A DNA stretch of 64,000 bases from an uncultured Acidobacteriota bacterium (GTDB taxonomy: Bacteria; Acidobacteriota; Thermoanaerobaculia; Multivoradales; UBA5704). This document shows, piece after piece, positions 1 to 64,000 of the stretch. The translations under genes and the position numbers were made by a program. The notes below the pieces were generated by a model that saw nothing but the letters and a program-made list of their open reading frames with translations, searched no databases and was not told where the DNA came from. Position 1 is the first letter of the stretch; every line of letters starts with the position of its first letter. Location of the stretch: the NCBI GenBank assembly GCA_963700145.1, contig OY969474.1, positions 4,352,001 through 4,416,000 on the forward strand, given 5' to 3'.

Positions 1-2
1 GC

Positions 3-209
3 GATACGATCCAGACCATCGCCAACCTGCAGCTCGGCCCGGGCAAGCTGCGGCAGATCAACCCCGGCGCCCACCCGCTGCCGGCCGGCGGCCTGGCCAA
101 CGGGTTCAGCGTCGAGGTCAAGGTGAAGGCGGGGAAGATCCTGGCCGGCGCCCAGGTGATCAACGACTCGACCAACGACCCGGCCTACATCCTCGGCGAG
201 ACGCGCTGA
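3..209 (+). CDS. 3' end of a probable secreted/surface protein (partial)
   Basis: Open frame from the window edge, DTIQTIANLQLGPG...GFSVEVKVKAGKILAGAQVINDSTNDPAYILGETR*, with TGA at 207-209; beta-strand-like, high-GC codon usage. Confidence 0.7.
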   Translation, partial: DTIQTIANLQLGPGKLRQINPGAHPLPAGGLANGFSVEVKVKAGKILAGAQVINDSTNDPAYILGETR

Positions 210-226
210 TCCTCGTCCCCGCCGTC

Positions 227-271
227 CGCGATCGGGCCGCCGGACCACCCTCCGGCGGCCCGTCGCGCTTT
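227..271 (+). terminator. Rho-independent terminator-like hairpin
   Basis: Perfect 12-bp stem CGGGCCGCCGGA/TCCGGCGGCCCG (233-262), 6-nt loop, extended by CGCGA/TCGCG and followed by a short T run; lies just after the stop at 209. Confidence 0.6.
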
Positions 272-312
272 CAGCGGCCTCTCGCCCCCAACGCCGCCCC
301 GGGTCCGGGCCG

Positions 313-318
313 TACAAT
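313..318 (+). promoter_or_regulatory. Putative -10 box (TACAAT) for a leaderless or short-leader transcript
   Basis: TACAAT lies 9 nt before the ATG at 328; no Shine-Dalgarno in between. Confidence 0.45.
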
Positions 319-327
319 CAACGTCCG

Positions 328-1560
<1,233 letters not shown>

Positions 1561-1567
1561 TCCCGAC

Positions 1568-2707
1568 ATGAGCACCGACCTCCTGCCGGTCCTGGCTCCC
1601 CGCGAGGCGCGCGCCGCGGCGCGCGGGACCGCCGGGCTGTGCCTCAACCCCTTCCTTCACCTCGGCCCCGAGCGGATCTACGACCCGCTCACCGACCGCA
1701 TGCTGACGAGCGGCGAGGCCGGCTTCGCTGCGCTGGCGCGGCTCGTCGCCGGCGGCGCCGAGCTCGCCGAGCTGCCGGCGGGGGAGCGCGAGCTCCTCGC
1801 CGCCGGCGGTTGGCTGTTGCCGGCCGCCGAGGACCCCTCCAGCCGCTTCCTCTTGAAGTACGTCTCGCTCGAAGCGCACACGGTCTGCAACCAGACCTGC
1901 TACTTCTGCCCGGTGTCGGTCGCGCCGCGCGAGGACTACTTCATGCCGACCGAGCTGTACGAGCGGATCGTGGGGGAGCTGGCGGCCTTCCGCGAGACGA
2001 TCGACGGCGTCTTCATGATCAACTACAACGAGCCCACCCTCGACAAGCGGTTCGTCGAGCAGGTGCGGACCATCAAGGAGGCCGGGCTGCCGCCGGCCGT
2101 GCTCACCAACGCCACCGGGCTGACGCCGCGGCGCGTGGACGCGATCGTCGCTATGGGGGGCCTGCGCTATCTCTCGGTCAACCTCTCGACCGTCGACCGC
2201 GACCGTTATCGCGACGACCGGGGAGGCGACCACCTGAAGCTGGTGCTCACGAACCTGGAGTACATGCGGGACCGCCCGGTGGCCGAGCGGATGGACATGG
2301 TGGTCCTCGGCACGGGCGACGCGAATCACCGCCGCGACTACGAGGAGATCCGCGAGCGCTTCGCGGGCAGCCGCTTCGACGTCAAGTCCTACGAGGTCAT
2401 GGACCGCGCCGGCTACATGCAGATCGGCGCCCGGCCGGCGCGCGACGGCCGCCGCCTCTGCGGCTGCGACAACATCGGCTCGCGGCCGCTGCAGCACCTG
2501 CACATCACGCCGCGCGGCCAGTGCGTCCTCTGCTGCGAGGACTACGACGAGCGCTACGTCGTCGGCGACCTGACGCAGAGCAGCGTCGCCGAGGTGCTGC
2601 GCGGCCCGGAGATGGCGCGGCTCCGCCGTTGGGTCTACGGCCTGGAGGAGGCGCCCCAGGACTTCATCTGCCGCGGCTGCACCTTCGCTCTCACCCGGCC
2701 GGCCTGA
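1568..2707 (+). CDS. Radical SAM protein with SPASM/Twitch domain
   Basis: CNQTCYFC (CxxxCxxC), YNEPTLD, C-terminal C...CVLCCED...ICRGC cysteine pattern. Confidence 0.85.
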   Translation: MSTDLLPVLAPREARAAARGTAGLCLNPFLHLGPERIYDPLTDRMLTSGEAGFAALARLVAGGAELAELPAGERELLAAGGWLLPAAEDPSSRFLLKYVSLEAHTVCNQTCYFCPVSVAPREDYFMPTELYERIVGELAAFRETIDGVFMINYNEPTLDKRFVEQVRTIKEAGLPPAVLTNATGLTPRRVDAIVAMGGLRYLSVNLSTVDRDRYRDDRGGDHLKLVLTNLEYMRDRPVAERMDMVVLGTGDANHRRDYEEIRERFAGSRFDVKSYEVMDRAGYMQIGARPARDGRRLCGCDNIGSRPLQHLHITPRGQCVLCCEDYDERYVVGDLTQSSVAEVLRGPEMARLRRWVYGLEEAPQDFICRGCTFALTRPA

Positions 2708-2747
2708 GAGCTCGGCCGCCGGGCGGGCCCGCCCTCGATCCCCGTCC

Positions 2748-3800
2748 ATGCGCCTCGCCGTCGTCCTCGTCCACTACCACGCGGCGGAGCTGGCCCGCGC
2801 CGCGGTGGCGGCGCTGCGCGCCGACCTGGCGGGGACCGGCGTCGAGACCGAGTGGCTGCTGGTGGACAACGGCAGCGACGCCGGCGAGCGCGAGCTGCTC
2901 GCCGGTCTCGGGGTCGAGCGCCTCGACCCGGGCGAGAACCTGGGCTACGCCGGCGGCGTCAATCTGGGCGTGGCGCGGGCGCGCGCGGACGCCTTGCTGC
3001 TGATGAACCCGGACGTGCTGGCGCTCCCCGGCTGCGTGCCGGCACTGCTGGCGCGGCTGCACGCCGGAGCGGCGATCGCCGGACCGCGCTTTTTCTGGGA
3101 CCGCGGGCGGCGGCTGTTGCTGCCGCCGGCCGAGCCGCGCCGGCGCCGCGACGAGCTGTGGGCGATGCTCGCGGCGCGCGGCCAGCGCTGGGCGGCGCGG
3201 GCGCGGCGGCGCTGGCGGCGGCACGCGCGCCGCCACTGGCTGGCGCGGGACCCCTTGCCGAGCCACGCGCTCTCCGGGAGCCTCCTCGCCGTGCGCCGGG
3301 ACGCCTGGGAGCGGACGGGGCCATTCGATCCCGCTTTCCGCCTCTACTTCGAGGAGACGGACTGGCTGTTGCGTGCCGCCCGCCTGGGCCTGCGCGCCGA
3401 GCACGTGCCGGCGGCCGAGGCCGTCCACCTCGTCGGGCGGAGCGCCGCGCGCGAGCCGCGCGCCGGCGCCTGGTTCGAGGAGTCGGCGCGCCGCTTCCGC
3501 CGCCGCCATTACGGCGCCCCGTTCGCCTGGACGCTCGCGGCGCTCGACCGCCGCCTGCCGCGCGGCGCGCCGGCCGTCCCAGCCGCGGCGCCGCCGGGCG
3601 GGCTGCCGCAGCCCTGCTGGGTCGAGGTCTCTCCCAACCCGGCCGGCTTCCCGGCCGCCGCCGAGCGGCTGGCCGCCTGGCACACCGGCTGGACGCTGCC
3701 GGCGGAAGTGCGCGAGCGCGCGGCCGGCGAGCCGCTGGTCGCTCAGCTCACCGACGACGCCGGGCGCGAGCTCGCCCGCTGGTCCGTCGAGGACGCCTGA
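2748..3800 (+). CDS. Glycosyltransferase family 2
   Basis: LLVDNGS, NLGYAGGVN, LLMNPD, FRLYFEETDW. Confidence 0.85.
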   Translation: MRLAVVLVHYHAAELARAAVAALRADLAGTGVETEWLLVDNGSDAGERELLAGLGVERLDPGENLGYAGGVNLGVARARADALLLMNPDVLALPGCVPALLARLHAGAAIAGPRFFWDRGRRLLLPPAEPRRRRDELWAMLAARGQRWAARARRRWRRHARRHWLARDPLPSHALSGSLLAVRRDAWERTGPFDPAFRLYFEETDWLLRAARLGLRAEHVPAAEAVHLVGRSAAREPRAGAWFEESARRFRRRHYGAPFAWTLAALDRRLPRGAPAVPAAAPPGGLPQPCWVEVSPNPAGFPAAAERLAAWHTGWTLPAEVRERAAGEPLVAQLTDDAGRELARWSVEDA

Positions 3801-4823
3801 GTGCGCATCGCCTACGTCCTGCCGTTTCCCGAGCTCAACGGCGGCAACAAGGTCGTCTTCCAGCACGCGGCGCTGCTGCGCGAGCACGGGCACGAGCTGT
3901 CGGTGCTGGCCCACGGCCCCCGACCGGACTGGATCGAGATCGACGCCGCCTATCAGGACACCTCGGCGGCGCCGCCGCGCCTGGCGGCGCAGGACCTGGT
4001 GATTGCCACCTACTGGACGACGGTCGCGGAGGCGCGCGCCCTCGACGTCGGCCCCGTCGCCCACTTCTGCCAGGGCTACGAAGGGGGGCTCGAGCACTTG
4101 GCCGCGCACCGCGCGGCGATCGAGGCGGTCTACGCGCTGCCGCTCCCCACCCTCACGGTCTCGCCTCACCTCCAGGAGCTCCTCGCCGCCCGCTTCGGAC
4201 GCGAGAGCGTCGTGGTGCCGCCGCCGCTCGACCCGCTCTTCCGCCCCGCCTGGCGCCGCCGGCCGCGCCGCCGCCGCCCCTGGGTCGCGCTGCCGGGGAT
4301 CTTCGGCGCCGCGGTCAAAGGGGTGGCGACGGGCTTGGCGGCGGTCGAACGGCTGCGGCGGGACGGGCACGACTGCCGGCTGCTCCGGCTCTCGGTGCTG
4401 CCGTTCGCGGCGGAGGAGCGGCGGCTCTTCCCCGCCGACCGCTACCTCGCCGGCGTGCCGCCGCGGGCGGTGGCGGAGGCGCTGCGCGGCTGCGACCTCC
4501 TCCTCCTGCCGTCGCGCGCCGAGGAGGGGTTCGGTCTGCCGCTGCTGGAAGCGATGAGCGCCGGCGTGCCGGCGGTCGCCTCGCGCATCCCCTCGACCGT
4601 CCACCTCGCCGACGGCGCCGTGCCGCTGGTGCCGCCGGAGGACGCGGCGGCCTTCGCGGCGGCCGCCGCCGCGCTCCTGGCCGACCCGGCGGCCTGGCGC
4701 CGCGCCCGCCGGGCGGGGACGGAGCGGGCGCGGGCCTATGCGCCGGCGGCCGTGGCGCCGCTCCTCGACCGCGCCGTCCGCTGGGCCGCGGCCGTCAGCC
4801 GCCGTGACGGGCGATCGCCCTGA
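3801..4823 (+). CDS. Glycosyltransferase family 4
   Basis: N-terminal GGNKV, IATYWTT, EEGFGLPLLEAMSAG. Confidence 0.85.
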   Translation: MRIAYVLPFPELNGGNKVVFQHAALLREHGHELSVLAHGPRPDWIEIDAAYQDTSAAPPRLAAQDLVIATYWTTVAEARALDVGPVAHFCQGYEGGLEHLAAHRAAIEAVYALPLPTLTVSPHLQELLAARFGRESVVVPPPLDPLFRPAWRRRPRRRRPWVALPGIFGAAVKGVATGLAAVERLRRDGHDCRLLRLSVLPFAAEERRLFPADRYLAGVPPRAVAEALRGCDLLLLPSRAEEGFGLPLLEAMSAGVPAVASRIPSTVHLADGAVPLVPPEDAAAFAAAAAALLADPAAWRRARRAGTERARAYAPAAVAPLLDRAVRWAAAVSRRDGRSP

Positions 4824-5823
4824 AGGGATAGAAGAGCTGCTCGAAGAGAGCGCCGAGGGCGCCGAAGCGGCCCGCCTCCTGCTCGGCGGGGAACGTCGGG
4901 TCGTCGATCCCGGTCTCGGGGTACTCGTCGTAGCCGCGGTACTGGGTGCCGAAGAGGTGGTCCCAGATGCTGAAGGTGAGCCCGAAGTTCCGGTCGCGAT
5001 GGCGCGGCTCGATCGAGTGATGGACGCGGTGGGACTGCGGGGTCACCAGCACGTAGCGCAGGACGCCGAAGTTGGAGCGGATGTTCGAGTGGTAGAGCCG
5101 GGTGTGCCAGTGGCGGATCCAGACGATGGCCACGATGCTGGCGAAGGAGTGCTCGACCATGAAGATGGGGATGAAGCCGATGGTGTAGATGAAGAGGTCG
5201 TCCACGGGGTGGACGCGGTACTCGGTGAAGAAGTTGAGCTCCCGTTGCGAGTGGTGCACGGCATGGAAGTACCAGAGGAAGGAGACCCGGTGGCGCACCA
5301 CGTGCGTGAACCAGAACACCAGGTCGCCGAACAGCAGCGCCAGCGCGAAGCGGGCGAGCCAGGGCCACTCGGCGGCGGCCTGGATGGTGAGGAAATCGAG
5401 ATGGCGGTCGTAGAAGAAGCGGAGCGCCACGACGTAGAGCGGCAGGACGGCGGCGTGCGCCCCCAGCTTGAGCAGGGTCCAGCCCAGGTCGAAGCGGGTG
5501 CCGCGCGCGAAGAGCGATTGGGCCGGCCGGGCTGGGATCAGCCGCTCCAGCAGCAGGACCAGCGCGAACACCAGGTAGAACCAGGGGTTGAGTAGAATCT
5601 CGGCGACGAGCGTGCGGTAGAGCGTCTCGTACGACTGTCCGAAGCGGTTCTCGATCGCCGTCTGCAGCCCCTCCTGCGGATAGAGCAAAGCGAGCGCGAG
5701 AGCGATCAGGACGAAGGTCAGGACCAGCCCCACGAGCGCCGTGGGCCGGCTGCGCCGCTGCTGCGGATTCAGCTCGCCGGGCGTGGAAGGGGAAGGAGAG
5801 GACGCGGGGAGACTCGACTGCAT
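4795..5823 (-). CDS. Sterol desaturase / fatty-acid hydroxylase family membrane di-iron enzyme
   Basis: His boxes HVVRH, FHAVHHS, YHSN, HRVHH; NFGLTFSIWDHLFGT; transmembrane segments. Confidence 0.85.
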   Translation of the reverse strand: MQSSLPASSPSPSTPGELNPQQRRSRPTALVGLVLTFVLIALALALLYPQEGLQTAIENRFGQSYETLYRTLVAEILLNPWFYLVFALVLLLERLIPARPAQSLFARGTRFDLGWTLLKLGAHAAVLPLYVVALRFFYDRHLDFLTIQAAAEWPWLARFALALLFGDLVFWFTHVVRHRVSFLWYFHAVHHSQRELNFFTEYRVHPVDDLFIYTIGFIPIFMVEHSFASIVAIVWIRHWHTRLYHSNIRSNFGVLRYVLVTPQSHRVHHSIEPRHRDRNFGLTFSIWDHLFGTQYRGYDEYPETGIDDPTFPAEQEAGRFGALGALFEQLFYPFRAIARHGG

Positions 5824-5846
5824 GATACGGACGAAAGTATAGCCGA

Positions 5847-6560
5847 ATGGCTACCCCCGCCTGGCGCCTCGCCGCCGACCCGCAGCAGCTCCGGGAGCAG
5901 TACCGGACGGCGCGGCCGTTCCCGCACATCGTGCTCGACGGGCTCTTCCCCGACACGCTCCTCGAAGGGGTGTTGGACGAGTTCCCCAAGCCGGGGGAGA
6001 TCCCCTGGCAGCACTTCGACAGCCCGACCGAAAAGAAGCTCGGCTACACCTACGGCGCGCCGCTCGGGCCGCGCCTGCAGAGCTTCCTCTGGCAGATGAG
6101 CGCGCCGCCGGTGCTGCAGTTCCTGGAGGCGCTGACCGGCATCGAGGGGCTGATCCCCGACCCCTACTTCGGCGGTGCCGGCCCGCACCAGATCGAGCCT
6201 GGCGGCTTCCTGAAGATCCACGCCGACTTCAACTGGCACCCGCTGCTGAAGCTCGACCGCCGGCTCAACCTGATCGTCTACCTGAACCGCGAGTGGCGCG
6301 AGGAGTACGGCGGCCACATCGAGCTGTGGGACCGGGAGATGACGCGCCGCGAGCGGAAAGTGCTGCCGGTCTGGAACCGCACCGTCGTCTTCAACACCAC
6401 CGACTTCTCCTACCACGGCCACCCCGAACCGCTGGCCTCGCCGCCGGGGACCAACCGCAAATCGGTCTCCTTCTACTACTACTCGAACGGCCGGCCGGCC
6501 GAAGAGCGCTCGGCGCCGCACGACACGGTCTTCCGCAAGACGCACGAGCGGGACTGGTAG
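5847..6560 (+). CDS. 2OG-Fe(II) oxygenase (prolyl-hydroxylase-like)
   Basis: PFPHIVLD, HADFN (HxD), RRLNLIVYLN, SYHGHP, RKS. Confidence 0.85.
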   Translation: MATPAWRLAADPQQLREQYRTARPFPHIVLDGLFPDTLLEGVLDEFPKPGEIPWQHFDSPTEKKLGYTYGAPLGPRLQSFLWQMSAPPVLQFLEALTGIEGLIPDPYFGGAGPHQIEPGGFLKIHADFNWHPLLKLDRRLNLIVYLNREWREEYGGHIELWDREMTRRERKVLPVWNRTVVFNTTDFSYHGHPEPLASPPGTNRKSVSFYYYSNGRPAEERSAPHDTVFRKTHERDW

Positions 6561-6586
6561 GACCGGCGGCGCCGAGGCGCGAACGC

Positions 6587-7720
6587 TCAGCGCTCGACGA
6601 CCACGTAAAAGCCTTTGGTGCCGAGGCTCTCGCGGTCCACCTCGAACGGCGCTGGGAGCTGCGCGAAGCGCGCCGGCAGCTCCGTGCGCTGCGGGTGGAG
6701 GGTGAAGCGCTCGAGGCCGGAGCGCCGCAGCCAGTCCTCCAAGGTGCGGCGGGTAAAGAAGCGGTAGTGGGTGTAGCAGAGGAGGCCGATCGGCAGGTAG
6801 TCCCAGCGGCCGGCGAGGAGGTCCTCGACGACGGCGTAGTGGCCGACGTTGGGGATCGAGAAGACGGCGCGGCCGCCGGGGGCGAGGAGGCGCGGCAGGC
6901 GGCCGAGGAAGGCTTCGCTCTCGACGAGGTGCTCGACCAGCTCGAGGGCGAGGACGAGGTCGAACGGGCCCTCGAGCTCCAGCTCCTCGACGTCCCCTTG
7001 GATCACCCGGTGGAGGTGCCGCGCCGCCTCGCGCGCGGCGAGCGGGTTGAGCTCGACCCCGGTCACCCGGCAACCCAGCCGTTCCTGGAGGAGGCGCCCC
7101 GTGGCGCCGCGGCCGCACCCCACCTCCAGCACTTCGCGGGCCCCGGGCGGGACGAAGGATAGGATGTCGTCGCGCACCTCGCCGTAGTAATCGATGAACT
7201 CGTGGCAGAGGCCGGCGCGGGCGGCGCCTGGCCGCTCGGCGAAGAGCGCGGGATCGCCCGCGAGCTCCGCCGCCGGCCGGCTGCCGGCGAGGCGCTCCCA
7301 CGCTTCCCAGGAGAGGAGAGTGACCGGGGGCGGCGGCGCCGGTGTCCGCCCTGGGGAGGCCGCGCCGGGGTCGTCGAGGAACAGCCATTCCAGCCGCTCG
7401 TAGCCGCGCAGGGTGTAGACGGGACGATCGGCGGCGAGCCCGATGTCGGCCAGCCGCTCGGGACGGACCTCGGCGGCGCCGGCGGCGAGTGCTGCGCGCA
7501 TCGCGGCGAGGCTGCGACGGCCGATCAGCACGTTCGCGCCGCCGACCAGGAGGACGGCGTCGCGGCGGCCGGCGGGGAGTGGCGTCTCGCCGGCGACCAC
7601 CGCGTCGACCGCGTCGAAGGCGGCGCGCGCCTCGAGCAGGGTGTGCGACCAGAGGTAGCGGAACTCGGGGGACTGGGCGCTTTCCGGGTCGAAGAGCTTG
7701 AACAGGAGGAGGTCGGTCAA
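6587..7720 (-). CDS. Class I SAM-dependent methyltransferase with N-terminal extension
   Basis: VLEVGCGRG, FDLVLALELVEHL, SIPNVGH; TTG start. Confidence 0.8.
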   Translation of the reverse strand: MTDLLLFKLFDPESAQSPEFRYLWSHTLLEARAAFDAVDAVVAGETPLPAGRRDAVLLVGGANVLIGRRSLAAMRAALAAGAAEVRPERLADIGLAADRPVYTLRGYERLEWLFLDDPGAASPGRTPAPPPPVTLLSWEAWERLAGSRPAAELAGDPALFAERPGAARAGLCHEFIDYYGEVRDDILSFVPPGAREVLEVGCGRGATGRLLQERLGCRVTGVELNPLAAREAARHLHRVIQGDVEELELEGPFDLVLALELVEHLVESEAFLGRLPRLLAPGGRAVFSIPNVGHYAVVEDLLAGRWDYLPIGLLCYTHYRFFTRRTLEDWLRRSGLERFTLHPQRTELPARFAQLPAPFEVDRESLGTKGFYVVVER

Positions 7721-7729
7721 CGGGCGTGC

Positions 7730-7736
7730 ATACTAT
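7730..7736. promoter_or_regulatory. Overlapping bidirectional -10 elements
   Basis: + strand TACTAT (7731-7736) 7 nt before ATG 7744; - strand TAGTAT (7735-7730) 9 nt before TTG 7720. Confidence 0.5.
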
Positions 7737-7743
7737 CGCGCCG

Positions 7744-8451
7744 ATGTGCGAGCTGACGGTCGTCGTCCCCGCCTACAATGAGGCGCAGCGGCTGGGGTCC
7801 ACCCTGCGCCGGACGGTGGACTACCTGGCGGGGCGCAGCCTCGCCTACGAGCTGCTGGTGGTGGACGACGGCAGCCGCGACGCGACGGTCGAGGTGGCCG
7901 AGGAGTTCGCCGGCGAAGGCGTGCGGGTGCTGCGCCACGGGCGGAACCGCGGTAAGGGAGCGGCGGTCAAGACCGGCGTCCTCGCCAGCCGCGGCGCGCG
8001 CGTCCTCCTCTCCGACGCCGACGCCTCGACGCCGATCGAGGAGCTGCCGAAGCTGGAGGCGCGCCTCCCCGAGGCGCCGCTCGTCCTCGGTAGCCGCGCC
8101 GCCGCCGGCGCCGACATCCGCCGCCACCAGCCGATCTACCGCGAGCTGATGGGGAAGGTCTTCAATCTCATCATCCGCCTGCTCGGCGTGCGCGGCGTGC
8201 GCGACACGCAGTGCGGCTTCAAGCTCCTCGACGGCGCGGTGGGGCGCGACCTCTGCGCCGACCTCACGGTCGAGGGGTTCGCCTACGACGTCGAGCTGGT
8301 GCTCCTGGCGCGGCGGCGCGGGCACCGCGTGGTGGAGGTCGGTGTGGTCTGGGAGGACTCGCCCGACTCGCGCGTCGACCCCCTGCGCTCGTCCTTCGCC
8401 ATGCTGCGCGACGTGGCGCGCCTCCGCTTCCGCCGGGCGGGGCGCCGTTGA
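7744..8451 (+). CDS. Polyprenol-phosphate glycosyltransferase (dolichyl-P beta-glucosyltransferase-like GT2)
   Basis: VVVPAYNE, VVDDGSRD, NRGKGAAV, DADAS, DTQCGFKL, FAYDVEL; ATG 7744 preferred over GTG 7726. Confidence 0.88.
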   Translation: MCELTVVVPAYNEAQRLGSTLRRTVDYLAGRSLAYELLVVDDGSRDATVEVAEEFAGEGVRVLRHGRNRGKGAAVKTGVLASRGARVLLSDADASTPIEELPKLEARLPEAPLVLGSRAAAGADIRRHQPIYRELMGKVFNLIIRLLGVRGVRDTQCGFKLLDGAVGRDLCADLTVEGFAYDVELVLLARRRGHRVVEVGVVWEDSPDSRVDPLRSSFAMLRDVARLRFRRAGRR

Positions 8452-10691
8452 GGCTCAACCCCGCGCTGCCGCTCCTCGCCCTGGCGGCGGCGGGCCCGCT
8501 GCTCGTGCGCTTGCGGCGCTCTCCCGCGCCGCTCGCCGGCCTGGCGATCGCCTGGGCGCTCGTCGGGGTGGCGGGGATCGCGCTCCTGGCGCCGGCGCTG
8601 TCGCTGCCGGACGGCATCCCCAGCCCGGCGGCGAGCCTCGCCCACCTCCCCCCCTGGCAGGGGACCGGCGACCCCGCCGGCGGCAACCCGCACCTGCGCG
8701 ACGTCACCTTCCAGATCCAGCCCTGGCTGCTCCACCTGCGGCGGGAGCTGCGCGCCGGTCGCCTCCCCTTCTGGAACCCGCACCAGTCCGCCGGCGCGCC
8801 GTTCTGGGCCAACGGCCAGTCGGCGCCCCTCTTCCCGCTCCACCTGCTGTTCGCGGCGCTGCCGCTGCAGCTCGGCTTCGTCCTGCTGCCCTGGCTGCGG
8901 GTCGTGGTCGGCGGCTGCGGCGCTTGGCTGCTCGGGCGAGAGCTGGGGCTGTCGCGGCCGGCGGCGCTGCTGGCGGCGCTCGTCTTCCCGCTCTCGGGGA
9001 TGCTGGTGAGCTTCGTCCTCTTCCCGATGGGCAACGCGCTGGCGCTCGTGCCCTGGGTGCTCTGGACGGTCGAGCGGATCGCGGCGGGGCGGGGGGGCGC
9101 GGCGGCTCTCGCCCTCGCCGCCGGCCTCCAGCTCCTCGGCGGCCATCCGGAGACCTCGCTGCACACGGCGCTCCTGTCCGCGGTCTACCTCGCGGTGCGC
9201 GGTGCGGCGCGGCCGGGCGCCGCCTGGCTGCGCTGGGCCGGCGGCTGGCTCCTCGCCGCCGCCCTCGCCGCCGTCCAGCTCCTGCCGCTCGCCCTCACCC
9301 TGCCGGAGACCGCCCGCTGGCAGGCGGCGGCAGCCGCCGCGGCCGCGGAGGTGCCTTCCTTTGCGCTCCTCCTCGTCCAGCCGCTGCGGCTGGTCCTACC
9401 GCAGCTCTACGGCCATCCGGCGGCGAGTACTTGGTGGGGACCGTTCAACTACTCGGCGACCGCGGTCTACGCCGGCGCTGTCGCCCTGCCGCTGGCGGCG
9501 GCGGGGCTGGCGCGGACCCGCGGCGACCGCCGCTGGCGCGCGGTGGCGGTCCTCCTCGCCTTCTCCTTCGTCGCCGCCTACCACTGGCCGGGGGTGCGCG
9601 ACGTGCTGGCTGCGTTGCCCGTCCTCGGCCGCGCCGCCCAGCACCGCCTCCTCTTCGGCGTCGAGCTGGCGCTCGCTCTCCTTGCCGGCGCCGGCTGCGA
9701 CCGCTGGCTCGAGGGCCGCGGGCGCGGTCTGCTCGCCGGGAGCGCGGCGGTCGCCGCTCTCCTCGCCGCCTCCTGGCTGGTCTTCGCCGGCGACTGGGCG
9801 GCCCGCGGTCTCACCGGCGAGCAGCTCGCCTGGACGGCCGGTGCCGGCGCCGTGGCGCTGGCGCTAGTCCTCTCCCTGCGGCTGCCAGCGTCCCGCCGCT
9901 GGGCGGTCTGGCCGCTCCTGCCCGTGGTCGTCCTGGTCGACCTCCTTCTCGCCCACGGCGCGATCCCCGGCGCTCTGCCGCTCCCCCGGCTCTACCCGGA
10001 GACCGGCGCCGTCCGCTTCCTCCGCGGGCGCGAGGGCAGGGTCGCCGGCACCGGCGAGGCGCTGCGTCCGAACGCGGCCATGGTCTACGGGCTCTACGAC
10101 CCGCGCGGCGACGACCCGGTGAAGCTCGTCCGCTATGCGGCCGTCTACCAGACCTTCGCGCCGGCCGACCCGGTCTACGCGCGGCCGATCGAGCGCTGGG
10201 AGGCCCCTTGGCTCGACCGTCTCGGCCTGCGCTGGGTGCTGAGCGGCCCGGCGGAGGAGGCGGCGCGTCCCGGCTGGCGGTTGGCCTACCGGGGAGCGGA
10301 CGCGCGGGTGTGGGAACGCCCCGGGGCGCTGCCGCTGGTGCGGTGGGAGGGAGGGGCGGCGGCGGGAGCGACGGCGGGGTGGCGGGCGGAGCCGTCGCCG
10401 CGGCTGCCCGGGTGGTGGCGGATCGCCTGGCGTGCGCCGCGGCGCGCTCTGCTCGTGGTGGCCGAAACGGCGGCGCCGGGTTGGTCGGCGCACGCCGGCG
10501 GCGAACCGCTGCCGATCGAGGCCGCCGGCGGCGCCCTCCTCGGCGTGCGGCTGGGGCCGGGGGAGGGCGTGCTCGATCTGCGCTACCGTCCGCCCGGCTG
10601 GCGCGCCGGCCTGCTGCTGAGCGCCGCCGGCGCCCTCGGTCTCGCCGCTCTCGCCTGGCGGGAGAAACCTGGTTTCCGGATGGCCGCATGA
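8448..10691 (+). CDS. YfhO-like multi-pass membrane glycosyltransferase (GT-C)
   Basis: GRLPFWNPHQSAGAPF, GGHPET, many transmembrane helices, C-terminal PGWSA...LRYRP; TTG start overlaps the upstream TGA. Confidence 0.8.
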   Translation: MRLNPALPLLALAAAGPLLVRLRRSPAPLAGLAIAWALVGVAGIALLAPALSLPDGIPSPAASLAHLPPWQGTGDPAGGNPHLRDVTFQIQPWLLHLRRELRAGRLPFWNPHQSAGAPFWANGQSAPLFPLHLLFAALPLQLGFVLLPWLRVVVGGCGAWLLGRELGLSRPAALLAALVFPLSGMLVSFVLFPMGNALALVPWVLWTVERIAAGRGGAAALALAAGLQLLGGHPETSLHTALLSAVYLAVRGAARPGAAWLRWAGGWLLAAALAAVQLLPLALTLPETARWQAAAAAAAAEVPSFALLLVQPLRLVLPQLYGHPAASTWWGPFNYSATAVYAGAVALPLAAAGLARTRGDRRWRAVAVLLAFSFVAAYHWPGVRDVLAALPVLGRAAQHRLLFGVELALALLAGAGCDRWLEGRGRGLLAGSAAVAALLAASWLVFAGDWAARGLTGEQLAWTAGAGAVALALVLSLRLPASRRWAVWPLLPVVVLVDLLLAHGAIPGALPLPRLYPETGAVRFLRGREGRVAGTGEALRPNAAMVYGLYDPRGDDPVKLVRYAAVYQTFAPADPVYARPIERWEAPWLDRLGLRWVLSGPAEEAARPGWRLAYRGADARVWERPGALPLVRWEGGAAAGATAGWRAEPSPRLPGWWRIAWRAPRRALLVVAETAAPGWSAHAGGEPLPIEAAGGALLGVRLGPGEGVLDLRYRPPGWRAGLLLSAAGALGLAALAWREKPGFRMAA

Positions 10692-11611
10692 CCGACCTTC
10701 GCCCCACCCGCCCCGAGGACCTGCCCTTGCTCTCCGCCCTCTTCGCGGAGCGCTTCGGCCACCCGCTGCCCGCCGACGAGTGGGCGTGGAAGTACCGCCA
10801 GCTCCCCGGCGAGGGCCGCAGCTGGGTCGCGCTGCGCGGCGGCACGGTGGTGGCTCACGCCGGCGCCCTCCGCCTTCCCGCGCGCTGGCGCGGCGGCGAG
10901 GGGGGCATCTGGCAGCTCGCCGACTTCGTGGGCGGCGTTGGCGCGAGCGCCCTGCGGCCGGCGCTGGTCGAGCTCGGCCAGGCGCTGCTCGCCGACCTGC
11001 CCGGAGAGGGCGACGCGCCCTGGATCTTCGGCTTCCCGAGCGAGCGCCACTTCCGGCTCGGCGAGCGGGTCTTCGGCTACCAGCCGCTGGCGGACTTCGA
11101 GGACCTGGCGGGGGAGCTGCCGGAGGACGCGGGGCCGCCCGCGGCGCTGCGCGACGTCAGCGACGTCTGCGGCCCGTGGGCGGAGGCGGTCTGGGAGCGC
11201 TGCGGCTTCGCGGGCGTGCGGCGCTCGGTCCCCTTCCTTCTCTGGCGCTACTGGGCGCGCCCGCGCCGCTACTACCGCTTCTACCGGCTCGCCGCCGGCA
11301 AGCTGGAAGGGCTCGCGGTCTTCGCCTTCGTGGAGGACGAGGCGTGGGCGGCCGAGGTCTGGCTGCCGCCCGGCGGCGACTGGCGCAACGCGCTCCTCGC
11401 CGCCGCCGCCGACCTGCGCGCCGCGGGCCTGCGCCGCTGGCGCTTCTGGCCGCCGCCAGCGCCGGAGCACGCGGCGCTGTACGAGTCGCTCGGCTTGCGC
11501 AAGGCGGGAGTGCGCCGCTTCGTCGGCTGCCGCGGCAAGCCGGGCGAGCTCGACCTGATCGCCGCGGCCGAGGGCTTCACTTATTCGATGGGCGACTATG
11601 ACCTGGTCTAG
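10688..11611 (+). CDS. GNAT family acyltransferase
   Basis: MTDLRPTRPED..., WAWKY, VVAHAG, IFGFP, WRY, ends MGDYDLV; ATGA overlap. Confidence 0.7.
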   Translation: MTDLRPTRPEDLPLLSALFAERFGHPLPADEWAWKYRQLPGEGRSWVALRGGTVVAHAGALRLPARWRGGEGGIWQLADFVGGVGASALRPALVELGQALLADLPGEGDAPWIFGFPSERHFRLGERVFGYQPLADFEDLAGELPEDAGPPAALRDVSDVCGPWAEAVWERCGFAGVRRSVPFLLWRYWARPRRYYRFYRLAAGKLEGLAVFAFVEDEAWAAEVWLPPGGDWRNALLAAAADLRAAGLRRWRFWPPPAPEHAALYESLGLRKAGVRRFVGCRGKPGELDLIAAAEGFTYSMGDYDLV

Positions 11612-13856
11612 GCGCGTAGCGGCGCTCTGCGTCCTCCTCGCCGCGGCGTTCTTCGCCGCCTGCGGCGGCGCCGAGTCGGAAGGCTTCCTGCTCCCGGCGG
11701 ACCTCGGCGCCGAAAGCTTCTCCTTCCCCAGCCCGCAGCGCCGGGCCGAGATCGAGATCGACCAGGAGCGCCGCCCCGCCCTGCTCACGCCGCCGTCCGG
11801 CTTCCGCTGGCGCGGGCGGGTGCCGGAGGGGGCGCGCCTGGTGGCCGGCTACGGCGTGCCCCCGGCCGCCTGGCGCCGCGGCGCCGGCCTCGAAGTGCTG
11901 GTGGAGATCGACGACGGCTCCGGGCGCGAGCTGGTCGAGGTGGCGCGCAGCGCCGGCGGCCTGCCGCAGCGCTGGTCGGCGCTCACCGCCGACCTCTCGC
12001 GCTGGGGGGGGCGCGAGGCGACGCTGGCGGTGCGCGCCCGCTGGACCGGCCGGCGGCGCGGCGGCGGCGAGGGCCTGATCGCCTGGGCGCCGGTGGCGCT
12101 CACCGCCGCGCCGCGCCGGGCGCCGGCGCATCCCAACGTCGTCCTCATCCTGATCGACACCCTGCGCCGCGACCGCCTCACCCCCTACGGCTACCGCCGC
12201 GACACCTCGCCCGAGATCCAGCGCCGCCTCGCCGCCCGCGGCACGGTGGTGGAGGAGGCCTACGCCCAGGCGCCGTGGACCCTGCCGTCGCTGATGGCGG
12301 TGATGGCCGGGCGCTATCCCGGCGAGATGGTGCGCGAGGACCGCCCCGGCTTCGCCTTCTCGCTGCCGGCCGGCATCCCGACGCTCGCCGAGCGGCTGCG
12401 CGGGCTCGGCTACCGCACCGCCGGCTTCTACGCCAACCCCACCCTCCACGCCGGCAACGGCTTCGCGCGCGGCTTCGAGACCTTCTACACGCCGCCGCCG
12501 ACCCTGGAGTCGATGCGGCGCCACGCCGACGACGTCACCGGCCGCGCCCTCCCCTGGCTCGCCGCCCACCGCGATCGGCCGTTCTTCCTCTACGTCCACT
12601 ACATCGACCCGCACGACCCCTACGACAACCCGGACGTGGTGGGCGGGCGCTCGCCCTTCGACCCCGGCTACTCCGGCGTCGTCGGCGGCGACTGGATCCA
12701 CGGCTTCTACACCGGGCAGCTCCGGCTCCCGGACCCGGCGCGCGACCTCGTCCACATCAACGCCCTGTACGACAGCGAGGTCCGCTACGTAGACCGCTTC
12801 GTCGGGCGCTTGCTGGAAGGCCTCGGACCGGCGCTCGGCGAGACCCTCGTCGTTCTCACCGCCGACCACGGCGAGGAGCTGCTCGACCACGGCGGCTGGA
12901 AGCACGGGCAGACCCTCTATGACGAGCAGATCCGCGTGCCGCTGATCGTGCGCTGGGACGGCCGCGTGCCGGCGGGCAAGCGGCTGCGCGGCACGGTGCG
13001 CCTCCTCGACCTGCTGCCGACGCTCGTCGGCGCCGCCGGCGGGAAAGTGGAACGGGAAAGCGACGGCGTGGACCTGCTGCCAGCCCTGACCGGCCGCGGC
13101 CGGCTGCCGCGCCGTCCGGCCTTCGCCCAGCACCTGTCGAGCGGCCCGTGGCGCGCGGCGGCGGTGCTGGAGGGCGAGAAGGCGATCTTCTTCAACGCCG
13201 CCCAGCCCTTCGCGCCCGCCGACGACGTGCAAGCCCACTTCTGGCGCATGGACCTCGCCCGCTTCGACCGCGCCGAGCTCTACGACCTGGCGCGCGATCC
13301 GAAGGAGCGGGGCAACCTCGCCGCCGCCCAACCGGCGCGGGTCGCCGCGCTGGCGCCGGTCGTCCATCGCCAGCTCGTCCATCAGACCGCGGGCGTGTGG
13401 CTCTGGCTGCCGGCGGCCGGCGCCCTCCCGGCCGGCGCGCGCCTCGGTGGTAGCATTCGCTTCGAGCGCCCCCCCGAGGGCTGGGCCCCCTACCTCCTGG
13501 CGCCGCAGGACCGGGTGGAGATCGCGGGCGACACGCTCCGCTTCGACCTCGCTGTGGAAAGCCTCGCCAAAGGACTGCTGGTGCGCGGCACGCCCGGCGG
13601 CCTGCGTGCCGCCACGCTGGCGCTCGCCGGCCGGCCGTTGCCGCCGGCGCGGCTCCACCTCGGCCCCGGACGCCCCTGGCGCGGCGGCCCGGCGCCGGCC
13701 GCCGCGCTCGATGCGGCCGGCTGGCCGCCCGGCGACGCGCCCGGCGCCGGCGGCGCGGCGCTCCACCTCTGGCGCTCCCGCGGCGCGCAGGCCCCGCGCG
13801 GCGCCCACGACCCGGAGACCGAGCGCCGGCTGCGCGCCCTGGGCTACATCCAATGA
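11598..13856 (+). CDS. Exported sulfatase-like (alkaline phosphatase superfamily) hydrolase/transferase, probable lipoprotein
   Basis: Lipobox-like FFAAC; PNVVLILIDTLRRD, APWTLPS, HYIDPHDPY, TADHGEE, HGQTLYDE, ELYDL, ends LRALGYIQ. Confidence 0.8.
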   Translation: MTWSRRVAALCVLLAAAFFAACGGAESEGFLLPADLGAESFSFPSPQRRAEIEIDQERRPALLTPPSGFRWRGRVPEGARLVAGYGVPPAAWRRGAGLEVLVEIDDGSGRELVEVARSAGGLPQRWSALTADLSRWGGREATLAVRARWTGRRRGGGEGLIAWAPVALTAAPRRAPAHPNVVLILIDTLRRDRLTPYGYRRDTSPEIQRRLAARGTVVEEAYAQAPWTLPSLMAVMAGRYPGEMVREDRPGFAFSLPAGIPTLAERLRGLGYRTAGFYANPTLHAGNGFARGFETFYTPPPTLESMRRHADDVTGRALPWLAAHRDRPFFLYVHYIDPHDPYDNPDVVGGRSPFDPGYSGVVGGDWIHGFYTGQLRLPDPARDLVHINALYDSEVRYVDRFVGRLLEGLGPALGETLVVLTADHGEELLDHGGWKHGQTLYDEQIRVPLIVRWDGRVPAGKRLRGTVRLLDLLPTLVGAAGGKVERESDGVDLLPALTGRGRLPRRPAFAQHLSSGPWRAAAVLEGEKAIFFNAAQPFAPADDVQAHFWRMDLARFDRAELYDLARDPKERGNLAAAQPARVAALAPVVHRQLVHQTAGVWLWLPAAGALPAGARLGGSIRFERPPEGWAPYLLAPQDRVEIAGDTLRFDLAVESLAKGLLVRGTPGGLRAATLALAGRPLPPARLHLGPGRPWRGGPAPAAALDAAGWPPGDAPGAGGAALHLWRSRGAQAPRGAHDPETERRLRALGYIQ

Positions 13857-15748
13857 GCGAGAGCCTCCTCCTGCCCCCCGGCCGGACCGAGCGCGTCGCC
13901 GCCCGGAGCGCGCTGATCCTGGCGCCCCATTACGACGACGAGGTGCTCGGCTGCGGCGGCCTCGTGGCGCAGCTCACCGCGGCGGGGGCGGTGGTGCGCG
14001 TCCTCTTCCTGACCGACGGCGGCGGCGGCAGCCAGGCGGCGGCGGAGCGCGAGAAGTACCGGCGGCGCCGGCGGGAGGAGGCTGCCTGCGCCTGTCGCAT
14101 CCTCGGGCTCGCCGGCTGCGACGACCTCGGGCTCCCCGACGGCGAGCTCCACTTGCGGCTGGAGGAGGCCGAGCGCGGCATTCGCCGGGCGCTCCTGACC
14201 CAGCGTCCCGAGCTCCTCCTCGCCCCCTCGCCGCTGGAGGTCACCGCCGACCACCGCGCCGCCTTCGCCGCCCTCCACCGGGTGCTGGCGCCGCTGCGCG
14301 ACGGCGAGCTGGGCGAGCCGCGGGTCCTCCTCTACGAGGTCAACCACCCCGCCTACCCCGACCTCCTGGTCGACGTCACCGCCGAGGAGGGGAAGCTGGC
14401 GGAGGCGATGGGCTGCTACGCCAGCCAGCAGGAGCGGCACGACTACCTGGCCGCCGCGCTCGGGCTCCGCCGTTACCGCACGCTCACCCTCGGGCCCGAG
14501 GTCCGGCTCGCCGAGGGCTACCGCCGCCTCGCGCTGGCTGACTTCACGACTCGCAGCCAGGCGCAGCTCGTGCGCCACCTCGGCGGCTTGCCGGAGCTCC
14601 TGGAGGTGCGCGAGGGGCCGCGCCTCTCGGTCGTGGTGCGGACCAAGGACCGGCCTGCGCTCCTCGCGGAAGCTCTGGCCAGCCTCGCCGCCAGCCCGTA
14701 TCGCCGCACCGAGGTGGTGCTGGTCAACGACGGCGGCGCCGCGCCGGAGCTGCCGGGCGACTTTCCGCACCCGGTCCTGCGCGTCGATCTGGCGGCGAGC
14801 CGCGGGCGCGCCGCGGCGGCCGAGGCCGGGGTCGCGGCGGCGACCGGCGACTTCGTCACCTTCCTCGACGACGACGACCTCGCCGCCCCCGAGCATCTGC
14901 CGAGCCTGGCCGCCCTGGCGGGCGCGCCCGGCGTGCGCGTCGCCTACACCGACGCCGCGGTCGCGGTCTACGAGCTGGGCCCGGAAGGCTGGCGCTGCGC
15001 CGAGCGCCGCCTCCCCTACAGCCGCGACTTCGATCCCGACCTCCTGCTGCTCGACAACTACATCCCGTTCAACACCGTCGCCATCGAGCGCGCGCTCTTC
15101 GCCGAGGTCGGCCCCTTCGACGCCGAGCTGCCGTTCTTCGAGGACTGGGACTTCCTGATCCGCCTCGCAGCGCTCGCCCCCTTCCACCACCTGGCGCGCG
15201 TCACCTGCGAGTACCGCCACTTCCGCGGCGGCGGCCACCAGGTCTTCGGCGAGCGGCCGCGCGAGCGCCCCGACTTCCTGGCGGTCAAGGCGCGGGTGCT
15301 GGCCAAGCACGCTGCCCGCCTCACTCCGGAGAGGCTGGCGCGCGCGGTGGACACCCTGCGCTTCGAGCGGGTGGCGGCGCTCGAGGACGCCGGCAAGCTG
15401 GAGCGCGAGCTGGGCACGACGCGCGAGGAGCTGTGGGCGCGCAACGGCGAGGTGGCGGCGGTGCGCGAGGGGTACGACCTCCTGGCCGCCGAACGGGGCG
15501 CGCTGGAGGACCGCTACTGGGCCCTCAACGGCGAGCTCGAAGCGCTGCGGGCGGAGCACGGGCAGGTGACCGTCGAGACGCAGCGGCTGTACGACGTCGT
15601 CGAAGACCAGACCGGGCACCTCGGCCGCACCTACGCCGAGATCGAGCGCTTGAACGGGGAGCTGTCCCGCACCGGCGCGCGCCTGCGGGAAGTGGAAGGG
15701 ATGCTGCCCGTGCGCCTCCGGTCCTGGTGGGTCCGCCGCTTCTCATGA
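13853..15748 (+). CDS. PIG-L/LmbE deacetylase - GT2 - coiled-coil fusion protein
   Basis: APHYDDEVLGCGG, ADH; then SVVVRTKDR, VNDGG, FLDDDD, EDWDFLIR; heptad-rich C-terminal segment. Confidence 0.85.
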   Translation: MSESLLLPPGRTERVAARSALILAPHYDDEVLGCGGLVAQLTAAGAVVRVLFLTDGGGGSQAAAEREKYRRRRREEAACACRILGLAGCDDLGLPDGELHLRLEEAERGIRRALLTQRPELLLAPSPLEVTADHRAAFAALHRVLAPLRDGELGEPRVLLYEVNHPAYPDLLVDVTAEEGKLAEAMGCYASQQERHDYLAAALGLRRYRTLTLGPEVRLAEGYRRLALADFTTRSQAQLVRHLGGLPELLEVREGPRLSVVVRTKDRPALLAEALASLAASPYRRTEVVLVNDGGAAPELPGDFPHPVLRVDLAASRGRAAAAEAGVAAATGDFVTFLDDDDLAAPEHLPSLAALAGAPGVRVAYTDAAVAVYELGPEGWRCAERRLPYSRDFDPDLLLLDNYIPFNTVAIERALFAEVGPFDAELPFFEDWDFLIRLAALAPFHHLARVTCEYRHFRGGGHQVFGERPRERPDFLAVKARVLAKHAARLTPERLARAVDTLRFERVAALEDAGKLERELGTTREELWARNGEVAAVREGYDLLAAERGALEDRYWALNGELEALRAEHGQVTVETQRLYDVVEDQTGHLGRTYAEIERLNGELSRTGARLREVEGMLPVRLRSWWVRRFS

Positions 15749-17019
15749 CCTCGATCGCCCTGGTCTCGTCCGAGCCCATCCGGCCGCGGATGGCGGGGAT
15801 CGGCATCCGCTACCTGGAGCTGGCGCGGCGGCTGCCGGCGTACGGCTTCGAGGTCCTCCTCCTCTCGCCCGCCGATCCCGCCGAGGCCGCGACGTTGGGC
15901 CTCGAGGGCACCCGTGCCGCCCGCTTCGAGCCCGGCCGCGCCGCCGCTCTCCTCGCCGGCCGCGACGCCGTGGTGGCGCAGGGGCAGCTCGCCAACGACG
16001 TCCTCCTCGAGTGCTCCGAGCTGCCGGCGGCGATCGACCTCTACGACCCCTGGCTGATCGAGAACCTCGCCTACGCGCCGGAGCTGGGCTTCGAGCCCTT
16101 CCGCAACGACCACGCCACCTGGTCGCTGCAGCTCGGGCGCGGCGACTTCTTCCTCTGCTCCTCGGAGGAGCAGCGGAGCTACTACCTCGGCTTCCTGACC
16201 GCGCTCGGCCGCGTCAACCCCGAGGCGGTGGCGGGCGACCCCGACCTCGAGCGGCTGATCGCGCCGGTCCCCTTCGGCATCCCCGAGGAGCTGCCGCCGC
16301 ACCGGCCGCTGCTGCCGCCGCGCGCGGCGGGGGAGCGGCGCCTCCTCTTCGGCGGCCTCTACGACTGGTACGACCCCTGGACGCTGCTCGACGCGCTCGC
16401 GCGCCTCGACCGCCCGGAGTGGACGCTCTACCTCGTCCGCAACCCCAACCCGGAGAGCACGCCGCAGCGCCTGATGGGCGAGGTCGAGAAGCGTTGCCGC
16501 GCGCGCGGCTGGTGGGGGACGCGGGTGCGGGCGCTCGACTGGGTTGCCGCCGACCGCCGCTTCGACCTGCTGCGCGACGTGGACGTCCTGGCGGCGCCGC
16601 ACCGGCCGAGCCTCGAGACGCGGCTGTCGCTGCGCACCCGCTTCCTCGACGCCCTCGCCGCCGGCTGCCCGGTGGTGACCAGCGAAGGCGGCGCGATGAG
16701 CCGCCTGCTCGCCGAGCACCGGGCGGGGTGGATCGCGCCGCCCGGCGACGCCGCGGCGCTCGCGCGGTGTCTCGAGGAGGCGCTGGGCGGCGGCGAGGAG
16801 GCCGCGGCGCGCCGGCGCGGCGCCGCGCGGCTCGCCGCCGAGCTCGGCTGGGAGCGGGCGCTGGCACCGCTCGTCCGCTTCTGCCGCGCGCCGCGCGTCG
16901 ATCCGACGAAGGAGCGCTTCGCCTGGCGCCCGCCGACCGTGGCGCCGCCGGACCCGCTGCCGCTGCGCGTCCGCCGCGGGCTGCGCCGCCGGCTGCGCGC
17001 GGTCACGGGTCGGGCGTGA
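15745..17019 (+). CDS. Glycosyltransferase family 4
   Basis: MAGIGIRYLELA, DLYDP, GGLYDWYDP, ETRLSLRTRFLDALAAGCPVV; ATGA overlap. Confidence 0.8.
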   Translation: MTSIALVSSEPIRPRMAGIGIRYLELARRLPAYGFEVLLLSPADPAEAATLGLEGTRAARFEPGRAAALLAGRDAVVAQGQLANDVLLECSELPAAIDLYDPWLIENLAYAPELGFEPFRNDHATWSLQLGRGDFFLCSSEEQRSYYLGFLTALGRVNPEAVAGDPDLERLIAPVPFGIPEELPPHRPLLPPRAAGERRLLFGGLYDWYDPWTLLDALARLDRPEWTLYLVRNPNPESTPQRLMGEVEKRCRARGWWGTRVRALDWVAADRRFDLLRDVDVLAAPHRPSLETRLSLRTRFLDALAAGCPVVTSEGGAMSRLLAEHRAGWIAPPGDAAALARCLEEALGGGEEAAARRRGAARLAAELGWERALAPLVRFCRAPRVDPTKERFAWRPPTVAPPDPLPLRVRRGLRRRLRAVTGRA

Positions 17020-18344
17020 GCGCCGGCGCGACGCCGCGGCGCCTCTCGGTCGCCGTCGTCTCCTGGAACGGCCTCGAGCACCTCAAGACCTGCCTCGCGG
17101 CGCTCGCCGGGCAGGAGGACCCGGGGCTGCCCTGGGAGCTGCTGCTCCTCGACAACGGCTCGCGCGACGGCACCGCCGCCTGGGTGCGCGCCCGTCACCC
17201 GGCGGTGCGCCTGATCGAGAGCCCGGTCAACCTCGGCTTCTGTGCCGGCAACAACCGGCTGGTCGAAGCGGCCACCGGCGACGCCGTCGCCTTCCTCAAC
17301 AACGACACCCGCCCCGAGCCGGGGTGGCTGCACGGGCTGACCGAGGCGTTGCGCGAGGCGCCGCCGGACGTGGCCGCAGTCTCGGGCCAGATCGTCGATT
17401 GGGACGCCGAGCGGCTGGACTTCGCGCGCGGCGTCATGACCTTCGACGGCCACGCCTTCCAGCTCGACTTCCGCCGTCCGCTCGCCGCCGCCCGCGTCCC
17501 CGCCGCCGGCGCCGAGCTCCCCTTCGCCTGCGGCGGCAACATGCTGGTGCGGCGCGCTTCGTTCCTCGCCGCCGGCGGCTTCGACCCCGACTACTTCGCC
17601 TACCTCGAGGACGTGGACCTCGGCTGGCGGCTCTGGGCCGGCGGCGAGCGGGTGACCTTCGCGCCGGCGGCGGTGGTGCGCCACCGCTCGAGCGCCACGA
17701 GCGACCTCCTCGGCCTCTTCAACCGCGGCTTCCTCTTCGAGCGCAACGCCTTCCTCACCGCCTGCAAGAACTACGAGGAGGGGCTTTGGCAGAAGGTGAT
17801 GCCGGCGGTGCTGATGACGCTGCTCGCACGCACCCAGGCGCTCCTCGCCGAGAACAACCCGGGCGGCGACTCGCTGCGCGTCGATCCCTACGCCGGCTGG
17901 ATCGCCGACACGGCGCCGGCGTGCGATGTGCCCGCCGGCGAAGACGCGCCGCGGCTCACCCCGGGCCGCATCGCCGACCGCCTCGCCGAGCTGGGGCCGC
18001 GCGAGGCGCTGCGCCGCGCCTGGAAGAAGCTCGCGGCCGCCGCGCGCGGGCGCGAGGAGGAGCCGTCCGCTCCGACCCTCACCGACGAGCGGACGGTGGC
18101 GCAGCTGCGCGCCGTCAATTACCTCGTCGGCCACCTCGACGCCGCGGCGGCGAAGCGGCGCGCGGTGCAGGCCCGCCGCCGCCGCTCCGACCGCGAGTAC
18201 TTCGAGCGCTTCCCCGCCTACCTGGTGCCCACCTACCCCGGCGACGAGCACCTCTTCGCCCGCCCCGGCTTCCGCGCCTGGCTGCCGCCCGAGCTGCCGC
18301 TGGTCGAGGCGCGGCTGGAGGAGGTGATGGAGCGGGAGGGGTGA
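17016..18344 (+). CDS. Glycosyltransferase family 2
   Basis: VVSWNG, LLDNGSRDG, NLGFCAGNN, FLNND, FAYLEDVDLGWR; GTGA overlap. Confidence 0.85.
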   Translation: MSAGATPRRLSVAVVSWNGLEHLKTCLAALAGQEDPGLPWELLLLDNGSRDGTAAWVRARHPAVRLIESPVNLGFCAGNNRLVEAATGDAVAFLNNDTRPEPGWLHGLTEALREAPPDVAAVSGQIVDWDAERLDFARGVMTFDGHAFQLDFRRPLAAARVPAAGAELPFACGGNMLVRRASFLAAGGFDPDYFAYLEDVDLGWRLWAGGERVTFAPAAVVRHRSSATSDLLGLFNRGFLFERNAFLTACKNYEEGLWQKVMPAVLMTLLARTQALLAENNPGGDSLRVDPYAGWIADTAPACDVPAGEDAPRLTPGRIADRLAELGPREALRRAWKKLAAAARGREEEPSAPTLTDERTVAQLRAVNYLVGHLDAAAAKRRAVQARRRRSDREYFERFPAYLVPTYPGDEHLFARPGFRAWLPPELPLVEARLEEVMEREG

Positions 18345-20203
18345 AGAGGAGCGCCGTCCTCGCGCTTCTCGCGGGTGCCCTCGGCGCCCAGGCCGGTTGC
18401 CGCGGCGAAGACGTCGCCTGGCAGCGCCACGGGATCTGCGAGCACCTCCGCGAGGCGCGCGTGACCGGCAAGGCCGCCCGCCCCGCGTGCACGACGTCCT
18501 GGCTCGGAGCGCGCGAGGTGCGCGACCCGCAGGTGCTGGCCACCCGCCCGCAGCGCGCCGTCGAGCGTCTCTCGGCCGGCGAGGTGCGGGCGCTGGCGCA
18601 GGCGGCGGGGTCCCGGGTCGCGCTGCGCGTCGCGCTCGGCGCCCAGCCCTACCTGAGCTTCGTGCCGCTGCGCGCGGAAGGCACTCCGTACTTCCGCTTC
18701 CGCGTGTCGGTGCGCCGGGAGGGGGAGCGGGCCGAGGTCGTCCACGCCGCCCCGGCGCCGCCGCCCGGCGGTCCGGCGCCGCCCGCGGTCGCGGTGGACC
18801 TCGGCCGCTGGGCGGGCGAGGAGGTGGAGCTGCTGCTCGACGTCGGCGCCCCCGGCGGCGCGGCGTCCGGCGCGCGGGCGCTTTGGGGGAGCCCGGCGGT
18901 CTACTCGCGCCGCGGCCCGCCGTCGCGCCCGAGCTCCCGCGCGGCGGAGAGGCCCAGCGTCCTTCTCCTGGGGATCGACACGCTGCGCGCCGACGCCCTC
19001 GGCGCCTACGGGCGGAAGCCCTCGGTGACGCCGGCGCTGGACCGCCTGGCGGCTGAGAGCGACCTCTTCCTCGACGCCTTCTCCTGCTTCAACGTCACCA
19101 ACCCGAGCTTCGCCTCGCTGCTGACCGGTCTCTACGGCAAGCACCACGGCGTCTACGACTTCGACACCGCGCTGCCGGCGGCACATACGACGCTGGCCGA
19201 GGTCTTCGCCGCCGCCGGCTACCGCACCGGCGCGGTGGTCTCGATCGACCACCTCGCGCCGCGCCGCTCCGGCCTCGGCCAGGGGTTCGCGGCGGTCGAG
19301 GCGACGCGCGGGCAGTTCGCCGCCGAGCGGGGGGTGGACTGGGCGATGGACTGGCTCGCGACGCCCGCGGCGTCCGGCGAGGCGGCGCGCCCCTTCTTCC
19401 TCTGGCTCCACCTCTTCGACCCACACACGCCGCACACGCCGCCGGCGCCGTTCGCCGTCGGGCGGCGCGCCGCGGCGCCGAGCGGGCTGGCGCCGCCGGC
19501 GGGCTGGACGCCCTTTCGCCCGCTCGGCCCGCGCGCCTTCCGCAACGGCGTCCTCGGCGGCCACCCCGACCTCTACGCTGGCGAGGTGGCGTATCTCGAC
19601 CGCCAGGTCGACCGCCTGCTCGGCTTCCTCGAAAGCCGCGGGTTGCTGGAGACGACGATCGTCGCCTTCGTCTCGGACCACGGCGAGAACCTGGAGGAGC
19701 ACGGCATCGAGTACCGGCACGCCGGCCTCTGGGACTCGACGACGCACGTGCCGCTCTTCGTCCGCTGGCCGGGGGCGGACGGAAGGGGGCGGCGGGTGTC
19801 GGGGCTGGTGCAGAACGTGGACCTCTTCCCGACGTTGCTGGCCGCCGCCAAGTTGGAGGTGCCGCCGCAGGACGGCATCGATTTGCGGCGGCTCGCCGGG
19901 CGCGGGCGGCGCGCCGTCTTCGCGGAGCACACGGGGCGTCTCGGGGCGATGGTGCGGACGCGGGAGCACAAGTACTGGGTCTCGCGCGGTAACCGCTTCG
20001 TAGCGGACGGGACGTACCTCTACGACCTCCGCCGCGACCCCCGTGAGCTCACCAACCTCGCCGGCCGCAACCTCCCCGTGGAGCGCCCCCTCGCTGCGCT
20101 GCTGGACCGCTGGCTCAAACAGCGTCGCAAAACGCCTGGGTCCACCCCTCGCGACCTCGCCCCCGAAGAGCGCGAACGACTGAAGGCTCTGGGGTACATC
20201 TAA
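18341..20203 (+). CDS. Exported sulfatase-like hydrolase/transferase, probable lipoprotein
   Basis: Signal ending AQAGC; IDTLRAD, NVTNPSFASLLTG, HLFDPHTPH, SDHGE, YLYDL, ends LKALGYI. Confidence 0.8.
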   Translation: MKRSAVLALLAGALGAQAGCRGEDVAWQRHGICEHLREARVTGKAARPACTTSWLGAREVRDPQVLATRPQRAVERLSAGEVRALAQAAGSRVALRVALGAQPYLSFVPLRAEGTPYFRFRVSVRREGERAEVVHAAPAPPPGGPAPPAVAVDLGRWAGEEVELLLDVGAPGGAASGARALWGSPAVYSRRGPPSRPSSRAAERPSVLLLGIDTLRADALGAYGRKPSVTPALDRLAAESDLFLDAFSCFNVTNPSFASLLTGLYGKHHGVYDFDTALPAAHTTLAEVFAAAGYRTGAVVSIDHLAPRRSGLGQGFAAVEATRGQFAAERGVDWAMDWLATPAASGEAARPFFLWLHLFDPHTPHTPPAPFAVGRRAAAPSGLAPPAGWTPFRPLGPRAFRNGVLGGHPDLYAGEVAYLDRQVDRLLGFLESRGLLETTIVAFVSDHGENLEEHGIEYRHAGLWDSTTHVPLFVRWPGADGRGRRVSGLVQNVDLFPTLLAAAKLEVPPQDGIDLRRLAGRGRRAVFAEHTGRLGAMVRTREHKYWVSRGNRFVADGTYLYDLRRDPRELTNLAGRNLPVERPLAALLDRWLKQRRKTPGSTPRDLAPEERERLKALGYI

Positions 20204-20456
20204 GATTCCCGCGCGGGACGGATAGTGCCGCGTGAGATGCCGGGCCACCCGGCCCGCGAAGAGGCGCGCCCGCTTCGCGGGTTCCTGGTTGGAAGAGGAA
20301 GTGGCGGATGAGTCAGGTCGGCTTCGTTCGCGTACGGCGGTGGCTCCCTCACCCGAACGCACCGCTTCGCGGGCCTCTGGCCCGGCACATCACGCGGCGC
20401 CATGACTCGGAACTCTGAAGTGACGTCGCCCCCGCCCACAAGCAACGACGCCTCCT

Positions 20457-20562
20457 TGTCATCCTGAGCGAGAGCGAAGGATCTGGGCGGGGGGCGGCGC
20501 GATGCTGGTGGGTTGTACCGCCACCCTGCCCCCCAGATCCCTCGCTCACGCTCGGGATGACA
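20457..20562. repeat. REP-like long palindromic element
   Basis: 31-bp inverted arms TGTCATCCTGAGCGAGAGCGAAGGATCTGGG / CCCAGATCCCTCGCTCACGCTCGGGATGACA with 3 mismatches, around a GC-rich spacer, in an intergenic region. Confidence 0.8.
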
Positions 20563-20829
20563 TAGGCAGGGGCTCCACCGCCGGTTCTAGGGCCCGCAGG
20601 TCTCTGGAGCGCCGGGCGGTCCGTCCGCTCCCCATGGCAGGCCACCGTGCGAGGCGACGAAGGCAAGAACGTGTTTGCCAGCAAGGAGCCCCTGTACCAG
20701 CACGCGAAGCGCGGACACAAAGGAGCGCCCGGCGCGGAGGAGAGCCTTCGGGACCCAACACCGGAACGATCGCAGCAAATAGGGGTGGGGGGAAGTTGGG
20801 CGCAGCGAGAGGTATAAGCTTCAGGGACC

Positions 20830-21807
20830 ATGCAGGTGGAAGTGTCGGTCGTCGTCCCGACGTACAACCGGCTGGACGTTCTCCCGGAGGTCCTCGCGGC
20901 GCTGGAGGCGCAGGCGGGGGGGCCTTCGTTCGAGGTGGTGGTGGTGGACGACGGCTCGACCGACGGCACCGGCGATTTCCTCGCGGCACGCCGGTTCCGG
21001 ATGCCGGCGCGGGTGCTGCGGCAGGAGAACCGCGGGCCCGCCGTGGCGCGCAACACCGGCGTCGCCGTCGCGCGCGGCCGCTGGGTGGCCTTCCTGGGGG
21101 ACGACACCGTCCCCGAGAGCGGCTGGCTCGCCGCCCATCGCGCTGCCCACCGCGCCCGCGGCGACGCCCCCAACCTCGCCGTCATCGGCTACACCGCCTG
21201 GCACCCGCGCCTCCGCCTCAACCTCTTCCTGCGCTACATCAACGACCACGGCCTCCAGTTCGGCTACGCCTTGATCGACCGCCCCGAAGCCGTGCCCTTC
21301 AACTTCTTCTACACCTCCAACCTCTCCCTGCCGCGCGACCTCCTCCTCGCCGAGCCCTTCGACACCCGCTTCCCCTACCCGGCGTGGGAGGACATCGAGT
21401 GCGCCTACCGCTTGCAGCGGCGGGGGTTGCGGCTGGTCTACGAGCCGCGCGCCGTGGTCGCGCACGACCATCCCACCGACCTCGCCCGCTTCGCCGAGCG
21501 GCAGGAGAAGGCCGGCTACTGCGCCGTCGTCTTCCACGCCCTCCATCCCGAGCTCGGCGGCTTCCTCGGCCTCGGGCCGGACGGGCCGCCGCCGCTCCCC
21601 CCCGCCGGCCGCCAGCGGCTGGTGGAAACCCTGGTGCGCAGCTTGCAGAATTGGCCAATCAAGCTCCCGCGACTCTGGGACGAAATGCTCCGCTACCACT
21701 ACATCCGCGGCCTCCGCCGCGGGTGGTCCGAGCGGGCGGGCGACCGAGCCGGTGAGCGAAAGGAGGCATTCCATGCGTCACCCACGACGAGCGCCGCGGC
21801 CTCGTAG
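20830..21807 (+). CDS. Glycosyltransferase family 2
   Basis: SVVVPTYNR, VVDDGSTDGT, GPAVARN, FLGDD, WEDIE. Confidence 0.88.
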   Translation: MQVEVSVVVPTYNRLDVLPEVLAALEAQAGGPSFEVVVVDDGSTDGTGDFLAARRFRMPARVLRQENRGPAVARNTGVAVARGRWVAFLGDDTVPESGWLAAHRAAHRARGDAPNLAVIGYTAWHPRLRLNLFLRYINDHGLQFGYALIDRPEAVPFNFFYTSNLSLPRDLLLAEPFDTRFPYPAWEDIECAYRLQRRGLRLVYEPRAVVAHDHPTDLARFAERQEKAGYCAVVFHALHPELGGFLGLGPDGPPPLPPAGRQRLVETLVRSLQNWPIKLPRLWDEMLRYHYIRGLRRGWSERAGDRAGERKEAFHASPTTSAAAS

Positions 21808-22975
21808 CGCCGCCGCGGTCGCGCCGATCCTGTTCGTCTCCCTGCTCCTGCCGGCGGCGGCGGTCGCCGCCGACCGCGAGACCCCGCGCGCCATCTCGCG
21901 CGAAGGCAGCCCCGCCGCGCGCTCCTCCTCCGGCGACCGCTCCCCGACCCGCTCGGCGCCGTCGCAGCCGGTCGCCCGCAGCGGCGACCGCACGCCGAGC
22001 GGCGGCTCCGGCGGCAGCTCCGCCGCGCGCGTCCCCGACGATCGCCGCGGCGACCGCCGCGACCGCGCCGAGGCGCGCCACCGCTGGGGCGGCGGCGGCC
22101 GGCACCACGGCTACTACCCCTACTACGGCGGTTGGTACGGCAGCGGCTGGTACGGCGGCTTCTGGACCAGCCTCCTGTTCGACTTCTACGGGCCCTGGTC
22201 CTACCACGCGCCCTACGGCTACGGCCATGGCTACGGCCATGGCGGCTACCGCAGCGGCCGCGCCTGGGACGGCGAGGACTGGGGCGCTCTCGACCTCGAC
22301 GTCTCGCCGGCCAAGACCGAGGTCTTCCTCGACGGCCAGTACCTCGGCCGCGTCGACGCCTTCGACGGCTTCCCGCAGTACCTCTGGCTGGAAGAGGGCA
22401 CCTACGACCTGGTCCTCTACAGGGACGGCTACAAGACGATCGCGCGCCAGGTCACCGTGCTGCCCGGGGTGGTCATCGAGGTGGACCACAACCTCGAGCC
22501 CGGAGAGTCGGTGCGACCCGAAAACCTGGCCTCCACGTCCCACGAGCGCCGCGACCGGCGGCTGCGCTACGAGCGCGAGGCGCGCGAGCGGGTGCGCGAG
22601 ATGGAGGGCGAGGACATGGAGGGTGAGGACGAGGACGAAGAGGAGATGGACGGCGGCGACACCCAGGTCGAGATGGAAGCCGAGGCCGAGGCCGACGAAG
22701 GCGACACGCGGTTCGAGCGACGGCGAGAGCGCGACCGCGCCGAAGTCGGGCGGGTGCGGCTCGAGGTCGAGCCGGACGACGCTTCGGTCTACCTCGACGG
22801 ACGCTTCCTCGGCACCGGCGCCGAGATCGGGCGCCTCCACGCCGGCCTCATCCTCGACCACGGCGCGCACAAGATCTCGGTGGTGCGTCCCGGCTACCGG
22901 GCGCGCGAGCTGAGCTTCGACGTCAAGGAAGGGGAGGAGCTGGAGCTCGAGGTCAGTCTGGAGCCGGGGAACTAG
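21773..22975 (+). CDS. Secreted PEGA-domain protein with Gly/Tyr-rich segment and acidic linker
   Basis: AGGAGG before ATG 21773; signal peptide; two PEGA-like repeats (VSPAKTEVFLDGQYLG; VEPDDASVYLDGRFLG). Confidence 0.75.
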   Translation: MRHPRRAPRPRSAAAVAPILFVSLLLPAAAVAADRETPRAISREGSPAARSSSGDRSPTRSAPSQPVARSGDRTPSGGSGGSSAARVPDDRRGDRRDRAEARHRWGGGGRHHGYYPYYGGWYGSGWYGGFWTSLLFDFYGPWSYHAPYGYGHGYGHGGYRSGRAWDGEDWGALDLDVSPAKTEVFLDGQYLGRVDAFDGFPQYLWLEEGTYDLVLYRDGYKTIARQVTVLPGVVIEVDHNLEPGESVRPENLASTSHERRDRRLRYEREARERVREMEGEDMEGEDEDEEEMDGGDTQVEMEAEAEADEGDTRFERRRERDRAEVGRVRLEVEPDDASVYLDGRFLGTGAEIGRLHAGLILDHGAHKISVVRPGYRARELSFDVKEGEELELEVSLEPGN

Positions 22976-23029
22976 ACGCGAAGGCTTTCGCGCCGGGCTC
23001 CGAAAAACTCGGCGGGCAGGGGCGCGGCG

Positions 23030-23584
23030 TCACTCGACGCTCAGCCCCTGCTCCTCCATCTTCAACAGCCAGACCTTCTTCCGCGTGCCGCCGACGTAGC
23101 TGCCGACGCCGGCGCGGTTGGTCACCACGCGGTGGCAAGGGACGATGATCGGCAGCGGGTTCTCCGACAGCACCGCCAGCACCTGGCGGTAGGCCTCGGG
23201 GCGCCCGGCCCCTTCCGCCACCATCCGGTACGTGCGCGTCTTGCCGTAGGGGATCTTCGCCGTCTCGCGCAGCACCCGCCGCGCGAACGGCTCGAGGCCG
23301 CAGGCGGCGAGGTCGAACTCCACGTCCAGCTTGCGCCGCGCGCCCGCGAAGTACTCGGCGAAGCGGCCGCAGACCTCCTCCAGGAAGTCGGCGCCGTCCA
23401 CCTTGCCGAGCTTCTGCAGGGGGGTGAAGGCGCGCCGCTCGGCGGCCGGCGGATCGATGCGGACGCGGGTCAAGGCCTGGCCGGCGAGCTCGAGGCCGAG
23501 CAGCCCGACCGGCGAAGGCATCAGGACGCGCGCGGTGGGCGGCGGGACCGCCTCCGGCGCCTCGGCCTCGTGGACCTCGGGCAT
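23030..23584 (-). CDS. ogt: Methylated-DNA--protein-cysteine S-methyltransferase
   Basis: IPYGKTRTY, NPLPIIVPCHRVV; TAACCT -10-like box 6 nt upstream of the ATG. Confidence 0.9.
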   Translation of the reverse strand: MPEVHEAEAPEAVPPPTARVLMPSPVGLLGLELAGQALTRVRIDPPAAERRAFTPLQKLGKVDGADFLEEVCGRFAEYFAGARRKLDVEFDLAACGLEPFARRVLRETAKIPYGKTRTYRMVAEGAGRPEAYRQVLAVLSENPLPIIVPCHRVVTNRAGVGSYVGGTRKKVWLLKMEEQGLSVE

Positions 23585-23660
23585 GGGGTGAGGTTATGCA
23601 CAAGGCCGCGCCGGGCGCAACCCGAGAGGGATCGGCGCCCGGCAGGGCCCCGGGGGGAGG

Positions 23661-23936
23661 CTAGCTGCGCTTGGAGGAGCGGCCCTTGGCGCCGCCCGAC
23701 GTGCCGCCCGATCTCTTGGGCGACGACTTCTTGCTCGCGCTGCTCTTGCTCGCCGCCGCCGACTTCTTCTTCGCCTTCGAGCGTTTGCGCGCCGCGGCCG
23801 CCACGGCGAGCCCCGCCGCCGCCAACCCTGCCGCTGCCGCGGCCGCCGTGGCGACCTTCTTGGCGCCCGAGCGCTTCTTGCCGGCGCTGCTCTTGGCGGT
23901 CCCTCCAGCCGAGGATTTCTTCGTCGCCACTCTCAC
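23661..23936 (-). CDS. Small Lys/Ala/Ser-rich basic protein with central hydrophobic segment
   Basis: Strong SD AAGGAGGT upstream; KKS-rich termini flanking VATAAAAAAGLAAAGLAVAAAA; start may be the second GTG (23930). Confidence 0.7.
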   Translation of the reverse strand: MRVATKKSSAGGTAKSSAGKKRSGAKKVATAAAAAAGLAAAGLAVAAAARKRSKAKKKSAAASKSSASKKSSPKRSGGTSGGAKGRSSKRS

Positions 23937-24100
23937 ACCTCCTTTTCGGTCATTGGAGCTGGTCGTTCGCGCGAGCGCCGCGCGGCGTGAACGACATCCG
24001 CTAGCGCTCGGCGAGATCGCGCGTCAAAAACAGCAAGAAGCGTGCCTCGCGCGCTTTCGCACGCGGGCACGCCGAGGTGTCGCGAGCGGGGTGAAGCGGA

Positions 24101-24670
24101 TTACCAGCGGCCGCGCAGGCCGAGGTAGATCTTCCCTTGGATGTCGTCGGTGGCGTCCTGCACGAGGTCGAAGCGCCCGGTGCCGAACGCGCTCCAGCTG
24201 TCGCTGACGTAGAGGTCGATGCCGAACTGCGCGTTGGCGCCGAACTTCGTCTCGGTGTCGTCGCCGGGCAGCCCGAGCAGCTCGGCGTCGATCCAGTGGA
24301 TGCCGGCGCCGACGCCGAAGAAGCTGTCGACGGCGCCGAGCGGCAGCACACCGACCAGGTTCACGCCGGCGAGCAGGTCGCTGGCGCCGCTGTCGCCGTC
24401 CTCCCAGTAGCCGACCTCGGGCTCGAGGTAGCCGTCGATGCCCCCGGCCTGCCTGCCGCGACCCTCGTCGCGGCCGGCCGCGAAGCGCAGCGCCGCCGTG
24501 AAGTAGGTCTCGACGTCGTCGGCCGGCTCCACCAGCCCGACCCCGATCGCCAGCGCGAAGTCGTCGCGGTCGTCGTCGTATTCGTCGTCGTCATCCTGGG
24601 CGAACGCGGGGGCTCCCGCCAGCAACATGGTCACCGCGAGCGCGGCGGTCAACGTGGTCCAGCGCTTCAT
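24101..24670 (-). CDS. Outer-membrane beta-barrel protein (OmpA/OmpW-like small barrel)
   Basis: SD GGAGG; signal peptide ending AFA; alternating hydrophobic strands; C-terminal aromatic (YLGLRGRW). Confidence 0.75.
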   Translation of the reverse strand: MKRWTTLTAALAVTMLLAGAPAFAQDDDDEYDDDRDDFALAIGVGLVEPADDVETYFTAALRFAAGRDEGRGRQAGGIDGYLEPEVGYWEDGDSGASDLLAGVNLVGVLPLGAVDSFFGVGAGIHWIDAELLGLPGDDTETKFGANAQFGIDLYVSDSWSAFGTGRFDLVQDATDDIQGKIYLGLRGRW

Positions 24671-24793
24671 GTTTTCCCTCCTTCCACGGAACGACCCCGG
24701 ACGCCCGCACGGCCCCGCCGATGCGTGTTCCGAAGGCTCATTTGGCGATCAACGACGCAATGTTATCACGCCAGCGGAGGAACCCTCCGCGTG

Positions 24794-25768
24794 TCATGCC
24801 GCGGCCGCTTCTAGGTCGGCCAGGATCGCCTCCCGCACGCGCGGCAGGTGCTCGAGACCGTCGGGATAGGTCAGGCGCTTGACCGGCACCGCGACGGCCA
24901 GTCGCGCGAGGACGTCGAAGCGCCGGGGCTGCCAGCCGGCGGCCTCGACGAGCGCGCCGACGAACGAGTGGCGGACGAGCTCGATCAGCGCGGCGCGCGG
25001 CGCCAGGGCCTCCACCTCGACGCCCCCGGCCGCGCCGGGACGCCGGACGGGCAGGTAGAAGCCGGACAGGGGCCGCTCGGCCGCCTCGAAGGCGCCGAAG
25101 CCGCCGGCGCCGACGGGCACGCGCAGCTTCGGGGAATCGCGGTGCACGCGCGGCAAGCGCGCCGCCGGACCGCAGAAGCGCTCCGCCGCCGCCGGCCAGA
25201 GGCGCATCTGGGGGTAGCCGTGGCGGCCGGAGAAGCCGCCGGGGCCCGGCTCGACGGCGAGGACGTCGTCGGTCAGCAGCGGCAGGCCCCCGTCCATCAT
25301 CGCCGCGGCGAGCGAGCTCTTGCCGCCACCGTTGCGGGAGAGGAAGCCGACCGTCCGCCCGCCGGCCGCCACCACCGCCGCGGCATGGAGGCTGGGCACC
25401 CCGGCGCGCTCGAGCCAGCAGGACAGGACCGTGCCGAGCAGGTGGACCTCCACCGGCCCGAGGTCGTCCGGGTCGGCGGTGTGGCAGACGATCCCGTCGG
25501 CGCCGAGGTGGAAGTCGCCGACGCCCGGGAAGCGCAGGAGGTCGCCCGCCGCGAGCCGGTAGAACGAGCAGTTGCTCTCGCCCCGCGCGGTGCGGAAGCG
25601 GCTGGCGTAGACCGGCGCCGGCAGCTCGTCCGGGGCCGGCGGCGCGCCGGCGCAGGTGAAGGTCAGGTCGGGCGGGCCGGCGCCCGCCGGCAGGCAGCTG
25701 GCGAAGGGGAAATCGCTCGCCAGGACGAGACCGAAGAGGCGGTACGTCCGCCAGGGTCGCTCGCTCAT
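24794..25768 (-). CDS. HPr kinase-related P-loop kinase (RiPP-associated)
   Basis: LHAAAV, Walker-A-like RNGGGKSS, LLTDDVL, MRLWP; ATG 25768 overlaps the upstream TGA. Confidence 0.8.
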   Translation of the reverse strand: MSERPWRTYRLFGLVLASDFPFASCLPAGAGPPDLTFTCAGAPPAPDELPAPVYASRFRTARGESNCSFYRLAAGDLLRFPGVGDFHLGADGIVCHTADPDDLGPVEVHLLGTVLSCWLERAGVPSLHAAAVVAAGGRTVGFLSRNGGGKSSLAAAMMDGGLPLLTDDVLAVEPGPGGFSGRHGYPQMRLWPAAAERFCGPAARLPRVHRDSPKLRVPVGAGGFGAFEAAERPLSGFYLPVRRPGAAGGVEVEALAPRAALIELVRHSFVGALVEAAGWQPRRFDVLARLAVAVPVKRLTYPDGLEHLPRVREAILADLEAAAA

Positions 25769-27462
25769 GCCGCGTACCGCCGCAGCCAGGCCTCCAGGGT
25801 GAGCGTGTGCCAGAAGCGGGCGCTGCGGCTGCGCCCGGCCAGGTAGTCGCCGTAGGCCTCGCGCAGCCGGCGCTCGTCGACGAAGCCCATCCTCGCCGCG
25901 CGCATGCCGGTCATCAGCGCCCAGGCCTTCGCCCGCTCGCGCTCGCGCAGGCCGCGCCGGAAGATGGCTTCGGGATAGGTCTTGCCCCGGCGGTCGAGCA
26001 CCGCGTCGGGAAGACGGCCGCGCATCGCGCGGCGCACGATCTCTTTCCGCCGGCCGGCGGCGAAGGACTGATCGGTGGGGAGGGCGGCGGCGAAATCGAA
26101 CAGCCGGTGGTCGAGCAGCGGATGGCGGAAGTCGATGCCGTACTCCGCCGCCTGCCGGGTGACCTGTGCGGCGACGACCGGCAGCAGCGGGTCGCGCAGC
26201 TGCCGCAGCCGCTCGCGGCGCCCGGGGAGGAGCCGCCGCGGCAGCGGCGGAGGCTCCGCCGGCGCCTCCCGCCGCAACCGCTCGCCCAGCCACGGCACCG
26301 GCGGCGATCGCCGGCGCTCGCGCGCCGGGATGTAGGCGTTGGCGATCGGCGCAAGCGTCATCCAGCGCACGAGCTGGAGCGCCGTCAGCTCCGAGTGCCG
26401 CGCCTGGTCCCGGACCTCGGCGGCGAGCCGCCGCCAGCGGCCGGTCAGCAGGAGGTCGGGGTAGGAGAAGACCTCCCCCCCGAAGAGCGTGTCGCCGCTC
26501 AAGCCCGAGAAGAGGACGCTCACCCCGTGCTCACGCACGCTGTGGAAGGTCGCCTCCCAGAGTCCGGCGTAGGAGTTGGCGAGCGGCGTGGCCGGCTCGG
26601 GGCGGATGCCGGGGTCGCCGCGCAGCGGCCAGTGCTGATCGCCGGCGATGGTGACGCTGCGGCAGCCCAGCCGCGCGCAGACGGCCGCGATCGCCGCGCT
26701 CTCGTCGGCCTCCGGCAGCTCCGGCGCGATCCAGGAGAAGGCGGTGCAGACGGCGGCCGGCGCGGCCTCGCGGATCGCCGCAGCGATGGTCGGGGAGTCC
26801 AGCCCGCCGCTCAGGGTCACTCCCACTTCGCCGGGCGGCGTGTACTCGGCGGCGATCGGCAGCAAGAGATCGCGGAAGGCTTCGGCGTAGGCGGCGTCGT
26901 CGCGCAGGCGGAGGGCCGGCCGCGGCCCGGGCCGCCAGTAGACCTCGCTCGCGATGCGGTCGCGCGTCGCCGTGAGCAGCCCGCCGGGCTCGACGGCGGA
27001 GATCCCGCGATAGAAGGTCTCGCCCGGCGCCGGGGCCCGCCCGTGGAGCTGCGCCAGCACCGCGCGTGGATTGACCTCCGGCCGCGCCACCGCGAGGAGG
27101 GGCTCGACGCCGCCGGCCAGCTGCAGCGTGCCGTCCGCCTCGCGGTAGCAGAGCTCGTGCACCCCCAGGCGGTCGCGCACGGCGAGCAGCCGCCCGCGGT
27201 CGCCGTCCCAGAGGACCCAGGCGAACGGCCCGTAGACGAGACGGGGAGCCTCGCTCCCGTAGCGCTCGTAGAGGGCGACCGCTAGCTTGAGGTCGGAGAG
27301 CGCGGCCGGCGCGCCGAGCCGCGCCAGCAGCTCGCGCCGGTTGGCGATGAACCCCGCCGACCAGAGGCCGCTCAGCCCGGCCGGCGCGGGCGCGCCGCGC
27401 TCCCACGAGATCAGGGACGGCGGTGCGGCGCGGCTCGCGGCGAGCGGAGCGCTGGTCGGCAT
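25765..27462 (-). CDS. Asparagine-synthetase-like lasso cyclase homolog 2 (no N-terminal Ntn Cys)
   Basis: IANRRELL, RDRLG, LSGGLDS, SGLSGDTLF, RHPLLDHRL, RRAMRGRLPDAVLDRRGK. Confidence 0.82.
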   Translation of the reverse strand: MPTSAPLAASRAAPPSLISWERGAPAPAGLSGLWSAGFIANRRELLARLGAPAALSDLKLAVALYERYGSEAPRLVYGPFAWVLWDGDRGRLLAVRDRLGVHELCYREADGTLQLAGGVEPLLAVARPEVNPRAVLAQLHGRAPAPGETFYRGISAVEPGGLLTATRDRIASEVYWRPGPRPALRLRDDAAYAEAFRDLLLPIAAEYTPPGEVGVTLSGGLDSPTIAAAIREAAPAAVCTAFSWIAPELPEADESAAIAAVCARLGCRSVTIAGDQHWPLRGDPGIRPEPATPLANSYAGLWEATFHSVREHGVSVLFSGLSGDTLFGGEVFSYPDLLLTGRWRRLAAEVRDQARHSELTALQLVRWMTLAPIANAYIPARERRRSPPVPWLGERLRREAPAEPPPLPRRLLPGRRERLRQLRDPLLPVVAAQVTRQAAEYGIDFRHPLLDHRLFDFAAALPTDQSFAAGRRKEIVRRAMRGRLPDAVLDRRGKTYPEAIFRRGLRERERAKAWALMTGMRAARMGFVDERRLREAYGDYLAGRSRSARFWHTLTLEAWLRRYAA

Positions 27463-27468
27463 CGGCCG

Positions 27469-27657
27469 TCAGCCGGTCTGGGTGCTCCCGCCGACGATCG
27501 AGTCGGCGGGCGGGTCGTTGGCGCCGGAGAGCGTGAGCTCGCGCAGGCTGCCGTAGATCACCAGCTCCGGCGGCAGGTACGGCTTGCGCGGTCGTCCACC
27601 GGCTGCCGTGCGCGCCGCGGTCTCGTCCCTGGGGTGCCGATCGTCGGGTGCGGTCAT
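27469..27657 (-). CDS. Lasso-peptide-type RiPP precursor (62 aa)
   Basis: MTAPDDRHPRDETAARTAAGGRPRKPYLPPELVIYGSLRELTL-SGANDPPADSIVGGSTQTG; leader YxxPxLxxxGxxxxxT with Thr at -2; Asp at core position 9; ATGA-coupled to the upstream cyclase. Confidence 0.85.
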   Translation of the reverse strand: MTAPDDRHPRDETAARTAAGGRPRKPYLPPELVIYGSLRELTLSGANDPPADSIVGGSTQTG

Positions 27658-29453
27658 CGCGGGATCTCGGAGGAAGAGGCCAGCCTGCCGCTCGCCAGCA
27701 GCCAGCCTTCGGCGGTGAGGAGTTGCCAGAGCCGCGGCGGGAGGGTCTCCGGCGATGCGCTCTGGCGATAGTCGGCGAGGAGCCGGGCGCCGTCGACCAG
27801 GCCGAGCTCCGCGAGGCGCGAGCCGGTGAGGAGCCGCTCGACGGTCGGCCGGGCGCCGGCGAGCAAGCCGCGCGTCCGCAGCGTCGAGCGGCCGCGGCGC
27901 TTCGCCGCCCTGGCGGCGAGGATCGGGGCCGGCAGCTGCCCCGCCATCGCCGCCCGCAGCAGCGGCTTGGCGGGGTGCGCCGCCGCCAGCGCGCGGTCGG
28001 GCAGGGCGAGCACCAGCGCGGCGAGCTCGGGGTCGTGCCAGGGGGCCTCGATGCGCACCCCGCAGCGCCGGCTCAGGCGATCGAAGCGCTCGAGGGCGGC
28101 GGTGTTCGCCGGGCTGGCGAGGGCCGTGCGGCGGAAGCGGTCGCGCGAGGCGAAGACCCGCCAGGAGGCGGCCGGGCGGTCGAAGCCGGCCTCCGCCGCC
28201 AGCCGCCTGCCGGCCGGCGTCAGCCAGTCGGGCCAGCGCGGCCGCCGCACCAGCGTGCGGACCTCGCGCAGCAGCCCCGCGTGGCGCGGTCCGACCTTGC
28301 GCCAGCGGCGCCAGAGCGCGTCGAAGCGGCCGCGTAGGAGGAGCGCCAGCTCCGGCGCCAGCCAGCCGGCCACCGGGTCGCCGCCGATGCCGTTCATCAG
28401 CACGCTGACCCCTTCCTGCCGGGCGGCCTCGAGCGTCGCCAGCAGGAGGTCGGGGAAGGCGTTGGTCTCGGGGTCGCTGGGGTCGGCGTAGGCCTCCGGG
28501 TAGCGGCTGAGCGGCCAGAGCGCGTCCGCCTCGACGGCGTGCTCGACCATGTTGGCGCGGCTGCGGACGAGGGTGCGGCTGAGCGGCGTCTCGTCGATGC
28601 CGTCGCCGCTCGGCGAGGTCCAGGTGAAGGCATAGAGCCGCCGCCCGCGCCGCTCCAGGGCGCCGGCCGCCTGCGCCGCGACGCTCGTCGAATCGAGACC
28701 GCCGGAGAGGAGCACGCCGGTCTCGCCCTGCCGGGCCAGCCGGCGCTCCACGGCCTCGCCGAGCCGGCGGGCGAGCTCCGGCGCCGCGTCCGCGCCGTTC
28801 CAGCTCGCGGCCTCGACGGTCGTCCAGTCCCAGTAGCGGTCGAGCTCGATCCCCTCCGCGGTCACTTTCACCTGGCAGCCCTCGGGGACCCGGTGCACCT
28901 GCGCGAAGTAGCTCCAGGTGGGCTCGGCCGGCGCGCCGAGGAGGTAGGCGAGGAGGCGCGCCCGGTGCGGCTCGCCGCCGATCCGGCCGGAGGCGACCAG
29001 CTGCGCCGGCTCGGAGGCGAACAGGAAGCCCTCGCCGGTGTCGCACCAGTAGAGGCCGCGCTCGCCGCTGCGGTCGCGCAGCAGCAGGAGCTTGCGCGCC
29101 GCCCGATCGTAGAGGGCGGCGGCGTAGGCGCCGCGCAGGTGGCGGTGCCACCGCTCGCCCCAGCGCCCGTAGGCCGCGGCCATCAGGCGCTCGTCGCTCG
29201 TCGTCGCGTCGAGAGCGAGGGCGCGGAGGAGCTCGTCGCGGTTGTCGAGGCGGGCGTCGGCGGCGAGGAGGACCGCTCCGGGGCCGCGCCCGGCGGTCGG
29301 GCCGGCCGGCGCGAGCGTAGCGAAGGCCGCGCCCTCCGCCGTCTCCGTCCGCACCGCCGACCGGTCCATGCGGTCCAGCCCCATCATGCGGTCGAGCACC
29401 GCGGCGGCGACCGGCGCCCCCGCGAAGCTGACCAGGCCGCAGAGGGCGCTCAA
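27654..29453 (-). CDS. Asparagine-synthetase-like lasso cyclase homolog 1
   Basis: Likely TTG start (MSALCGLVSF), DARLDNRDEL, RDRSG, FASE, LSGGLDS, NGIGGD, KPLLRAAM. Confidence 0.82.
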   Translation of the reverse strand: MSALCGLVSFAGAPVAAAVLDRMMGLDRMDRSAVRTETAEGAAFATLAPAGPTAGRGPGAVLLAADARLDNRDELLRALALDATTSDERLMAAAYGRWGERWHRHLRGAYAAALYDRAARKLLLLRDRSGERGLYWCDTGEGFLFASEPAQLVASGRIGGEPHRARLLAYLLGAPAEPTWSYFAQVHRVPEGCQVKVTAEGIELDRYWDWTTVEAASWNGADAAPELARRLGEAVERRLARQGETGVLLSGGLDSTSVAAQAAGALERRGRRLYAFTWTSPSGDGIDETPLSRTLVRSRANMVEHAVEADALWPLSRYPEAYADPSDPETNAFPDLLLATLEAARQEGVSVLMNGIGGDPVAGWLAPELALLLRGRFDALWRRWRKVGPRHAGLLREVRTLVRRPRWPDWLTPAGRRLAAEAGFDRPAASWRVFASRDRFRRTALASPANTAALERFDRLSRRCGVRIEAPWHDPELAALVLALPDRALAAAHPAKPLLRAAMAGQLPAPILAARAAKRRGRSTLRTRGLLAGARPTVERLLTGSRLAELGLVDGARLLADYRQSASPETLPPRLWQLLTAEGWLLASGRLASSSEIPR

Positions 29454-29463
29454 CCGGGGGCGG

Positions 29464-31482
29464 TCACCCTCGAGACGGAGCGCAGAGCTGGCCATTGTTG
29501 TACCTGTCGAGTGTCGTCGCCAGCGGTCCGCCGATCGCCCACGCCGCGCTGCTCGCCTTGACGTTGGCGCCCACCGGCCCGTAGGTCGCCATCCACAGGT
29601 CGGCCGCCGCGATCGTGCCGTTAATGCAGCTCGCGTCGTTGCCGGCGAGGACGTTGAGCTTGGCCGCGACGAGCTGCTCGAACATGTTGTAGGTCTTGTC
29701 GGTCTTGGTGGCCCTCTTCATCAGGGCGATCGCCTGCGCCTTGGTGTAGGTGACGCCGCCGATGGTGATCGTCTGGACCGGCCAGGCCTCCGGGTGGTTC
29801 TTCCAGTAGCCGGGGGTGCCCGTGCCCGGGCCCGCGGTGCGCCGGTAGCCGAAGTCGTAGGTGAGGACGTTCTCGTCGTCCAGGCTGTCGGTCTGCGTCT
29901 CGCCGCCGGTCGTCGAAGTCATTCCCGCCAGAGCGCCGCCGGGCGCGAAGTTGCTGGCGGCGACGCGCACGATGTAGGTGCCCGGCTCGTCGGTGCCGAA
30001 GCAGTAGAGCCCCTGCTCGTCGAGGCCGGTGTTGGCGGCCACGCAGGCGGCCCAGTTAGGCGACGAGGAGTCGCCGGTCGTCACCGTCTCGACGGGGGGC
30101 GAGCCGATGTCGGTCAGCAGCTCGAGCACCACGCCGGCGATCCCGCTCTCGCCGGGGTCCTGGATGCCGTCGCCGTCCGTGTCGAGCCAGACCGTGTCGC
30201 CGAGCAACAGGGGATCCGGCTCCGGGCAGAAGGCGGCGCCGTCGCCGGTCGTCGAGCAGGTGTCCGCGAACCAGAAGTTGAGGTTCGACATGTCGAGCCC
30301 GTAGATCCGCACCCTCCAGGTGCCGGCCGGCAGCGCCACGTCGTTGACGACGTAGTCCGCGTTGTTGGGGTCGGGGGCCGACAGCGTCGAGATCCGGAAC
30401 TGCTCCCACTCCATGTTGCCGGAGGGGTTGTCGTCGCGGTAGATCACCCCGTTCGGGTCGATCACCTCGTAGCGCACGCACCCCACCCGTCCCGGGTCCC
30501 CCGGCTCGCCGCGCCGGAAGATGTCGAAGGTCGAGTCGTCCGGCGGGTTGGGCGGCAGCAGGCCGCCCTCGGGGGTGACGCCCGTGGTGTCGAACGGGAA
30601 ACCGGCGTAGCTCGCCGGCGTGTCCGGGTCGTCGAGGTCGGCGCAGGGAGCGAGGACCGTCCCCGAGGGGGCGCCGACCAGGCCGGTGGTGCCGTGGTCG
30701 AAGTCGCCGTTGAAGAGCTTCAGCTCGGGCACGTCGCCGGGCAGGAGGAAGGTGAAGGTGAAGGTGCCGTCGTAGGTGGTCGGCGCGTTGACGAAGTCGA
30801 GGCCCGGCGGCGGGAACGTCGGCCCCGGATAGATGATCGGGCCGTCGTTGGCGAAGACGCGCAGGCCGGCCTCCAGCCCGAAGGCCGGGATGAGGAAGGA
30901 CATCGGGCTGGTCGAGGCCACCTTGATGTTGCTGGCCAGCACCTCGCCGGCGCCGCAGGCGCCGTCCGACCCGATCGTCAGGTTGTAGAAGTAGTTGCCG
31001 CTCGGCGCCTGGGCCGCCGGCGAGGTGGCGACGGTGACGCCCCACCAGGCGTTGTCGAGCATGCTGGCGCCGGTGGCCGTCCACAGCGGACCGCTCGTCG
31101 GGTTGGGGTCGTTGCCCGTCCAGGCGCCGATCAGGTCCGCCGGCGCCGTGCTCCCTTCGCGCAGCGGGTCGGCGTACAGGCGGTAGACGAGCTGCCGCGT
31201 GCCGACATCCCAGTGGGCCTTGCCGCCGCCGTCGGTCTTGCCGGTCTCGCCGTCGAAGAAGCTGAGCGTGAACGAGGTCTGGCCGGCGGGCGCGGCGAGA
31301 CCGATCGAGAGCCCGAGCTCGAAGGTCGCGGTCCCCGGGCAGCCGAAGGCGAGGAAGCGGCCGTCGGTCGCGTCCTGGGTGGGGAACGAGGAGAACGGCC
31401 CGGGGCCGATCTGCGCCGCCGCCGAGCCGGCGGCGAGGAGCAACAGGGTCGAGAGAAGGACGGTCCGGCGGAGGGGGCTCAT
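29464..31482 (-). CDS. Large secreted protein with SdrD-B-like domain and C-terminal TPGYWKNH domain
   Basis: Signal peptide (…AAGSAAAQ); LGDTVWLDTDGDGIQDPGESGIAGVVLEL...GLYCF...GTYIV...DFGY; GTPGYWKNHPEAWP...QLVAAKLN; Asp/Pro/Gly/Thr-rich. Confidence 0.8.
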   Translation of the reverse strand: MSPLRRTVLLSTLLLLAAGSAAAQIGPGPFSSFPTQDATDGRFLAFGCPGTATFELGLSIGLAAPAGQTSFTLSFFDGETGKTDGGGKAHWDVGTRQLVYRLYADPLREGSTAPADLIGAWTGNDPNPTSGPLWTATGASMLDNAWWGVTVATSPAAQAPSGNYFYNLTIGSDGACGAGEVLASNIKVASTSPMSFLIPAFGLEAGLRVFANDGPIIYPGPTFPPPGLDFVNAPTTYDGTFTFTFLLPGDVPELKLFNGDFDHGTTGLVGAPSGTVLAPCADLDDPDTPASYAGFPFDTTGVTPEGGLLPPNPPDDSTFDIFRRGEPGDPGRVGCVRYEVIDPNGVIYRDDNPSGNMEWEQFRISTLSAPDPNNADYVVNDVALPAGTWRVRIYGLDMSNLNFWFADTCSTTGDGAAFCPEPDPLLLGDTVWLDTDGDGIQDPGESGIAGVVLELLTDIGSPPVETVTTGDSSSPNWAACVAANTGLDEQGLYCFGTDEPGTYIVRVAASNFAPGGALAGMTSTTGGETQTDSLDDENVLTYDFGYRRTAGPGTGTPGYWKNHPEAWPVQTITIGGVTYTKAQAIALMKRATKTDKTYNMFEQLVAAKLNVLAGNDASCINGTIAAADLWMATYGPVGANVKASSAAWAIGGPLATTLDRYNNGQLCAPSRG

Positions 31483-31652
31483 CGTTGTGTCCCTTCTTTG
31501 GGGGAGACCTCTCAGTGTGGTCATCCTTCGTCAGGAGATCGTCAGCGTCGGCTCGCCAATCGGCCGCGATGGGGTTATCCTGGAAGGGCGACGCGAGGCG
31601 TCGAGTGAAACATGTGCAAACTGCTCTGTGTGTACGAGTTGGAGAGCTGCGC

Positions 31653-33785
31653 GTGAGCGCGCTCCGCGTCCGTCTGCTCGGCGGCTTCGAGGTCTGGCAT
31701 GGCGAGCGCCTGGTCGCCGGGTTCGAGTCACAAAAAGCCCGTGCGCTTCTCGCCTATTTGATTTCACAGCGCGGTCGGTCGTTCAGCCGCGACCACCTGG
31801 CCGCCCTGCTCTGGCCGGAGAGCGGTCCGGAGGCGGCGCGCCACGCTCTGCGCCAGGCGGTCTACAGCCTGCGCTCGCTGCTCCCCGCCGGCGAGGCGGC
31901 GCCGCCGCTCCTCGCCGACCACCGCGAGGTCCGCTTCAACCCCGCCGGCGAGCACTGGCTCGACGTCGCCGCCTTCGAGGAGGCGCTGCGCCGCGGCGGC
32001 GTCCAGGCCGACCCCCACCGCCTGGCGGCGGCGGCGCAGCTCTACCGCGGCGACTTCCTCTCCGGCTTCCACGTCAAGGAGGCGCTGGAGTTCGAGGAGT
32101 GGCTCTTCCGCGAGCAGGAGCGGCTGCGCGAGGCGGCGGTGGGCGCGCTGCGCACGCTGGTCGAGAGCTACCGCCGGCGCGGCGAGGTGCGCTTCGCCAG
32201 CCACTACGCGCGCCGCCTGCTGGCCATCGACCCGCTCTCCGAGCCCACCCACCGCGAGCTGATGCGCCTCGCCGCCGCGGGCGGCCACCGCAGCCGCGCC
32301 TTGGCGCAGTACGACGAGCTGCACGAGCGGCTGCAGGCAGAGCTCGGCGTCGAGCCGATGGAGGAGACGCGGGCCCTCTACGAATCGATCCTCGCCGAGC
32401 CGGAGACGGGCGCGGCGCCGGTGGTCGAGGGGGAGGCGGTGGGGCCGCTGGTGCCCCTGGTCGGGCGCGAGGGGCCGCTCGCGGCGCTCGCCGCCGCCTG
32501 GCGCGAGGTGCAGGCGGGGGCCGCCCGCTGGACCCTGGTCGAGGGCGAGACCGGCGTCGGCAAGAGCCGCCTGATCAAGACCGCCCTCGACGCCGCGCTG
32601 GCCCAGGGGAGCGCGTTCGTTCTCCAGGGGCGCGGCTGCGAGCTGCGGCCGCCGCCGCCGCTGCTGCCGATCGCCGAGGCGCTGCGCTCCGTCCTGGCCG
32701 CGGACGGAGCGGAGCGGCTGGTGGAGCAGCCGCCGGCGGCGCTGGCGGAGCTCTGCGTCGCGCTGGCCCGCCAGAGCGGCAGGCCGCTCGTCGTCCTGCT
32801 CGACGACCTCCACCTCGCCGACCCCGGCACCTTCGAGCTGCTGGCGCGGCTGGCGGGGGAGGGGGACTGGCCGGTCTGGATCCTCACCGCCTGGCGCCCG
32901 GAGCAGGTGCCGGAGGGCGACCCGCGGCGGGCGCTGGTGCGGCGCGGGGCGGCGCGGCTCTGGCTCGACCGTCTGGCGCCGGCCTGCTTCGAGGAGATCG
33001 CCGCCGCGCTGGTGACCGAAGGGGAGGCCGCCGAGCTCGGTGCCTGGCTGGCCGCGGGCGCCGCCGGCCTGCCGCTCCTCGCCACCGAGCTGATCAATCT
33101 GCTGCGCGACGAAGGGGTGCTGGTGAACGGCAGCATGACGGGCTGGCGCCTGGCGCGGCCGCTGGCGGCGGTGGCGCCGGCGCCGGCCGACGTGCGCGAG
33201 GTGGTGCTACGCCGCCTCCGCGCCCTGCCGCAGTCGGCGCGCCGTCTCGCCACCCTGGCCAGCGTCATCGGCCGCGGCTTCGAGCTCGGCCTGCTGCAGG
33301 CGGCGGGCGGCGAGCACCCGACGGTCGTCGAGGTGGGTCTCGAGCTGCTGCTCCAGCGCTGGCTGGTGCGGCGGGCGAGCGGCCGCTGGACCGACGAGGG
33401 GCGGGCGGTGGGGGAGGCGCTGTGGGCCGCCGGCGCGCGGCGCGGCGACTTCGAGTTCGCCCACCGGCTGATCGGCGAGACCATCTTCGACGCGGTCGAC
33501 GCGGAGCGCCGGCGCGTCCTCCACGGCGTGGTCGCCGCGGCGCTCGAGGAGCGTTCCGGCGGCGACCCGCGGCGGGGGTGCGAGACGCTCGCCCACCACT
33601 GGCTCGCCGCCGGCCGCCTCGAGAAGGCGGCGCCCTGCCTGCGGCTGGCAGCCGAGCGGGCGTGCGCCCTGGGCGCGGCGGAGACCGCCGCGGCCTACGA
33701 GGCGCTGGCCGCCGAAGCGGCGTCGGCGATCTCCTCGAGCGCCCGCGCCACCCCCGCCGCGTCCCCCACCTCAACCCGCCGGTAG
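31653..33785 (+). CDS. SARP/BTAD-domain transcriptional regulator with STAND-type ATPase
   Basis: wHTH LRVRLLGGF...KARALLAYL...LLWPE; BTAD LYRGDFL...DPLSEPTHRELM; Walker A GETGVGKS; Walker B VVLLDDLH; divergent from the RiPP operon. Confidence 0.85.
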   Translation: MSALRVRLLGGFEVWHGERLVAGFESQKARALLAYLISQRGRSFSRDHLAALLWPESGPEAARHALRQAVYSLRSLLPAGEAAPPLLADHREVRFNPAGEHWLDVAAFEEALRRGGVQADPHRLAAAAQLYRGDFLSGFHVKEALEFEEWLFREQERLREAAVGALRTLVESYRRRGEVRFASHYARRLLAIDPLSEPTHRELMRLAAAGGHRSRALAQYDELHERLQAELGVEPMEETRALYESILAEPETGAAPVVEGEAVGPLVPLVGREGPLAALAAAWREVQAGAARWTLVEGETGVGKSRLIKTALDAALAQGSAFVLQGRGCELRPPPPLLPIAEALRSVLAADGAERLVEQPPAALAELCVALARQSGRPLVVLLDDLHLADPGTFELLARLAGEGDWPVWILTAWRPEQVPEGDPRRALVRRGAARLWLDRLAPACFEEIAAALVTEGEAAELGAWLAAGAAGLPLLATELINLLRDEGVLVNGSMTGWRLARPLAAVAPAPADVREVVLRRLRALPQSARRLATLASVIGRGFELGLLQAAGGEHPTVVEVGLELLLQRWLVRRASGRWTDEGRAVGEALWAAGARRGDFEFAHRLIGETIFDAVDAERRRVLHGVVAAALEERSGGDPRRGCETLAHHWLAAGRLEKAAPCLRLAAERACALGAAETAAAYEALAAEAASAISSSARATPAASPTSTRR

Positions 33786-34807
33786 CGCTCCGCCGGCAGC
33801 GCCGCCGCGCACAGCCGGTGGACGTCGGAGCGCGCGCTGCCGACGAAGACGACCGTCTTCCCCGAGGCGATGCAGCCGTGCACCTTCGAGGGCAGCACGT
33901 AGCCCACGAACTCGTCGCGCAGAGTGATGAGGTGGGCGGTCGGCGTGACCAGGAGACGCGGCAGCAGCTCGAGCGGCAGCGGCCGGCCGCGGTGGAGCGG
34001 CAGGCCGAGGTCGAGCAGCGCCGCCTCCACCCGGTCGGCCTTGGCGCCCGTGGCGTTGAGCCAGAGCCCGACGCGGCCGGAGCCTTCGCGGTGGTGCCGG
34101 CGGTAGCCCTCGACGAACGTCTCGTGGTCGTGGGCGACGCCGAAGTTGCCCGAGTAGAGGAGCAGCGTCCGGCCGGCCAGCTCGGCCGGCGGCGGCAGCG
34201 GCGCGGTCCCCGGCGGCACCTCGACCGGCGACGGGTCGCGCTTCAAGACGATCCGCGCCGCCGGGATCCCCTGCTCCAGAAGGCGCTCGCGCTGGTCCTC
34301 CCCCAGCACCTCGAAGCGGTGGACGCGGCGGCGCAGCGCCACCGTCCAGCGGTGGAAAGCGGCGAGCCACCGCGGCACCCGCCCCAGCTCCGCCATCAGG
34401 CACTCGGGGTGGAAGTCGGTGATGCGGTAGGTGAGCCGCCGGCGCAGCAGGAGGTTGAGCGGCACGACGAGGTGGATCAGGAAGGGCGGGCTGCCGGTGA
34501 AAAGCACCTCGTCGGCGCGCCGCAGCTCGCGGCGCACCGCCCAGAGGAGGCGCAAGTTCGTCCGCGCCGTCCACCAGGCGCGGGTGCGGAAGTCGGCGCG
34601 GTCGTAGGGGCGCGCCGCGAGGCGCAGCACACGCAGCCGTCCGGAGCCGGCCGTCTCCTCCACCAGCGACCCACCGCCCGAGGCCAGCCCGGCGAGCAGC
34701 ACGTCTTCGCCGGCCGCCGCCCGCTCGCGCGCGAAGTGCAGGCTGTACTGCCCGACCGCCCCGAAGTCAGGGGGCAGCCAGTCGCAGAGATAGACGAGCT
34801 TGAACAT
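33695..34807 (-). CDS. Glycosyltransferase family 4 (WbuB/WcaI-like)
   Basis: PPDFGAVGQ, TGSPPF, DFHPE, YSGNFGVAH, VLPSKV. Confidence 0.78.
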   Translation of the reverse strand: MFKLVYLCDWLPPDFGAVGQYSLHFARERAAAGEDVLLAGLASGGGSLVEETAGSGRLRVLRLAARPYDRADFRTRAWWTARTNLRLLWAVRRELRRADEVLFTGSPPFLIHLVVPLNLLLRRRLTYRITDFHPECLMAELGRVPRWLAAFHRWTVALRRRVHRFEVLGEDQRERLLEQGIPAARIVLKRDPSPVEVPPGTAPLPPPAELAGRTLLLYSGNFGVAHDHETFVEGYRRHHREGSGRVGLWLNATGAKADRVEAALLDLGLPLHRGRPLPLELLPRLLVTPTAHLITLRDEFVGYVLPSKVHGCIASGKTVVFVGSARSDVHRLCAAALPAERYRRVEVGDAAGVARALEEIADAASAASAS

Positions 34808-34856
34808 CGGAGACCGCGGGCCCGCCGCCGTAGCGCCCGGCCTACGTGCCGGGCGT

Positions 34857-35876
34857 TTACCTCTCGGTGAGCATCTCCGCGAGGTACCCCCCGACCTTCT
34901 CCCGCTCCTTGCTGGCGAAGTACCAGTCGATGGTGCGGTGGAGGCCGTCCATGAACTTCATCCGCGGCTCCCAGCCCAGGAGCTCGCGCGCCAGCGTGTT
35001 CTTGGCCACCCGGTTGAGCGGGCCGGTCGGCATGTGCGGCAGGAACTTGATCTCGGCCGAGTGGCCGGTGTAGTGGAGGACCTCGCGCACCGCGTCGATG
35101 ACCCGCGTCCGCTCCTCGGTGCCCAGGTTGACGGCGGTGCCGTCGTCGATCTTCTCGGCGCACAGCACCATGCCGCGCACGATGTCGCCGACGTAGGTCC
35201 AGTTGCGCACCTGCGTGCCGTCCCCCCAGACCTCGAACGGGTCCTGGCGGACGAAGGCGCGAGCGATCATGGCGATCACCGCGTGGTTCTCCACCCCGCG
35301 CTCGCCGTAGACGGTGAAGAAGCGGCAGGAGGCGGCCTTCAGGCCGAAGTCGCGCGCGTAGGCGGCGAGGGTCATCTCGGTCATCAGCTTCGCCCAGCCG
35401 TACATGTTGTCGGCGTCGTAGGGCGGACCGACCATCTCCTCGGAGAGGTACAGCTCCTCGGTGACGTCCCCCTGCAGGTGGTTCGGGTAGACGCAGCCGG
35501 AGGAGGCGAAGACGAACTTCTCGACCCCGGCCTCGTGCGCCGCCTTGACCAGCATGCCGTCCATCGCCAGGTTCTGCGCGCAGGCCGCCTGGTGGAGATC
35601 GACGAAGCCGCGGCCGCCGTGGATGGCGGCGAGATGGAAGACGACGTCCACGCCCGCGACGGCGTCCTGCGCCACGCCCGGCGCCAAGAGGTCGTCGCGC
35701 CGGAAGTCCACCCGCCCGGCGTCGATGTGCCCCTGGACGTTGGCGAGCTTGCCGCTCGAGAGGTCGTCCACCACGCGGACGTCCCGCGCCCCCTTCTCGA
35801 CCAGCAGATCGATCAGGTGGGAGCTGATGAACGAGGCCCCGCCGGTGACGAGGATCTTCTTGGACGCCCAATCCAT
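34857..35876 (-). CDS. NAD-dependent nucleotide-sugar epimerase/dehydratase
   Basis: LVTGGASFISS, HLAA, SSGCVY, YGWAK, WGDGTQVRNWTYV. Confidence 0.9.
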   Translation of the reverse strand: MDWASKKILVTGGASFISSHLIDLLVEKGARDVRVVDDLSSGKLANVQGHIDAGRVDFRRDDLLAPGVAQDAVAGVDVVFHLAAIHGGRGFVDLHQAACAQNLAMDGMLVKAAHEAGVEKFVFASSGCVYPNHLQGDVTEELYLSEEMVGPPYDADNMYGWAKLMTEMTLAAYARDFGLKAASCRFFTVYGERGVENHAVIAMIARAFVRQDPFEVWGDGTQVRNWTYVGDIVRGMVLCAEKIDDGTAVNLGTEERTRVIDAVREVLHYTGHSAEIKFLPHMPTGPLNRVAKNTLARELLGWEPRMKFMDGLHRTIDWYFASKEREKVGGYLAEMLTER

Positions 35877-35939
35877 TCGCTCAAGGCCTCCGTGCCAGGC
35901 TTCCGTCTGCCGAAGCGGCCGCTGCGAGCGCCGGATGGA

Positions 35940-36209
35940 ATGGGTCGAGCCGCTGATCCACTCGGTTCGGCCGCTGATCCATTCGGTTCCGGCGCAGAAC
36001 CATTGGGTTCGGCCGCTGATCCACTCGGTTCCGCCGCAGAACCATTGGGTTCGGCCGCTGATCCATTGGGTTCGGCCGCTGATCCACTCGGTTTAGCCGC
36101 TGATCCATTGGGTTCGGCCGCTGAACCACTGGGTTCCGGCGCTGAACCACTGGGTTCGGCCGCCGATCCCCTCGATTTCCGCCCCTGGAGCCTATCCTGG
36201 CCATCGTAA
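35940..36209 (+). CDS. Putative small repeat peptide (GSAADPL)x11, antisense to the operon
   Basis: ATG 35940 to TAA 36209; variation between units is mostly synonymous or conservative in this frame; no clear SD. Confidence 0.35.
   Translation: MGRAADPLGSAADPFGSGAEPLGSAADPLGSAAEPLGSAADPLGSAADPLGLAADPLGSAAEPLGSGAEPLGSAADPLDFRPWSLSWPS
35943..36173 (+). repeat. Tandem repeat, 11 x 21 bp (consensus GGTTCGGCCGCTGATCCA[CT]T[CG])
   Basis: 11 in-phase 21-bp units counted by hand in the gap between the epimerase and methyltransferase genes. Confidence 0.92.
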
Positions 36210-36947
36210 CAGGCCGATGCCGTAGCCCGAGGGCCCGGTCTCGTCCACCAGCTCCTCGCCCGCGAATCGCGCGGCCAGGTCGGGCCAGACGCGGTGCACC
36301 TGCCCCGAGAAGTTCCGCTCGTCGGCGCGGATGTCGTGGAGCGCGATCAGGCCGCCCGGACGCAGGAACGGCGCGTAATCCGCGAAGTCCCGCCGGACGC
36401 CCGCCTCCGAATGGTCGCCGTCGATGAACAGAAAGTCCAGCGGCTCGCCGCGCAGCGCCGCGGCAAGCCGCCGCGGCGCCGCCCGCCCGTGCGAGTCCCC
36501 CCGCACCAGGACGACGCGCTGGCCGGGTCGGGCGAATGACCGGTAGAGCCGCGCGCGGAACGGATTGTACCCCCCGCCGAAGTGCCCTTCGGGCAGGTCG
36601 ATGCTCACCAGCAGGGCATCGGGCGCGGCGACCCGCGACAGCAGCAGGAGGGTGCCGCCGCCGGCGGTGCCGATCTCGAGCAGGCGGCGCGGCCGCAGCG
36701 GGGCCAGCCGCTCGAGCAGCGCCAGGATCTCCGCCTTCTTCTGCCAGGCGAAGACCGGCTGGTCCTCCCCCCACGTGCGGTCGACGACCATCTCGACGAG
36801 CTCCGCCAGCGGCAGGTCCGGAGGCAGGCCCTGGAGCCGGCGGCTGAAACGCCGGAAGCTGGAGAGCCGCGCGTGGCCGAACCGGACCAGCTCGCCGGGG
36901 CCCCCTTGGCGGAGGATGCGAAAGGCGTCGCGGACGCGGAAGGCCAT
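36192..36947 (-). CDS. Class I SAM methyltransferase (Methyltransf_24/CmcI-like)
   Basis: LLEIGTAGGGT, VSIDL, GDSH, DFLFIDGDHS, IALHDI. Confidence 0.85.
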   Translation of the reverse strand: MAFRVRDAFRILRQGGPGELVRFGHARLSSFRRFSRRLQGLPPDLPLAELVEMVVDRTWGEDQPVFAWQKKAEILALLERLAPLRPRRLLEIGTAGGGTLLLLSRVAAPDALLVSIDLPEGHFGGGYNPFRARLYRSFARPGQRVVLVRGDSHGRAAPRRLAAALRGEPLDFLFIDGDHSEAGVRRDFADYAPFLRPGGLIALHDIRADERNFSGQVHRVWPDLAARFAGEELVDETGPSGYGIGLLRWPG

Positions 36948-36956
36948 GCCGGCTCT

Positions 36957-37844
36957 CTACCGGAACTCCCGGCGCACGAGCCGCAGCAGCTCCCGCCGGC
37001 CGCTCGCCTTGGCGCGCGCCGTCTCCCGCCCGGGGCCCAGCGTGCGCAGGAGAGCCAGGGCCAGCCATTCGACCGCGATGCGCGCGAGCGTGGCGGCGCG
37101 CAGCAGGCGCGGGAAGCGGACCCTGCCGTGCTTGCGGAGTAGCCGGAAGCGGCTGCGATGGAACTCGCGGACCCGCCATTCCGTGGCGATCGGGGTGCCG
37201 CCCCCTTCATGGTAGGCGACGAGCGACGGGTCGCGGCGGACGAGCCAGCCGGCCTGCCGCACGCGCAGCGACAGATCGACGTCCACGTCCAGGAACCCCA
37301 GCTCCTCGTCAGCGCCGCCGACGGCCAGGAAGGCCGCGCGCCGCACCGCGAGCGCCCCGGTGTGGAGACAGAGGTCTTGCGGCTCCCGGGCGGGCAGCAG
37401 CCGGCGCAGCCAGCTGTCCACCCGCTGCCCGGCGACCAGCGCGAAGACGCCCGGCTGTGGGCTCCAGGAGGAGGTCTCGCGCCCCTCAGCGTCCACCGTG
37501 CGGAAGCCGAGGAGGCCAAGGCGCGGCTCGCGGGCGAAGGCGGCGAGGATCGCCTCCGAGACGTCGGCCAGGGGATAGGCATCGGCGTCGAACACCACGG
37601 CGACGTCGGTGCCGACCTCGTCGATTCCCCGGTTCAGGGAGGCGGCGAAGCCCCGGCGGTCGGGGTTGACCGCCACCGCGATGCGGGGGTCGGCCGGCGG
37701 CGGCCCCGGCGGCGTCGCGGAATGGTCGTCGATGACCAGGATGCGCTCCAGCGCCCCGCCCCACGCCGTCAGGGCCGCGAGGCAGCGCACGGCGAGCGGC
37801 CAGGACTCGAAGTGGGTGACCACGGCGCCGAGGGTGAGCGTCAC
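36957..37844 (-). CDS. Glycosyltransferase family 2
   Basis: LVIDDHS, GFAASLNRG, FDADA, DVDLSLR. Confidence 0.8.
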   Translation of the reverse strand: MTLTLGAVVTHFESWPLAVRCLAALTAWGGALERILVIDDHSATPPGPPPADPRIAVAVNPDRRGFAASLNRGIDEVGTDVAVVFDADAYPLADVSEAILAAFAREPRLGLLGFRTVDAEGRETSSWSPQPGVFALVAGQRVDSWLRRLLPAREPQDLCLHTGALAVRRAAFLAVGGADEELGFLDVDVDLSLRVRQAGWLVRRDPSLVAYHEGGGTPIATEWRVREFHRSRFRLLRKHGRVRFPRLLRAATLARIAVEWLALALLRTLGPGRETARAKASGRRELLRLVRREFR

Positions 37845-38740
37845 GACGAGCGTCCTCCGGCGCGCGGATGGAGCACGCGCCAGCCGCGCGCCGCGCAGCG
37901 CCGGACCGCGTCCGCGGGATCGCGGGTGGCGAGGTAGCTCGGGGCGTCGTAGGGCGGCAGCTGCGGTGGCCGGCCGGACGGTTCCAGCCGCAGCCCGAAG
38001 AAATCGCGCCCGAGCCCGAAGACGGTATAGCCGAAGGCTTGGAGGTCGTCCTCGATCGACCGAGCTTCGTCGCCATAGGCCTCGTAGATGATCGTCCGGA
38101 TGCGGCCGCCGGCGAGGGCGTCGCGGGCCCCGGCGAGCACCCTGCGCTCGTGGCCTTCGACGTCGATCTTCATCAGCCCCGGCGCCGCCCCTGCCAGCAC
38201 TTGATCGGCCGTCGTCGCCTGGACCCGCAGCGCGGCGCCGTCCCGGCTGGTCAGGCGCGCCACGCCGCGGTTCCTACCGAACTCCTCGCCCGCCTCGAGG
38301 TAGGCCTCACCGGCGGCGTCGCTGAGCGCGAGCGGCAGAACCTCGATGGGCGCGAGCCGCCCGCGCGGCGCGTAGAGCGCGGCGTTGTGGAGCAGCTCCT
38401 CGTAGAGGCCGGGATGGGGCTCGAACGCGAGCACCTTGCCGGCGGGCCCGCTGCGCAGCGCCATGATGCCGGTCATGTAGCCGATGTTGGCGCCCACGTC
38501 GAGCACGAGATCGCCGGGATCGACGAGCCGCCAGAGGGCCTCGCTGACGGCGAGGTCGTAGATCCCAAGTCGCAAGATGGCTTTTCCGATGTCCTCCTCG
38601 GTATTGATCTGGATCGGCAGCCCCCAAGGAAGCCTGATCTCGCGCACCTTCCGGCGGCGGCGCCGTGCCGTTTCCAGGAGTCGCCTCATCGCCTGCTGTG
38701 GCCGCAGGAAGTAGTGTGGCTTAATCAGCTCTTTGCTCAC
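37841..38740 (-). CDS. FkbM family methyltransferase
   Basis: LDVGANIGY, AFEP, MKIDVEGHE; GTG start at 38740 overlaps the upstream TGA. Confidence 0.85.
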   Translation of the reverse strand: MSKELIKPHYFLRPQQAMRRLLETARRRRRKVREIRLPWGLPIQINTEEDIGKAILRLGIYDLAVSEALWRLVDPGDLVLDVGANIGYMTGIMALRSGPAGKVLAFEPHPGLYEELLHNAALYAPRGRLAPIEVLPLALSDAAGEAYLEAGEEFGRNRGVARLTSRDGAALRVQATTADQVLAGAAPGLMKIDVEGHERRVLAGARDALAGGRIRTIIYEAYGDEARSIEDDLQAFGYTVFGLGRDFFGLRLEPSGRPPQLPPYDAPSYLATRDPADAVRRCAARGWRVLHPRAGGRSS

Positions 38741-39534
38741 CCGATCCCCACACTCGTCGAGGTTGCGGCATCGGGTATTCCAAGCGTGTTCCAGGGAGCA
38801 ATGGCAAGCGGCCTGCGCGCCTCGGGTGCGGCGGCGGCATCGAGGATCGCGTAGCAATGACGACGTAGAACTTCCGAGACTCCGGCGGCGTTCTCGGCGG
38901 TGACTTCGCAAAGGACCACCGGCCGGACTTCACTGAGCAGCCGGCTCGCGCCGCGCAGGCAATTGAGTTCGGCTCCTTCGGCGTCTATCTTGACCAAGTT
39001 CGGTGGTCGGGAGGTCTCGAGCAGAGTGTCGAGCATCACCGTGGCGACTTGCCGCGTCTCCCGAGCCCCGCCCGTCTGCGAGGACCCGGCGACACCCGCG
39101 AGGTGGTTCGAGGCTCGGCCGCGCCGCGCGATAAAGAACTCGGAGGTGCCTGCACGATCGGATACCGCGGCGGCGAGCACGACGACCGGTGCAGAGGCTG
39201 GAAGCGCCTCGGCAGCGGAGCGACGCAGAAGGCCCGCGAGCCACTCGTCTGGCTCGATCGCCAAGACCTCGCCCTCGCTGCCGGCGCGAAACGCCGCAGC
39301 GAAGGCGAAAAGCCCGACATTGGCGCCGACATCCCAAACCGTCGCGCGGGGGGACACCAACTCGGCTGCCAGGCGTAACAGGAGGGGGTCGGTCCTGGCA
39401 AGGCCCGGCAGCCAGAGTGAGAGCGCGGCGTCGGGAGTGACGAAGATCCTCCGGCCACCGAGCTCCGCCGGCAGGCGGCGCCGCAAGACCCGGCCACGGC
39501 TCGCCCGCTCCAGCAATGAGCGCATGAGCCGCAT
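38737..39534 (-). CDS. FkbM family methyltransferase
   Basis: WDVGANVGLF, AIEP, VKIDAEGAE, RPVVLCE. Confidence 0.85.
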   Translation of the reverse strand: MRLMRSLLERASRGRVLRRRLPAELGGRRIFVTPDAALSLWLPGLARTDPLLLRLAAELVSPRATVWDVGANVGLFAFAAAFRAGSEGEVLAIEPDEWLAGLLRRSAAEALPASAPVVVLAAAVSDRAGTSEFFIARRGRASNHLAGVAGSSQTGGARETRQVATVMLDTLLETSRPPNLVKIDAEGAELNCLRGASRLLSEVRPVVLCEVTAENAAGVSEVLRRHCYAILDAAAAPEARRPLAIAPWNTLGIPDAATSTSVGIG

Positions 39535-39609
39535 CAGCTCCTCGCTTGCGGCGTCGGGTTGAGGACGATCACACTATGCTCGGCGCCCATCGAAATGGTG
39601 GACGCATGC

Positions 39610-41268
39610 TTACCGTGGACGCTGTGATGAATCGAGTTGGACCCAGCACACCGAGTCTGCCGCCAACTTGTGCCGCTCCTGCCAACGCCGAAGGTCCCTG
39701 CGAAGCTCTTGGGCTTCCTGCGGGTTAGAGAAAACATTTCTTCCCAGCAGGCCGTATTCAGCCGGCTCCCATCTCGTATAAGCGCCTCCATTGACCGTTG
39801 GAACGGCTGTGCGCAGTTGGGCGATCATGGCCTCTGCACCATAGACCCAATGCGGCGTTGCGTTCGATCCTTGAGCGATGACGGTATAGGAAGCTTGGCA
39901 GTCCGCTCGCACATCGCGGCTCAGCCACTCGACGACGGTCCGCGTCTTCCGCAAAGAGAAGGTATATTCGCTGTAACCCTGCTCTACAACTGCAAGCAGC
40001 GCGATACCTAACATGCCCGCTCCCCAACGAGTACGCGTCGACCATTCGGCCAGTCCGATCGCAAGCGGAAGTACCAGAAACACGCCGAAGCGCGAGACGA
40101 AACGAATACCACCTGCTCCAGGGATCGCGGAAGCGACGAGCTGCCAGGCTGAAAAGCCCCCAGGCAGTTCGGTGATCAGCAAGGGCAGGGAGATGCCCGC
40201 CAGCAGAGCGATGTGCGCTCTCGGCTGATCACGGCCCTTCCAGAGCCCGAAGGCGGCCAGCAAGGCCGTACAGAGACCGACCCCAAGTCGCTGTCCCATC
40301 TCGTGAGGAAGTCCAGCGAACAACCCACTGCGGCCGGCCCAGAAGTAGACCAATGAACGCCGACCTGTGTACACCCAGCTGCGCCACTCAGCGAGTGTCG
40401 GCTCCGACGCGTCGGATGACCAGCCGAGCTCACCAACGACTGCTAGGTAGTGACTGACCAGGGGATAGAGCGCTAAGGCTGCCAAGACTGTGCTGGCGAT
40501 CAACGCAGAGGCACTGCGGCGCAGCATCTGAGTCACTACCGCCCGATGAGGACCGAGAAGCGCAATGCATGCGACGACGAGAATACCGACGGCCCCGAAC
40601 CAGCCCAAATACAGGCAGGCGTACATCTGCGCGACGAGAGCGAGAGCGGTGAAGTAGACCCAGCCGGCGGCTTGGCCGCGAGCCCGCAGCAAACGGCAGA
40701 TGCCATACCACGCCAGGTAGGAGTAGAACAGCGTCAAAAGCTGCGGATTGTTGACCTGCGCAGCCAGCACGCCGGCATAGGCACAGAAGAAGCTGCCGAA
40801 GGCCGCGGGAAGCGCAGCGTAACCGAGTCCGCCGCGAAGTAATAGGTATGCGGCTGCATAGTTGAGGATCGGCAGCACGAACAACCAGGCTGAGTAGGCG
40901 TTATCGAGCGAAAGACCTGCACCACGGAAAAGCGAATAGATCGGCGCCACCCCCAAGAGAGTCTCCGAATACGCTAGGACATTGGGCGCGGGATAGTAGA
41001 CGGGGGGACTCCAGAGACGCGCATGATCGGCTCGACCGATCATCCAGAGGTAATCATGCTCGAGGATGAAGTTGACGAGCAGGTGCGTCATGTAATCGCC
41101 CGGAACCCGGTCAAACCCACTGAACAGGCTGTGGTGGTAGAAGAGAAGCTGGCCGATGCCAACCAGCAGCAGGATCGCCGTCCAATGTGGTCGCTGGCGC
41201 AAGAGGTTCACAACGACCGGACGAACCTCGGCGTCCGCCGAGCTTCCTTGCCAGCGTAAGCTCCTCAT
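39610..41268 (-). CDS. Multi-pass membrane protein, GT-C/YfhO-like
   Basis: LWSPPVYYPAPNVLAYSETLLG, many transmembrane helices, IRFVSRF, PTVNGG; ATG 41268 overlaps the carbamoyltransferase stop. Confidence 0.7.
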   Translation of the reverse strand: MRSLRWQGSSADAEVRPVVVNLLRQRPHWTAILLLVGIGQLLFYHHSLFSGFDRVPGDYMTHLLVNFILEHDYLWMIGRADHARLWSPPVYYPAPNVLAYSETLLGVAPIYSLFRGAGLSLDNAYSAWLFVLPILNYAAAYLLLRGGLGYAALPAAFGSFFCAYAGVLAAQVNNPQLLTLFYSYLAWYGICRLLRARGQAAGWVYFTALALVAQMYACLYLGWFGAVGILVVACIALLGPHRAVVTQMLRRSASALIASTVLAALALYPLVSHYLAVVGELGWSSDASEPTLAEWRSWVYTGRRSLVYFWAGRSGLFAGLPHEMGQRLGVGLCTALLAAFGLWKGRDQPRAHIALLAGISLPLLITELPGGFSAWQLVASAIPGAGGIRFVSRFGVFLVLPLAIGLAEWSTRTRWGAGMLGIALLAVVEQGYSEYTFSLRKTRTVVEWLSRDVRADCQASYTVIAQGSNATPHWVYGAEAMIAQLRTAVPTVNGGAYTRWEPAEYGLLGRNVFSNPQEAQELRRDLRRWQERHKLAADSVCWVQLDSSQRPR

Positions 41269-43046
41269 CCTTCGCAACGGCGGAGCACGACGTCCCCGAG
41301 CACCAGCCGGTCCATCCGCGTGCGCAGGAAGCAGTCGAGCGCCTCGGCCGGGGTGTTGACGATCGGCTCGTTCTCGTTGAACGAGGTGTTGAGCACCATC
41401 GGCACGCCGGTGCGCTCCTCGAAGGCGCGGATGAGCGCCCAGTAGCGCGGGTTGGCGCGGCGCGAGACGGTCTGCAGGCGCCCGGTACCGTCGACGTGAG
41501 TCACGGCCGGTACCGCGGCGCGCCGCTCCGGGCGGACGGGGTAGACCTTGAGCATGAAGGGGTCGGGCACGTCGATCGTGAACCAGTCGCCGGTCCGCTC
41601 CTCCAGCACCGACGGGGCGAACGGGCGGAAGGACTCGCGGCGCTTGATCTTGCGGTTGAGCAGGTCGCGCATGTCGCCGCGGCGCGGGTCGGCCAGGATC
41701 GAGCGGTTGCCGAGCGCCCGCGGCCCCCACTCCGAGCGCCCCTGGTACCAGCCGACGACCTCGCCCTCGGCGATCGCCGCCGCCGTCTCGGCGACGAGCG
41801 CCGCCTCGTCGCGCGCGGCCTCGACGCGCACCGGTCCCTCCTCGTACTCCCAGGTGCCGTCGGCGCCGTGCGAGCCCGCCAGGCGCTCGGCGACGGCGCG
41901 CCGCGCCTCGACCTCGCCGTAGGCCGGCCCCCAGTAGCTGTGCTCCATGACGAAGTCGCGCGGGCCGCCCAGCTCCTGGTGGTGCACCCAGAGAGCGGCG
42001 CCGAGGGCGGTGCCGGCGTCCCCCGCCGCGGCCTGGATGAAGACCTCCGCGACGTCGGTCTCGGCGAAGAGCTTGCCGTTGGCGACGGAGTTCAAGGCGC
42101 AGCCGCCGGCCAGGGCGAGACGGGAGAGGCCGGTCCGTTTCTGGAGCGCCCGCACCAGGGCGAAGAAGCGCTCCTCGTAGACCCGCTGCAGCGACGCGGC
42201 GAGATCGCGATGGCGGTCGGTCAACTCGTCGCCGGGCTGCCGGGCCGGTCCCAGCAGCTCTTCGAGCGCCGGCGTGTAGATCGGGCCGAGGGTCGGCGCG
42301 CCGTCCTCCCAGGTCATCTCCACTCCCTCGGAGAGGTGGCGGAAGTAGCGCAGGTCGAGGCGGAAGCCGCCGTCGCCGGTGGCCGGCACCAGGCGCGCGA
42401 CCTCGGCGGTGTGGCGCGGCTCGCCGTAGGCCGCCAGGCCCATCAGCTTGTACTCGTCGCCGAAGCCGGGGAAGCCGAGGTACTGGGTCACCGCGCTGTA
42501 GAGCAGCCCGAGCGAGTGCGGGAAGTGGACGCGGTCGAGCACCTCCAGCCGGTTGCCGCGCCCCACCGCCGACATCGTCGAGACGAAGTCGCCGAAGCCG
42601 TCGACCGAGAGGCACATCGCCTCCTCGAAGGGCGAGCAGAAGAACGCCGAGGCGATGTGGGCGAGGTGGTGCTCGACGGGATGGAGGGACGGCGCCTTCG
42701 CGACGCCGAAGGCGCGGGCGATGCGGCTCTCCAGTGTCCCCACCTGCGCCAGGTTGCGCGCCCGCGAGACGGCCCGCGGCAGGCTCTTCGGGTGGCTCAG
42801 CGCCAGCGCCGCCTTGCGCAGCAGGTAGGCGCGCGGCTGGCGCGAGACGGCGAGCGCGGTGACGCCTTCGAGGCCGCCGCCGTCAGCCTCTGCGGCGCAC
42901 CAGCGCAGGGCGTGCTCGGGGAAGCCGGCCCAATGCTTGACCCGGCGGAAGCGCTCCTCCTCGACGCCGGCCACGAAGCGGCCGTCCACCACGGCCGCCG
43001 CCGAGGCGTCGGCGTGGAAGGCGGAGAGGCCGAGGACGGTGCTCAC
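41265..43046 (-). CDS. Carbamoyltransferase (NodU/CmcH family)
   Basis: EEERFRRVKH, HHLAH, SVDGFGD, EYKLMGLAAYG, AGGCALN, GPRALGNRS, RESFRPFAP, HVDGTGRLQ, NTSFN. Confidence 0.93.
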   Translation of the reverse strand: MSTVLGLSAFHADASAAAVVDGRFVAGVEEERFRRVKHWAGFPEHALRWCAAEADGGGLEGVTALAVSRQPRAYLLRKAALALSHPKSLPRAVSRARNLAQVGTLESRIARAFGVAKAPSLHPVEHHLAHIASAFFCSPFEEAMCLSVDGFGDFVSTMSAVGRGNRLEVLDRVHFPHSLGLLYSAVTQYLGFPGFGDEYKLMGLAAYGEPRHTAEVARLVPATGDGGFRLDLRYFRHLSEGVEMTWEDGAPTLGPIYTPALEELLGPARQPGDELTDRHRDLAASLQRVYEERFFALVRALQKRTGLSRLALAGGCALNSVANGKLFAETDVAEVFIQAAAGDAGTALGAALWVHHQELGGPRDFVMEHSYWGPAYGEVEARRAVAERLAGSHGADGTWEYEEGPVRVEAARDEAALVAETAAAIAEGEVVGWYQGRSEWGPRALGNRSILADPRRGDMRDLLNRKIKRRESFRPFAPSVLEERTGDWFTIDVPDPFMLKVYPVRPERRAAVPAVTHVDGTGRLQTVSRRANPRYWALIRAFEERTGVPMVLNTSFNENEPIVNTPAEALDCFLRTRMDRLVLGDVVLRRCEG

Positions 43047-43921
43047 CGCGTCTCCCCCTCATGCAACAGCTCCTCGAGCCGCACGTCCACGACCAGCCGG
43101 AACCAGAAGGCCTGAAGGAAGTGGAAGACGAAGCCGTTCTTGCCGTCGAGGACACCCAGGAGCAGCACGTAGCGGTAGAAGAAGTAGAGGAACGGCCGCA
43201 GGTAGAGCGGCAGCCCGTACCAGCGCTCCTTGAGCCAGAGGACGCGCTCGTCGGCGTGCCCGAAGAGGCGCGGGCGCGTCTTCCAGGCGACCTCGCCGCG
43301 GCGCCGCGCCCGCTCCTCGCGCGCGAAGGCCTCGGCGTAGCGCAGGTGCTTCTGGAGGTAGAAGAGGATCGCGTCCTCCTTCTTGTTCCACTCCTCGAGC
43401 GGCGCGCGCAGGCGCCCCACCGGGCCGCGGACGTAGACGCGGGTGTCCTGCTCGTGCGGGTCGAGCTCGCCCTTGCCGCGGCGGAAGAGCTTGAGCATCG
43501 CCTTGCGGCCGTAGCCGCCGAAGCGGAGGGGCTTGCCGCGGAAGATCTGCCGCCGGCGGATGTAGAAGCCGTCCTCGCGCGGTCCGGGGCCGGCGAGGAG
43601 GGCGGCGATCTCGGCGCGCAGCGCCGGCGTCAGCGCCTGGTCGGCTTCGAGGATCAGCACCCAGTCGCTCGCGATCGGCAGGTGGTCGAGCCCCCACTGG
43701 AAGATCCAGGGGATGATCCGCGTGTCGTCGTAGGGGAGGCCCTCCACCCGGTCGGCGTAGCGGCGGGCGATCTCGACCGTGCGGTCGCCGCTCTCGGAGT
43801 CGAGGACGAAGACCTGCGCGGCGAAGCCGTGGACGCTCTGGAGGCAGCGCTCCAGGTTGGCCTCCTCGTTGCGCGTGGCGACGAGGACGGCGATTGGGAC
43901 GCGCGGCGTCGGCTCGCTCAC
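43043..43921 (-). CDS. Glycosyltransferase family 2 (beta-1,4-glucosyltransferase-like)
   Basis: TRNEEANLERCL, LDSESGDRT, LEADQ, YRYVLLLGVLDG. Confidence 0.82.
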   Translation of the reverse strand: MSEPTPRVPIAVLVATRNEEANLERCLQSVHGFAAQVFVLDSESGDRTVEIARRYADRVEGLPYDDTRIIPWIFQWGLDHLPIASDWVLILEADQALTPALRAEIAALLAGPGPREDGFYIRRRQIFRGKPLRFGGYGRKAMLKLFRRGKGELDPHEQDTRVYVRGPVGRLRAPLEEWNKKEDAILFYLQKHLRYAEAFAREERARRRGEVAWKTRPRLFGHADERVLWLKERWYGLPLYLRPFLYFFYRYVLLLGVLDGKNGFVFHFLQAFWFRLVVDVRLEELLHEGETR

Positions 43922-45054
43922 GCCGCGGCCCTCCGCTTGGTCACGCGCTCCGCCGCGTCCAGCAAGCCGCGCCAGGCGGCCGCGTAGTCCCACGCCGCCA
44001 GAACCCGCTCGTTTTCCGCGCGCACGCCGGCGGGATCGAGCGCCAGCGCTGCCGCGAGCCGGCAGGCGAGCCCTTCCCAGTCGCCGGCCTCGTAGACCTC
44101 GCCGTTGCGCCCCGGCAGGACCAGGTCGTGCGCCGCGCCGACGCGCGAGGAAGCGACGACCGGCAGCCCGCAGGCGAGCGCCTCCTGGACCGAGACCCCC
44201 CAGCGCTCCTCCCGCGCCGGGTGCACGAAGACGTCGGCGGCGGCGTAGAGATCCGGCAGCTCGGGGTAGGGGACGTAGCCGGGGAAACGGACGCGCCCCG
44301 GGGCCAGCTCGGCGGCCAGGCTCTCCAGCTCCGCGCGCTGCGGGCCGTCGCCGGCGAGGACGAGCGCGGCGCCCTGGGGCAGCCGGGGGAAGGCGTGCAC
44401 GAGGTCCCAGGGCGCCTCGCGCGGGTTGAACTTGGCGAGCGAGAGGACGAGCTTGGCGCCCGGAGACACGCCGAGCCGCTCGCGGGCGGCTTGCCGCGCC
44501 TCGGCGGTCAGCCGCGAGCCCGCGCGGAAGTGCTCGACGTCCACCGCGTAGGGGAACAGCGCCGTCCGCTCCGGCGGCACGCCGCAGGCGCGGAGATAGT
44601 CCAGGGTCAGCGTTCCCACCCCGAAAAACAGGTCGTAGGCCCGGGCCAGCAGCCCGGAGACCAGCAAGCGCTTCGCCCGCCGCCGCGTCGGCGAGGCGTC
44701 GAAGAGAACGGAGTCGAGGCGCAAGCCGGTCGGCACGCCGCCGCGGCGCGCGATCGCCGCGGCGAGCAGGTGGAGCCGCCGGGTGTAGCCGTTGGTGATC
44801 AGGAGGTCGCAGCCGCCGAGCCGCTCGCGCAGCCAGCGCGCTCGCCCGTCCGGCGGCAGCACCGCGTGCGGGTAGCCGCCAAGCAGGTCGATGCCCCATG
44901 GGATCTCCCGCCCCAGCTCGGGATCGAACGGCGGCGCCGCCGGCTCGGGCTCGGTGAAGAAAGGGACCAGCTCGCCGCCGCCGGCGCTGGCGGCGTAGCG
45001 GTAGAACGGGGCCTCGAACTGGGTCGGGCGCTCGACCAGGAAGACGATCTTCAA
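43918..45054 (-). CDS. Glycosyltransferase family 4
   Basis: PYAVD, AGDGP, ADVFVHP, ERWGVSVQEALACG; TTG start. Confidence 0.82.
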   Translation of the reverse strand: MKIVFLVERPTQFEAPFYRYAASAGGGELVPFFTEPEPAAPPFDPELGREIPWGIDLLGGYPHAVLPPDGRARWLRERLGGCDLLITNGYTRRLHLLAAAIARRGGVPTGLRLDSVLFDASPTRRRAKRLLVSGLLARAYDLFFGVGTLTLDYLRACGVPPERTALFPYAVDVEHFRAGSRLTAEARQAARERLGVSPGAKLVLSLAKFNPREAPWDLVHAFPRLPQGAALVLAGDGPQRAELESLAAELAPGRVRFPGYVPYPELPDLYAAADVFVHPAREERWGVSVQEALACGLPVVASSRVGAAHDLVLPGRNGEVYEAGDWEGLACRLAAALALDPAGVRAENERVLAAWDYAAAWRGLLDAAERVTKRRAAA

Positions 45055-46241
45055 GCGCCCGTCCCCGCGGCGTGACGGGCCAGCGCCTCGCCGTAGACCC
45101 GCTCCATCTCGCGCGCCACCGCCGGCCAGGCGAAGCGCTCGGCGGCCGCCGCGGCGCCGCGCCGGCCCATCGCCCGCGCCGCCTCCGGGTCGGCGAGGAG
45201 CGCGCGCAATGCTTCTCCGAGCCGCTCGGGCGCGCCCTCGACGACCACGCCGCTGCCGCTCTCGCGTACCGCCTCCGCCAGCCCCACCTCGGGCGTGACG
45301 ACGACCGGGAGGCCGGCCGCCATCGCCTCGACCACGACGTTGCCGAAGTTCTCCGAGTAGGAGGTCAGGGCCAGCGCGGCGGCGCCGTGGAGGAGCGCGC
45401 TCTTCGTGCCGCCATGCACCTCGCCGAGGAAGACGACGCGGCCGGCGACCCCGTGCTCCGCGGCCAGCCGCTCGAGTGCCGGCCGGTACGCCTCCTCGTC
45501 GTTCCCCGCGACGGCGAGCACGGCCTCCGGCGCGTGCGCCAGCGCGGCGATCAGGCGGTCGAGCCCTTTCTTCCAGCTCACCCGCCCGAGGAAGAGGACG
45601 AACGGTAGGCCGGAGAGGAGGTCCCGCACCGCGGCAGGCAGCTCGCCCGCGGCCGCCGGCTCGCCCGTGCCGTTCAGCTCGACGCCGTTCGGCACCACCG
45701 CCAGCGGCGGCAGCGGCAGGCCCAGCCGCCGCGCTTCCTCGCCTTCGAGCGCACTGGTGACGTGGAGGGCCGCGGCCTCGGCCAGGGTGCGCCGCTCGAC
45801 GAGCCGGATCCAAACCCGCTTGCGCAGCCGGCCGCGCCGCTGGATGAGGTCCGGGACCAGCATGCCGCGCGGCGAGACGACGTACGGGACGCCGGCGCGG
45901 GCCGCGGCGCGCGCCGCCGCGCGCGTCGGCCAGAGGAAGACCGAGTGGAGGTGGACGAGGTCGAGCTCGGGCATGCGCGCCGCCAGCGCTTCCCCGAGCG
46001 CCGGCGCGCGGTAGAGCCGCCGCGGCGGCGCCGTCGGGAAGTACCAGACCTCGACGCCGTCGAGCGCCACCGGCTGCCCGAGCGGCACCTCCAGGCGGCC
46101 GTCGCCGTGGACGTCGGTGGTGAAGACGGTCACCTGATGGCCGCGCGCGACGAGGGCGCGCGCCAGCCCGTGCACGGCGCGGACCGGGCCGCCGTGCCGC
46201 CAGGCCGGCAGGTAGGTGGGGACGACGTGGAGCAGCTTCAC
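45051..46241 (-). CDS. Glycosyltransferase family 4
   Basis: HGGPVRAV, SPRGML, FLGRVSWKKG, SENFGNVVVEAMAAG. Confidence 0.87.
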   Translation of the reverse strand: MKLLHVVPTYLPAWRHGGPVRAVHGLARALVARGHQVTVFTTDVHGDGRLEVPLGQPVALDGVEVWYFPTAPPRRLYRAPALGEALAARMPELDLVHLHSVFLWPTRAAARAAARAGVPYVVSPRGMLVPDLIQRRGRLRKRVWIRLVERRTLAEAAALHVTSALEGEEARRLGLPLPPLAVVPNGVELNGTGEPAAAGELPAAVRDLLSGLPFVLFLGRVSWKKGLDRLIAALAHAPEAVLAVAGNDEEAYRPALERLAAEHGVAGRVVFLGEVHGGTKSALLHGAAALALTSYSENFGNVVVEAMAAGLPVVVTPEVGLAEAVRESGSGVVVEGAPERLGEALRALLADPEAARAMGRRGAAAAAERFAWPAVAREMERVYGEALARHAAGTGA

Positions 46242-47440
46242 GCGGCCTCCGCGCGCCGCAGCGACGCGAACAGGGCCGCGACGCGCTCGTGGTACGTGGA
46301 CCAGCCGGCCCCGGCGACCGAGGTCCGGCAGCCCGGGCGCATGGCGCGCAGCGCCGGCCGGTTGCGGACGCACCAGAGCATCCGCTCGGCGAGTGCGCCG
46401 GCGTCGCCCGCCCGCACGACCCAGCCGTTGCGTCCCTCGACGACCAGCTCCTTGGCGCCCACGCGGTCCGAGACCAGCGCCGGCAGTCCGCTCGCCAGCG
46501 ACTCGGCGACGACCATCCCGAACGACTCGTTGCGGGAAGGGAGCACCAAACAGTCGGCCGAGCGGAAGCGGGCGGCCAGCTCGGCTTGGGGCAGCGATCC
46601 GAGAACCGAGACCCCGGAGGGCAGAGGAGAGAGAAGAGACGTGGCGTCGCCCGGGGGGCCGATAATCAGCAGGCGCACGGCGGGCTCCGCCTTCCTGGTC
46701 AGGGCGAAGGCCTCGAGCAGGACGTCGGTTCCCTTGAGCCGGCTCGCCGCGCCCGCGAACAGGAACGTGAAGTCGCTCGCGGCGCCGCCGCCCGGCTCGG
46801 CGCCTGCGTCCTCGAACAGCTCGAGGTCCACGCCCAGGGGCACGCAGTGCACCCGCTCCGGGGGAACGCCCGCCTCGACGTAGCTCTCCCGGGCCTGCGC
46901 CGAGACCGTCAGCACGTGGTCGGCGAGCGCCACCTCCAGGTCCTTCACCTGGCGGATGCGGCGACCCAGAGAGCGCGGCGTGGACTCGCCGGCGAAGCGG
47001 TCCTGGGTGCGGTGGTGCGTCGCCGGCGCGTCCAGGATCGTCGTCAGCCCGAGCCGCCGCGCGCGCCGGAAGGTCGCCAGCGCCGAGATCTCGCACGCCA
47101 CCACAGCATCCACCGCCTGGGGCCGGAGCCGCGCGGCGGCCCAACGATCGAACCGCCGGCAGGCGAGAAAGTCCGTGTAGGCGGCGAGCGGTGGCGGCAG
47201 CAGGAGGTCCCCCAGCCGGCGGAGGGCGGGAGCCCAGGGCGCCCACCGCACCCGATCCTCGGGCAGCGCCACCGGCCGATAGCGCACGAAGCGTTCCCAG
47301 AGAGGCCGCGGCACGTACCGGCGGTGCCGGTCGAGGCTGGGCACTCCCGCCCAGTAGCCGGCCAGCATGCCGGCCTTCGCCAGCGACAGCGCGATCTGGT
47401 GCGAGTGCTGGCGGCCCGGATGGGTGACCAGCACCTTCAT
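46238..47440 (-). CDS. Glycosyltransferase family 4
   Basis: MKVLVTHPGRQHS, PLGVD, KGTDVL, ESFGMVVAESLASG. Confidence 0.85.
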   Translation of the reverse strand: MKVLVTHPGRQHSHQIALSLAKAGMLAGYWAGVPSLDRHRRYVPRPLWERFVRYRPVALPEDRVRWAPWAPALRRLGDLLLPPPLAAYTDFLACRRFDRWAAARLRPQAVDAVVACEISALATFRRARRLGLTTILDAPATHHRTQDRFAGESTPRSLGRRIRQVKDLEVALADHVLTVSAQARESYVEAGVPPERVHCVPLGVDLELFEDAGAEPGGGAASDFTFLFAGAASRLKGTDVLLEAFALTRKAEPAVRLLIIGPPGDATSLLSPLPSGVSVLGSLPQAELAARFRSADCLVLPSRNESFGMVVAESLASGLPALVSDRVGAKELVVEGRNGWVVRAGDAGALAERMLWCVRNRPALRAMRPGCRTSVAGAGWSTYHERVAALFASLRRAEAA

Positions 47441-48864
47441 CCGCCGGTCCGCAGCCCGGCCCCCTGCGGCACCAGAGCCGCCCGTCGCGCCGCGGCGGCC
47501 GGCGCCGGTACCGGCGCCGGGACGAGAGCGGCCTGCCGGTCGAGCCGCACGGCCAGGAACACCAAACCCACGAGGAACCAGTAGTACACCCCGGCCGTCA
47601 CCTCGAAGATGATCCCGCCGGGGATCTGGATGAGGAAGAACAGCAAGGCCGAGATCGCGATGGCGCGATGGAAGGGCGTCCGTAGCCGCAGCGCCTGGCG
47701 CAGAGCGAAGAGCGCCACCGACAGGCGCACGAGATAGACGAAAAGGAAACCCAGTGGGCCGAGCTCCAGCATTACGCGGCCGCTCTCCGCCTCCGGCGCG
47801 ACGCCGCCGAGCCAACTGAAGGGCACGACGCCCCCGGTCAGCGCCGTCGCAGCCTGATGAGTCGCCCCGATGCCGTAGCCCAGGGCCCCGGCATAGGGGA
47901 GCATGTGGACCGGCGCCAGGAAGGGGGAGGCTACCCGGGAGGCGACGTCCTCGGATCCGGCGGCCCGCTGACTGAAGGCTGTGACTGCTTCTCCCCCCTT
48001 CCAACTGAGCACGGTCGCCAGCAGACCCATGCCGAGGAGCAATCGCACGAAAGTCCGAGCGCTCTGCCTCTCGCGTACCAGCGCGAGCCAACAGTAGATA
48101 GGGAAGATGAGGGAGAGCAGGAGGATCGGCCCACGCGAGCCGCTCATGAGCATCCCGAGCAACGTCATGCCGAGCGCGGCGTAGACGAGAAGATTCCCAC
48201 GGAATTGCCAGCGGGCGGTGGTGAGAATCGCGAGGATGAGGAACGTGCTGACGAGGAGGTAGGAAGTGTAGCCCGTGATGTAGGAAAAGGTCCCCGTGAC
48301 CCGGACGAACGCCGAGCTGCCGAAGGTCGAGATCACCGACACCTGCGGCGGTCGCGCGTAAGTGTTGAGGAGGCTGCCGGCCGGACTGAAGAACTGCGCG
48401 ATCGAGAGCAGCCCGATCGGCAGGGCGAGGAGCGCATAACGCTTGACGAAGCGGGCCAAGGACGCGTCGTCCGGGAACATCGCCGGTACGACGAAGAGAA
48501 GCGGCACGTACAGGAAATAGGCCTTGAACCCCAAGATCCCCACCCAGAGATTGGGCAACCGTGGGTTGAAGACCTGGAAGAGGCCGATGACCGCCGCGAG
48601 GATGAGGCCGGCGTAGAGGCTCGGCGCCTCCGGCAACCGCCACCGCAGGCGCCAGCGGTTCTGCAACCACCCGGCGTAGGCGCCGAGGAAGAAGACGTCC
48701 TTGGCGAAATAGACGATGTCTTGGGACCCGGGGAGGAGCCACTTCCGGATCGCCCCCTCGAGGATCACCAACAGCATCCCCACCTGGACGGCCTGCCGCC
48801 ACTGCCGCACCGACCAGAGGGCGGCGGCGACGCCGACCATCATCAGGAGCAGCCGCGTGTTCAC
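47437..48864 (-). CDS. Wzy-like polysaccharide polymerase / O-antigen ligase-like membrane protein
   Basis: EGAIRKW, RVTGTFS, SGSRG, GYGIG, ESGRVMLELG; many transmembrane helices. Confidence 0.7.
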   Translation of the reverse strand: MNTRLLLMMVGVAAALWSVRQWRQAVQVGMLLVILEGAIRKWLLPGSQDIVYFAKDVFFLGAYAGWLQNRWRLRWRLPEAPSLYAGLILAAVIGLFQVFNPRLPNLWVGILGFKAYFLYVPLLFVVPAMFPDDASLARFVKRYALLALPIGLLSIAQFFSPAGSLLNTYARPPQVSVISTFGSSAFVRVTGTFSYITGYTSYLLVSTFLILAILTTARWQFRGNLLVYAALGMTLLGMLMSGSRGPILLLSLIFPIYCWLALVRERQSARTFVRLLLGMGLLATVLSWKGGEAVTAFSQRAAGSEDVASRVASPFLAPVHMLPYAGALGYGIGATHQAATALTGGVVPFSWLGGVAPEAESGRVMLELGPLGFLFVYLVRLSVALFALRQALRLRTPFHRAIAISALLFFLIQIPGGIIFEVTAGVYYWFLVGLVFLAVRLDRQAALVPAPVPAPAAAARRAALVPQGAGLRTGG

Positions 48865-49916
48865 GCCTCGGCCTCCCCTCGTCCGGCGAGCAGCTCCGTC
48901 CGCCGCCCCGCGACGGCCTGCTCCAGCACTTGCAGATAGGCGGCGACGACGCGACCACTGCCGTGGCGGGCGAGGTGGTCGGACACTACCTCGCGCGGGG
49001 CGGCGAAGCGGTCCGTGTCCGCTAACGCGGCCTCCAGCAGGCGGGCGAGCGCGTTCGCATCGCCGTTCGCGAAGGTCAGGCCGCAGCGGCCGATGGCCTC
49101 CTTGAGGCCCCCGCCGCGGGAGCCGATGACGAGGCAACCGCAAGCGATCCCCTCCAGCGCGACGATGCCGAAGGGCTCGTTATAGCGCGAAGGGATCACG
49201 AGGATCCGATGCTCGTTCAAGAGGCGGACGACCTCTTCGCCCTCGCGGTTGCCCAGGAACACGAGCTGCGCCGCGACGCCGAGCCGGCTGGCCTGCGATT
49301 CGAGCGCCGGCCTCTCCGGACCGTCTCCCACGATCGTGAGTGTCGGTCGAATCCCACGGGTGGCCAAGAGGCCGAGGGCATCGAGCAGGGTATCGACCCC
49401 CTTGTCCGAGACGAGCCGGCCGAGGAACATCAGCTCGCCGCTGCGCGTCACCCCGGGCAGCATACGGAAGAGGTGGTCCCGATAAGAGTTGGCGATCACG
49501 ACCGAAAAGGTTTCGAGGTCGTCGGCCACCGCCTGGCTGACCGCGATCGAGCTAGCCCAGCGCAGAAGGAAGCGCTTGAGGCGGTCTTGGGGTGCGCGGC
49601 TCCCGTCCTGGCGGCTGTACCAACCGTGATGAGAGACGACCCAGGGCCGCCGCACCAGCAGCAGAGGCCACAAGCCGCGCAAGCTCACGTTGGCCTGAAA
49701 GAAGACGTCGCACCAGCGGGCGAGAGCCAGGAGCTCACGCCGCGAAGGTCGCCGCACGACGCGGAACTCGAAGGGCTCGGACCCCGGGTTCTCCGTCTTG
49801 GCGACGACTGTGACTTCGTGGCCCGCACGGTTGATACCCGCGGCCAGGCGTTGGATGTTGATCTCGAGCCCGCCGACGCTGGGGTAGAAAACAGGACAAT
49901 AGAGGAGGACTTTCAT
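48861..49916 (-). CDS. Glycosyltransferase family 4
   Basis: FYPSVGG, FLGRLVSDKG, EPFGIVALEGIACG. Confidence 0.87.
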   Translation of the reverse strand: MKVLLYCPVFYPSVGGLEINIQRLAAGINRAGHEVTVVAKTENPGSEPFEFRVVRRPSRRELLALARWCDVFFQANVSLRGLWPLLLVRRPWVVSHHGWYSRQDGSRAPQDRLKRFLLRWASSIAVSQAVADDLETFSVVIANSYRDHLFRMLPGVTRSGELMFLGRLVSDKGVDTLLDALGLLATRGIRPTLTIVGDGPERPALESQASRLGVAAQLVFLGNREGEEVVRLLNEHRILVIPSRYNEPFGIVALEGIACGCLVIGSRGGGLKEAIGRCGLTFANGDANALARLLEAALADTDRFAAPREVVSDHLARHGSGRVVAAYLQVLEQAVAGRRTELLAGRGEAEA

Positions 49917-49923
49917 AGCGCGT

Positions 49924-50952
49924 CTAACGGGGACTCACTTGCGGGAAGAGCAGCTTCAGGTAGGCGGCTGCGTGACGATCTAGAGAATGGCCGCGATACC
50001 AAGCATGGGCCTGATCCGCGATCGTCTGGAGATAGTTCCAGCGCACGGCGGTGCCCGACCGAGGCTTCCAGAACGGCGGAGTCGGCTCGGTGTTCGGCTC
50101 CGGTCGAGTCGAGGCGCAGACGGGCAGCAGACCGTGGGCGCAGTAGGCGGCAAAAGCCGTTGACTTGCCCAGGAAGGCAGACGGATAGGCGGCGAAGCCA
50201 GCGCACCCGTCGAGCAACCGTGCGCTGACCTCTCCTGGTGGAATCACACCCAACTCCCGCACCGGCAAGCCGTCCAGCCGGACCGGTGCTCCGGCCGGCG
50301 GGCCTACATCCCAGATCTCTGCAAGCTGTAGCGCGCGGCAGGTGGCTAGAAGATCTGCCCGCCTCTCTGTCCAGGCGCGTCCGCGGGCGCCGGAGCCGCC
50401 GAAGACGATGAGACGCCGGGGACGCTCAGCGAGCGGCCACACAGCCGCGGGCTCTCCGACGGTGGAGAACACCGGGGCCACGTCGATGTGTGCGTCGGGA
50501 CGCCAACGGCGGAGGATGCGAGCTTGCAACTCGAGACTGGTGACGGCGGCGTCGGACAGAGTGAGGAGACGCGACGCGAGCCGCCGCTGCTGCGGCCCGA
50601 GCCAGAATGAGCTGCGCCAAGGTGGCCCGCTGGCATAAAGCTCGTGGTAGACGGTCACGAGCCGACGCTCGGGGGCACTGCGTTTCCATCTCGCCAGTCC
50701 CTCGATCAGCCAGCCCGGGCATCCGCGGCGCTCATAGCCGTAGTTCGCGTAGTGGAGGAGAACGGTGGTCTCGTTAGCGAGGGCGGCGGCGAGGGCGGCT
50801 TTACTCTGTAGAAGCGTCGAGGCATCGAGGACTCGGGCCTCGAGCCGGGCCTTCTGGAAAAGCGCTGCGCCCAGCGCCAGAGCAAAGCTCCCTACCCCCT
50901 CCTCCGGAGGAGGCAGGTGCGGCACCACCTGGAGAGCTCCGGTCGCCGTCAC
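49924..50952 (-). CDS. Glycosyltransferase (GT-B, GT4-like)
   Basis: EGVGSFA, YGYERRGCP, HELYA, PVFSTVGE, GKSTAFAAYCAHG; GTGA-coupled start. Confidence 0.7.
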   Translation of the reverse strand: MTATGALQVVPHLPPPEEGVGSFALALGAALFQKARLEARVLDASTLLQSKAALAAALANETTVLLHYANYGYERRGCPGWLIEGLARWKRSAPERRLVTVYHELYASGPPWRSSFWLGPQQRRLASRLLTLSDAAVTSLELQARILRRWRPDAHIDVAPVFSTVGEPAAVWPLAERPRRLIVFGGSGARGRAWTERRADLLATCRALQLAEIWDVGPPAGAPVRLDGLPVRELGVIPPGEVSARLLDGCAGFAAYPSAFLGKSTAFAAYCAHGLLPVCASTRPEPNTEPTPPFWKPRSGTAVRWNYLQTIADQAHAWYRGHSLDRHAAAYLKLLFPQVSPR

Positions 50953-52112
50953 AGCCGGGCCTCCTGCAGCCATTCTAAAGGCGCCCCTCCACCCGCGGCG
51001 GCTCGCTCGATCAGCTCCGCCCAAGCGGGAGCCAGGCGCTCCCAGGCATGTCGCTCGGCAACCTCGCGGGCGCGTTCGCCAAGCGCAGCCGCGAGTGCGG
51101 GGTCAGCGAGCAGACGCTTGACGGCGCACGCCAGCGCCGTCGCGTCGCACGGTGGTACGAAGAGGACGCTCTCGCCATCGCGCAGCAGGTCCGGCGCCGC
51201 ACCGACCGGTGTCGTCACGATGGGCAGTGCAGCCGCCATCGCCTCGAGTAGCGCGACACTCGATCCCTCGGCAAGAGTTGGAAAAACGAAGAGGTCGGCC
51301 GCCCGCAGCTCCTCCACCACGCGCTCTCGTCCCACCGAGGCGACCACGGCCACGCGACTTCGGATCGCCTCGGGAAATGAGGCGAGCACTGCCTCGGGCT
51401 GCTTCTGCGTTCCGACGCAGACGAGCTCCAATTCCGGACACTCGGCTGCGAGTGCGGTGAAGGCCTCGACCAAGTACCGCACGCCCTTCCCGTCTAACCA
51501 CTGACCGAGAAAGAGCAGGCGCCGCAGTGAGAGGCGGCCGGACCGCTTCACAAACGCCTCGGAGGGCGCGGCGTTACGGACAACGACGACTTTCTCCGGG
51601 GATCCCCAGCCGCGCGCTAGAAGCGCCGCCCGCTCCCTCGTGTTCAGGCAGGCGATCAGCTCCGACCGGCGGCAGGCCAAGCGGAGGAGAAGCGGCATCA
51701 CGCTCTCTTGGAACAGCCGGAAGCGGAAGCGGAACGGCTGGCCGATGCGTGCCATTTCCGTTCGCATGGCCCGATAGTGGAGGGGCTCCAGCCCATGGAA
51801 CTGGGTAATTGCGCGCATACCGGCGAGGCGCGGGTCGAAGCGCCGCGCGAGAAGCGCCGCCCAGCCGGAGAAGGAGTGAAAGACGACTAGGTCCGGCCGC
51901 TCCCCGGCGCGCCTAAGGCTCCGCGCCACGGCGAGCGGGAAGAGGATCGGCCGCCAGCGGAACGCCTTTCCGGCGAGAGTAGGACAGTCCTCAGGTGCCA
52001 GCACCTCGGTTCGGTGGCCGCGCGATTCCAGGAATTCCGCGCGCTGGCGCGTCCAAGCGTAGACGGCTGTGCGTGGATCCTTGGATGTGTGAATCACGAA
52101 CAGGACTTTCAT
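50949..52112 (-). CDS. Glycosyltransferase family 4
   Basis: FLGQWLDGKG, ADLFVFPT, EGSSVALLEAMAA. Confidence 0.85.
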   Translation of the reverse strand: MKVLFVIHTSKDPRTAVYAWTRQRAEFLESRGHRTEVLAPEDCPTLAGKAFRWRPILFPLAVARSLRRAGERPDLVVFHSFSGWAALLARRFDPRLAGMRAITQFHGLEPLHYRAMRTEMARIGQPFRFRFRLFQESVMPLLLRLACRRSELIACLNTRERAALLARGWGSPEKVVVVRNAAPSEAFVKRSGRLSLRRLLFLGQWLDGKGVRYLVEAFTALAAECPELELVCVGTQKQPEAVLASFPEAIRSRVAVVASVGRERVVEELRAADLFVFPTLAEGSSVALLEAMAAALPIVTTPVGAAPDLLRDGESVLFVPPCDATALACAVKRLLADPALAAALGERAREVAERHAWERLAPAWAELIERAAAGGGAPLEWLQEARL

Positions 52113-53188
52113 CGCGCGCCCCTGATCGGGACTGCCGCCTCGTAGGCCTCCGCGATCCGCGCCCAATGGAAGCGCCGGTAATAACCGTTCAGGTCAGAAG
52201 CTGCTCGTGCAAGGTAAGGTTCTGCCGGGGGTGGAAAAGGACGCAGCGTGTCGGGGAATGCCGGCCGAAGGTCGGGGACACCCCCAGCCTCCGTTGCGAA
52301 GACCGTCATGCCCGACTCGAGCATTTCGTTGAGCGACAGACCCCAGCCCTCGACGTCGCTGGTGAAGACGCCGGCGTCGTGGCTGGCGAGAAGGGGCGAC
52401 AGTTGTTCGCGGCCGAAGGACTCGACGATGCGAATGCGGCCTGTGGCGAGGAGCTCGCGTGGTAGATCGTGCGCTGCGCCTACGCCGCAGCCGGCGACAG
52501 TGAACGTGTCGCGTGGCGCGAGCGCGGCGCGCTCTGTAATCCAGGCGACCAGGCGGCGAGTCCCCTTTTGTGGGACCCAACGGCCGATCCAAAGGAAACG
52601 AACGCTGGCACCGCCTGGCGTCGGGCGCCCCGCGCGCACGGCGGCAAGCGTCGCCTGCTCCTCCTGGGCGAGAGCATTGACGTAGAGATCGAGCCGCGAG
52701 CGTGTCCAAGGAAAGTTGGCGCGCATCCACTCCAGCTCGAGAGTGCCGAGGCAGAGAATCAGGCGAGCGCGCCGCCAACCGGCGAGGATCGCCCCGCACA
52801 CCGCGAGGTCGGCTGCGGTGTGAGCGGCGCCTCTGAGTGCGCCCCGCGGTAGATGGCGAACCTGTTCTGCCACTGCGTGGCCGAAGTAGCGAAGATCCGG
52901 CTGCACGCTACGAGCGATTGCCGGCGCAGCGGCCGCCACTCGGCGAGAGAGCGAAACGGCCGGCAAATCGATGGCGTCGAAGCGCGAGGCAGCGGCCAGA
53001 TATTCCTCCAAGCGCCTCCTCTGCCAGCGCCAGCGGTTCCACCATCGGGTTTCCCGGGGAAGGGGCTCGGGACTCCAGGTCACCACGTCGTGGCCGCGGG
53101 CGCGAAGCGCCGCGGCGAGGTTCAAGGCCATCTGCGCTGCACCGTACTCCGGAGAGAGGGGCGGGTGGGTGACGACGAGGAGCCTCAC
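52109..53188 (-). CDS. Glycosyltransferase family 4
   Basis: WIGRWVPQKG, EGWGLSLNEMLESG. Confidence 0.8.
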   Translation of the reverse strand: MRLLVVTHPPLSPEYGAAQMALNLAAALRARGHDVVTWSPEPLPRETRWWNRWRWQRRRLEEYLAAASRFDAIDLPAVSLSRRVAAAAPAIARSVQPDLRYFGHAVAEQVRHLPRGALRGAAHTAADLAVCGAILAGWRRARLILCLGTLELEWMRANFPWTRSRLDLYVNALAQEEQATLAAVRAGRPTPGGASVRFLWIGRWVPQKGTRRLVAWITERAALAPRDTFTVAGCGVGAAHDLPRELLATGRIRIVESFGREQLSPLLASHDAGVFTSDVEGWGLSLNEMLESGMTVFATEAGGVPDLRPAFPDTLRPFPPPAEPYLARAASDLNGYYRRFHWARIAEAYEAAVPIRGAR

Positions 53189-54261
53189 GTCGTCTCCTTG
53201 CCGTTGGCGTTGAAGCTCTCGTAGGCGTCGAAGCAGCGTTCAACAACCCGGTTCCAGGTGAATTCGTCTTCTACGCGCATGCGCGCGCCCTGCGCGAGGC
53301 GGCGCCAGAGGTTTGCGTCGGAAGCAAGGCGGGAGAGCGCAGCGGAGATGGCCGCTGGGGCGTTCGGCGGCACCAGCAAGCCGCTCGTTTCGTGCTCGAC
53401 GATCTCAGGAAGCGAGGCGACGTTGGACACTACCGCCGGGCAGCCGCAAGCCATTGCCTCGACAAGGGCGAGGCCGAAAAGCTCGTGAGACCCGGCGTCA
53501 CCGTTGGAGGTGGTTGGTGTGGGATGGACGAGGGCCATCGCTCGCTGGAGATACGACAGCACCTCCCCGTCGGCGAGGCCGAGGTGGAAGCGAACATCTT
53601 TGCCCTCGGCGAGGGTTTTCAGGCGTGTCAGGTAGGCCGCGTCGGGTGCCGAGCCGAGGAGGTGGAGCGTCACACCCGCGGGCAAAGCCTCGATCAGCAG
53701 GTGCACGCCCTTGTGGGCCAGGAGGCGGCCCAGAAACAGCAGCGACCCATCGTGCGCGAGCTCAGACCGCATCGGATAGCGCTTCAGGTCGACGCCGCCG
53801 TAGATCACCCGGTGGCGCCGGTGGCGTCCTGGGAGGGCACGAGCCGCGTAGCGCGAGATCGGCAGATGCGCCGCGATCCAACGCGATTGGTCGATCTGAT
53901 AGCCGGGAGTCCAGCTGCCGCCGCCGAGGTCGGAGACGAAGACGCGGCTGCCGCGCAGCCTGCCGGCGAGGGCGGCGAGGAAGGTGGGGAGGACGAAGTA
54001 CTGATGGCAATGGATGACGTCGGCACCGGCCAGCTCGCGGAAGAGCGCGGCCGAGATCGGCGCGCGCGACCAGCTCTTCAGGATCACCCGCTCGTAGTGC
54101 GGCGCCGGGCGTTCGCGGAAAGCGCGCCGGCCGAAGCTCACGAGCTTGACCTCGGCGCGCGCAGCCATTGCGCGCGACAGCTCCTCGGCGAAGCGCTCGC
54201 CGCCGCCGAGGATCGACTCCGGGGCGAAATAGGTCGGGCTCACGTGGCAGACGCGGAGCAC
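53185..54261 (-). CDS. Glycosyltransferase family 4
   Basis: GGGERFA, GGVD, FLGRLLAHKG, ELFGLALVEAMACG. Confidence 0.85.
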   Translation of the reverse strand: MLRVCHVSPTYFAPESILGGGERFAEELSRAMAARAEVKLVSFGRRAFRERPAPHYERVILKSWSRAPISAALFRELAGADVIHCHQYFVLPTFLAALAGRLRGSRVFVSDLGGGSWTPGYQIDQSRWIAAHLPISRYAARALPGRHRRHRVIYGGVDLKRYPMRSELAHDGSLLFLGRLLAHKGVHLLIEALPAGVTLHLLGSAPDAAYLTRLKTLAEGKDVRFHLGLADGEVLSYLQRAMALVHPTPTTSNGDAGSHELFGLALVEAMACGCPAVVSNVASLPEIVEHETSGLLVPPNAPAAISAALSRLASDANLWRRLAQGARMRVEDEFTWNRVVERCFDAYESFNANGKETT

Positions 54262-54266
54262 GCCGG

Positions 54267-54863
54267 CTAACCTTCCCGGCCGACCTTGACGGCCCGCAGC
54301 TTGAAGATCAGGAACCACGCGGGATAGAGCCAGGCGAAGCGTTGCTCGTAGCGGGCCGGTTGCCGATTCGCCCAGCGCGCGACCAGCCGATCGAGCACGC
54401 CGTTGTGAAAGGCGATCAGGCGCTCCTCGATCGTGAATCGCGCGGGCGAGTAGAAGCTCCACGGCGAGGCGTCGTCGGCGAAGTAGTCGAACGAGAAGTA
54501 GCCGAAGTGGTGCTTGTGGGTGGGGTCGGTGAAGGCGTTGGGGCTCGAGAAGTGGGGCGTGGTGATCTCGAGGACCCCTCCCGGAGCGAGCAGCGCGTGG
54601 ATCTCTTCCATGAAGGCCGGGATGTCGTCGAGGTGCTCGACGACGTCGCCGGCGTAGACCCGTTCGAAGTGGTACCGCGGCAGCGGGTAGGGGTGGACGT
54701 TCAGGTCCCACACCAGGTCCGGCGCGACCGCCGGCCGGAGGTCCACGTTGAGGCAGTGCGCACGCTTCTGCCGCCCGCACCCGAGGTTGAGCTCGGGCGG
54801 GACGTCGCGCTCGCCCACCGCGGCCGGCGCCGGCCGCTCGGCCGGCTCGACGCTCAGGCCCAT
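54267..54863 (-). CDS. SAM-dependent methyltransferase (type 11-like)
   Basis: LNLGCG, LNVD, DVVEHL, DPTH. Confidence 0.82.
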   Translation of the reverse strand: MGLSVEPAERPAPAAVGERDVPPELNLGCGRQKRAHCLNVDLRPAVAPDLVWDLNVHPYPLPRYHFERVYAGDVVEHLDDIPAFMEEIHALLAPGGVLEITTPHFSSPNAFTDPTHKHHFGYFSFDYFADDASPWSFYSPARFTIEERLIAFHNGVLDRLVARWANRQPARYEQRFAWLYPAWFLIFKLRAVKVGREG

Positions 54864-56161
54864 CGCACCCACTCCGGCCGCAGCAGGCCGGTGCCGGTGA
54901 CCGCGAGCTGGAGCGCCAGCCCCATCGCGGCGCTCGCGGTGCCGAAGAGGAGCACTCCGGCCGTGGTGCCGAGCGGCAGGAGCGCCACCAGGAGCGCCTG
55001 GAAAGCGACGAGCACGACGACGGCCAGGCCGTGCAGCCGCGTCCAGGAGCGCTGGAGGTTCACGCCGACGGCATAGCCGCCGAGGAGCGTCAGTCCCGCT
55101 GCCGCCACGACCAGCAGCAGCTCGCGGTCGAGGTCGGCGTAGCGTCCGCCCAGGAGCCAGAGGAAGGGGCGGGGCGCCGCCCAGGCGGTGGCGAACAGCG
55201 CCAGCGCCACCGCCGCGAGGAGACTCCCGAACTGGAGGTAGCGCCGGAAATAGAGCCGCTCGTCGGCGATCCGCGCCAGCCGCGGCAGGAAGACGATGCC
55301 AGTCAGCCCGGAGAAGAGTCCGACGATCAGGCCTAGCCGCCCGAGCGCGCCGACCTCGGCGATCGTGCGCGCCTGGCCGAAGGCGGCGGCGAGCCAGACC
55401 ACGAGCGGTGCCTGGAAGGCGAAGTAGAAGGCGCTCGGCAGGGTCGGGAGGAGGAAGCGGAGGACGCGCTTGCGGTAAGGGGCGAGAGGCCCAGCGGGCG
55501 CAGCCTGCGCTTCCCGGGGCTTGGCTCCGGCGGCCAGCCGCACGACCAGGGCGGTGCCGGCGGCGGTGGCGAGGATCGCGAGCCAGGCCTCGAGCCAGGC
55601 GAGGACCACGAGGAGAGCGGTCACCCCGAGCCGCAGCAGGGCGCCGGCCAGCTCCGCGCGATAAGAGCGGCCGTAGCGGTCCTCCAAGCGCAGCATGAGG
55701 AGGCGCAGCGAGGAGTCGATCTGGAACCAGACGCAGAGCAGGATGCCGGCGACGACCGGCAGCGACTCACGCGCACCGAACCCCTCGGCCGCCGCCGCCG
55801 CGGGAAAGACGGCGACGACCGCCAGTGCGCCGAGCAGGAAGGCGCCGCGGCGCAGCGACAGGACCGCATGGCGGTAGGGCTCGAACGCCGCGCCCCCCTG
55901 CTCGCGGTGGAAGAAGTGGAGGAGCGACCCGGTGCTCCCCAGGTCGGTGAGGAAGGTGAACATCCCGACGACCGAGACCGCCAGGGTGTAGAGCGCGAAC
56001 TCGCGCACCGGCAGCGCCCGCACCAGCAGGAGCCCGGCGGCGATTCCCGCCAGCTGAGTCACCGTTTGCGTCGAGAAGTACGCCGCGAAGATGCCGCTCC
56101 AGCGCTTGGCGCGTGCGAAGCGACTGGCCGGGACGACGGCGACCGTGGCGGCGTCCATCAC
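54854..56161 (-). CDS. Wzx-like polysaccharide flippase
   Basis: N-terminal LLLVRALPVREFALY...DLG pattern; many hydrophobic helices; position in the glycan operon. Confidence 0.7.
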   Translation of the reverse strand: MMDAATVAVVPASRFARAKRWSGIFAAYFSTQTVTQLAGIAAGLLLVRALPVREFALYTLAVSVVGMFTFLTDLGSTGSLLHFFHREQGGAAFEPYRHAVLSLRRGAFLLGALAVVAVFPAAAAAEGFGARESLPVVAGILLCVWFQIDSSLRLLMLRLEDRYGRSYRAELAGALLRLGVTALLVVLAWLEAWLAILATAAGTALVVRLAAGAKPREAQAAPAGPLAPYRKRVLRFLLPTLPSAFYFAFQAPLVVWLAAAFGQARTIAEVGALGRLGLIVGLFSGLTGIVFLPRLARIADERLYFRRYLQFGSLLAAVALALFATAWAAPRPFLWLLGGRYADLDRELLLVVAAAGLTLLGGYAVGVNLQRSWTRLHGLAVVVLVAFQALLVALLPLGTTAGVLLFGTASAAMGLALQLAVTGTGLLRPEWVRWA

Positions 56162-57987
56162 GCCGCCCTTCCCGCGCCGGCCGCCAGCTCGACCCCGTGC
56201 TCCGCCAGCACCCGCAGCGCCACCTGGCGCGACTGCGCGCCCAGGCCCTGCGGCGCCGCCGGCCCCTCGCCGCCGGCGGCCAGCCAGGGGACGACCGGCA
56301 CGTAGAAGCCGGTCTTGGCGCGGTCGAAGACCGCCTCCGGCAGCTCTGGTGCGGCGTGCCGCACCAGCTCCCGCTTGCCCGACGAGCGCGCCGGCTCGAA
56401 GCCAAGCGCGGCGAAGCGTGCGAGGAGCCAGGCGTCCACCAGCGGCACCCGCAGCTCCAGCGAGTGGGCCATCGCCGCCCAGTCGGCGTCGCGCAGGAGC
56501 TGGTTGCGCAGGTAGTGCCTGGTTTCCAGGCGCTGCACCGCGAGCCAGGCTTCCGCGCCGCCGGGAAAGTGGCCATTTCCCGCGGCGAGGTTGCGCGCCG
56601 CGTCGGCGACCGGGTCGTAGGCCGCGAGCCCTTCGGCCGCCGCGTCGGCGCCGAGCAGCGCCGGCAGCTCCTCGGGGAGGAAGAGGCCGCGGCGGAGGAA
56701 GTAGGCGCCGGGCAGCGTGCCGCCGTGGCGGAGCGCGCCCGCGAGCTTCGGCCGCTCGGCGAAGGCGCGCCGCGCGACGGCGGGCCAGAGCGACGGAAGG
56801 CCCGGCACGCGGCGGGCGCGTCGCGCCTGCCGCTGGAGGCGCGGCACGTCGGCGAACGACGGGTAGCCGCCGAAGAGCTCGTCGCCGCCGAGGCCGGAGA
56901 GGGCCACCTTGATCCCCGCCTCGTGCGCCGCCTTGCTCACCAGGAAGACGTTGAAGCCGTCGATCGCCGGCTGGTCCATGGCGTCGAGCGCCGCCGGCCA
57001 GAGGTCGAGGAAGTCCTCCCGCCGCACGGTGCGCTCGACGTGGTGGGTGCCGAGCCGGCGCGCCACCGCGGCGGCCAGCGGCCCCTCGTCGCGCTCCGTG
57101 CCGGCCAGGACGTCGAAGCGGAGGGTGAAGGTGGTCGGCGGCTCGGGCGCGGCGCGGGATGCGAGGGCCGCGACGAGCGTCGAGTCGAGCCCGGCCGAGA
57201 GGAAGACGGCGACCGGCACGTCCGAGACGAGATGGGCGCGGACGGAATCGGCGAGCGCCGCGGCGGCGTCGCCCGCTCCGTCCGCCTCGGGCTGCGGAGC
57301 CGGCTCGACGGCGAAGGGCGCCGGCGCCTCGATCCGCCCGTCGCGCACCAGCAGGCGGTGGCCGGCCGGCAGCGCGCGCACGCCGCGGCGGATCGTCCAG
57401 GGCTCCGGCACCGAGCCCCAGAGCAGGAACCCGGCGAGCCCCGCCGGCTCGACGGCGCGCGACACCGCGCCGCCGGCCTCGAGCGCCTTGACCTGCGAGG
57501 CGAAGCGCAGGACGCCGTCCTCGACGGCGTAGTAGAGGGGCTTCACCCCCAGCGGGTCGCGGGCGAGGAGGAGGGTCTGCTCCGCCTCGTCCCAGAGGGC
57601 CAGCCCGAACATGCCGCGCAGGCGGCGCAGCATCGCCGCCCCCTCGCGGGCGTAGAGCGTGAGCAGCACCTCGGTGTCGCTGTGCGAGCGGAAGCGCCGG
57701 CCCTCACGCTCGAGCGCCGCGCGCAGCTCGCGGAAGTTGTAGATCTCGCCGTTCAGGACCGCGTGCAGGCGGCCGTCGGCCGAGGCCATGGGCTGATCGC
57801 CGGCGGCCGAGAGGTCGAGGATGGCGAGGCGCCGGCTGGCCAGGGCGGCGCGGCCGTCGGGTGAGACCCAGTCGCCGGCGCCGTCCGGCCCGCGCGCCGC
57901 CATCCGCTCGCGCGTGCGCAGCAGCTCGTCACGGTCGAGCGGCGGCGCCGCGGGGGAGAGGCGGAGGAGGCCGTTGATGCCGCACAC
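56158..57987 (-). CDS. asnB: Asparagine synthase-type glutamine amidotransferase (probably polysaccharide amidation)
   Basis: MCGING (Ntn Cys2), RGPD, RRLAILD, NGEIYN, SDTEV, RDPLGVKPLY, LSAGLDS, SGLGGDELFGGY, MAHSLELRVP. Confidence 0.9.
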   Translation of the reverse strand: MCGINGLLRLSPAAPPLDRDELLRTRERMAARGPDGAGDWVSPDGRAALASRRLAILDLSAAGDQPMASADGRLHAVLNGEIYNFRELRAALEREGRRFRSHSDTEVLLTLYAREGAAMLRRLRGMFGLALWDEAEQTLLLARDPLGVKPLYYAVEDGVLRFASQVKALEAGGAVSRAVEPAGLAGFLLWGSVPEPWTIRRGVRALPAGHRLLVRDGRIEAPAPFAVEPAPQPEADGAGDAAAALADSVRAHLVSDVPVAVFLSAGLDSTLVAALASRAAPEPPTTFTLRFDVLAGTERDEGPLAAAVARRLGTHHVERTVRREDFLDLWPAALDAMDQPAIDGFNVFLVSKAAHEAGIKVALSGLGGDELFGGYPSFADVPRLQRQARRARRVPGLPSLWPAVARRAFAERPKLAGALRHGGTLPGAYFLRRGLFLPEELPALLGADAAAEGLAAYDPVADAARNLAAGNGHFPGGAEAWLAVQRLETRHYLRNQLLRDADWAAMAHSLELRVPLVDAWLLARFAALGFEPARSSGKRELVRHAAPELPEAVFDRAKTGFYVPVVPWLAAGGEGPAAPQGLGAQSRQVALRVLAEHGVELAAGAGRAA

Positions 57988-57989
57988 GG

Positions 57990-59144
57990 TCAGGCGGCCC
58001 CGGTGAGGAGTTCGAGGTGCGGCGCCAGGCGCTCGCGGAAGCGCTCGGCGGTGAAGTCGCGGAGGAAGCGGCGCCGGCCGGCCTCGCCGAGTCGCTGCGC
58101 CAGGTCCGGCTCGGCGAGGAGGCGCGCCAGCGCCGCGGCCAGCTCCGCCGTGTCGTCCGCGGCGACGAGGAAGCCGGTCTCGCCGTCGACGACCACCTCT
58201 TCAGCGGCGCCGCCGCGCGCCGCGACGCAGGGCTTGCCGGCGCGCATCGCTTCCAGGTAGACGAGCCCGAACCCCTCGCCGCGGCTGGGCATGGCGAAGA
58301 CCGCGCAGCGGCGGTACAGCTCGGCGAGCGTCGCCTCGCCGACGAAGCCGGTGAAGGTCACCCGCTCGCCCAGCCCCAGCGCCGCGGCGCGCGCCTCGAG
58401 TCGCGGCCGGTCCGCGCCCTCGCCGGCGACGACGAGGCGGGCGCCGGGGACCGCGGCGAGGGCGGCCAGCAACTCGTCGTGCCCCTTGTAGCGCTCGCGC
58501 GGGTCCATCCGCCCGACGATCAGGACGTACCCCTCGCCGAGCCGTGCCGCAAGCGCGCGGTCGACGGGTCCGGCCGGCGCGCGGTCGGAAAGCGCCAGCG
58601 GCACGACCCGCGCCCGCTCGAGGCCGGGGCAGAAGGGGCGGGCGCGCTCGAGGGTGTGGCGCGAGATGGCCAGCACGGCCGTGGCGCCGCGGACGGCGCG
58701 GGCGCGGTCCCAGGAGAGACGGCGCCAGGCCTCGATGCCGAGGAGGACGAGGAGGTAGGGGGCGCGCAGCGGTGCCGGCAGGACCGCCTGGAGGCGGGCC
58801 GGGCCGAGGAGGTCGAAGACGTAGGCCTCGTGGCGGCGGCGGAGCTGGCCGCGCCAGGCGGCGCCGGCCAGCGCCAGGGGGCGGCCGGCGAAGCCGCGGG
58901 AGGGCGTCCCGGGGGGCCCTTCGCCGCGTAGCGCCAGCACCCGGAAGCCGGTGCCTTGCTGCCGCGCGAAGGCGGCGCAGGCGTCGGCCAGGAGGCGCCC
59001 GGCCGCGGCCCGCCCGCCGCCGTCGGGCTCGAGGCCGGCCGAGACCAAGACCAGGTCGCGGCGGCGGGGCGCGGAGACGGACCAGGGCACCGTCGATGCG
59101 GGTTCGGGATGCGGCACGATGCGGGACGTCGAAGCCGTGGTCAA
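57990..59144 (-). CDS. Glycosyltransferase family 4
   Basis: VGRMDPRERYKGHD, EGFGLVYLEAM; start uncertain. Confidence 0.85.
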   Translation of the reverse strand: MTTASTSRIVPHPEPASTVPWSVSAPRRRDLVLVSAGLEPDGGGRAAAGRLLADACAAFARQQGTGFRVLALRGEGPPGTPSRGFAGRPLALAGAAWRGQLRRRHEAYVFDLLGPARLQAVLPAPLRAPYLLVLLGIEAWRRLSWDRARAVRGATAVLAISRHTLERARPFCPGLERARVVPLALSDRAPAGPVDRALAARLGEGYVLIVGRMDPRERYKGHDELLAALAAVPGARLVVAGEGADRPRLEARAAALGLGERVTFTGFVGEATLAELYRRCAVFAMPSRGEGFGLVYLEAMRAGKPCVAARGGAAEEVVVDGETGFLVAADDTAELAAALARLLAEPDLAQRLGEAGRRRFLRDFTAERFRERLAPHLELLTGAA

Positions 59145-59237
59145 CTTCTAGGCGGACAAGGAGTTCGGGGACGCGGCGGATTCTCGCAGAAGTGGCGCGA
59201 GGAAGCAATCCGGCGAGCGGCCTGGCGGCCGCGCGCG

Positions 59238-60587
59238 TCAGTCCTGCGCGACGAAGGCGGGGGTCGCGGCCTCGGGGCCGGCGGCGGCACGGCGGGAAGC
59301 CTCGCGCAGCAGCTCCAGGGCGGCGTGGCCGTCGTGCGCGATGCGGGCGAGCTGGGAGAGCGAAGCGAGCAGCTCGCGGCCCCAACCGAGGGACTGGAAG
59401 ATGGGGATCGCCTCGCTCACCAGGCGCACCGCGCCGGCGACGCTGCCCAGGCCCAGGCAGACGGTCGCCAGGTCGAGCGAGATCACGGCCGATTCCATGG
59501 CCAGGCCGCGCGCCAGGAAACCTTCGCGGACCGCCTGCAGGTGCGCCTCGGCCGCGGCGAGCTCGCCCAGCTCGCGGTCGATCAGGCCGCGCGTCCAGCG
59601 CCAGCGCAGGAGGGCCAGCGCGTCGTCGGAGGCGGCGAAGAGCGGCGCCCCCTCGCGCCACAGGGCGTCGGCCCGCTCGGGCTGCCCGAGGTCGGTGTAG
59701 CAGCGGACCAGGTTGATGGTCGCCGCCTGCATCAGGTCCAGGTGCTGCGCGGGGTCGAGCACTTCGAGGCAGGGGCGGAGGGAGCGGACCGCCCCTTCCG
59801 GGTCGCCGGCGGCGATCTGGATGATGCTCTGCGTGATCAGCGTCGCCGCCTCTTCGACCGGGTCCCCGAGGTCGCGGTAGATGGCGGCGGCCCGCTGCAG
59901 CAGCTCGAACGCCTCCTGGAACTGGCGCCGGAGGCGGCGCAACGAGGCGAGCTGGCGGTAGAGCCTGGCCCGCAGGACCTGGTCGCCGCTCCCTTCGTCG
60001 AGGTGATGGCAGGCGACCGCGAAGGCGTCCTCGGCCTCGAGCGGCTCGCTGCGCACCCGGTGCGCGGTCCCGAGCTGCGACCAGGCGCGGGCGAGGTAGT
60101 CGTTGAGCTGCGCCTGCCGCTCGCGGCCGATGCCGCCCGCCCGGGCTGCGGCGGCCTCCGCGGCGGCGACCGCGAGGCGGGCGTAGGCCAGCATCTCGTC
60201 CGCGTCGCGCCAGCGGGCCTGGTGGCTGCGCTCGACGAACGCCGCCGAAAGGTCGGTCGAGGCGAAGGCCGGATCGTTGCGCACCTGCTCCTCCCGCTCG
60301 GCGGCCGGCAGCGCGTCCACCCGCTCGACGAGGGCACGGTGCTCACCGTGCCGGCGGGCCAGCTCGCGCAGCGCCGCGGCTTCGGCGCGCGCGAAAGCGC
60401 GGTCGTACGCGTTCTCCGCGGGGGCCTCCGCGCCGAAGCCCCAGACGTGCCGCCGGAACCAGGTGCGGCAGACCTCGCACTCGTCGACCAGGTGGCGCAG
60501 GACGTCGCGCCGTTCCTCGGGGGTCGTGCGGCCGGCGGCGAAGCGCCTGAGGACCGTCGGGGGGAGCACGTGCGGCTGGTCCGGCAT
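59238..60587 (-). CDS. TPR-like helical repeat protein with N-terminal zinc-finger (ZAS-like) motif
   Basis: H6-x25-H32-x4-C37-x2-C40 (RHLVDECEVC); helical repeats such as LARAWSQLGTAHRV and LASLRRLRRQFQEAFELL; no transmembrane segment seen. Confidence 0.75.
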   Translation of the reverse strand: MPDQPHVLPPTVLRRFAAGRTTPEERRDVLRHLVDECEVCRTWFRRHVWGFGAEAPAENAYDRAFARAEAAALRELARRHGEHRALVERVDALPAAEREEQVRNDPAFASTDLSAAFVERSHQARWRDADEMLAYARLAVAAAEAAAARAGGIGRERQAQLNDYLARAWSQLGTAHRVRSEPLEAEDAFAVACHHLDEGSGDQVLRARLYRQLASLRRLRRQFQEAFELLQRAAAIYRDLGDPVEEAATLITQSIIQIAAGDPEGAVRSLRPCLEVLDPAQHLDLMQAATINLVRCYTDLGQPERADALWREGAPLFAASDDALALLRWRWTRGLIDRELGELAAAEAHLQAVREGFLARGLAMESAVISLDLATVCLGLGSVAGAVRLVSEAIPIFQSLGWGRELLASLSQLARIAHDGHAALELLREASRRAAAGPEAATPAFVAQD

Positions 60588-60602
60588 GACGGCGGGCGCT
60601 TC

Positions 60603-60857
60603 CTACGTCACGCAGCGCACGGGGTTGCCGAACGGATCGAGACAGTTGCCTTCCGTCGGGCGCGGCGGCGGCGACCCCAGGCCGTCGCGGCCGAACCAGG
60701 CCGTCACCCGGCTCAGCCAGCCGGAGAGCCGCTCGATCGTCGCGAGCGAGAAGGGATCGACGCGCGGGTGGAGGGGCAGGGCGGCGAGAGGGGGAGCGAC
60801 GGCCAGGGCGACGGTCAGGGTGAATGCTGCCAGGAGGAGGCCGCGGCGAGCTCGCAT
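60603..60857 (-). CDS. Small secreted peptide (84 aa) with C-terminal GNCLDPFGNPVRC motif
   Basis: SD AAGGA before the ATG; Sec-type signal MRARRGLLLAAFTLTVALAVAPPLAA; Trp-containing amphipathic helix; two Cys; stop lies 15 nt before the TPR gene. Confidence 0.7.
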   Translation of the reverse strand: MRARRGLLLAAFTLTVALAVAPPLAALPLHPRVDPFSLATIERLSGWLSRVTAWFGRDGLGSPPPRPTEGNCLDPFGNPVRCVT

Positions 60858-60947
60858 CGGAGTTCCTTCTTCCGGCCGCGAGACTCGACGTCATGTCGGG
60901 GTCTTGCCGGAACTGCACAGGGAACGATGCAGAAAGCGCGCCAGCGA

Positions 60948-62675
60948 TTAAGGCAGGGCGCCGACGAAGCCGGCCCGCTCGAGGTAGAGCAGGATCTCCT
61001 GCGCCGCCTCCTCCGGGGTGGCCTCGGAGGCGTCGATCGACAGCTCGGCGTCGAGGGGCGGCTCGTAGGGGTCGGAGATGCCGGTGAACTCGGGGATGAG
61101 CCCGGCCCGCGCCTTGGCGTAGAGGCCCTTGCGGTCGCGCTCCTCGCAGACGGCGAGGGGCGTCGCCACGTGCACCAGCACGAACCCGCCGCCCGGCTCG
61201 ACCATCCGCCGCACCTCCTTGCGCACCGCATCGTAGGGGGCGATCGGGGCGCAGAGCGCGATGCCGCCGTTCTTGGTGATCTCGGAGGCGACGAAGCCGA
61301 TGCGGCGGATGTTGATGTCGCGGTGGGCCTTCGAGAAGGTGAGCTCGGAGGAGAGGTGCTTGCGCACGATGTCGCCGTCGAGGAGGGTGACCGGCCGGCC
61401 GCCCATCTCCAGGAGCTTGACCAGCAGCACGCCGGCGATCGTCGACTTGCCGGCGCCCGAGAGGCCGGTCAGGAAGACGGTGAAGCCCTGCCGGTGGCGC
61501 GGCGGGTGGGTGCGGCGCAGCTCGGCCGCCACCTCGGGGTAGGTGAACCAGGCCGGGATCTCCCGCCCTTCGGCGAGGCGCGAGCGGAGGTCGGTGCCGG
61601 AAATTGTCAGGGTGCGGGCACCCTGCGGCACTTGGTCCTCCGGCAGGTAGGAGTCCGAGTCCTCGACGTAGACCAGGTTCTGGAAGGGCACCATCTCGAC
61701 CCCCAGCTCGGCCTCGTGCGCGCGCAGCATCTGCTGTGCGTCGTAGGGGCCGTAGAAGGGGCGCCCGCGCGAGTCGTTGCCGGGGCCGGCGTGGTCACGG
61801 CCGACGATGAAGTGGGTGCAGCCGAAGTTCTTGCGCACGATGGCGTGGAAGAGGGCCTCGCGCGGCCCGGCCATGCGCATCGACAGCGGCAGCAGGGCGA
61901 GCATCGCCGTCTGCCGCGGGAAGCGCTCGAGCACCGCCTGGTAGCAGCGCACGCGGGTGTAATGGTCGAGGTCGCCCGGCTTGGTCATGCCGACGACCGG
62001 ATGGATGAGGAGGTTGGCCTGCGCCTGCTTGGCGGCGGCGAGCGCCAGCTCGCAGTGCGCGCGGTGCATCGGGTTGCGGGTCTGGAAGGCGACCACCCGG
62101 CGCCAACCGCGGCGGGTGAGCTCCTCGCGCACCTCGGCCGGGGTGAGGCGCAGGGAGCGGAAGTCGTAGTGGGCGGGGAGCTGGATGCCTTCGAGCCGGC
62201 CGGCGACGGCCAGCCACCCCTCGCGCTCGTAGAGGTCGGCGACGCCGGGATGCTTGCGGTCGGTGGTGCCGAAGACCGCCTCGGCGACGGGCTCGCGCTC
62301 GCGCTCCCAGGTCTCCTCGACGGTGAGCGCCGCGAGCATGACGCCTTCGGCGTCGCGCAGCGCCAGCGCCGCGCCGGGGCGGAGCCGCGCCCCCAGCTCC
62401 GGCGGCACTTCCAGCGCCACCGGCAAGGGCCAGAGCGTGCCGTCCGCCAAGCGCATTCGCTCGCAGACCGCGTCGTGGTCGGCGCGCCCGAGGAAGCCGG
62501 TGAGCGGCGAGAAGGCGCCGGAGAGGAGCAGCTCGAGGTCGCACTGTTGGCGCGCCGTCAGGTCCCAGGAGGGCCAGTCGCGCGAGGCGGCCTTGAGCTC
62601 CGCCGCCCGTTCGGGCGCGGCGAGCAGGTCGAGCAGACGACCGCCGTGCGGCTCGATCAGGTGGTCGATGGACGT
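60948..62675 (-). CDS. sat: Bifunctional sulfate adenylyltransferase / adenylylsulfate kinase
   Basis: HLIEPHGG, DLELLLSGAFSPLTGF, FQTRNPMHRAH, VGRDHAG; APS kinase GLSGAGKST, LLDGD, DPYEPP; the frame extends 73 codons beyond the first ATG (62456) and the start codon is non-canonical. Confidence 0.9.
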   Translation of the reverse strand, partial: TSIDHLIEPHGGRLLDLLAAPERAAELKAASRDWPSWDLTARQQCDLELLLSGAFSPLTGFLGRADHDAVCERMRLADGTLWPLPVALEVPPELGARLRPGAALALRDAEGVMLAALTVEETWEREREPVAEAVFGTTDRKHPGVADLYEREGWLAVAGRLEGIQLPAHYDFRSLRLTPAEVREELTRRGWRRVVAFQTRNPMHRAHCELALAAAKQAQANLLIHPVVGMTKPGDLDHYTRVRCYQAVLERFPRQTAMLALLPLSMRMAGPREALFHAIVRKNFGCTHFIVGRDHAGPGNDSRGRPFYGPYDAQQMLRAHEAELGVEMVPFQNLVYVEDSDSYLPEDQVPQGARTLTISGTDLRSRLAEGREIPAWFTYPEVAAELRRTHPPRHRQGFTVFLTGLSGAGKSTIAGVLLVKLLEMGGRPVTLLDGDIVRKHLSSELTFSKAHRDINIRRIGFVASEITKNGGIALCAPIAPYDAVRKEVRRMVEPGGGFVLVHVATPLAVCEERDRKGLYAKARAGLIPEFTGISDPYEPPLDAELSIDASEATPEEAAQEILLYLERAGFVGALP

Positions 62676-62697
62676 GGGCGGTGCGGCGAGCCGGCGC

Positions 62698-63321
62698 TTA
62701 CGGTCGGGAAGGCGACGGCTCGTCGTCGATGATCAGGATGCCGGTGATCGGCACGGCCGCCAGTGCGGTCGGCAGCTTCCACCAGGCGACCACGCAGGCG
62801 CGGCAGAACTCGTCGGCGCGCCGGATCCCCTGAAAGTTGACGCGCGTGACGATGCCGTCGCAGAGGAAGCCCAGCACCGGCTTGTGGCCCTGCTGCTGCG
62901 CGATGGTCTCGCCGACCGTCAGGTTGCTGGCCACGCCCTCTTCCCGCTCCGCCAGGCGCACCGGACAGTTGCCGTTGACTTTCGCCCTGCGCACGGCGCT
63001 CTTCGCCACCTCCGTGCCCGCGGCGTCGACGAGGGCGGCGTAGTACTCCACCTCCTCGTTGCGCCGTTCCGGCCGCGGGAAGACGCCCCAGTAGCGGCCG
63101 CCTCCCGCGGGCTCCAGCTCCACCCAGTAGGTCTCGCCGTGGTCGCGCCATTTGAAGTAGAGGCGCGGGGACTCGCCGGCGGGCTCGTTGGTGGCGGTCG
63201 CCTTGACGAGAGCGTTGTCGCCCACGGGGATGCACTGCAGCTGCTCGATCTCGATCGTCTGGGCGTGGATGGCGGTCGCTGCGAGGAGCGCCGCGCCGGC
63301 TGCGATGAGGATCCGCTTCAT
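62698..63321 (-). CDS. Secreted hypothetical protein with C-terminal hydrophobic segment
   Basis: SD GGAG; signal MKRILIAAGAALLAATAIHA; EVEYY Ig-like strand; 5 Cys; ends LAAVPITGILII-DDEPSPSRP. Confidence 0.72.
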   Translation of the reverse strand: MKRILIAAGAALLAATAIHAQTIEIEQLQCIPVGDNALVKATATNEPAGESPRLYFKWRDHGETYWVELEPAGGGRYWGVFPRPERRNEEVEYYAALVDAAGTEVAKSAVRRAKVNGNCPVRLAEREEGVASNLTVGETIAQQQGHKPVLGFLCDGIVTRVNFQGIRRADEFCRACVVAWWKLPTALAAVPITGILIIDDEPSPSRP

Positions 63322-63374
63322 GGCCACAATCTCCCGAAAGGGTGCTTCCACATTAGGCGGAAGCCGTTCTCCTG

Positions 63375-64000
63375 TCAACGTCCGCCGGTGCCGCCGCTGG
63401 TCCGCGAGCGCAGGATGCGCTTCGCGTACGCGTCGACGTACGGCGTGCGTTCGAGGTTGGGAAGCGAACGTTCGAGGGCGCTGGCGGCGGCCTCCCTCTC
63501 CCCTGATTCGTAGAGCGCCACCGCGAGGTAGAAGAGCAGCTCGGGGCGCGCGTCGCCGGGGTCGCCGCCGCGCTTGAAGTACGAAGCGGCATCCTGCCAG
63601 CGGGCGGAGCGGTAGGCGGCCTCGGCGGCCAAGTGCTGCGCCTCGCGCGAGCCCGGATTGGCGTCGGCCAGCTCGCGGGCGAGGGTGAGCCCCTGGCGCA
63701 ATTCGTCCTGGACGCCGGTCGCGAGGAGGCGCCGCACCCGGTCGAGGCCCTCGGCGAGGGGGACCTGCGGCGCCGGCGCGGCGGTCGGCTTCGCGGGGGC
63801 GGCGGTCGTCTCGCGCGGGTTGACCGGCGGCTGCCTGGCGCCGGCCGGGGTCCGCGCCGCGGCAGCCGGCGGCCGCCCCGCCGGCGGTGTCGCCGCCGTC
63901 GCCTGCGCCGCGGCGAGGCCCTTCTGAACCCGCTGCGCGAGCCCCGCGATCTGGCGTTCGCGCGCCACCTCCGGGGGTAGAGCGCGCACCAGCTCGTCGG
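63375..64000 (-). CDS. C-terminal part of a TPR-containing protein (partial)
   Basis: Frame open to the window edge; Pro/Ala linker then TPR motifs (AEAAYRSARWQDAASYF; LFYLAVALYESGEREAAASAL). Confidence 0.7.
   Translation of the reverse strand, partial: DELVRALPPEVARERQIAGLAQRVQKGLAAAQATAATPPAGRPPAAAARTPAGARQPPVNPRETTAAPAKPTAAPAPQVPLAEGLDRVRRLLATGVQDELRQGLTLARELADANPGSREAQHLAAEAAYRSARWQDAASYFKRGGDPGDARPELLFYLAVALYESGEREAAASALERSLPNLERTPYVDAYAKRILRSRTSGGTGGR

Follow-up and report, generated by a model that had tools for sequence, protein, structure and literature searches.

How can a lasso-type gene cluster function when B1 and B2, the genes for leader binding and cleavage, are absent from it, and what would a second asparagine-synthetase homologue do beside its cyclase? 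These questions are raised by a locus in the stretch of DNA analysed here (the window, 64,000 nt from an uncultured Acidobacteriota bacterium). At a probability of roughly 0.6, we read the locus as a functional member of a lasso family whose own B1/B2 pair was lost and would be supplied in trans, and in which the first synthetase homologue, Asn1, would act as a tailoring enzyme. Interest in lasso peptides stems from their stability as scaffolds, and with every further tailoring enzyme more can be built on them; in this regard Asn1 is a conserved second cyclase-like enzyme that predicts a specific ring residue, which provides a concrete hypothesis at Asp5 of the core peptide. For genome mining, tools that demand B1 and B2 within the cluster would miss or misjudge this locus. 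It represents a natural case of a lasso cluster seemingly reliant on the leader-processing genes of another cluster, and it bears on the selectivity of RREs between pathways that coexist in one cell.

Organisation of the locus and its lasso genes

The initial annotation described a lasso-type RiPP locus of five packed genes on the same strand, with two asparagine-synthetase homologues and a kinase, and this description is supported: the whole run is encoded on the minus strand (Table 1), the ATGA overlap between Asn1 and the precursor gene (27654-27657) is read directly in the sequence, the one between Asn2 and the kinase gene (25765-25768) follows from the ends of the reading frames, and 6 nt separate the precursor gene from Asn2. 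Taken from its ATG at 29495, Asn1 shares 32 nt with the SdrD gene. A TTG codon in the same frame (29453), located 10 nt past the SdrD stop codon, yields the N-terminus common to the Asn1 family and is probably the true start (599 aa). A scan of positions 23900-32000 returned no promoter-like and one terminator-like site, which is not above the level of shuffled sequences.

Table 1. Genes of the lasso locus, its neighbours and the asparagine synthetase of the window
Feature	Coordinates	Strand	Description
SARP/BTAD + AAA ATPase regulator	31485-33785	plus	Pfam BTAD 3.3e-22, AAA_16, Trans_reg_C
SdrD_B-domain protein	29464-31524	minus	686 aa; Pfam SdrD_B E 4.6e-12, residues 441-547
Asn-synthetase-like 1 (Asn1)	27654-29495	minus	613 aa from ATG
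Lasso precursor	27469-27657	minus	62 aa; NCBIfam lasso_leader_L3 (NF033521) match
Asn-synthetase-like 2 (Asn2)	25765-27462	minus	565 aa; conserved lasso cyclase (assigned from sequence)
HPr-kinase-like P-loop kinase	24794-25768	minus	324 aa; presumed peptide kinase
Small beta-barrel OMP-like protein	24101-24670	minus	weak Pfam OMP_b-brl match, E 0.0056
True AsnB	56161-57987		starts M-C-G; TIGR01536 364 bits vs cut-off 267

The first gene of the same-strand run encodes a secreted protein with a single SdrD_B domain. No Pfam family matched its residues 1-440 and 560-686; its C-terminal region of about 125 aa is conserved, and a protein atlas search with the C-terminal part gave a top score of 0.82, which is chance level. 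Among the 14 other genomes examined, at least 10 have an SdrD-like gene upstream of their orthologous cluster; the association of the cluster with a secreted SdrD-like protein is conserved. The divergently transcribed SARP/BTAD regulator is a conserved neighbour as well: it adjoins the SdrD-like gene in G004 (96% identity), G018, G656 and G064, and in G038 it is next to the kinase gene, in the opposite orientation. Downstream of the cluster, an orthologue of the OMP-like gene is present in 8 of the 14 other genomes. The conserved flanks enclose a hypervariable precursor-cyclase cassette.

The precursor scores 21.3 bits with NF033521 (cut-off 19) and combines a leader motif YxxPxLxxxG...LT with a core of 19 residues that contains Asn4-Asp5, Asp9 and Gly14-Ser15, ends in Gly and is devoid of Lys or any other free amine. 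Residues Y27, P30, L32, Y35, G36, L38, L41, T42 and the core residue D52 are invariant in 11 orthologous precursors, and core position 7-9 is acidic in all 16 precursors of the cluster family, being Asp9 in the window's. The C-terminal residue varies, with Ser in 2 of the 16 members. When all six frames of the genome were scanned for the leader motif, exactly two precursors were detected, the window's and that of a second cluster. Judged on these sequence features, the locus is a real lasso-peptide cluster.

Both synthetase homologues match Pfam Asn_synthase and retain the SGGLDS motif that the initial annotation had pointed out, together with GxxGD and KxxxR. Both also lack the Cys2 of glutamine-dependent AsnB, as had been stated: Asn2 has no such Cys, that of Asn1 is displaced to residue 5 or 19 depending on the start codon, and the true AsnB that had been proposed for comparison at 56-58 kb is indeed one (Table 1). 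The lasso cyclase model NF033535 is the best NCBIfam match of both proteins, ahead of the AsnB model TIGR01536 (215 against 130 bits for Asn2, 179 against 136 bits for Asn1), and the true AsnB scores in the reverse order. Asn1 and Asn2 both stay far below the cut-off of NF033535 (525 bits) and also miss that of TIGR01536 (267 bits), and the canonical cyclase of the second cluster also falls short of the former, with 374 bits. Asn2 is present in 16 of 16 orthologous loci, and its orthologues (41-92% identity) in 14 other genomes are each time placed just downstream of the precursor gene. As 11 of the 16 loci have no other synthetase homologue, Asn2 is regarded as the conserved cyclase of the cluster family. 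From its family membership and the invariant core Asp, Asn2 would adenylate Asp9 of the core and join it to the new N-terminus, generating the macrolactam.

As for the kinase, the label 'HPr-kinase-like' proposed initially obtains little from the single sequence, which gave a weak TIGR04352 match (E 5e-5) and P-loop noise only against the PDB; it is the alignment and the profile that sustain it. Across 12 homologues H128, K150, D167 and D168 do not vary, and the profile of the family matches the HPr kinase/phosphatase structures 1ko7, 3tqf and 1jb1 (E 1e-4 to 3e-4) over a region comprising the His, the P-loop and the two adjacent Asp residues; of the 12 family members, 4 are recognised by Pfam Hpr_kinase_C. 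The residue phosphorylated by the kinase is probably a Ser or Thr in the precursor. Since the C-terminal residue is not conserved, the invariant Gly-Ser/Thr located 5-7 residues after the ring Asp may be the target.

B1 and B2 in orthologous loci and in the genome

A genome-wide Pfam search found no PqqD or Transglut_core3 match within the window, in agreement with the initial annotation, which had seen no B1 or B2 in or near the locus. Eleven loci besides the window's have enough flanking sequence for a comparison. Outside the window's genus, B1 and B2 are both adjacent to the cluster in nine of ten loci (G038, G037, G026, G012, G021, G656, G227, G209 and G068), among which are the two other genera with Asn1, and the tenth (G018) has B1 only. 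The locus of G004, a sister species of the same genus, has neither gene. In G001, whose locus reads Asn1-precursor-Asn2-kinase, no B2 was found in an assembly that is 81% complete and in which the contig ends 130 nt past the kinase gene. In the other genera the two genes are placed between the kinase gene and the OMP-like gene, a gap of 123 nt in the window. According to the source names of close homologues, the cluster family belongs to the class Thermoanaerobaculia. The ancestral layout would have been regulator, SdrD-like gene, precursor, cyclase, kinase, B1, B2 and OMP-like gene, and the window's genus would have lost the B1/B2 pair from between the kinase and OMP genes.

Of the two explanations offered initially, a non-canonical pathway marked by the absence of B1 and B2 is thus disfavoured by the nine of ten loci with both genes, whereas B functions provided in trans are favoured. 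The initial annotation had also reasoned that, if homologous loci routinely carried adjacent B1 and B2, this copy would be a decayed cluster. The homologous loci do carry them, but decay is not what is seen, as all reading frames of the cluster are intact and dN/dS is below 1. The values for Asn1, the precursor, Asn2 and the kinase against G001, G004 and G656 span 0.19-0.55 (Asn1 0.29-0.55, Asn2 0.19-0.42, precursor 0.27), which are rough figures only, obtained with the Nei-Gojobori method in a genome of 74% G+C. The same data bear on the idea of an orphaned remnant, in which no mature lasso peptide has been made since the loss of B1/B2 and the genes have merely not yet decayed. The lack of B1 and B2 here and their presence in homologous loci would suit it, but the intact frames and the dN/dS values, the persistence of the B-less layout in two species (flanking-gene dS 0.07-0.20) and the conservation in both of the RRE-binding motif and of the Thr at leader position -2 make it improbable.

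We return to the reading of a functional cluster served in trans. Only one Transglut_core3 match in the genome exceeds the cut-off (87.9 bits); it adjoins a PqqD match (55.9 bits), and the two represent the genome's only B2 and a lasso-type RRE. They belong to a second lasso cluster, complete and of order C-A-K-B1-B2, at a distance of about 54 kb (G000:C1, approximately 4,433,975-4,437,594; G000 is the window's genome). Its B2 scores 79 bits with NCBIfam lasso_biosyn_B2 (cut-off 33), and its precursor has the same leader motif as the window's. B1 of this cluster is 40-53% identical to the B1s of window-type clusters elsewhere, and G004 keeps both the B-less cluster and the second one, the latter at 90-97% identity. 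The genome's two PqqD matches both lie outside the window, the nearer being that of the second cluster; the other (at about 1.155 Mb) was rejected as the probable RRE, as it adjoins a radical-SAM/HemN-like gene and has no lasso genes near it. A transfer of the window's own B1/B2 into the second cluster was likewise rejected, given that the second-cluster type of G034 has its own B1/B2 at similar identity.

Structure prediction of second-cluster B1 together with the window's precursor gave a complex score of 0.52, which counts as weak support, and the best of three controls scored 0.01; at least 95% of the contacts agreed between runs and the partner pLDDT was at least 53. Among solved complexes, 116 of 157 reach the mark applied to such scores, against 2 of 215 mismatched pairs, and passing scores of 0.60 or less comprise 18 of the 157 solved complexes and both passing mismatches. 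Because RRE-leader complexes have already been solved, the pass may only mirror likeness to known complexes. According to PMC13381572, whose principal conclusion is that RREs are able to evolve discrimination between leaders, non-cognate leaders were pulled down by FusB1, a discrete lasso RRE, and the Y or W of YxxP/WxxP is the main determinant of RRE selectivity. The window's and the second cluster's precursor both have Y at this position. From the co-occurrence of the two clusters, their common leader motif and the weak complex score, supply of B1 and B2 by the second cluster emerges as the best reading and a fairly probable one; leader binding and cleavage would then be carried out in trans by the second-cluster pair.

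Asn1, the additional synthetase homologue

Asn1 is carried by a minority of the clusters. It was found in the window's genome only among 401 genomes of the phylum, in this genome and G037 only among 401 of the class (by a stricter first look), in G037 as the sole orthologue among 251 of the order, and in G001 and G656 among 92 of the family; among the matches listed for the Asn1 alignment in metagenome and genome contig collections there were distant relatives of at most 36% identity and no orthologue. A search of CC-licensed PMC papers and bioRxiv for lasso clusters with two cyclases found nothing relevant. Placing the synthetases in a tree, as the initial annotation had proposed, separated Asn1 as a clade with a support of 99, in a quick tree search and not a finished careful one. 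This clade comprises 33 proteins of 41-100% identity, and the next match stands at 30%. The family has the N-terminal consensus MSxICG, its Cys being kept in 22 of 25 members and never at position 2, and Asn1 keeps the PP-loop, GIGGD and KxLLR motifs. The only sequence match of Asn1 in the PDB is the hydroxyamidotransferase 7ylz (E 7e-16). A role as glutamine-dependent amidotransferase was judged unlikely, as the Cys is not N-terminal and Asn1 reads D-A-R, like cyclases, where the window's AsnB has the glutamine-binding residues NGE.

In the four genomes with context (G000, G001, G656 and G037), Asn1 is always directly upstream of the precursor gene. Seventeen of the 32 other family members are on a contig equal in size to that of an Asn2-family protein, a proportion that becomes 15 of 20 for contigs of at least 5 kb, and in the 17 equal-sized-contig pairs identity to the window's Asn1 correlates with identity to its Asn2 (r 0.85). 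Core positions 3-5 include an Asn-Asp dipeptide in 5 of 5 Asn1-positive loci and in 0 of 11 Asn1-negative ones; as G000 and G001 are nearly the same, no more than four of the lineages behind this correlation are independent, and the Fisher p of 0.0002 overstates it. As far as sequence comparison goes, the Asn1 proteins are cyclase-like adenylating enzymes whose clade is old and separate, and Asn1 is neither a B substitute nor a recently duplicated cyclase. It would probably be a new tailoring enzyme, a candidate that may add an undescribed modification: Asn1 would activate the extra ring Asp of the Asn-Asp pair for a second amide-type linkage or for conjugation. The two synthetases may make two different linkages, as the initial annotation had suggested. 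Because the core has no Lys or other free amine, a second lactam has no obvious intramolecular partner.

Alternatively, Asn1 could be a redundant or alternative cyclase that makes the same ring, or a ring of a second size, without new chemistry. Its N-terminal domain is similar to the one in ordinary lasso cyclases, for example that of the second cluster; it also has intact adenylation motifs, and the lasso cyclase is its best family model. We nevertheless consider this unlikely, as Asn1 falls into a clade of its own and shares only about 30% identity with Asn2, the two have been kept together through a long co-divergence, Asn1 is never the sole synthetase beside such a precursor in the loci examined, and it accompanies an extra Asp at core position 4 or 5, too near the N-terminus for a threaded ring. 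Least probable is a maturation that dispenses with B1 and B2, in which a housekeeping protease cuts off the leader or the cyclase works without it while Asn1 holds or activates the precursor: pseudomycoidin was made in vivo from its core alone by the macrolactam synthetase without a leader protease (PMC6993621), and Asn1 is present in the B-less locus of the window, but it also coexists with adjacent B1 and B2 in G656 and G037, it does not track the loss of B1/B2 given that the G004 locus has neither Asn1 nor B1/B2, and the leader retains its full RRE-binding motif.

The reading of Asn1 as a tailoring enzyme can be taken one step further, tentatively and as a proposition we think more probably wrong than right: Asn1 would found a new class of lasso tailoring enzymes that activate the extra ring Asp with ATP for a second partner, and two lasso pathways would share one B1/B2 pair. 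If this were true, the linkage formed would be a second lactam or imide, or the partner an external amine, and the pathway would yield a lasso scaffold with two linkages, of a kind not yet described.

Comparison with known lasso systems

The paeninodin-type kinase clusters (PadeK, ThcoK, SyanK) share with the window a lasso precursor, an Asn-synthetase-like cyclase and an HPr-kinase-like kinase, and the His-Lys-Asp-Asp motif of these kinases, as described in PMC9266682, is kept in the window's enzyme. Split B1 and B2 are common to these clusters and to the window's family at large, whereas the window copy lacks them. Paeninodin-type precursors end in a conserved Ser, the site of phosphorylation, and the window's ends in Gly; the leaders of paeninodin-like precursors in Bacillota have WxxP (PMC13381572) where the window's has YxxP. 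The window adds the synthetase paralogue and the conserved SdrD-like and OMP-like neighbours. Compared with canonical split-B clusters (A, B1/RRE, B2, C), the same set is found in the second cluster and in the orthologues of other genera, and in contrast the window copy is without B1 and B2, which leaves the genome with one B1/B2 pair, two precursors and three cyclase homologues.

The class V lasso peptides gelatinamin A and lariocidin B set a precedent for tailoring that forms a second ring on a lasso scaffold; in these, according to PMC13178200, the second ring joins a Lys side chain to the C-terminus by means of a clostripain-like transpeptidase and not of an ATP-dependent synthetase. The core of the window's precursor, in contrast, has no Lys.

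Within the AsnB superfamily, enzymes with a nucleophile other than ammonia, such as lasso cyclases and the hydroxyamidotransferase 7ylz, resemble Asn1 in that an Ntn-like domain without a working N-terminal Cys is combined with a PP-loop adenylation domain. Beta-lactam synthetase is a further enzyme of this superfamily that uses a non-ammonia nucleophile. Unlike the other members, Asn1 constitutes a clade of its own that has so far been found only beside lasso cyclases of the Asn2 type.

The five-gene cluster and its integrity

The five minus-strand genes proposed in the initial annotation are real by family evidence, in a window where long spurious ORFs are frequent because the G+C content is about 74%. 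The ATGA overlap between Asn-synthetase-like 1 (Asn1) and the precursor and the 6-nt spacing between the precursor and Asn-synthetase-like 2 (Asn2, the putative lasso cyclase) were read directly in the DNA, in agreement with the overlaps and short gaps described before; the other ATGA overlap, between Asn2 and the kinase-like gene, follows from the ORF coordinates. The most likely start of Asn1 is a TTG at 29453, 10 nt past the SdrD stop, since this codon yields the N-terminus MSxxCG common to 25 family members. Both synthetases carry the expected ATP-binding SGGLDS PP-loop together with the GxxGD and KxxxR motifs, and neither has the Cys directly after the start whose absence had been pointed out. 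The gene at 56-58 kb that had been named a true AsnB opens with M-C-G and scores 364 bits with TIGR01536, over the cut-off of 267, and is therefore confirmed as one. The lasso cyclase model NF033535 scores above the AsnB model for Asn1 (179 vs 136 bits) and Asn2 (215 vs 130 bits) and in the reverse order for the true AsnB (155 vs 364 bits), every cyclase score being under the NF033535 cut-off of 525 bits.

Features of the focal locus, of the second lasso cluster and of related loci. Coordinates are those of the window unless another sequence is named (G000:C1, contig of the window's genome; L, DNA stretches from genomes); dN/dS values are pairwise Nei-Gojobori estimates against other species genomes, rough at about 74% G+C
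Feature	Coordinates	Strand	Description	dN/dS
SdrD_B-domain protein	29464-31524	-	686 aa; Pfam SdrD_B	
C-terminal region of SdrD-like protein	29464-29844	-	about 125 aa	
Asn1	27654-29495	-	613 aa; Pfam/NCBIfam family matches	0.29-0.55 (G001, G656)
Precursor	27469-27657	-	62 aa; lasso_leader_L3 21.3 bits vs cut-off 19	0.27 (G001)
Asn2	25765-27462	-	565 aa; Pfam/NCBIfam family matches	0.19-0.42 (G001, G004, G656)
Kinase-like protein	24794-25768	-	324 aa; family, alignment and profile evidence	0.25-0.37 (G001, G004, G656)
OMP-like gene	24101-24670	-		
Regulator	31485-33785	+	SARP/BTAD and AAA ATPase	
True AsnB	56161-57987			
Second cluster	G000:C1 about 4,433,975-4,437,594		in gene order: cyclase 627 aa, precursor 70 aa, kinase-like 267 aa, PqqD 97 aa, B2 about 147 aa	0.20-0.28 (G004)
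PqqD match, second cluster	G000:C1:4436946-4437146			
Transglut_core3 match, second cluster	G000:C1:4437229-4437561		87.9 bits	
PqqD match, distant	G000:C1:1155713-1155907			
Stand-alone PqqD-family gene	L221:5678-5995 (G000:C1 about 1,155,700)	-		
Peptidase_C25 protein	L009:2135-5899 (G000:C1:4430134-4433898)	+	1254 aa, secreted	
RRE-bearing protein, G037	L033:6438-7400	+	318-320 aa	
RRE-bearing protein, G018	L031:10451-11407	+	318-320 aa	
End of Asn2 orthologue, G656	L216:13393-13539		final ~50 residues, another reading frame	

All ORFs of the focal cluster are intact, and nothing in the comparisons with other species suggests relaxed constraint on this copy. The focal leader retains all positions invariant across 11 orthologues, which implies that an RRE and a peptidase are still at work. 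When the window's genome (G000) is compared with G004, a species of the same genus (stretch L030), Asn2 has a synonymous divergence of 0.58 and the flanking genes (regulator, SdrD-like, kinase, OMP) have values of 0.07-0.20; the two precursor cores differ completely. Owing to this high cyclase divergence and these unrelated cores amid flanks of low divergence, the precursor-cyclase segment (25765-27657) looks like a swapped or hypervariable cassette. The secreted SdrD-like protein is itself tied to the lasso cluster across distant genera, where its C-terminal region is 54-58% identical; no Pfam family matched this region, and a protein atlas search remained at chance level.

B1 and B2 in relatives and in the genome

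Clear orthologues of Asn2 (41-92% identity) were found in 14 other species genomes: G001, G004, G007, G012, G018, G021, G026, G037 and G038 from 41 genomes searched, G064, G068, G209 and G227 from 251 genomes searched, and G656 from a further search. Mapping of these loci, by tblastn of the window proteins and of B1 (RRE/PqqD-like) and B2 (transglutaminase-like leader peptidase) from a second lasso cluster of G000 onto the DNA around each orthologue, showed that the synteny recurs as regulator (opposite strand), SdrD-like, precursor, Asn2, kinase, B1, B2 and OMP-like genes, with extra genes or altered order in some genera. Eleven loci besides the window's have usable flank, those of G001, G007 and G064 being left out of the count because they stop too early. 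B1 and B2 are both adjacent in nine of them (G038, G037, G026, G012, G021, G656, G227, G209 and G068), B1 only in G018, whose contig stops 0.6 kb beyond the OMP gene, and neither in G004. Adjacency is thus the rule and the window's genus the exception; in the window, the kinase and OMP genes lie just 123 nt apart. The locus is a member of a lasso family whose close homologues bear the source name Thermoanaerobaculia, canonical in relatives and B-less in the window's genus.

Some variations accompany these loci. In G656, B2 lies beyond the OMP gene on the opposite strand, and the reading frame changes near the end of the Asn2 orthologue, by a frameshift or else through faulty assembly. Some genera, among them those of G037 and G018, encode between the cyclase and kinase genes a second RRE-bearing protein, absent at the window's locus, whose PqqD/RRE domain is C-terminal and whose N-terminal portion matches no Pfam family.

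Pfam searches of the entire 5.46-Mb genome G000 gave no PqqD or Transglut_core3 match within the window (4352001-4416000), and the lack of B1/B2 noted in the initial annotation stands. Genome-wide there are one Transglut_core3 match over cut-off and two PqqD matches. The former lies side by side with one PqqD match within the second cluster, which is complete and lies at a distance of about 54 kb from the focal locus; its B2 (79 bits vs 33, NCBIfam lasso_biosyn_B2) and its precursor (20.9 bits vs 19, leader model) both exceed their cut-offs. The distant PqqD match adjoins a radical-SAM/HemN-like gene, and no lasso genes were seen in its neighbourhood. The stand-alone PqqD-family gene found there, with a radical-SAM/HemN_C protein and a disulphide-isomerase-family gene as neighbours, may mark another RiPP-like locus. 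When all six frames of the entire genome were scanned for the leader motif with a tail of 10-40 residues behind it, exactly two matches came up, the focal and second-cluster precursors. G000 therefore has a single B1/B2 pair for its two precursors, alongside three cyclase homologues and two kinases.

The initial annotation had offered two explanations, a non-canonical pathway in which the two synthetases make two different linkages, or supply of the B functions in trans. The first gains no support from the missing genes, since homologous loci routinely carry adjacent B1/B2. The second is favoured: B1 and B2 functions are probably served in trans, which most simply squares the intact and constrained state of a cluster lacking B1/B2 with lasso biochemistry. 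The single B1/B2 pair of G000 counts toward this reading. Further, one motif is common to the focal and second-cluster leaders, the second-cluster B1 has 40-53% identity with the focal-type B1s found in other genera, and G004 also has the second cluster (90-97% protein identity) and a B2. Complex prediction lends weak support to binding of the focal precursor by the second-cluster B1, with a score of 0.52 (best of three controls, 0.01), at least 95% of contacts agreeing between runs and a partner pLDDT of at least 53. The mark applied is reached by 116/157 solved complexes and 2/215 mismatched pairs, and at scores of 0.60 or under by only 18/157 solved complexes and 2/2 of the passing mismatches; the pass may merely mirror likeness to RRE-leader complexes already solved. 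One study shows that RREs can discriminate between leaders, chiefly via the Y/W of the motif, and that binding by FusB1, a discrete lasso RRE, extends to non-cognate leaders (PMC13381572).

A second cyclase-like enzyme tied to the precursor core

Asn1 is about 30% identical to both Asn2 and the second-cluster cyclase, and a search of 5.8 billion proteins gave 32 relatives at 41-91% identity before identities fall to 30%. A maximum-likelihood tree of 42 rows from a quick search separated the clades of Asn1 (support 99), Asn2 (100) and the second-cluster cyclase (99). The N-terminal domain of Asn1 resembles that of ordinary cyclases, its adenylation motifs are intact, and the hydroxyamidotransferase 7ylz is its one match by sequence in the PDB. 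Among the species genomes, Asn1 is confined to G000, G001, G656 (69% identity) and G037 (45%), in all four directly upstream of the precursor and Asn2. A role of Asn1 as a stand-in for B was rejected because G656 and G037 have Asn1 with B1 and B2 adjacent and G004 lacks Asn1 as well as B1/B2.

Seventeen of the 32 relatives lie on a contig equal in size to that of an Asn2-family protein (15/20 for contigs of at least 5 kb). Over these 17 pairs, identity to the window's Asn1 correlates with identity to the window's Asn2 (r 0.85), which fits long co-inheritance. Only 17/103 Asn2-family proteins have such a partner, and Asn1 is thus an optional module. An Asn-Asp dipeptide at core positions 3-5 is found at 5/5 Asn1-positive loci (G000, G001, G656, G037 and the contig of proteins P0012/P0045) and 0/11 Asn1-negative loci, with a Fisher p of 0.0002 that overstates the association because the positives represent at most four independent lineages. 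From this association we infer that Asn1 may act on the extra Asp of the dipeptide; the focal core has no free amine after ring closure. What is new in the locus is this second, conserved cyclase-like enzyme with its link to an additional Asp in the ring, and the open-licence papers searched yielded no lasso cluster with two cyclases.

Comparison with known lasso systems

Directly upstream of the second-cluster cyclase, outside the window, lies the gene of a secreted protein whose C-terminal domain is Peptidase_C25 (gingipain-like), so that a large secreted protein precedes both lasso clusters of G000. Class V lasso peptides are described, in part of one source, as using a clostripain-like transpeptidase (PMC13178200); in contrast to them, the second-cluster precursor core has no Lys.

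Searched as a single sequence, the kinase-like protein has TIGR04352 as its only match (E 5e-5), and Pfam Hpr_kinase_C matches 4/12 members of its family. Alignment of 12 homologues shows His128, Lys150, Asp167 and Asp168 to be invariant, and over this stretch the family profile matches HPr kinase/phosphatase structures (E 1e-4 to 3e-4). A His-Lys-Asp-Asp motif is given as the lasso kinase signature in the review PMC9266682, which names Ser at the C-terminus of the linear precursor as the conserved target. The 16 family precursors vary in tail length and end (17 to 31 core residues), and in all of them a Gly-Ser/Thr pair follows the ring Asp at two to five residues; as a guess, this pair could be the kinase target. 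Contrary to the precursors of known lasso kinases, the focal precursor ends in Gly, and a C-terminal Ser occurs in only 2/16 of its family.

Follow-up and report, generated by a model that had tools for sequence, protein, structure and literature searches.

Encoded peptide signals with cytoplasmic receptors are a textbook feature of Gram-positive bacteria, whereas quorum sensing in Gram-negative bacteria is taught as small-molecule chemistry. In the RRNPP systems (Rap-Phr, NprR-NprX, PlcR-PapR, and AimR-AimP), two genes form a unit: one encodes a small Sec-type propeptide, whose conserved part is C-terminal, and the adjacent one encodes a cytoplasmic receptor, in which an N-terminal effector domain (an HTH or the Rap three-helix bundle) is followed by a TPR-type sensor. 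TPR repeats combined with an XRE-type HTH represent the architecture of PlcR-type receptors, and we know of no RRNPP member that has an anti-sigma effector domain. The RRNPP_Detector paper (PMC10075063) treats RRNPP as systems of Firmicutes and their mobile elements.

Exported proteins and ECF sigma factors are connected in the DegS/RseA/sigma-E system of Escherichia coli, in which a short C-terminal motif of exported proteins leads to the release of the ECF sigma factor from its anti-sigma factor. In that pathway, the sensor is a PDZ protease in the periplasm, and the anti-sigma factor is a membrane-spanning protein. ZAS factors, such as ChrR, RslA (3HUG), RsiW (5WUQ), and DdvA (8RLZ), carry zinc ligands in the order H..H-x-C-x2-C and a cupin or periplasmic sensor domain. 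In the excerpted text of the ECF classification (PMC7826278), soluble anti-sigma factors occur in 10 groups, a peptide partner is mentioned for none of these, and the TPR repeats that serve ECF sigma control are carried either by the sigma factor or by a FecR-like anti-sigma factor. A full-text literature search, which covered few subscription journals, turned up no work that pairs an exported peptide with an anti-sigma/TPR protein, nor any study of signalling in Thermoanaerobaculia.

The gene pair described here lies in a 64,000-nucleotide stretch of acidobacterial DNA that was analysed as a whole (the window). Like an RRNPP unit, it combines a small Sec-type propeptide, conserved at its C-terminus, with an adjacent cytoplasmic protein in which an N-terminal effector domain precedes a TPR-type sensor; many diverging paralogous cassettes are present per genome, and Rap is among the best fold matches. 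The RRNPP-analogous layout proposed in a first-pass annotation is indeed found. Unlike in RRNPP, the host is a diderm, the output domain is a zinc anti-sigma domain, and the peptides are united by a fixed DPxG core and an amphipathic helix and often have a Cys-closed loop. The larger protein resembles ChrR, the sigma-E partner of Cereibacter sphaeroides (PDB 2Q1Z, 2Z2S), in being soluble with a C-terminal sensor domain; its zinc-ligand positions match those of the ZAS factors listed above, and some family members directly follow an ECF sigma gene, as class-I factors do. In contrast to those factors, the sensor is a TPR superhelix of ~350 residues, the window copy has H-x4-C instead of H-x3-C and no adjacent sigma gene, and a dedicated exported-peptide gene is present. 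The TPR repeats are thus on the ZAS protein rather than on a sigma or FecR-like factor as in the cited excerpt, and the anti-sigma factor is cytoplasmic, unlike RseA.

Organization of the Locus

The features of the locus are as follows.

60948..62456, minus strand: bifunctional ATP sulfurylase/APS kinase (PAPS synthesis), upstream neighbour (Pfam ATP-sulfurylase 2e-88, APS_kinase 5.5e-57)
60928..60943, minus strand: sigma-54-type promoter candidate TGGCGCGCTTTCTGCA with GG-N10-GC spacing, ~70–85 nt upstream of the peptide start
60603..60857 (stop codon included), minus strand: gene of the DPxG-family exported pro-peptide, 84 aa (ORF call, family profile match, orthologs)
60777..60857, minus strand: predicted Sec signal peptide, residues 1–27, with MRARRG, a hydrophobic core, and ..PLAA/LP (sequence and hydrophobicity)
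60693..60728, minus strand: amphipathic Trp helix segment LSGWLSRVTAWF, residues 44–55 (sequence; position recurrent in the family alignment)
60606..60653, minus strand: C-terminal motif EGNCLDPFGNPVRCVT, residues 69–84 (D74, P75, and G77 near-invariant in the family; C72 and C82 flank the loop)
59238..60587, minus strand: gene of the soluble ZAS-like anti-sigma/TPR protein (ZAS-TPR), 449 aa (ORF, Pfam, paralogs, model)
60312..60587, minus strand: class-I anti-sigma domain, residues 1–92 (profile against PDB, zf-HC2, structure search, models)
59268..60305, minus strand: TPR superhelix, approximately residues 95–440, ~16 helices, presumed sensor (TPR_12, AF2, Foldseek)
34857..59144, minus strand: downstream polysaccharide genes, co-directional (Pfam)

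The small ORF has AAGGA 6 nt ahead of its ATG. It is separated from the 449-aa ORF by a 15-nt spacer, GAAGCGCCCGCCGTC, and AGGAAG overlaps its stop codon, 10 nt ahead of the ATG of the large ORF. Downstream, the next same-strand gene encodes a GT1 glycosyltransferase and begins 93 nt past the stop of the 449-aa ORF. A run of glycosyltransferase and modification genes then extends over ~24 kb, down to about 34860, and comprises GT1/GT4-type and GT2 glycosyltransferases, FkbM and other methyltransferases, a carbamoyltransferase, an AsnB-type amidotransferase, and an epimerase. Upstream of the pair, Wza-, Wzc-, and CpsB-type export genes and the PAPS-synthesis gene are located on the same strand. 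Several claims of the first-pass annotation are borne out at these coordinates, namely an 84-aa ORF with a Shine-Dalgarno sequence, a signal peptide, and a C-terminus with two Cys, its position 15 nt upstream of the 449-aa ORF, and a distance of less than 100 nt from the pair to the glycosyltransferase run. Its placement of the pair directly upstream of an exopolysaccharide operon has to be corrected: the pair lies inside the locus, with export and PAPS genes upstream and glycosyltransferases downstream.

In two other genomes, G157 (95% identity) and G160 (57% identity), the pair likewise follows the Sat/CysC gene and precedes the first GT1 gene. Both genomes contain an ortholog of the peptide, with 86% amino acid identity in G157. 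A search with the single 449-aa protein found two loci in genome contigs and one in metagenome contigs; the G160 locus was reached by the genome search, the 55–58% homologs otherwise being without gene context. The locus is a Wza/Wzc-type polysaccharide cluster in which the placement of the pair is conserved, and its product is probably a sulfated polymer.

Structure of the ZAS-TPR Protein

The N-terminal domain contains four zinc-ligand candidates, H6, H32, C37, and C40 (H-x25-H-x4-C-x2-C), which are invariant in 14 paralogs of only 25–45% identity. H6 is at least 90% conserved in 59 family N-termini and aligns with the His at the start of ChrR. The canonical H-x3-C-x2-C pattern is absent from the window protein, which has H32-x4-C37-x2-C40, and the x4 spacing is common to all 14 aligned paralogs; L025, a 15th paralog, has the x3 spacing, and other family members have one pattern or the other. 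The alignment to ChrR requires a one-residue gap, so that the window protein represents a one-residue insertion variant of ZAS. A profile of the family N-termini (A4) matched PDB sequences of ChrR (6e-8), DdvA (1.3e-5), and RslA (7e-4), the ChrR match spanning residues 4–96 with all four zinc ligands aligned. Pfam zf-HC2 (PF13490) was matched by 15 of the 59 N-termini (best E 1.6e-5), that of the window protein, searched alone, being below detection.

In the AF2 model, helices of this domain cover residues 10–17, 23–34, 38–47/49, and 60–92. A wide VIA-align search ranked RslA, RsiW, and MucA first to third among 48,161 chains, with rmsd values of 2.0–2.2 Å over 43–46 residues and Z scores of 4.3–4.5, all below 5 for this small domain. 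Foldseek with the same model gave no PDB match at E ≤0.001 (RsiW E 5.5, ChrR E 8.8). On the sequence profiles, the N-terminus is a class-I anti-sigma domain by descent, for which zinc binding is predicted.

The remainder of the protein matches Pfam TPR_12 (E 4.4e-13) and was modelled by AF2 with a pLDDT of 88.9. Its best Foldseek matches are LGN/Pins and Rap proteins (E 1e-6 to 1e-4), LGN/Pins ranking higher. These matches include a pheromone-bound phage Rap, and LGN/Pins wrap extended peptides; the modelled fold thus supports a TPR domain of the peptide-binding type. The same module is fused to an XRE-type HTH in the distant homologs P0023 and P0024. Pfam and NCBIfam returned generic TPR families, with partial matches to the TPR regions of AfsR, HaaT, and NsdA far below the cut-offs, and detected no sequence homology to RRNPP receptor families. 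The protein has no signal peptide or membrane helix: its hydrophobicity over 19 residues peaks at residue 367 (1.75), within a TPR helix that was modelled with confidence. Accordingly, the variant ZAS motif and the solubility noted in the first-pass annotation both stand, and the Foldseek comparison with Rap that it suggested places Rap proteins among the best matches. A complex prediction of peptide residues 30–84 with the full 449-aa protein, run without controls, scored 0.00 and counts neither way.

A Family of Predicted Exported Peptides

The predicted signal peptide of the 84-aa protein has a basic n-region (MRARRG) and an h-region with a 15-residue Kyte-Doolittle mean of 2.52, compared with at most 0.43 elsewhere in the protein; the cleavage site was placed from the sequence. 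Close to its C-terminus, the protein has C-L-D-P-F-G-N-P-V-R-C, a loop candidate between two Cys. It belongs to no family in Pfam or NCBIfam, and a search of the ESM Atlas returned only clusters of hypothetical proteins. A profile of the peptide matched 3,615 cluster representatives among 1.84 billion proteins.

The family conserves a short unit towards the C-terminus, x-x-[I/L/M/V]-D-P-x-G, in which D, P, and G are at least 90% conserved against a mean column identity of 18% (alignment A3, 43 peptides), while position x and the loop interior vary between paralogs. Among 85 distinct peptides, 47 have Cys on either side of the last motif, nine end exactly at the motif's G, and 15 contain two to four copies of the unit; others have 4, 6, and ~20 units. 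Of 6 variable positions, 3.2 are shared by repeats from the same precursor and 1.7 by repeats from different precursors. Given the Sec signal, the near-invariant D/P/G, the exact C-terminal endings, and the repeated units, the peptide looks like a pro-signal. The small ORF is, on this evidence, a genuine member of a conserved family of predicted exported proteins.

Secreted proteins with ~20 to dozens of tandem nonapeptide units, xxxxIDPxG, also exist and could be structural repeats rather than precursors. These poly-repeat relatives have no Pfam or NCBIfam family; the 731-aa representative P0033, searched in 401 genomes of the phylum, matched only G020.

Other properties argue against a peptide signal. 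Between the window copy and its G157 ortholog, the pN/pS value is 0.83 for the peptide gene (14 non-synonymous and 7 synonymous differences) and 0.27 for the ZAS-TPR gene. The Trp-rich amphipathic helix noticed in the first-pass annotation is present at residues 44–55 and recurs at the matching position across the family alignment, but it is not strictly kept, W54 being Arg in the G157 ortholog. The pN/pS value and this substitution indicate that the peptide as a whole is weakly constrained, and a family-wide helix would be unexpected in a mere pro-region.

Linkage of the Two Genes

A peptide profile trained on the 12 clear copies of the genome was compared with every open frame of at least 40 aa (59,536 in total). 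It recovered these copies and one untrained copy (E 2e-6), with nothing else below E 0.005. All 13 peptide genes adjoin one of 14 ZAS-TPR paralogs, and adjacency of this extent across 59,536 frames indicates that the pairing is more than chance. Related genomes, named Thermoanaerobaculia (Acidobacteriota), have 12–28 peptide genes each. In 12 other genomes, a profile-detected peptide gene was located within 700 nt upstream on the same strand for 35 of 69 ZAS-TPR genes. In the reverse test, six of ten further peptide genes adjoined a ZAS-TPR gene (three same-strand, two convergent, and one divergent); the other four had none in ~3 kb around, which counts against a signal and its receptor.

Both the linkage in other genomes and the expansion of paralogs in Thermoanaerobaculia, which the first-pass annotation had raised, are thereby confirmed, the former by the 35/69 and 6/10 adjacencies and the latter by 13 cassettes here and the peptide gene numbers of relatives. 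The pair in the window, which is real and conserved, represents a single copy of a lineage-specific cassette.

Sigma Factors and Other Cassette Neighbours

An ECF sigma gene stands between the peptide and ZAS-TPR genes in two of the 13 cassettes of this genome, and one more is divergent. In relatives, it directly precedes the ZAS-TPR gene in 14 of 69 copies. Where such a gene is present, the order peptide-sigma-ZAS-TPR is frequent. No sigma gene was found near the window copy, the nearest Sigma70_r2 match being weak and ~39 kb away, and the associated subgroup is represented in the genome by only four sigma factors, against 14–15 ZAS-TPR proteins; both facts count against regulation by a peptide signal. 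The four subgroup sigma genes map to genome positions 796772–797341, about 799140–799700, 2755285–2755905, and about 4,071,194. The last of these is not accompanied by an anti-sigma gene, and its product could be a shared target.

Genes of ~145-aa XRE-type HTH proteins adjoin modules L008, L009, L010, L016, and L017, and none is beside the window copy. No importer, protease, or outer-membrane component was found linked to the cassettes, which likewise speaks against a returning peptide; an SBP_bac_5 (OppA-type) gene ~3 kb from module L014 is not linked to them.

Promoter and Expression

Across the 64-kb window, TGGCRCNNNNNYTGCW is matched at a single site, TGGCGCGCTTTCTGCA, with 0.45 matches expected by chance; by itself, this single match is not significant, since at least one match occurred in 37 of 100 shuffles. 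The site is kept as TGGCGCGGTTCTTGC before the peptide gene of the 57% ortholog (G160), in a spacer that otherwise differs, and is retained in G157 too; the genome has rpoN and 17 activator-domain matches. The window copy is probably transcribed from this candidate sigma-54 promoter. As a family feature, the site was rejected: of 81 distinct upstream regions, only the 2 from this ortholog group contain it, and the reverse-complement control also gave 2 of 81. Inspection by eye of 13 upstream regions of this genome and seven others revealed no convincing common −35/−10 pair, so that a shared ECF-type promoter was also discarded. Simple scans of 58800–61400 for sigma-70 promoters and terminators found nothing.

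The recent paralogs L013, L016, and L017 have a local upstream similarity, GGCG-A/T-TTTACG.

In soil metatranscriptomes, a 281-nt X1 contig with 10 differences covers 60619–60897, and two X2 contigs cover 59871–60050 and 60276–60488. These are assembled contigs without transcript ends, in which DNA carry-over is possible.

Proposed Function and Alternative Explanations

The reading that we hold tentatively, at somewhat short of an even chance, is that the exported peptide is sensed by the cytoplasmic anti-sigma/TPR protein, by analogy with RRNPP systems. The peptide would be exported via Sec and trimmed, would accumulate outside the cell and re-enter it, and would be held in the TPR groove of its own receptor. 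Binding would alter the hold of the N-terminal anti-sigma domain on an ECF sigma factor. This factor would belong to a small dedicated subgroup and, for the window copy, would be encoded at another site in the genome; the likely job of the window copy would be to couple polysaccharide production to the peptide signal. We infer the export, processing, re-import, binding, sigma partner, and effect on polysaccharide. Two further points count against the scheme: in a diderm, a re-entering peptide must cross two membranes, and a disulfide loop closed outside would be reduced in the cytoplasm.

Alternatively, the peptide may be an output. The ZAS-TPR protein would sense a cytoplasmic cue via its TPR domain, and the exported protein would be the first gene product of the regulated operon; it could act as a membrane-active amphipathic helix, as a calcium- or matrix-binding turn motif, or as a component of the polysaccharide matrix. 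Autoregulation is common among ECF operons, and the peptide gene is indeed first in the operon, also in peptide-sigma-ZAS-TPR units. The helix kept in the family, the long secreted proteins of dozens of IDPxG nonapeptide units, and the position of the window copy amid envelope-polymer genes agree with such a role. However, it leaves open why 13 fast-diverging small proteins would each need a private regulator, with no orphan peptide in the genome. It also fails to account for adjacency that persists when gene orientation changes, and for the many peptides that end exactly at the motif or in which the repeated motif keeps its flanks. We consider an output role fairly unlikely.

Regulation might instead be coupled to secretion itself, the TPR domain binding the precursor before export and export freeing or re-setting the anti-sigma factor. 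The same logic underlies FlgM/sigma-28 and those type III secretion TPR chaperones that also act as co-regulators. The linkage evidence applies equally here, no re-import across two membranes is needed, and the 15-nt gap with a ribosome-binding site over the stop codon suggests that both proteins are made together. Yet, Sec substrates leave quickly, the conserved element sits at the very C-terminal end instead of within or close to the signal peptide, and multi-copy units fit released peptides better than a chaperoned client, making this switch distinctly unlikely.

For the copies without a sigma gene, including that in the window, it is also conceivable that the ZAS-like domain no longer holds a sigma factor and that the protein works through another partner, e.g., the ~145-aa XRE-type HTH protein, or is itself a scaffold for the polysaccharide machinery. 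The HTH genes beside the five modules named above, the shortage of subgroup sigma factors, and the x4 rather than x3 spacing before the first Cys point in this direction. On the other hand, the zinc ligands are invariant in all 14 paralogs, the sigma-less ones included, which indicates a retained fold; the window copy lacks an adjoining HTH gene, and the unaccompanied sigma factor near 4,071,194 could be the shared target. Such a loss appears quite improbable. Finally, the small ORF has next to no probability of being a chance open frame with accidental neighbours: against the many overlapping spurious ORFs of a 71.5% G+C genome, the lack of a Pfam/NCBIfam family, and the pN/pS of 0.83 stand a motif kept at 18% mean column identity over 43 sequences, the 13/13 adjacency, the 3,615 matching cluster representatives, and the same architecture in the 57% ortholog.

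Implications for the Family

Sensing of the exported peptide by its neighbouring anti-sigma/TPR protein is the reading carried forward here. In its full form, it describes a true peptide-pheromone system in a phylum of the Gram-negative type, with a dozen or more private channels per genome, ECF sigma release, and a window copy that gates a sulfated exopolysaccharide; this is possible but doubtful. If the function holds, it would break the division between Gram-positive peptide signals and Gram-negative small-molecule quorum sensing, and ECF sigma regulation would gain a peptide-ligand input and a TPR sensor domain. The window copy is useful in this respect, since its conserved synteny in a polysaccharide locus provides matrix production as a phenotype that can be seen, together with a defined promoter candidate. 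Should the peptide prove not to be a signal, the DPxG unit is still an uncatalogued motif that ranges from single copies to poly-repeat proteins. Collectively, the family comprises thousands of exported peptides, with neighbouring soluble anti-sigma/TPR proteins, in abundant and little-studied soil Acidobacteriota.

The Gene Pair and Its Place in a Polysaccharide Locus

On re-reading of the sequence, the first-pass description of two adjacent open reading frames (ORFs) proved correct, including the SD sequence, the signal peptide, the Trp helix, the 15-nt gap, and the H-x25-H-x4-C-x2-C motif. These ORFs and the genes preceding them are as follows:

Past the window's end, minus strand: export genes (Wza-type exporter, Wzc-type chain-length/tyrosine-kinase protein, CpsB-type phosphatase)
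63378–63989, minus strand: protein without a Pfam family, between the export genes and Sat/CysC
62701–63378, minus strand: protein without a Pfam family, likewise placed
60603–60857, minus strand: small ORF, 84 aa
59238–60587, minus strand: large ORF (ZAS-TPR), 449 aa, beginning 15 nt past the small ORF's stop

AAGGA lies 6 nt upstream of the small ORF's ATG, and AGGAAG, overlapping the small ORF's stop codon, lies 10 nt upstream of the large ORF's ATG. The small protein contains, in order, MRARRG, a hydrophobic core, PLAALP, LSGWLSRVTAWF, and the C-terminus EGNCLDPFGNPVRCVT; its hydrophobicity in 15-aa windows is 2.52 at the N-terminus and at most 0.43 in every later stretch, and it matches no Pfam family. 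The large protein contains His6, His32, Cys37, and Cys40, carries no export signal, and reaches only TPR families in Pfam (TPR_12, E 4.4e-13). An NCBIfam search of both proteins added nothing specific.

Of the two family-less proteins at 62701–63989, one carries a signal peptide and one a TPR-like C-terminus; in the relative G160, the corresponding place is taken by a 236-aa protein that likewise matches no Pfam family. Sat/CysC (PAPS synthesis), the peptide gene, the ZAS-TPR gene, and the polysaccharide genes follow in this order on the minus strand, with glycosyltransferases, methyltransferases, a carbamoyltransferase, an AsnB-type enzyme, and an epimerase encoded in the downstream ~24 kb. 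Since export genes and Sat/CysC lie upstream and glycosyltransferases downstream, the pair is located within a Wzx/Wzy-type polysaccharide locus, whose product is plausibly a sulfated polymer. The earlier placement directly upstream of an EPS operon is thereby corrected, the glycosyltransferase genes being downstream on the same strand and the export genes upstream. Most glycosyltransferase ORFs at ~37800–54300 (minus) fall short of the third-position G+C of 0.84 or more that was used as a filter and that nearly all other window genes reach; this stretch of the cluster may be of foreign origin. A SARP/AfsR-like regulator (Trans_reg_C, BTAD, AAA_16; 31485–33782, plus) lies just past the distal end of the cluster.

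Within the genus, true orthologs were detected in two of four genomes, namely G157 (95% identity) and G160 (57%); all other relatives reach at most 47% identity and fall into other paralog groups. The order in G160 is Wzc, unknown, Sat/CysC, CysQ, peptide, ZAS-TPR, GT1. The 90-nt spacer before the window's peptide gene contains TGGCGCGCTTTCTGCA, which has sigma-54 spacing and is the sole such site in the window; the equivalent position of G160, within a spacer otherwise unlike the window's, carries TGGCGCGGTTCTTGC. Such a site occurs in only 2 of 81 upstream regions and is therefore not a family feature. What sets this copy apart is its conserved position in a polysaccharide locus, together with the candidate sigma-54-type promoter. 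The genome encodes rpoN and has 17 activator-domain matches, none of them within the window.

A Family of Cassettes in the Genome

The genome is a single contig (G000:C1) of 5.46 Mb with 71.5% G+C. The large protein, used as query, had 21 matches in it; the 15 that cover most of the query were retained, and L020, L022, L023, L024, L026, and L027 were left out, being either fragments or long proteins unrelated to it. An N-terminal HP...H-L-x-x-[G/E]-C-x-x-C is common to 14 of the 15, and L025 has the canonical H-x3-C-x2-C. His6, His32, Cys37, and Cys40 are invariant in the alignment of the 14, whose overall identity is 25–45%. The paralogy and peptide/TPR adjacency raised in the first-pass annotation were borne out, as 13 of these 14 paralogs have a peptide gene.

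In 12 cases, a same-strand ORF of 62–109 aa upstream encodes a signal peptide, usually a Trp-rich amphipathic helix, and a C-terminal [I/L/V/M]-D-[P/G]-x-G unit, and ends 15–132 nt before the ZAS-TPR gene, or 639 and 655 nt before it in two cases with an ECF sigma gene between. The thirteenth copy, at L015 (G000:C1:4274656 onward, plus), reads GGGVDPY-R and continues without a stop, overrunning the receptor gene in a different frame. Its closest paralog, the L018 copy, ends in DPYG; the L015 gene is probably a one-base frameshift or a decaying copy, the alternative being a real extension. No peptide gene lies upstream of L021. A profile of the 12 clear peptides, run over 59,536 open frames of at least 40 aa, recovered all of them and next L015 (E 2e-6), with no other match below E 0.005; since all 13 copies are in cassettes, the genome contains no lone gene of the peptide family.

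Three further features were observed around the cassettes. L025 (G000:C1:334900–336246, minus) is divergent from cassette L018, and their common spacer contains the L018 peptide gene. A Mutator-family transposase (L125 3486–4775, plus) lies within ~2 kb of cassette L019, and an M14 zinc carboxypeptidase with an fn3 domain (L117 275–2386, minus) lies ~2.5 kb from the L009 peptide gene and might bear on peptide trimming.

Structure of the ZAS-TPR Protein

A profile of 59 N-termini matched the PDB sequences of ChrR (E 6e-8; aligned over residues 4–96, with a single gap ahead of the first Cys), DdvA (1.3e-5), and RslA (7e-4). Pfam zf-HC2 was reached individually by 15 of the 59, the window's N-terminus not being among them. 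AF2 models (pLDDT 88.9 for the whole protein, 87.1 for the N-terminus alone) place N-terminal helices at residues 10–17, 23–34, 38–49, and 60–92. Foldseek gave nothing significant with this small domain, and an exhaustive VIA-align search of 48,161 chains ranked RslA, RsiW, and MucA first to third, with Z values of 4.3–4.5 that are low in absolute terms yet consistent with the sequence result (RMSD 2.0–2.2 Å over 43–46 residues). Our conclusion for the N-terminus is a class-I anti-sigma domain whose ZAS motif has a one-residue insertion.

The rest of the protein forms a TPR superhelix, for which the top PDB hits are LGN/Pins, proteins that wrap around extended peptides, and next the Rap receptors, a pheromone-bound phage Rap among them (E 1.6e-6 to 2e-4, TM ~0.5). 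In the suggested comparison with Rap/PlcR/NprR, Rap receptors are therefore among the best matches, with LGN/Pins ahead of them; the modeled fold fits a peptide-binding TPR without being specific to RRNPP systems. In the distant homologs P0023 and P0024, the same TPR region is preceded by an XRE-type HTH.

Conservation and Repeats of the Peptide

Among 43 aligned peptides, only Asp74, Pro75, Gly77, the start Met, and Ala26 of the signal-peptide region are near-invariant, and mean column identity is 18%. The C-terminal unit is present in 81 of 85 distinct peptides, in two to four copies in 15; nine terminate exactly at its Gly, and Cys flanks the last unit on both sides in 47. The x position is variously N, D, Q, L, W, M, or others. 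Relative to the 95% ortholog, pN/pS is 0.83 for the window's peptide and 0.27 for the receptor. Residues 68–79 (TEGNCLDPFGNP) are identical in that ortholog, and the helix region differs, including Trp54 to Arg. Loop and receptor evolve together, the loop being CLDPFGNPVRC in the window, CLDPFGNPMRC in G157, and CTDPDGHRVPC in G160.

Precursors with multiple identical units include one with four of RSAMIDPNG and one with six of AGAGLDPNG, neither having a Pfam family. Units of one precursor have 3.2 of 6 variable positions in common versus 1.7 between precursors, a similarity that would equally be expected from recent internal duplication. A secreted protein of G020:C7 (L160 1264–1863, minus), with ~20 tandem units, is convergent with a ZAS-TPR family gene, and public proteins of 640–730 aa are made of dozens of such units. 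These secreted proteins (P0033, P0083, P0101, P0114, and L160) carry ~20 to dozens of tandem nonapeptides x-S-x-x-I-D-P-[N/D]-G and match no Pfam family; they may serve as poly-precursors or form a structural repeat.

Distribution in Relatives

Named homologs of the large protein are "tetratricopeptide repeat proteins" of Thermoanaerobaculia MAGs. The family is present in 89 of 151 sampled genomes of the class, a tally that includes two unpublished genomes (G004 and G135) on which no other result depends, with at least 11 copies in several genomes. Homologs in more distant families have the canonical H-x3-C-x2-C, and at two of the loci examined, the gene directly follows the 3′ end of a sigma gene. 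The peptide family is narrower: all matches below E 2e-5 fall in six of the 151 genomes, from the own family f1 and two neighboring families of the same order, with 12–28 matches in each of G041, G065, G097, and G133 and one in G125, G000 being the sixth. Against 1.84 billion public proteins, the peptide profile gave 3,615 cluster representatives at E ≤ 0.001 and 135 at ≤ 1e-10.

The linkage anticipated from the window was also found in other genomes. Among 69 ZAS-TPR genes in 12 of them, 35 have a profile-detected peptide gene ending at most 700 nt upstream, three more come second among the receptor genes of a peptide-TPR-TPR array, and five more have a motif-bearing signal-peptide ORF detected by regular expression only. 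An ECF sigma gene ends within ~210 nt upstream of 14, and the recurring arrangements are peptide-TPR, peptide-sigma-TPR, and sigma-TPR. In the subfamily nearest the window's protein, 64 matches examined, many truncated by locus ends, included 32 with a peptide gene and none with a sigma gene. Conversely, six of ten independently found peptide genes have a ZAS-TPR neighbor (three same strand, two convergent, one divergent), and four have none adjacent within the ~3.7-kb stretches. Some relatives' cassettes combine a single peptide gene with two tandem ZAS-TPR paralogs (L059, L072, L077, L132, L133, and others), and arrays in which three such genes stand in a row occur in some genomes, e.g., G218:C112 and G221:C2.

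Neighboring Regulators and Proposed Function

The genome has 34 Sigma70_r2 matches, four of which form the subgroup that accompanies cassettes: two within L012 and L013, one divergent from L019, and one without an anti-sigma neighbor. Therefore, ~11 ZAS-TPR proteins, including the window's, lack their own sigma gene; these may share the few subgroup sigma factors or have another output. The lone ECF sigma gene (G000:C1 ~4071194, plus; L159 ~6195–6377), which adjoins neither an anti-sigma nor a peptide gene, is a candidate target common to the sigma-less ZAS-TPR proteins.

XRE-type HTH genes (~145 aa) adjoin cassettes L008, L009, L010, L016, and L017. Those found on G000:C1 are as follows:

3385901–3386344, minus strand: XRE-HTH gene
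3888067–3888516, minus strand: XRE-HTH gene
3108163–3108609, plus strand: XRE-HTH gene
3399048–3399710, minus strand: XRE-HTH gene
3199529–3201121, plus strand: XRE-HTH gene
3396682–3397164, minus strand: further XRE-HTH gene
3203045–3203476, plus strand: further XRE-HTH gene

The first of two types is convergent with the ZAS-TPR gene and the second divergent from the peptide gene; neither occurs at the window's cassette. Their products may provide an additional output or act as a repressor locally.

Full-text literature searches found no paper on a system of exported peptide and anti-sigma/TPR protein. That the peptide is a regulated output rather than the input appears unlikely, and a secretion-coupled switch is still less probable. 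Loss of sigma binding in the sigma-less copies, which overlaps with the other readings, is likewise quite doubtful. We tentatively favor the proposal that the peptide is an exported signal that would be read in the cytoplasm. Taken as one claim, it is very probable that the cassette is real, that its two genes are functionally tied, and that the receptor descended from an anti-sigma factor.
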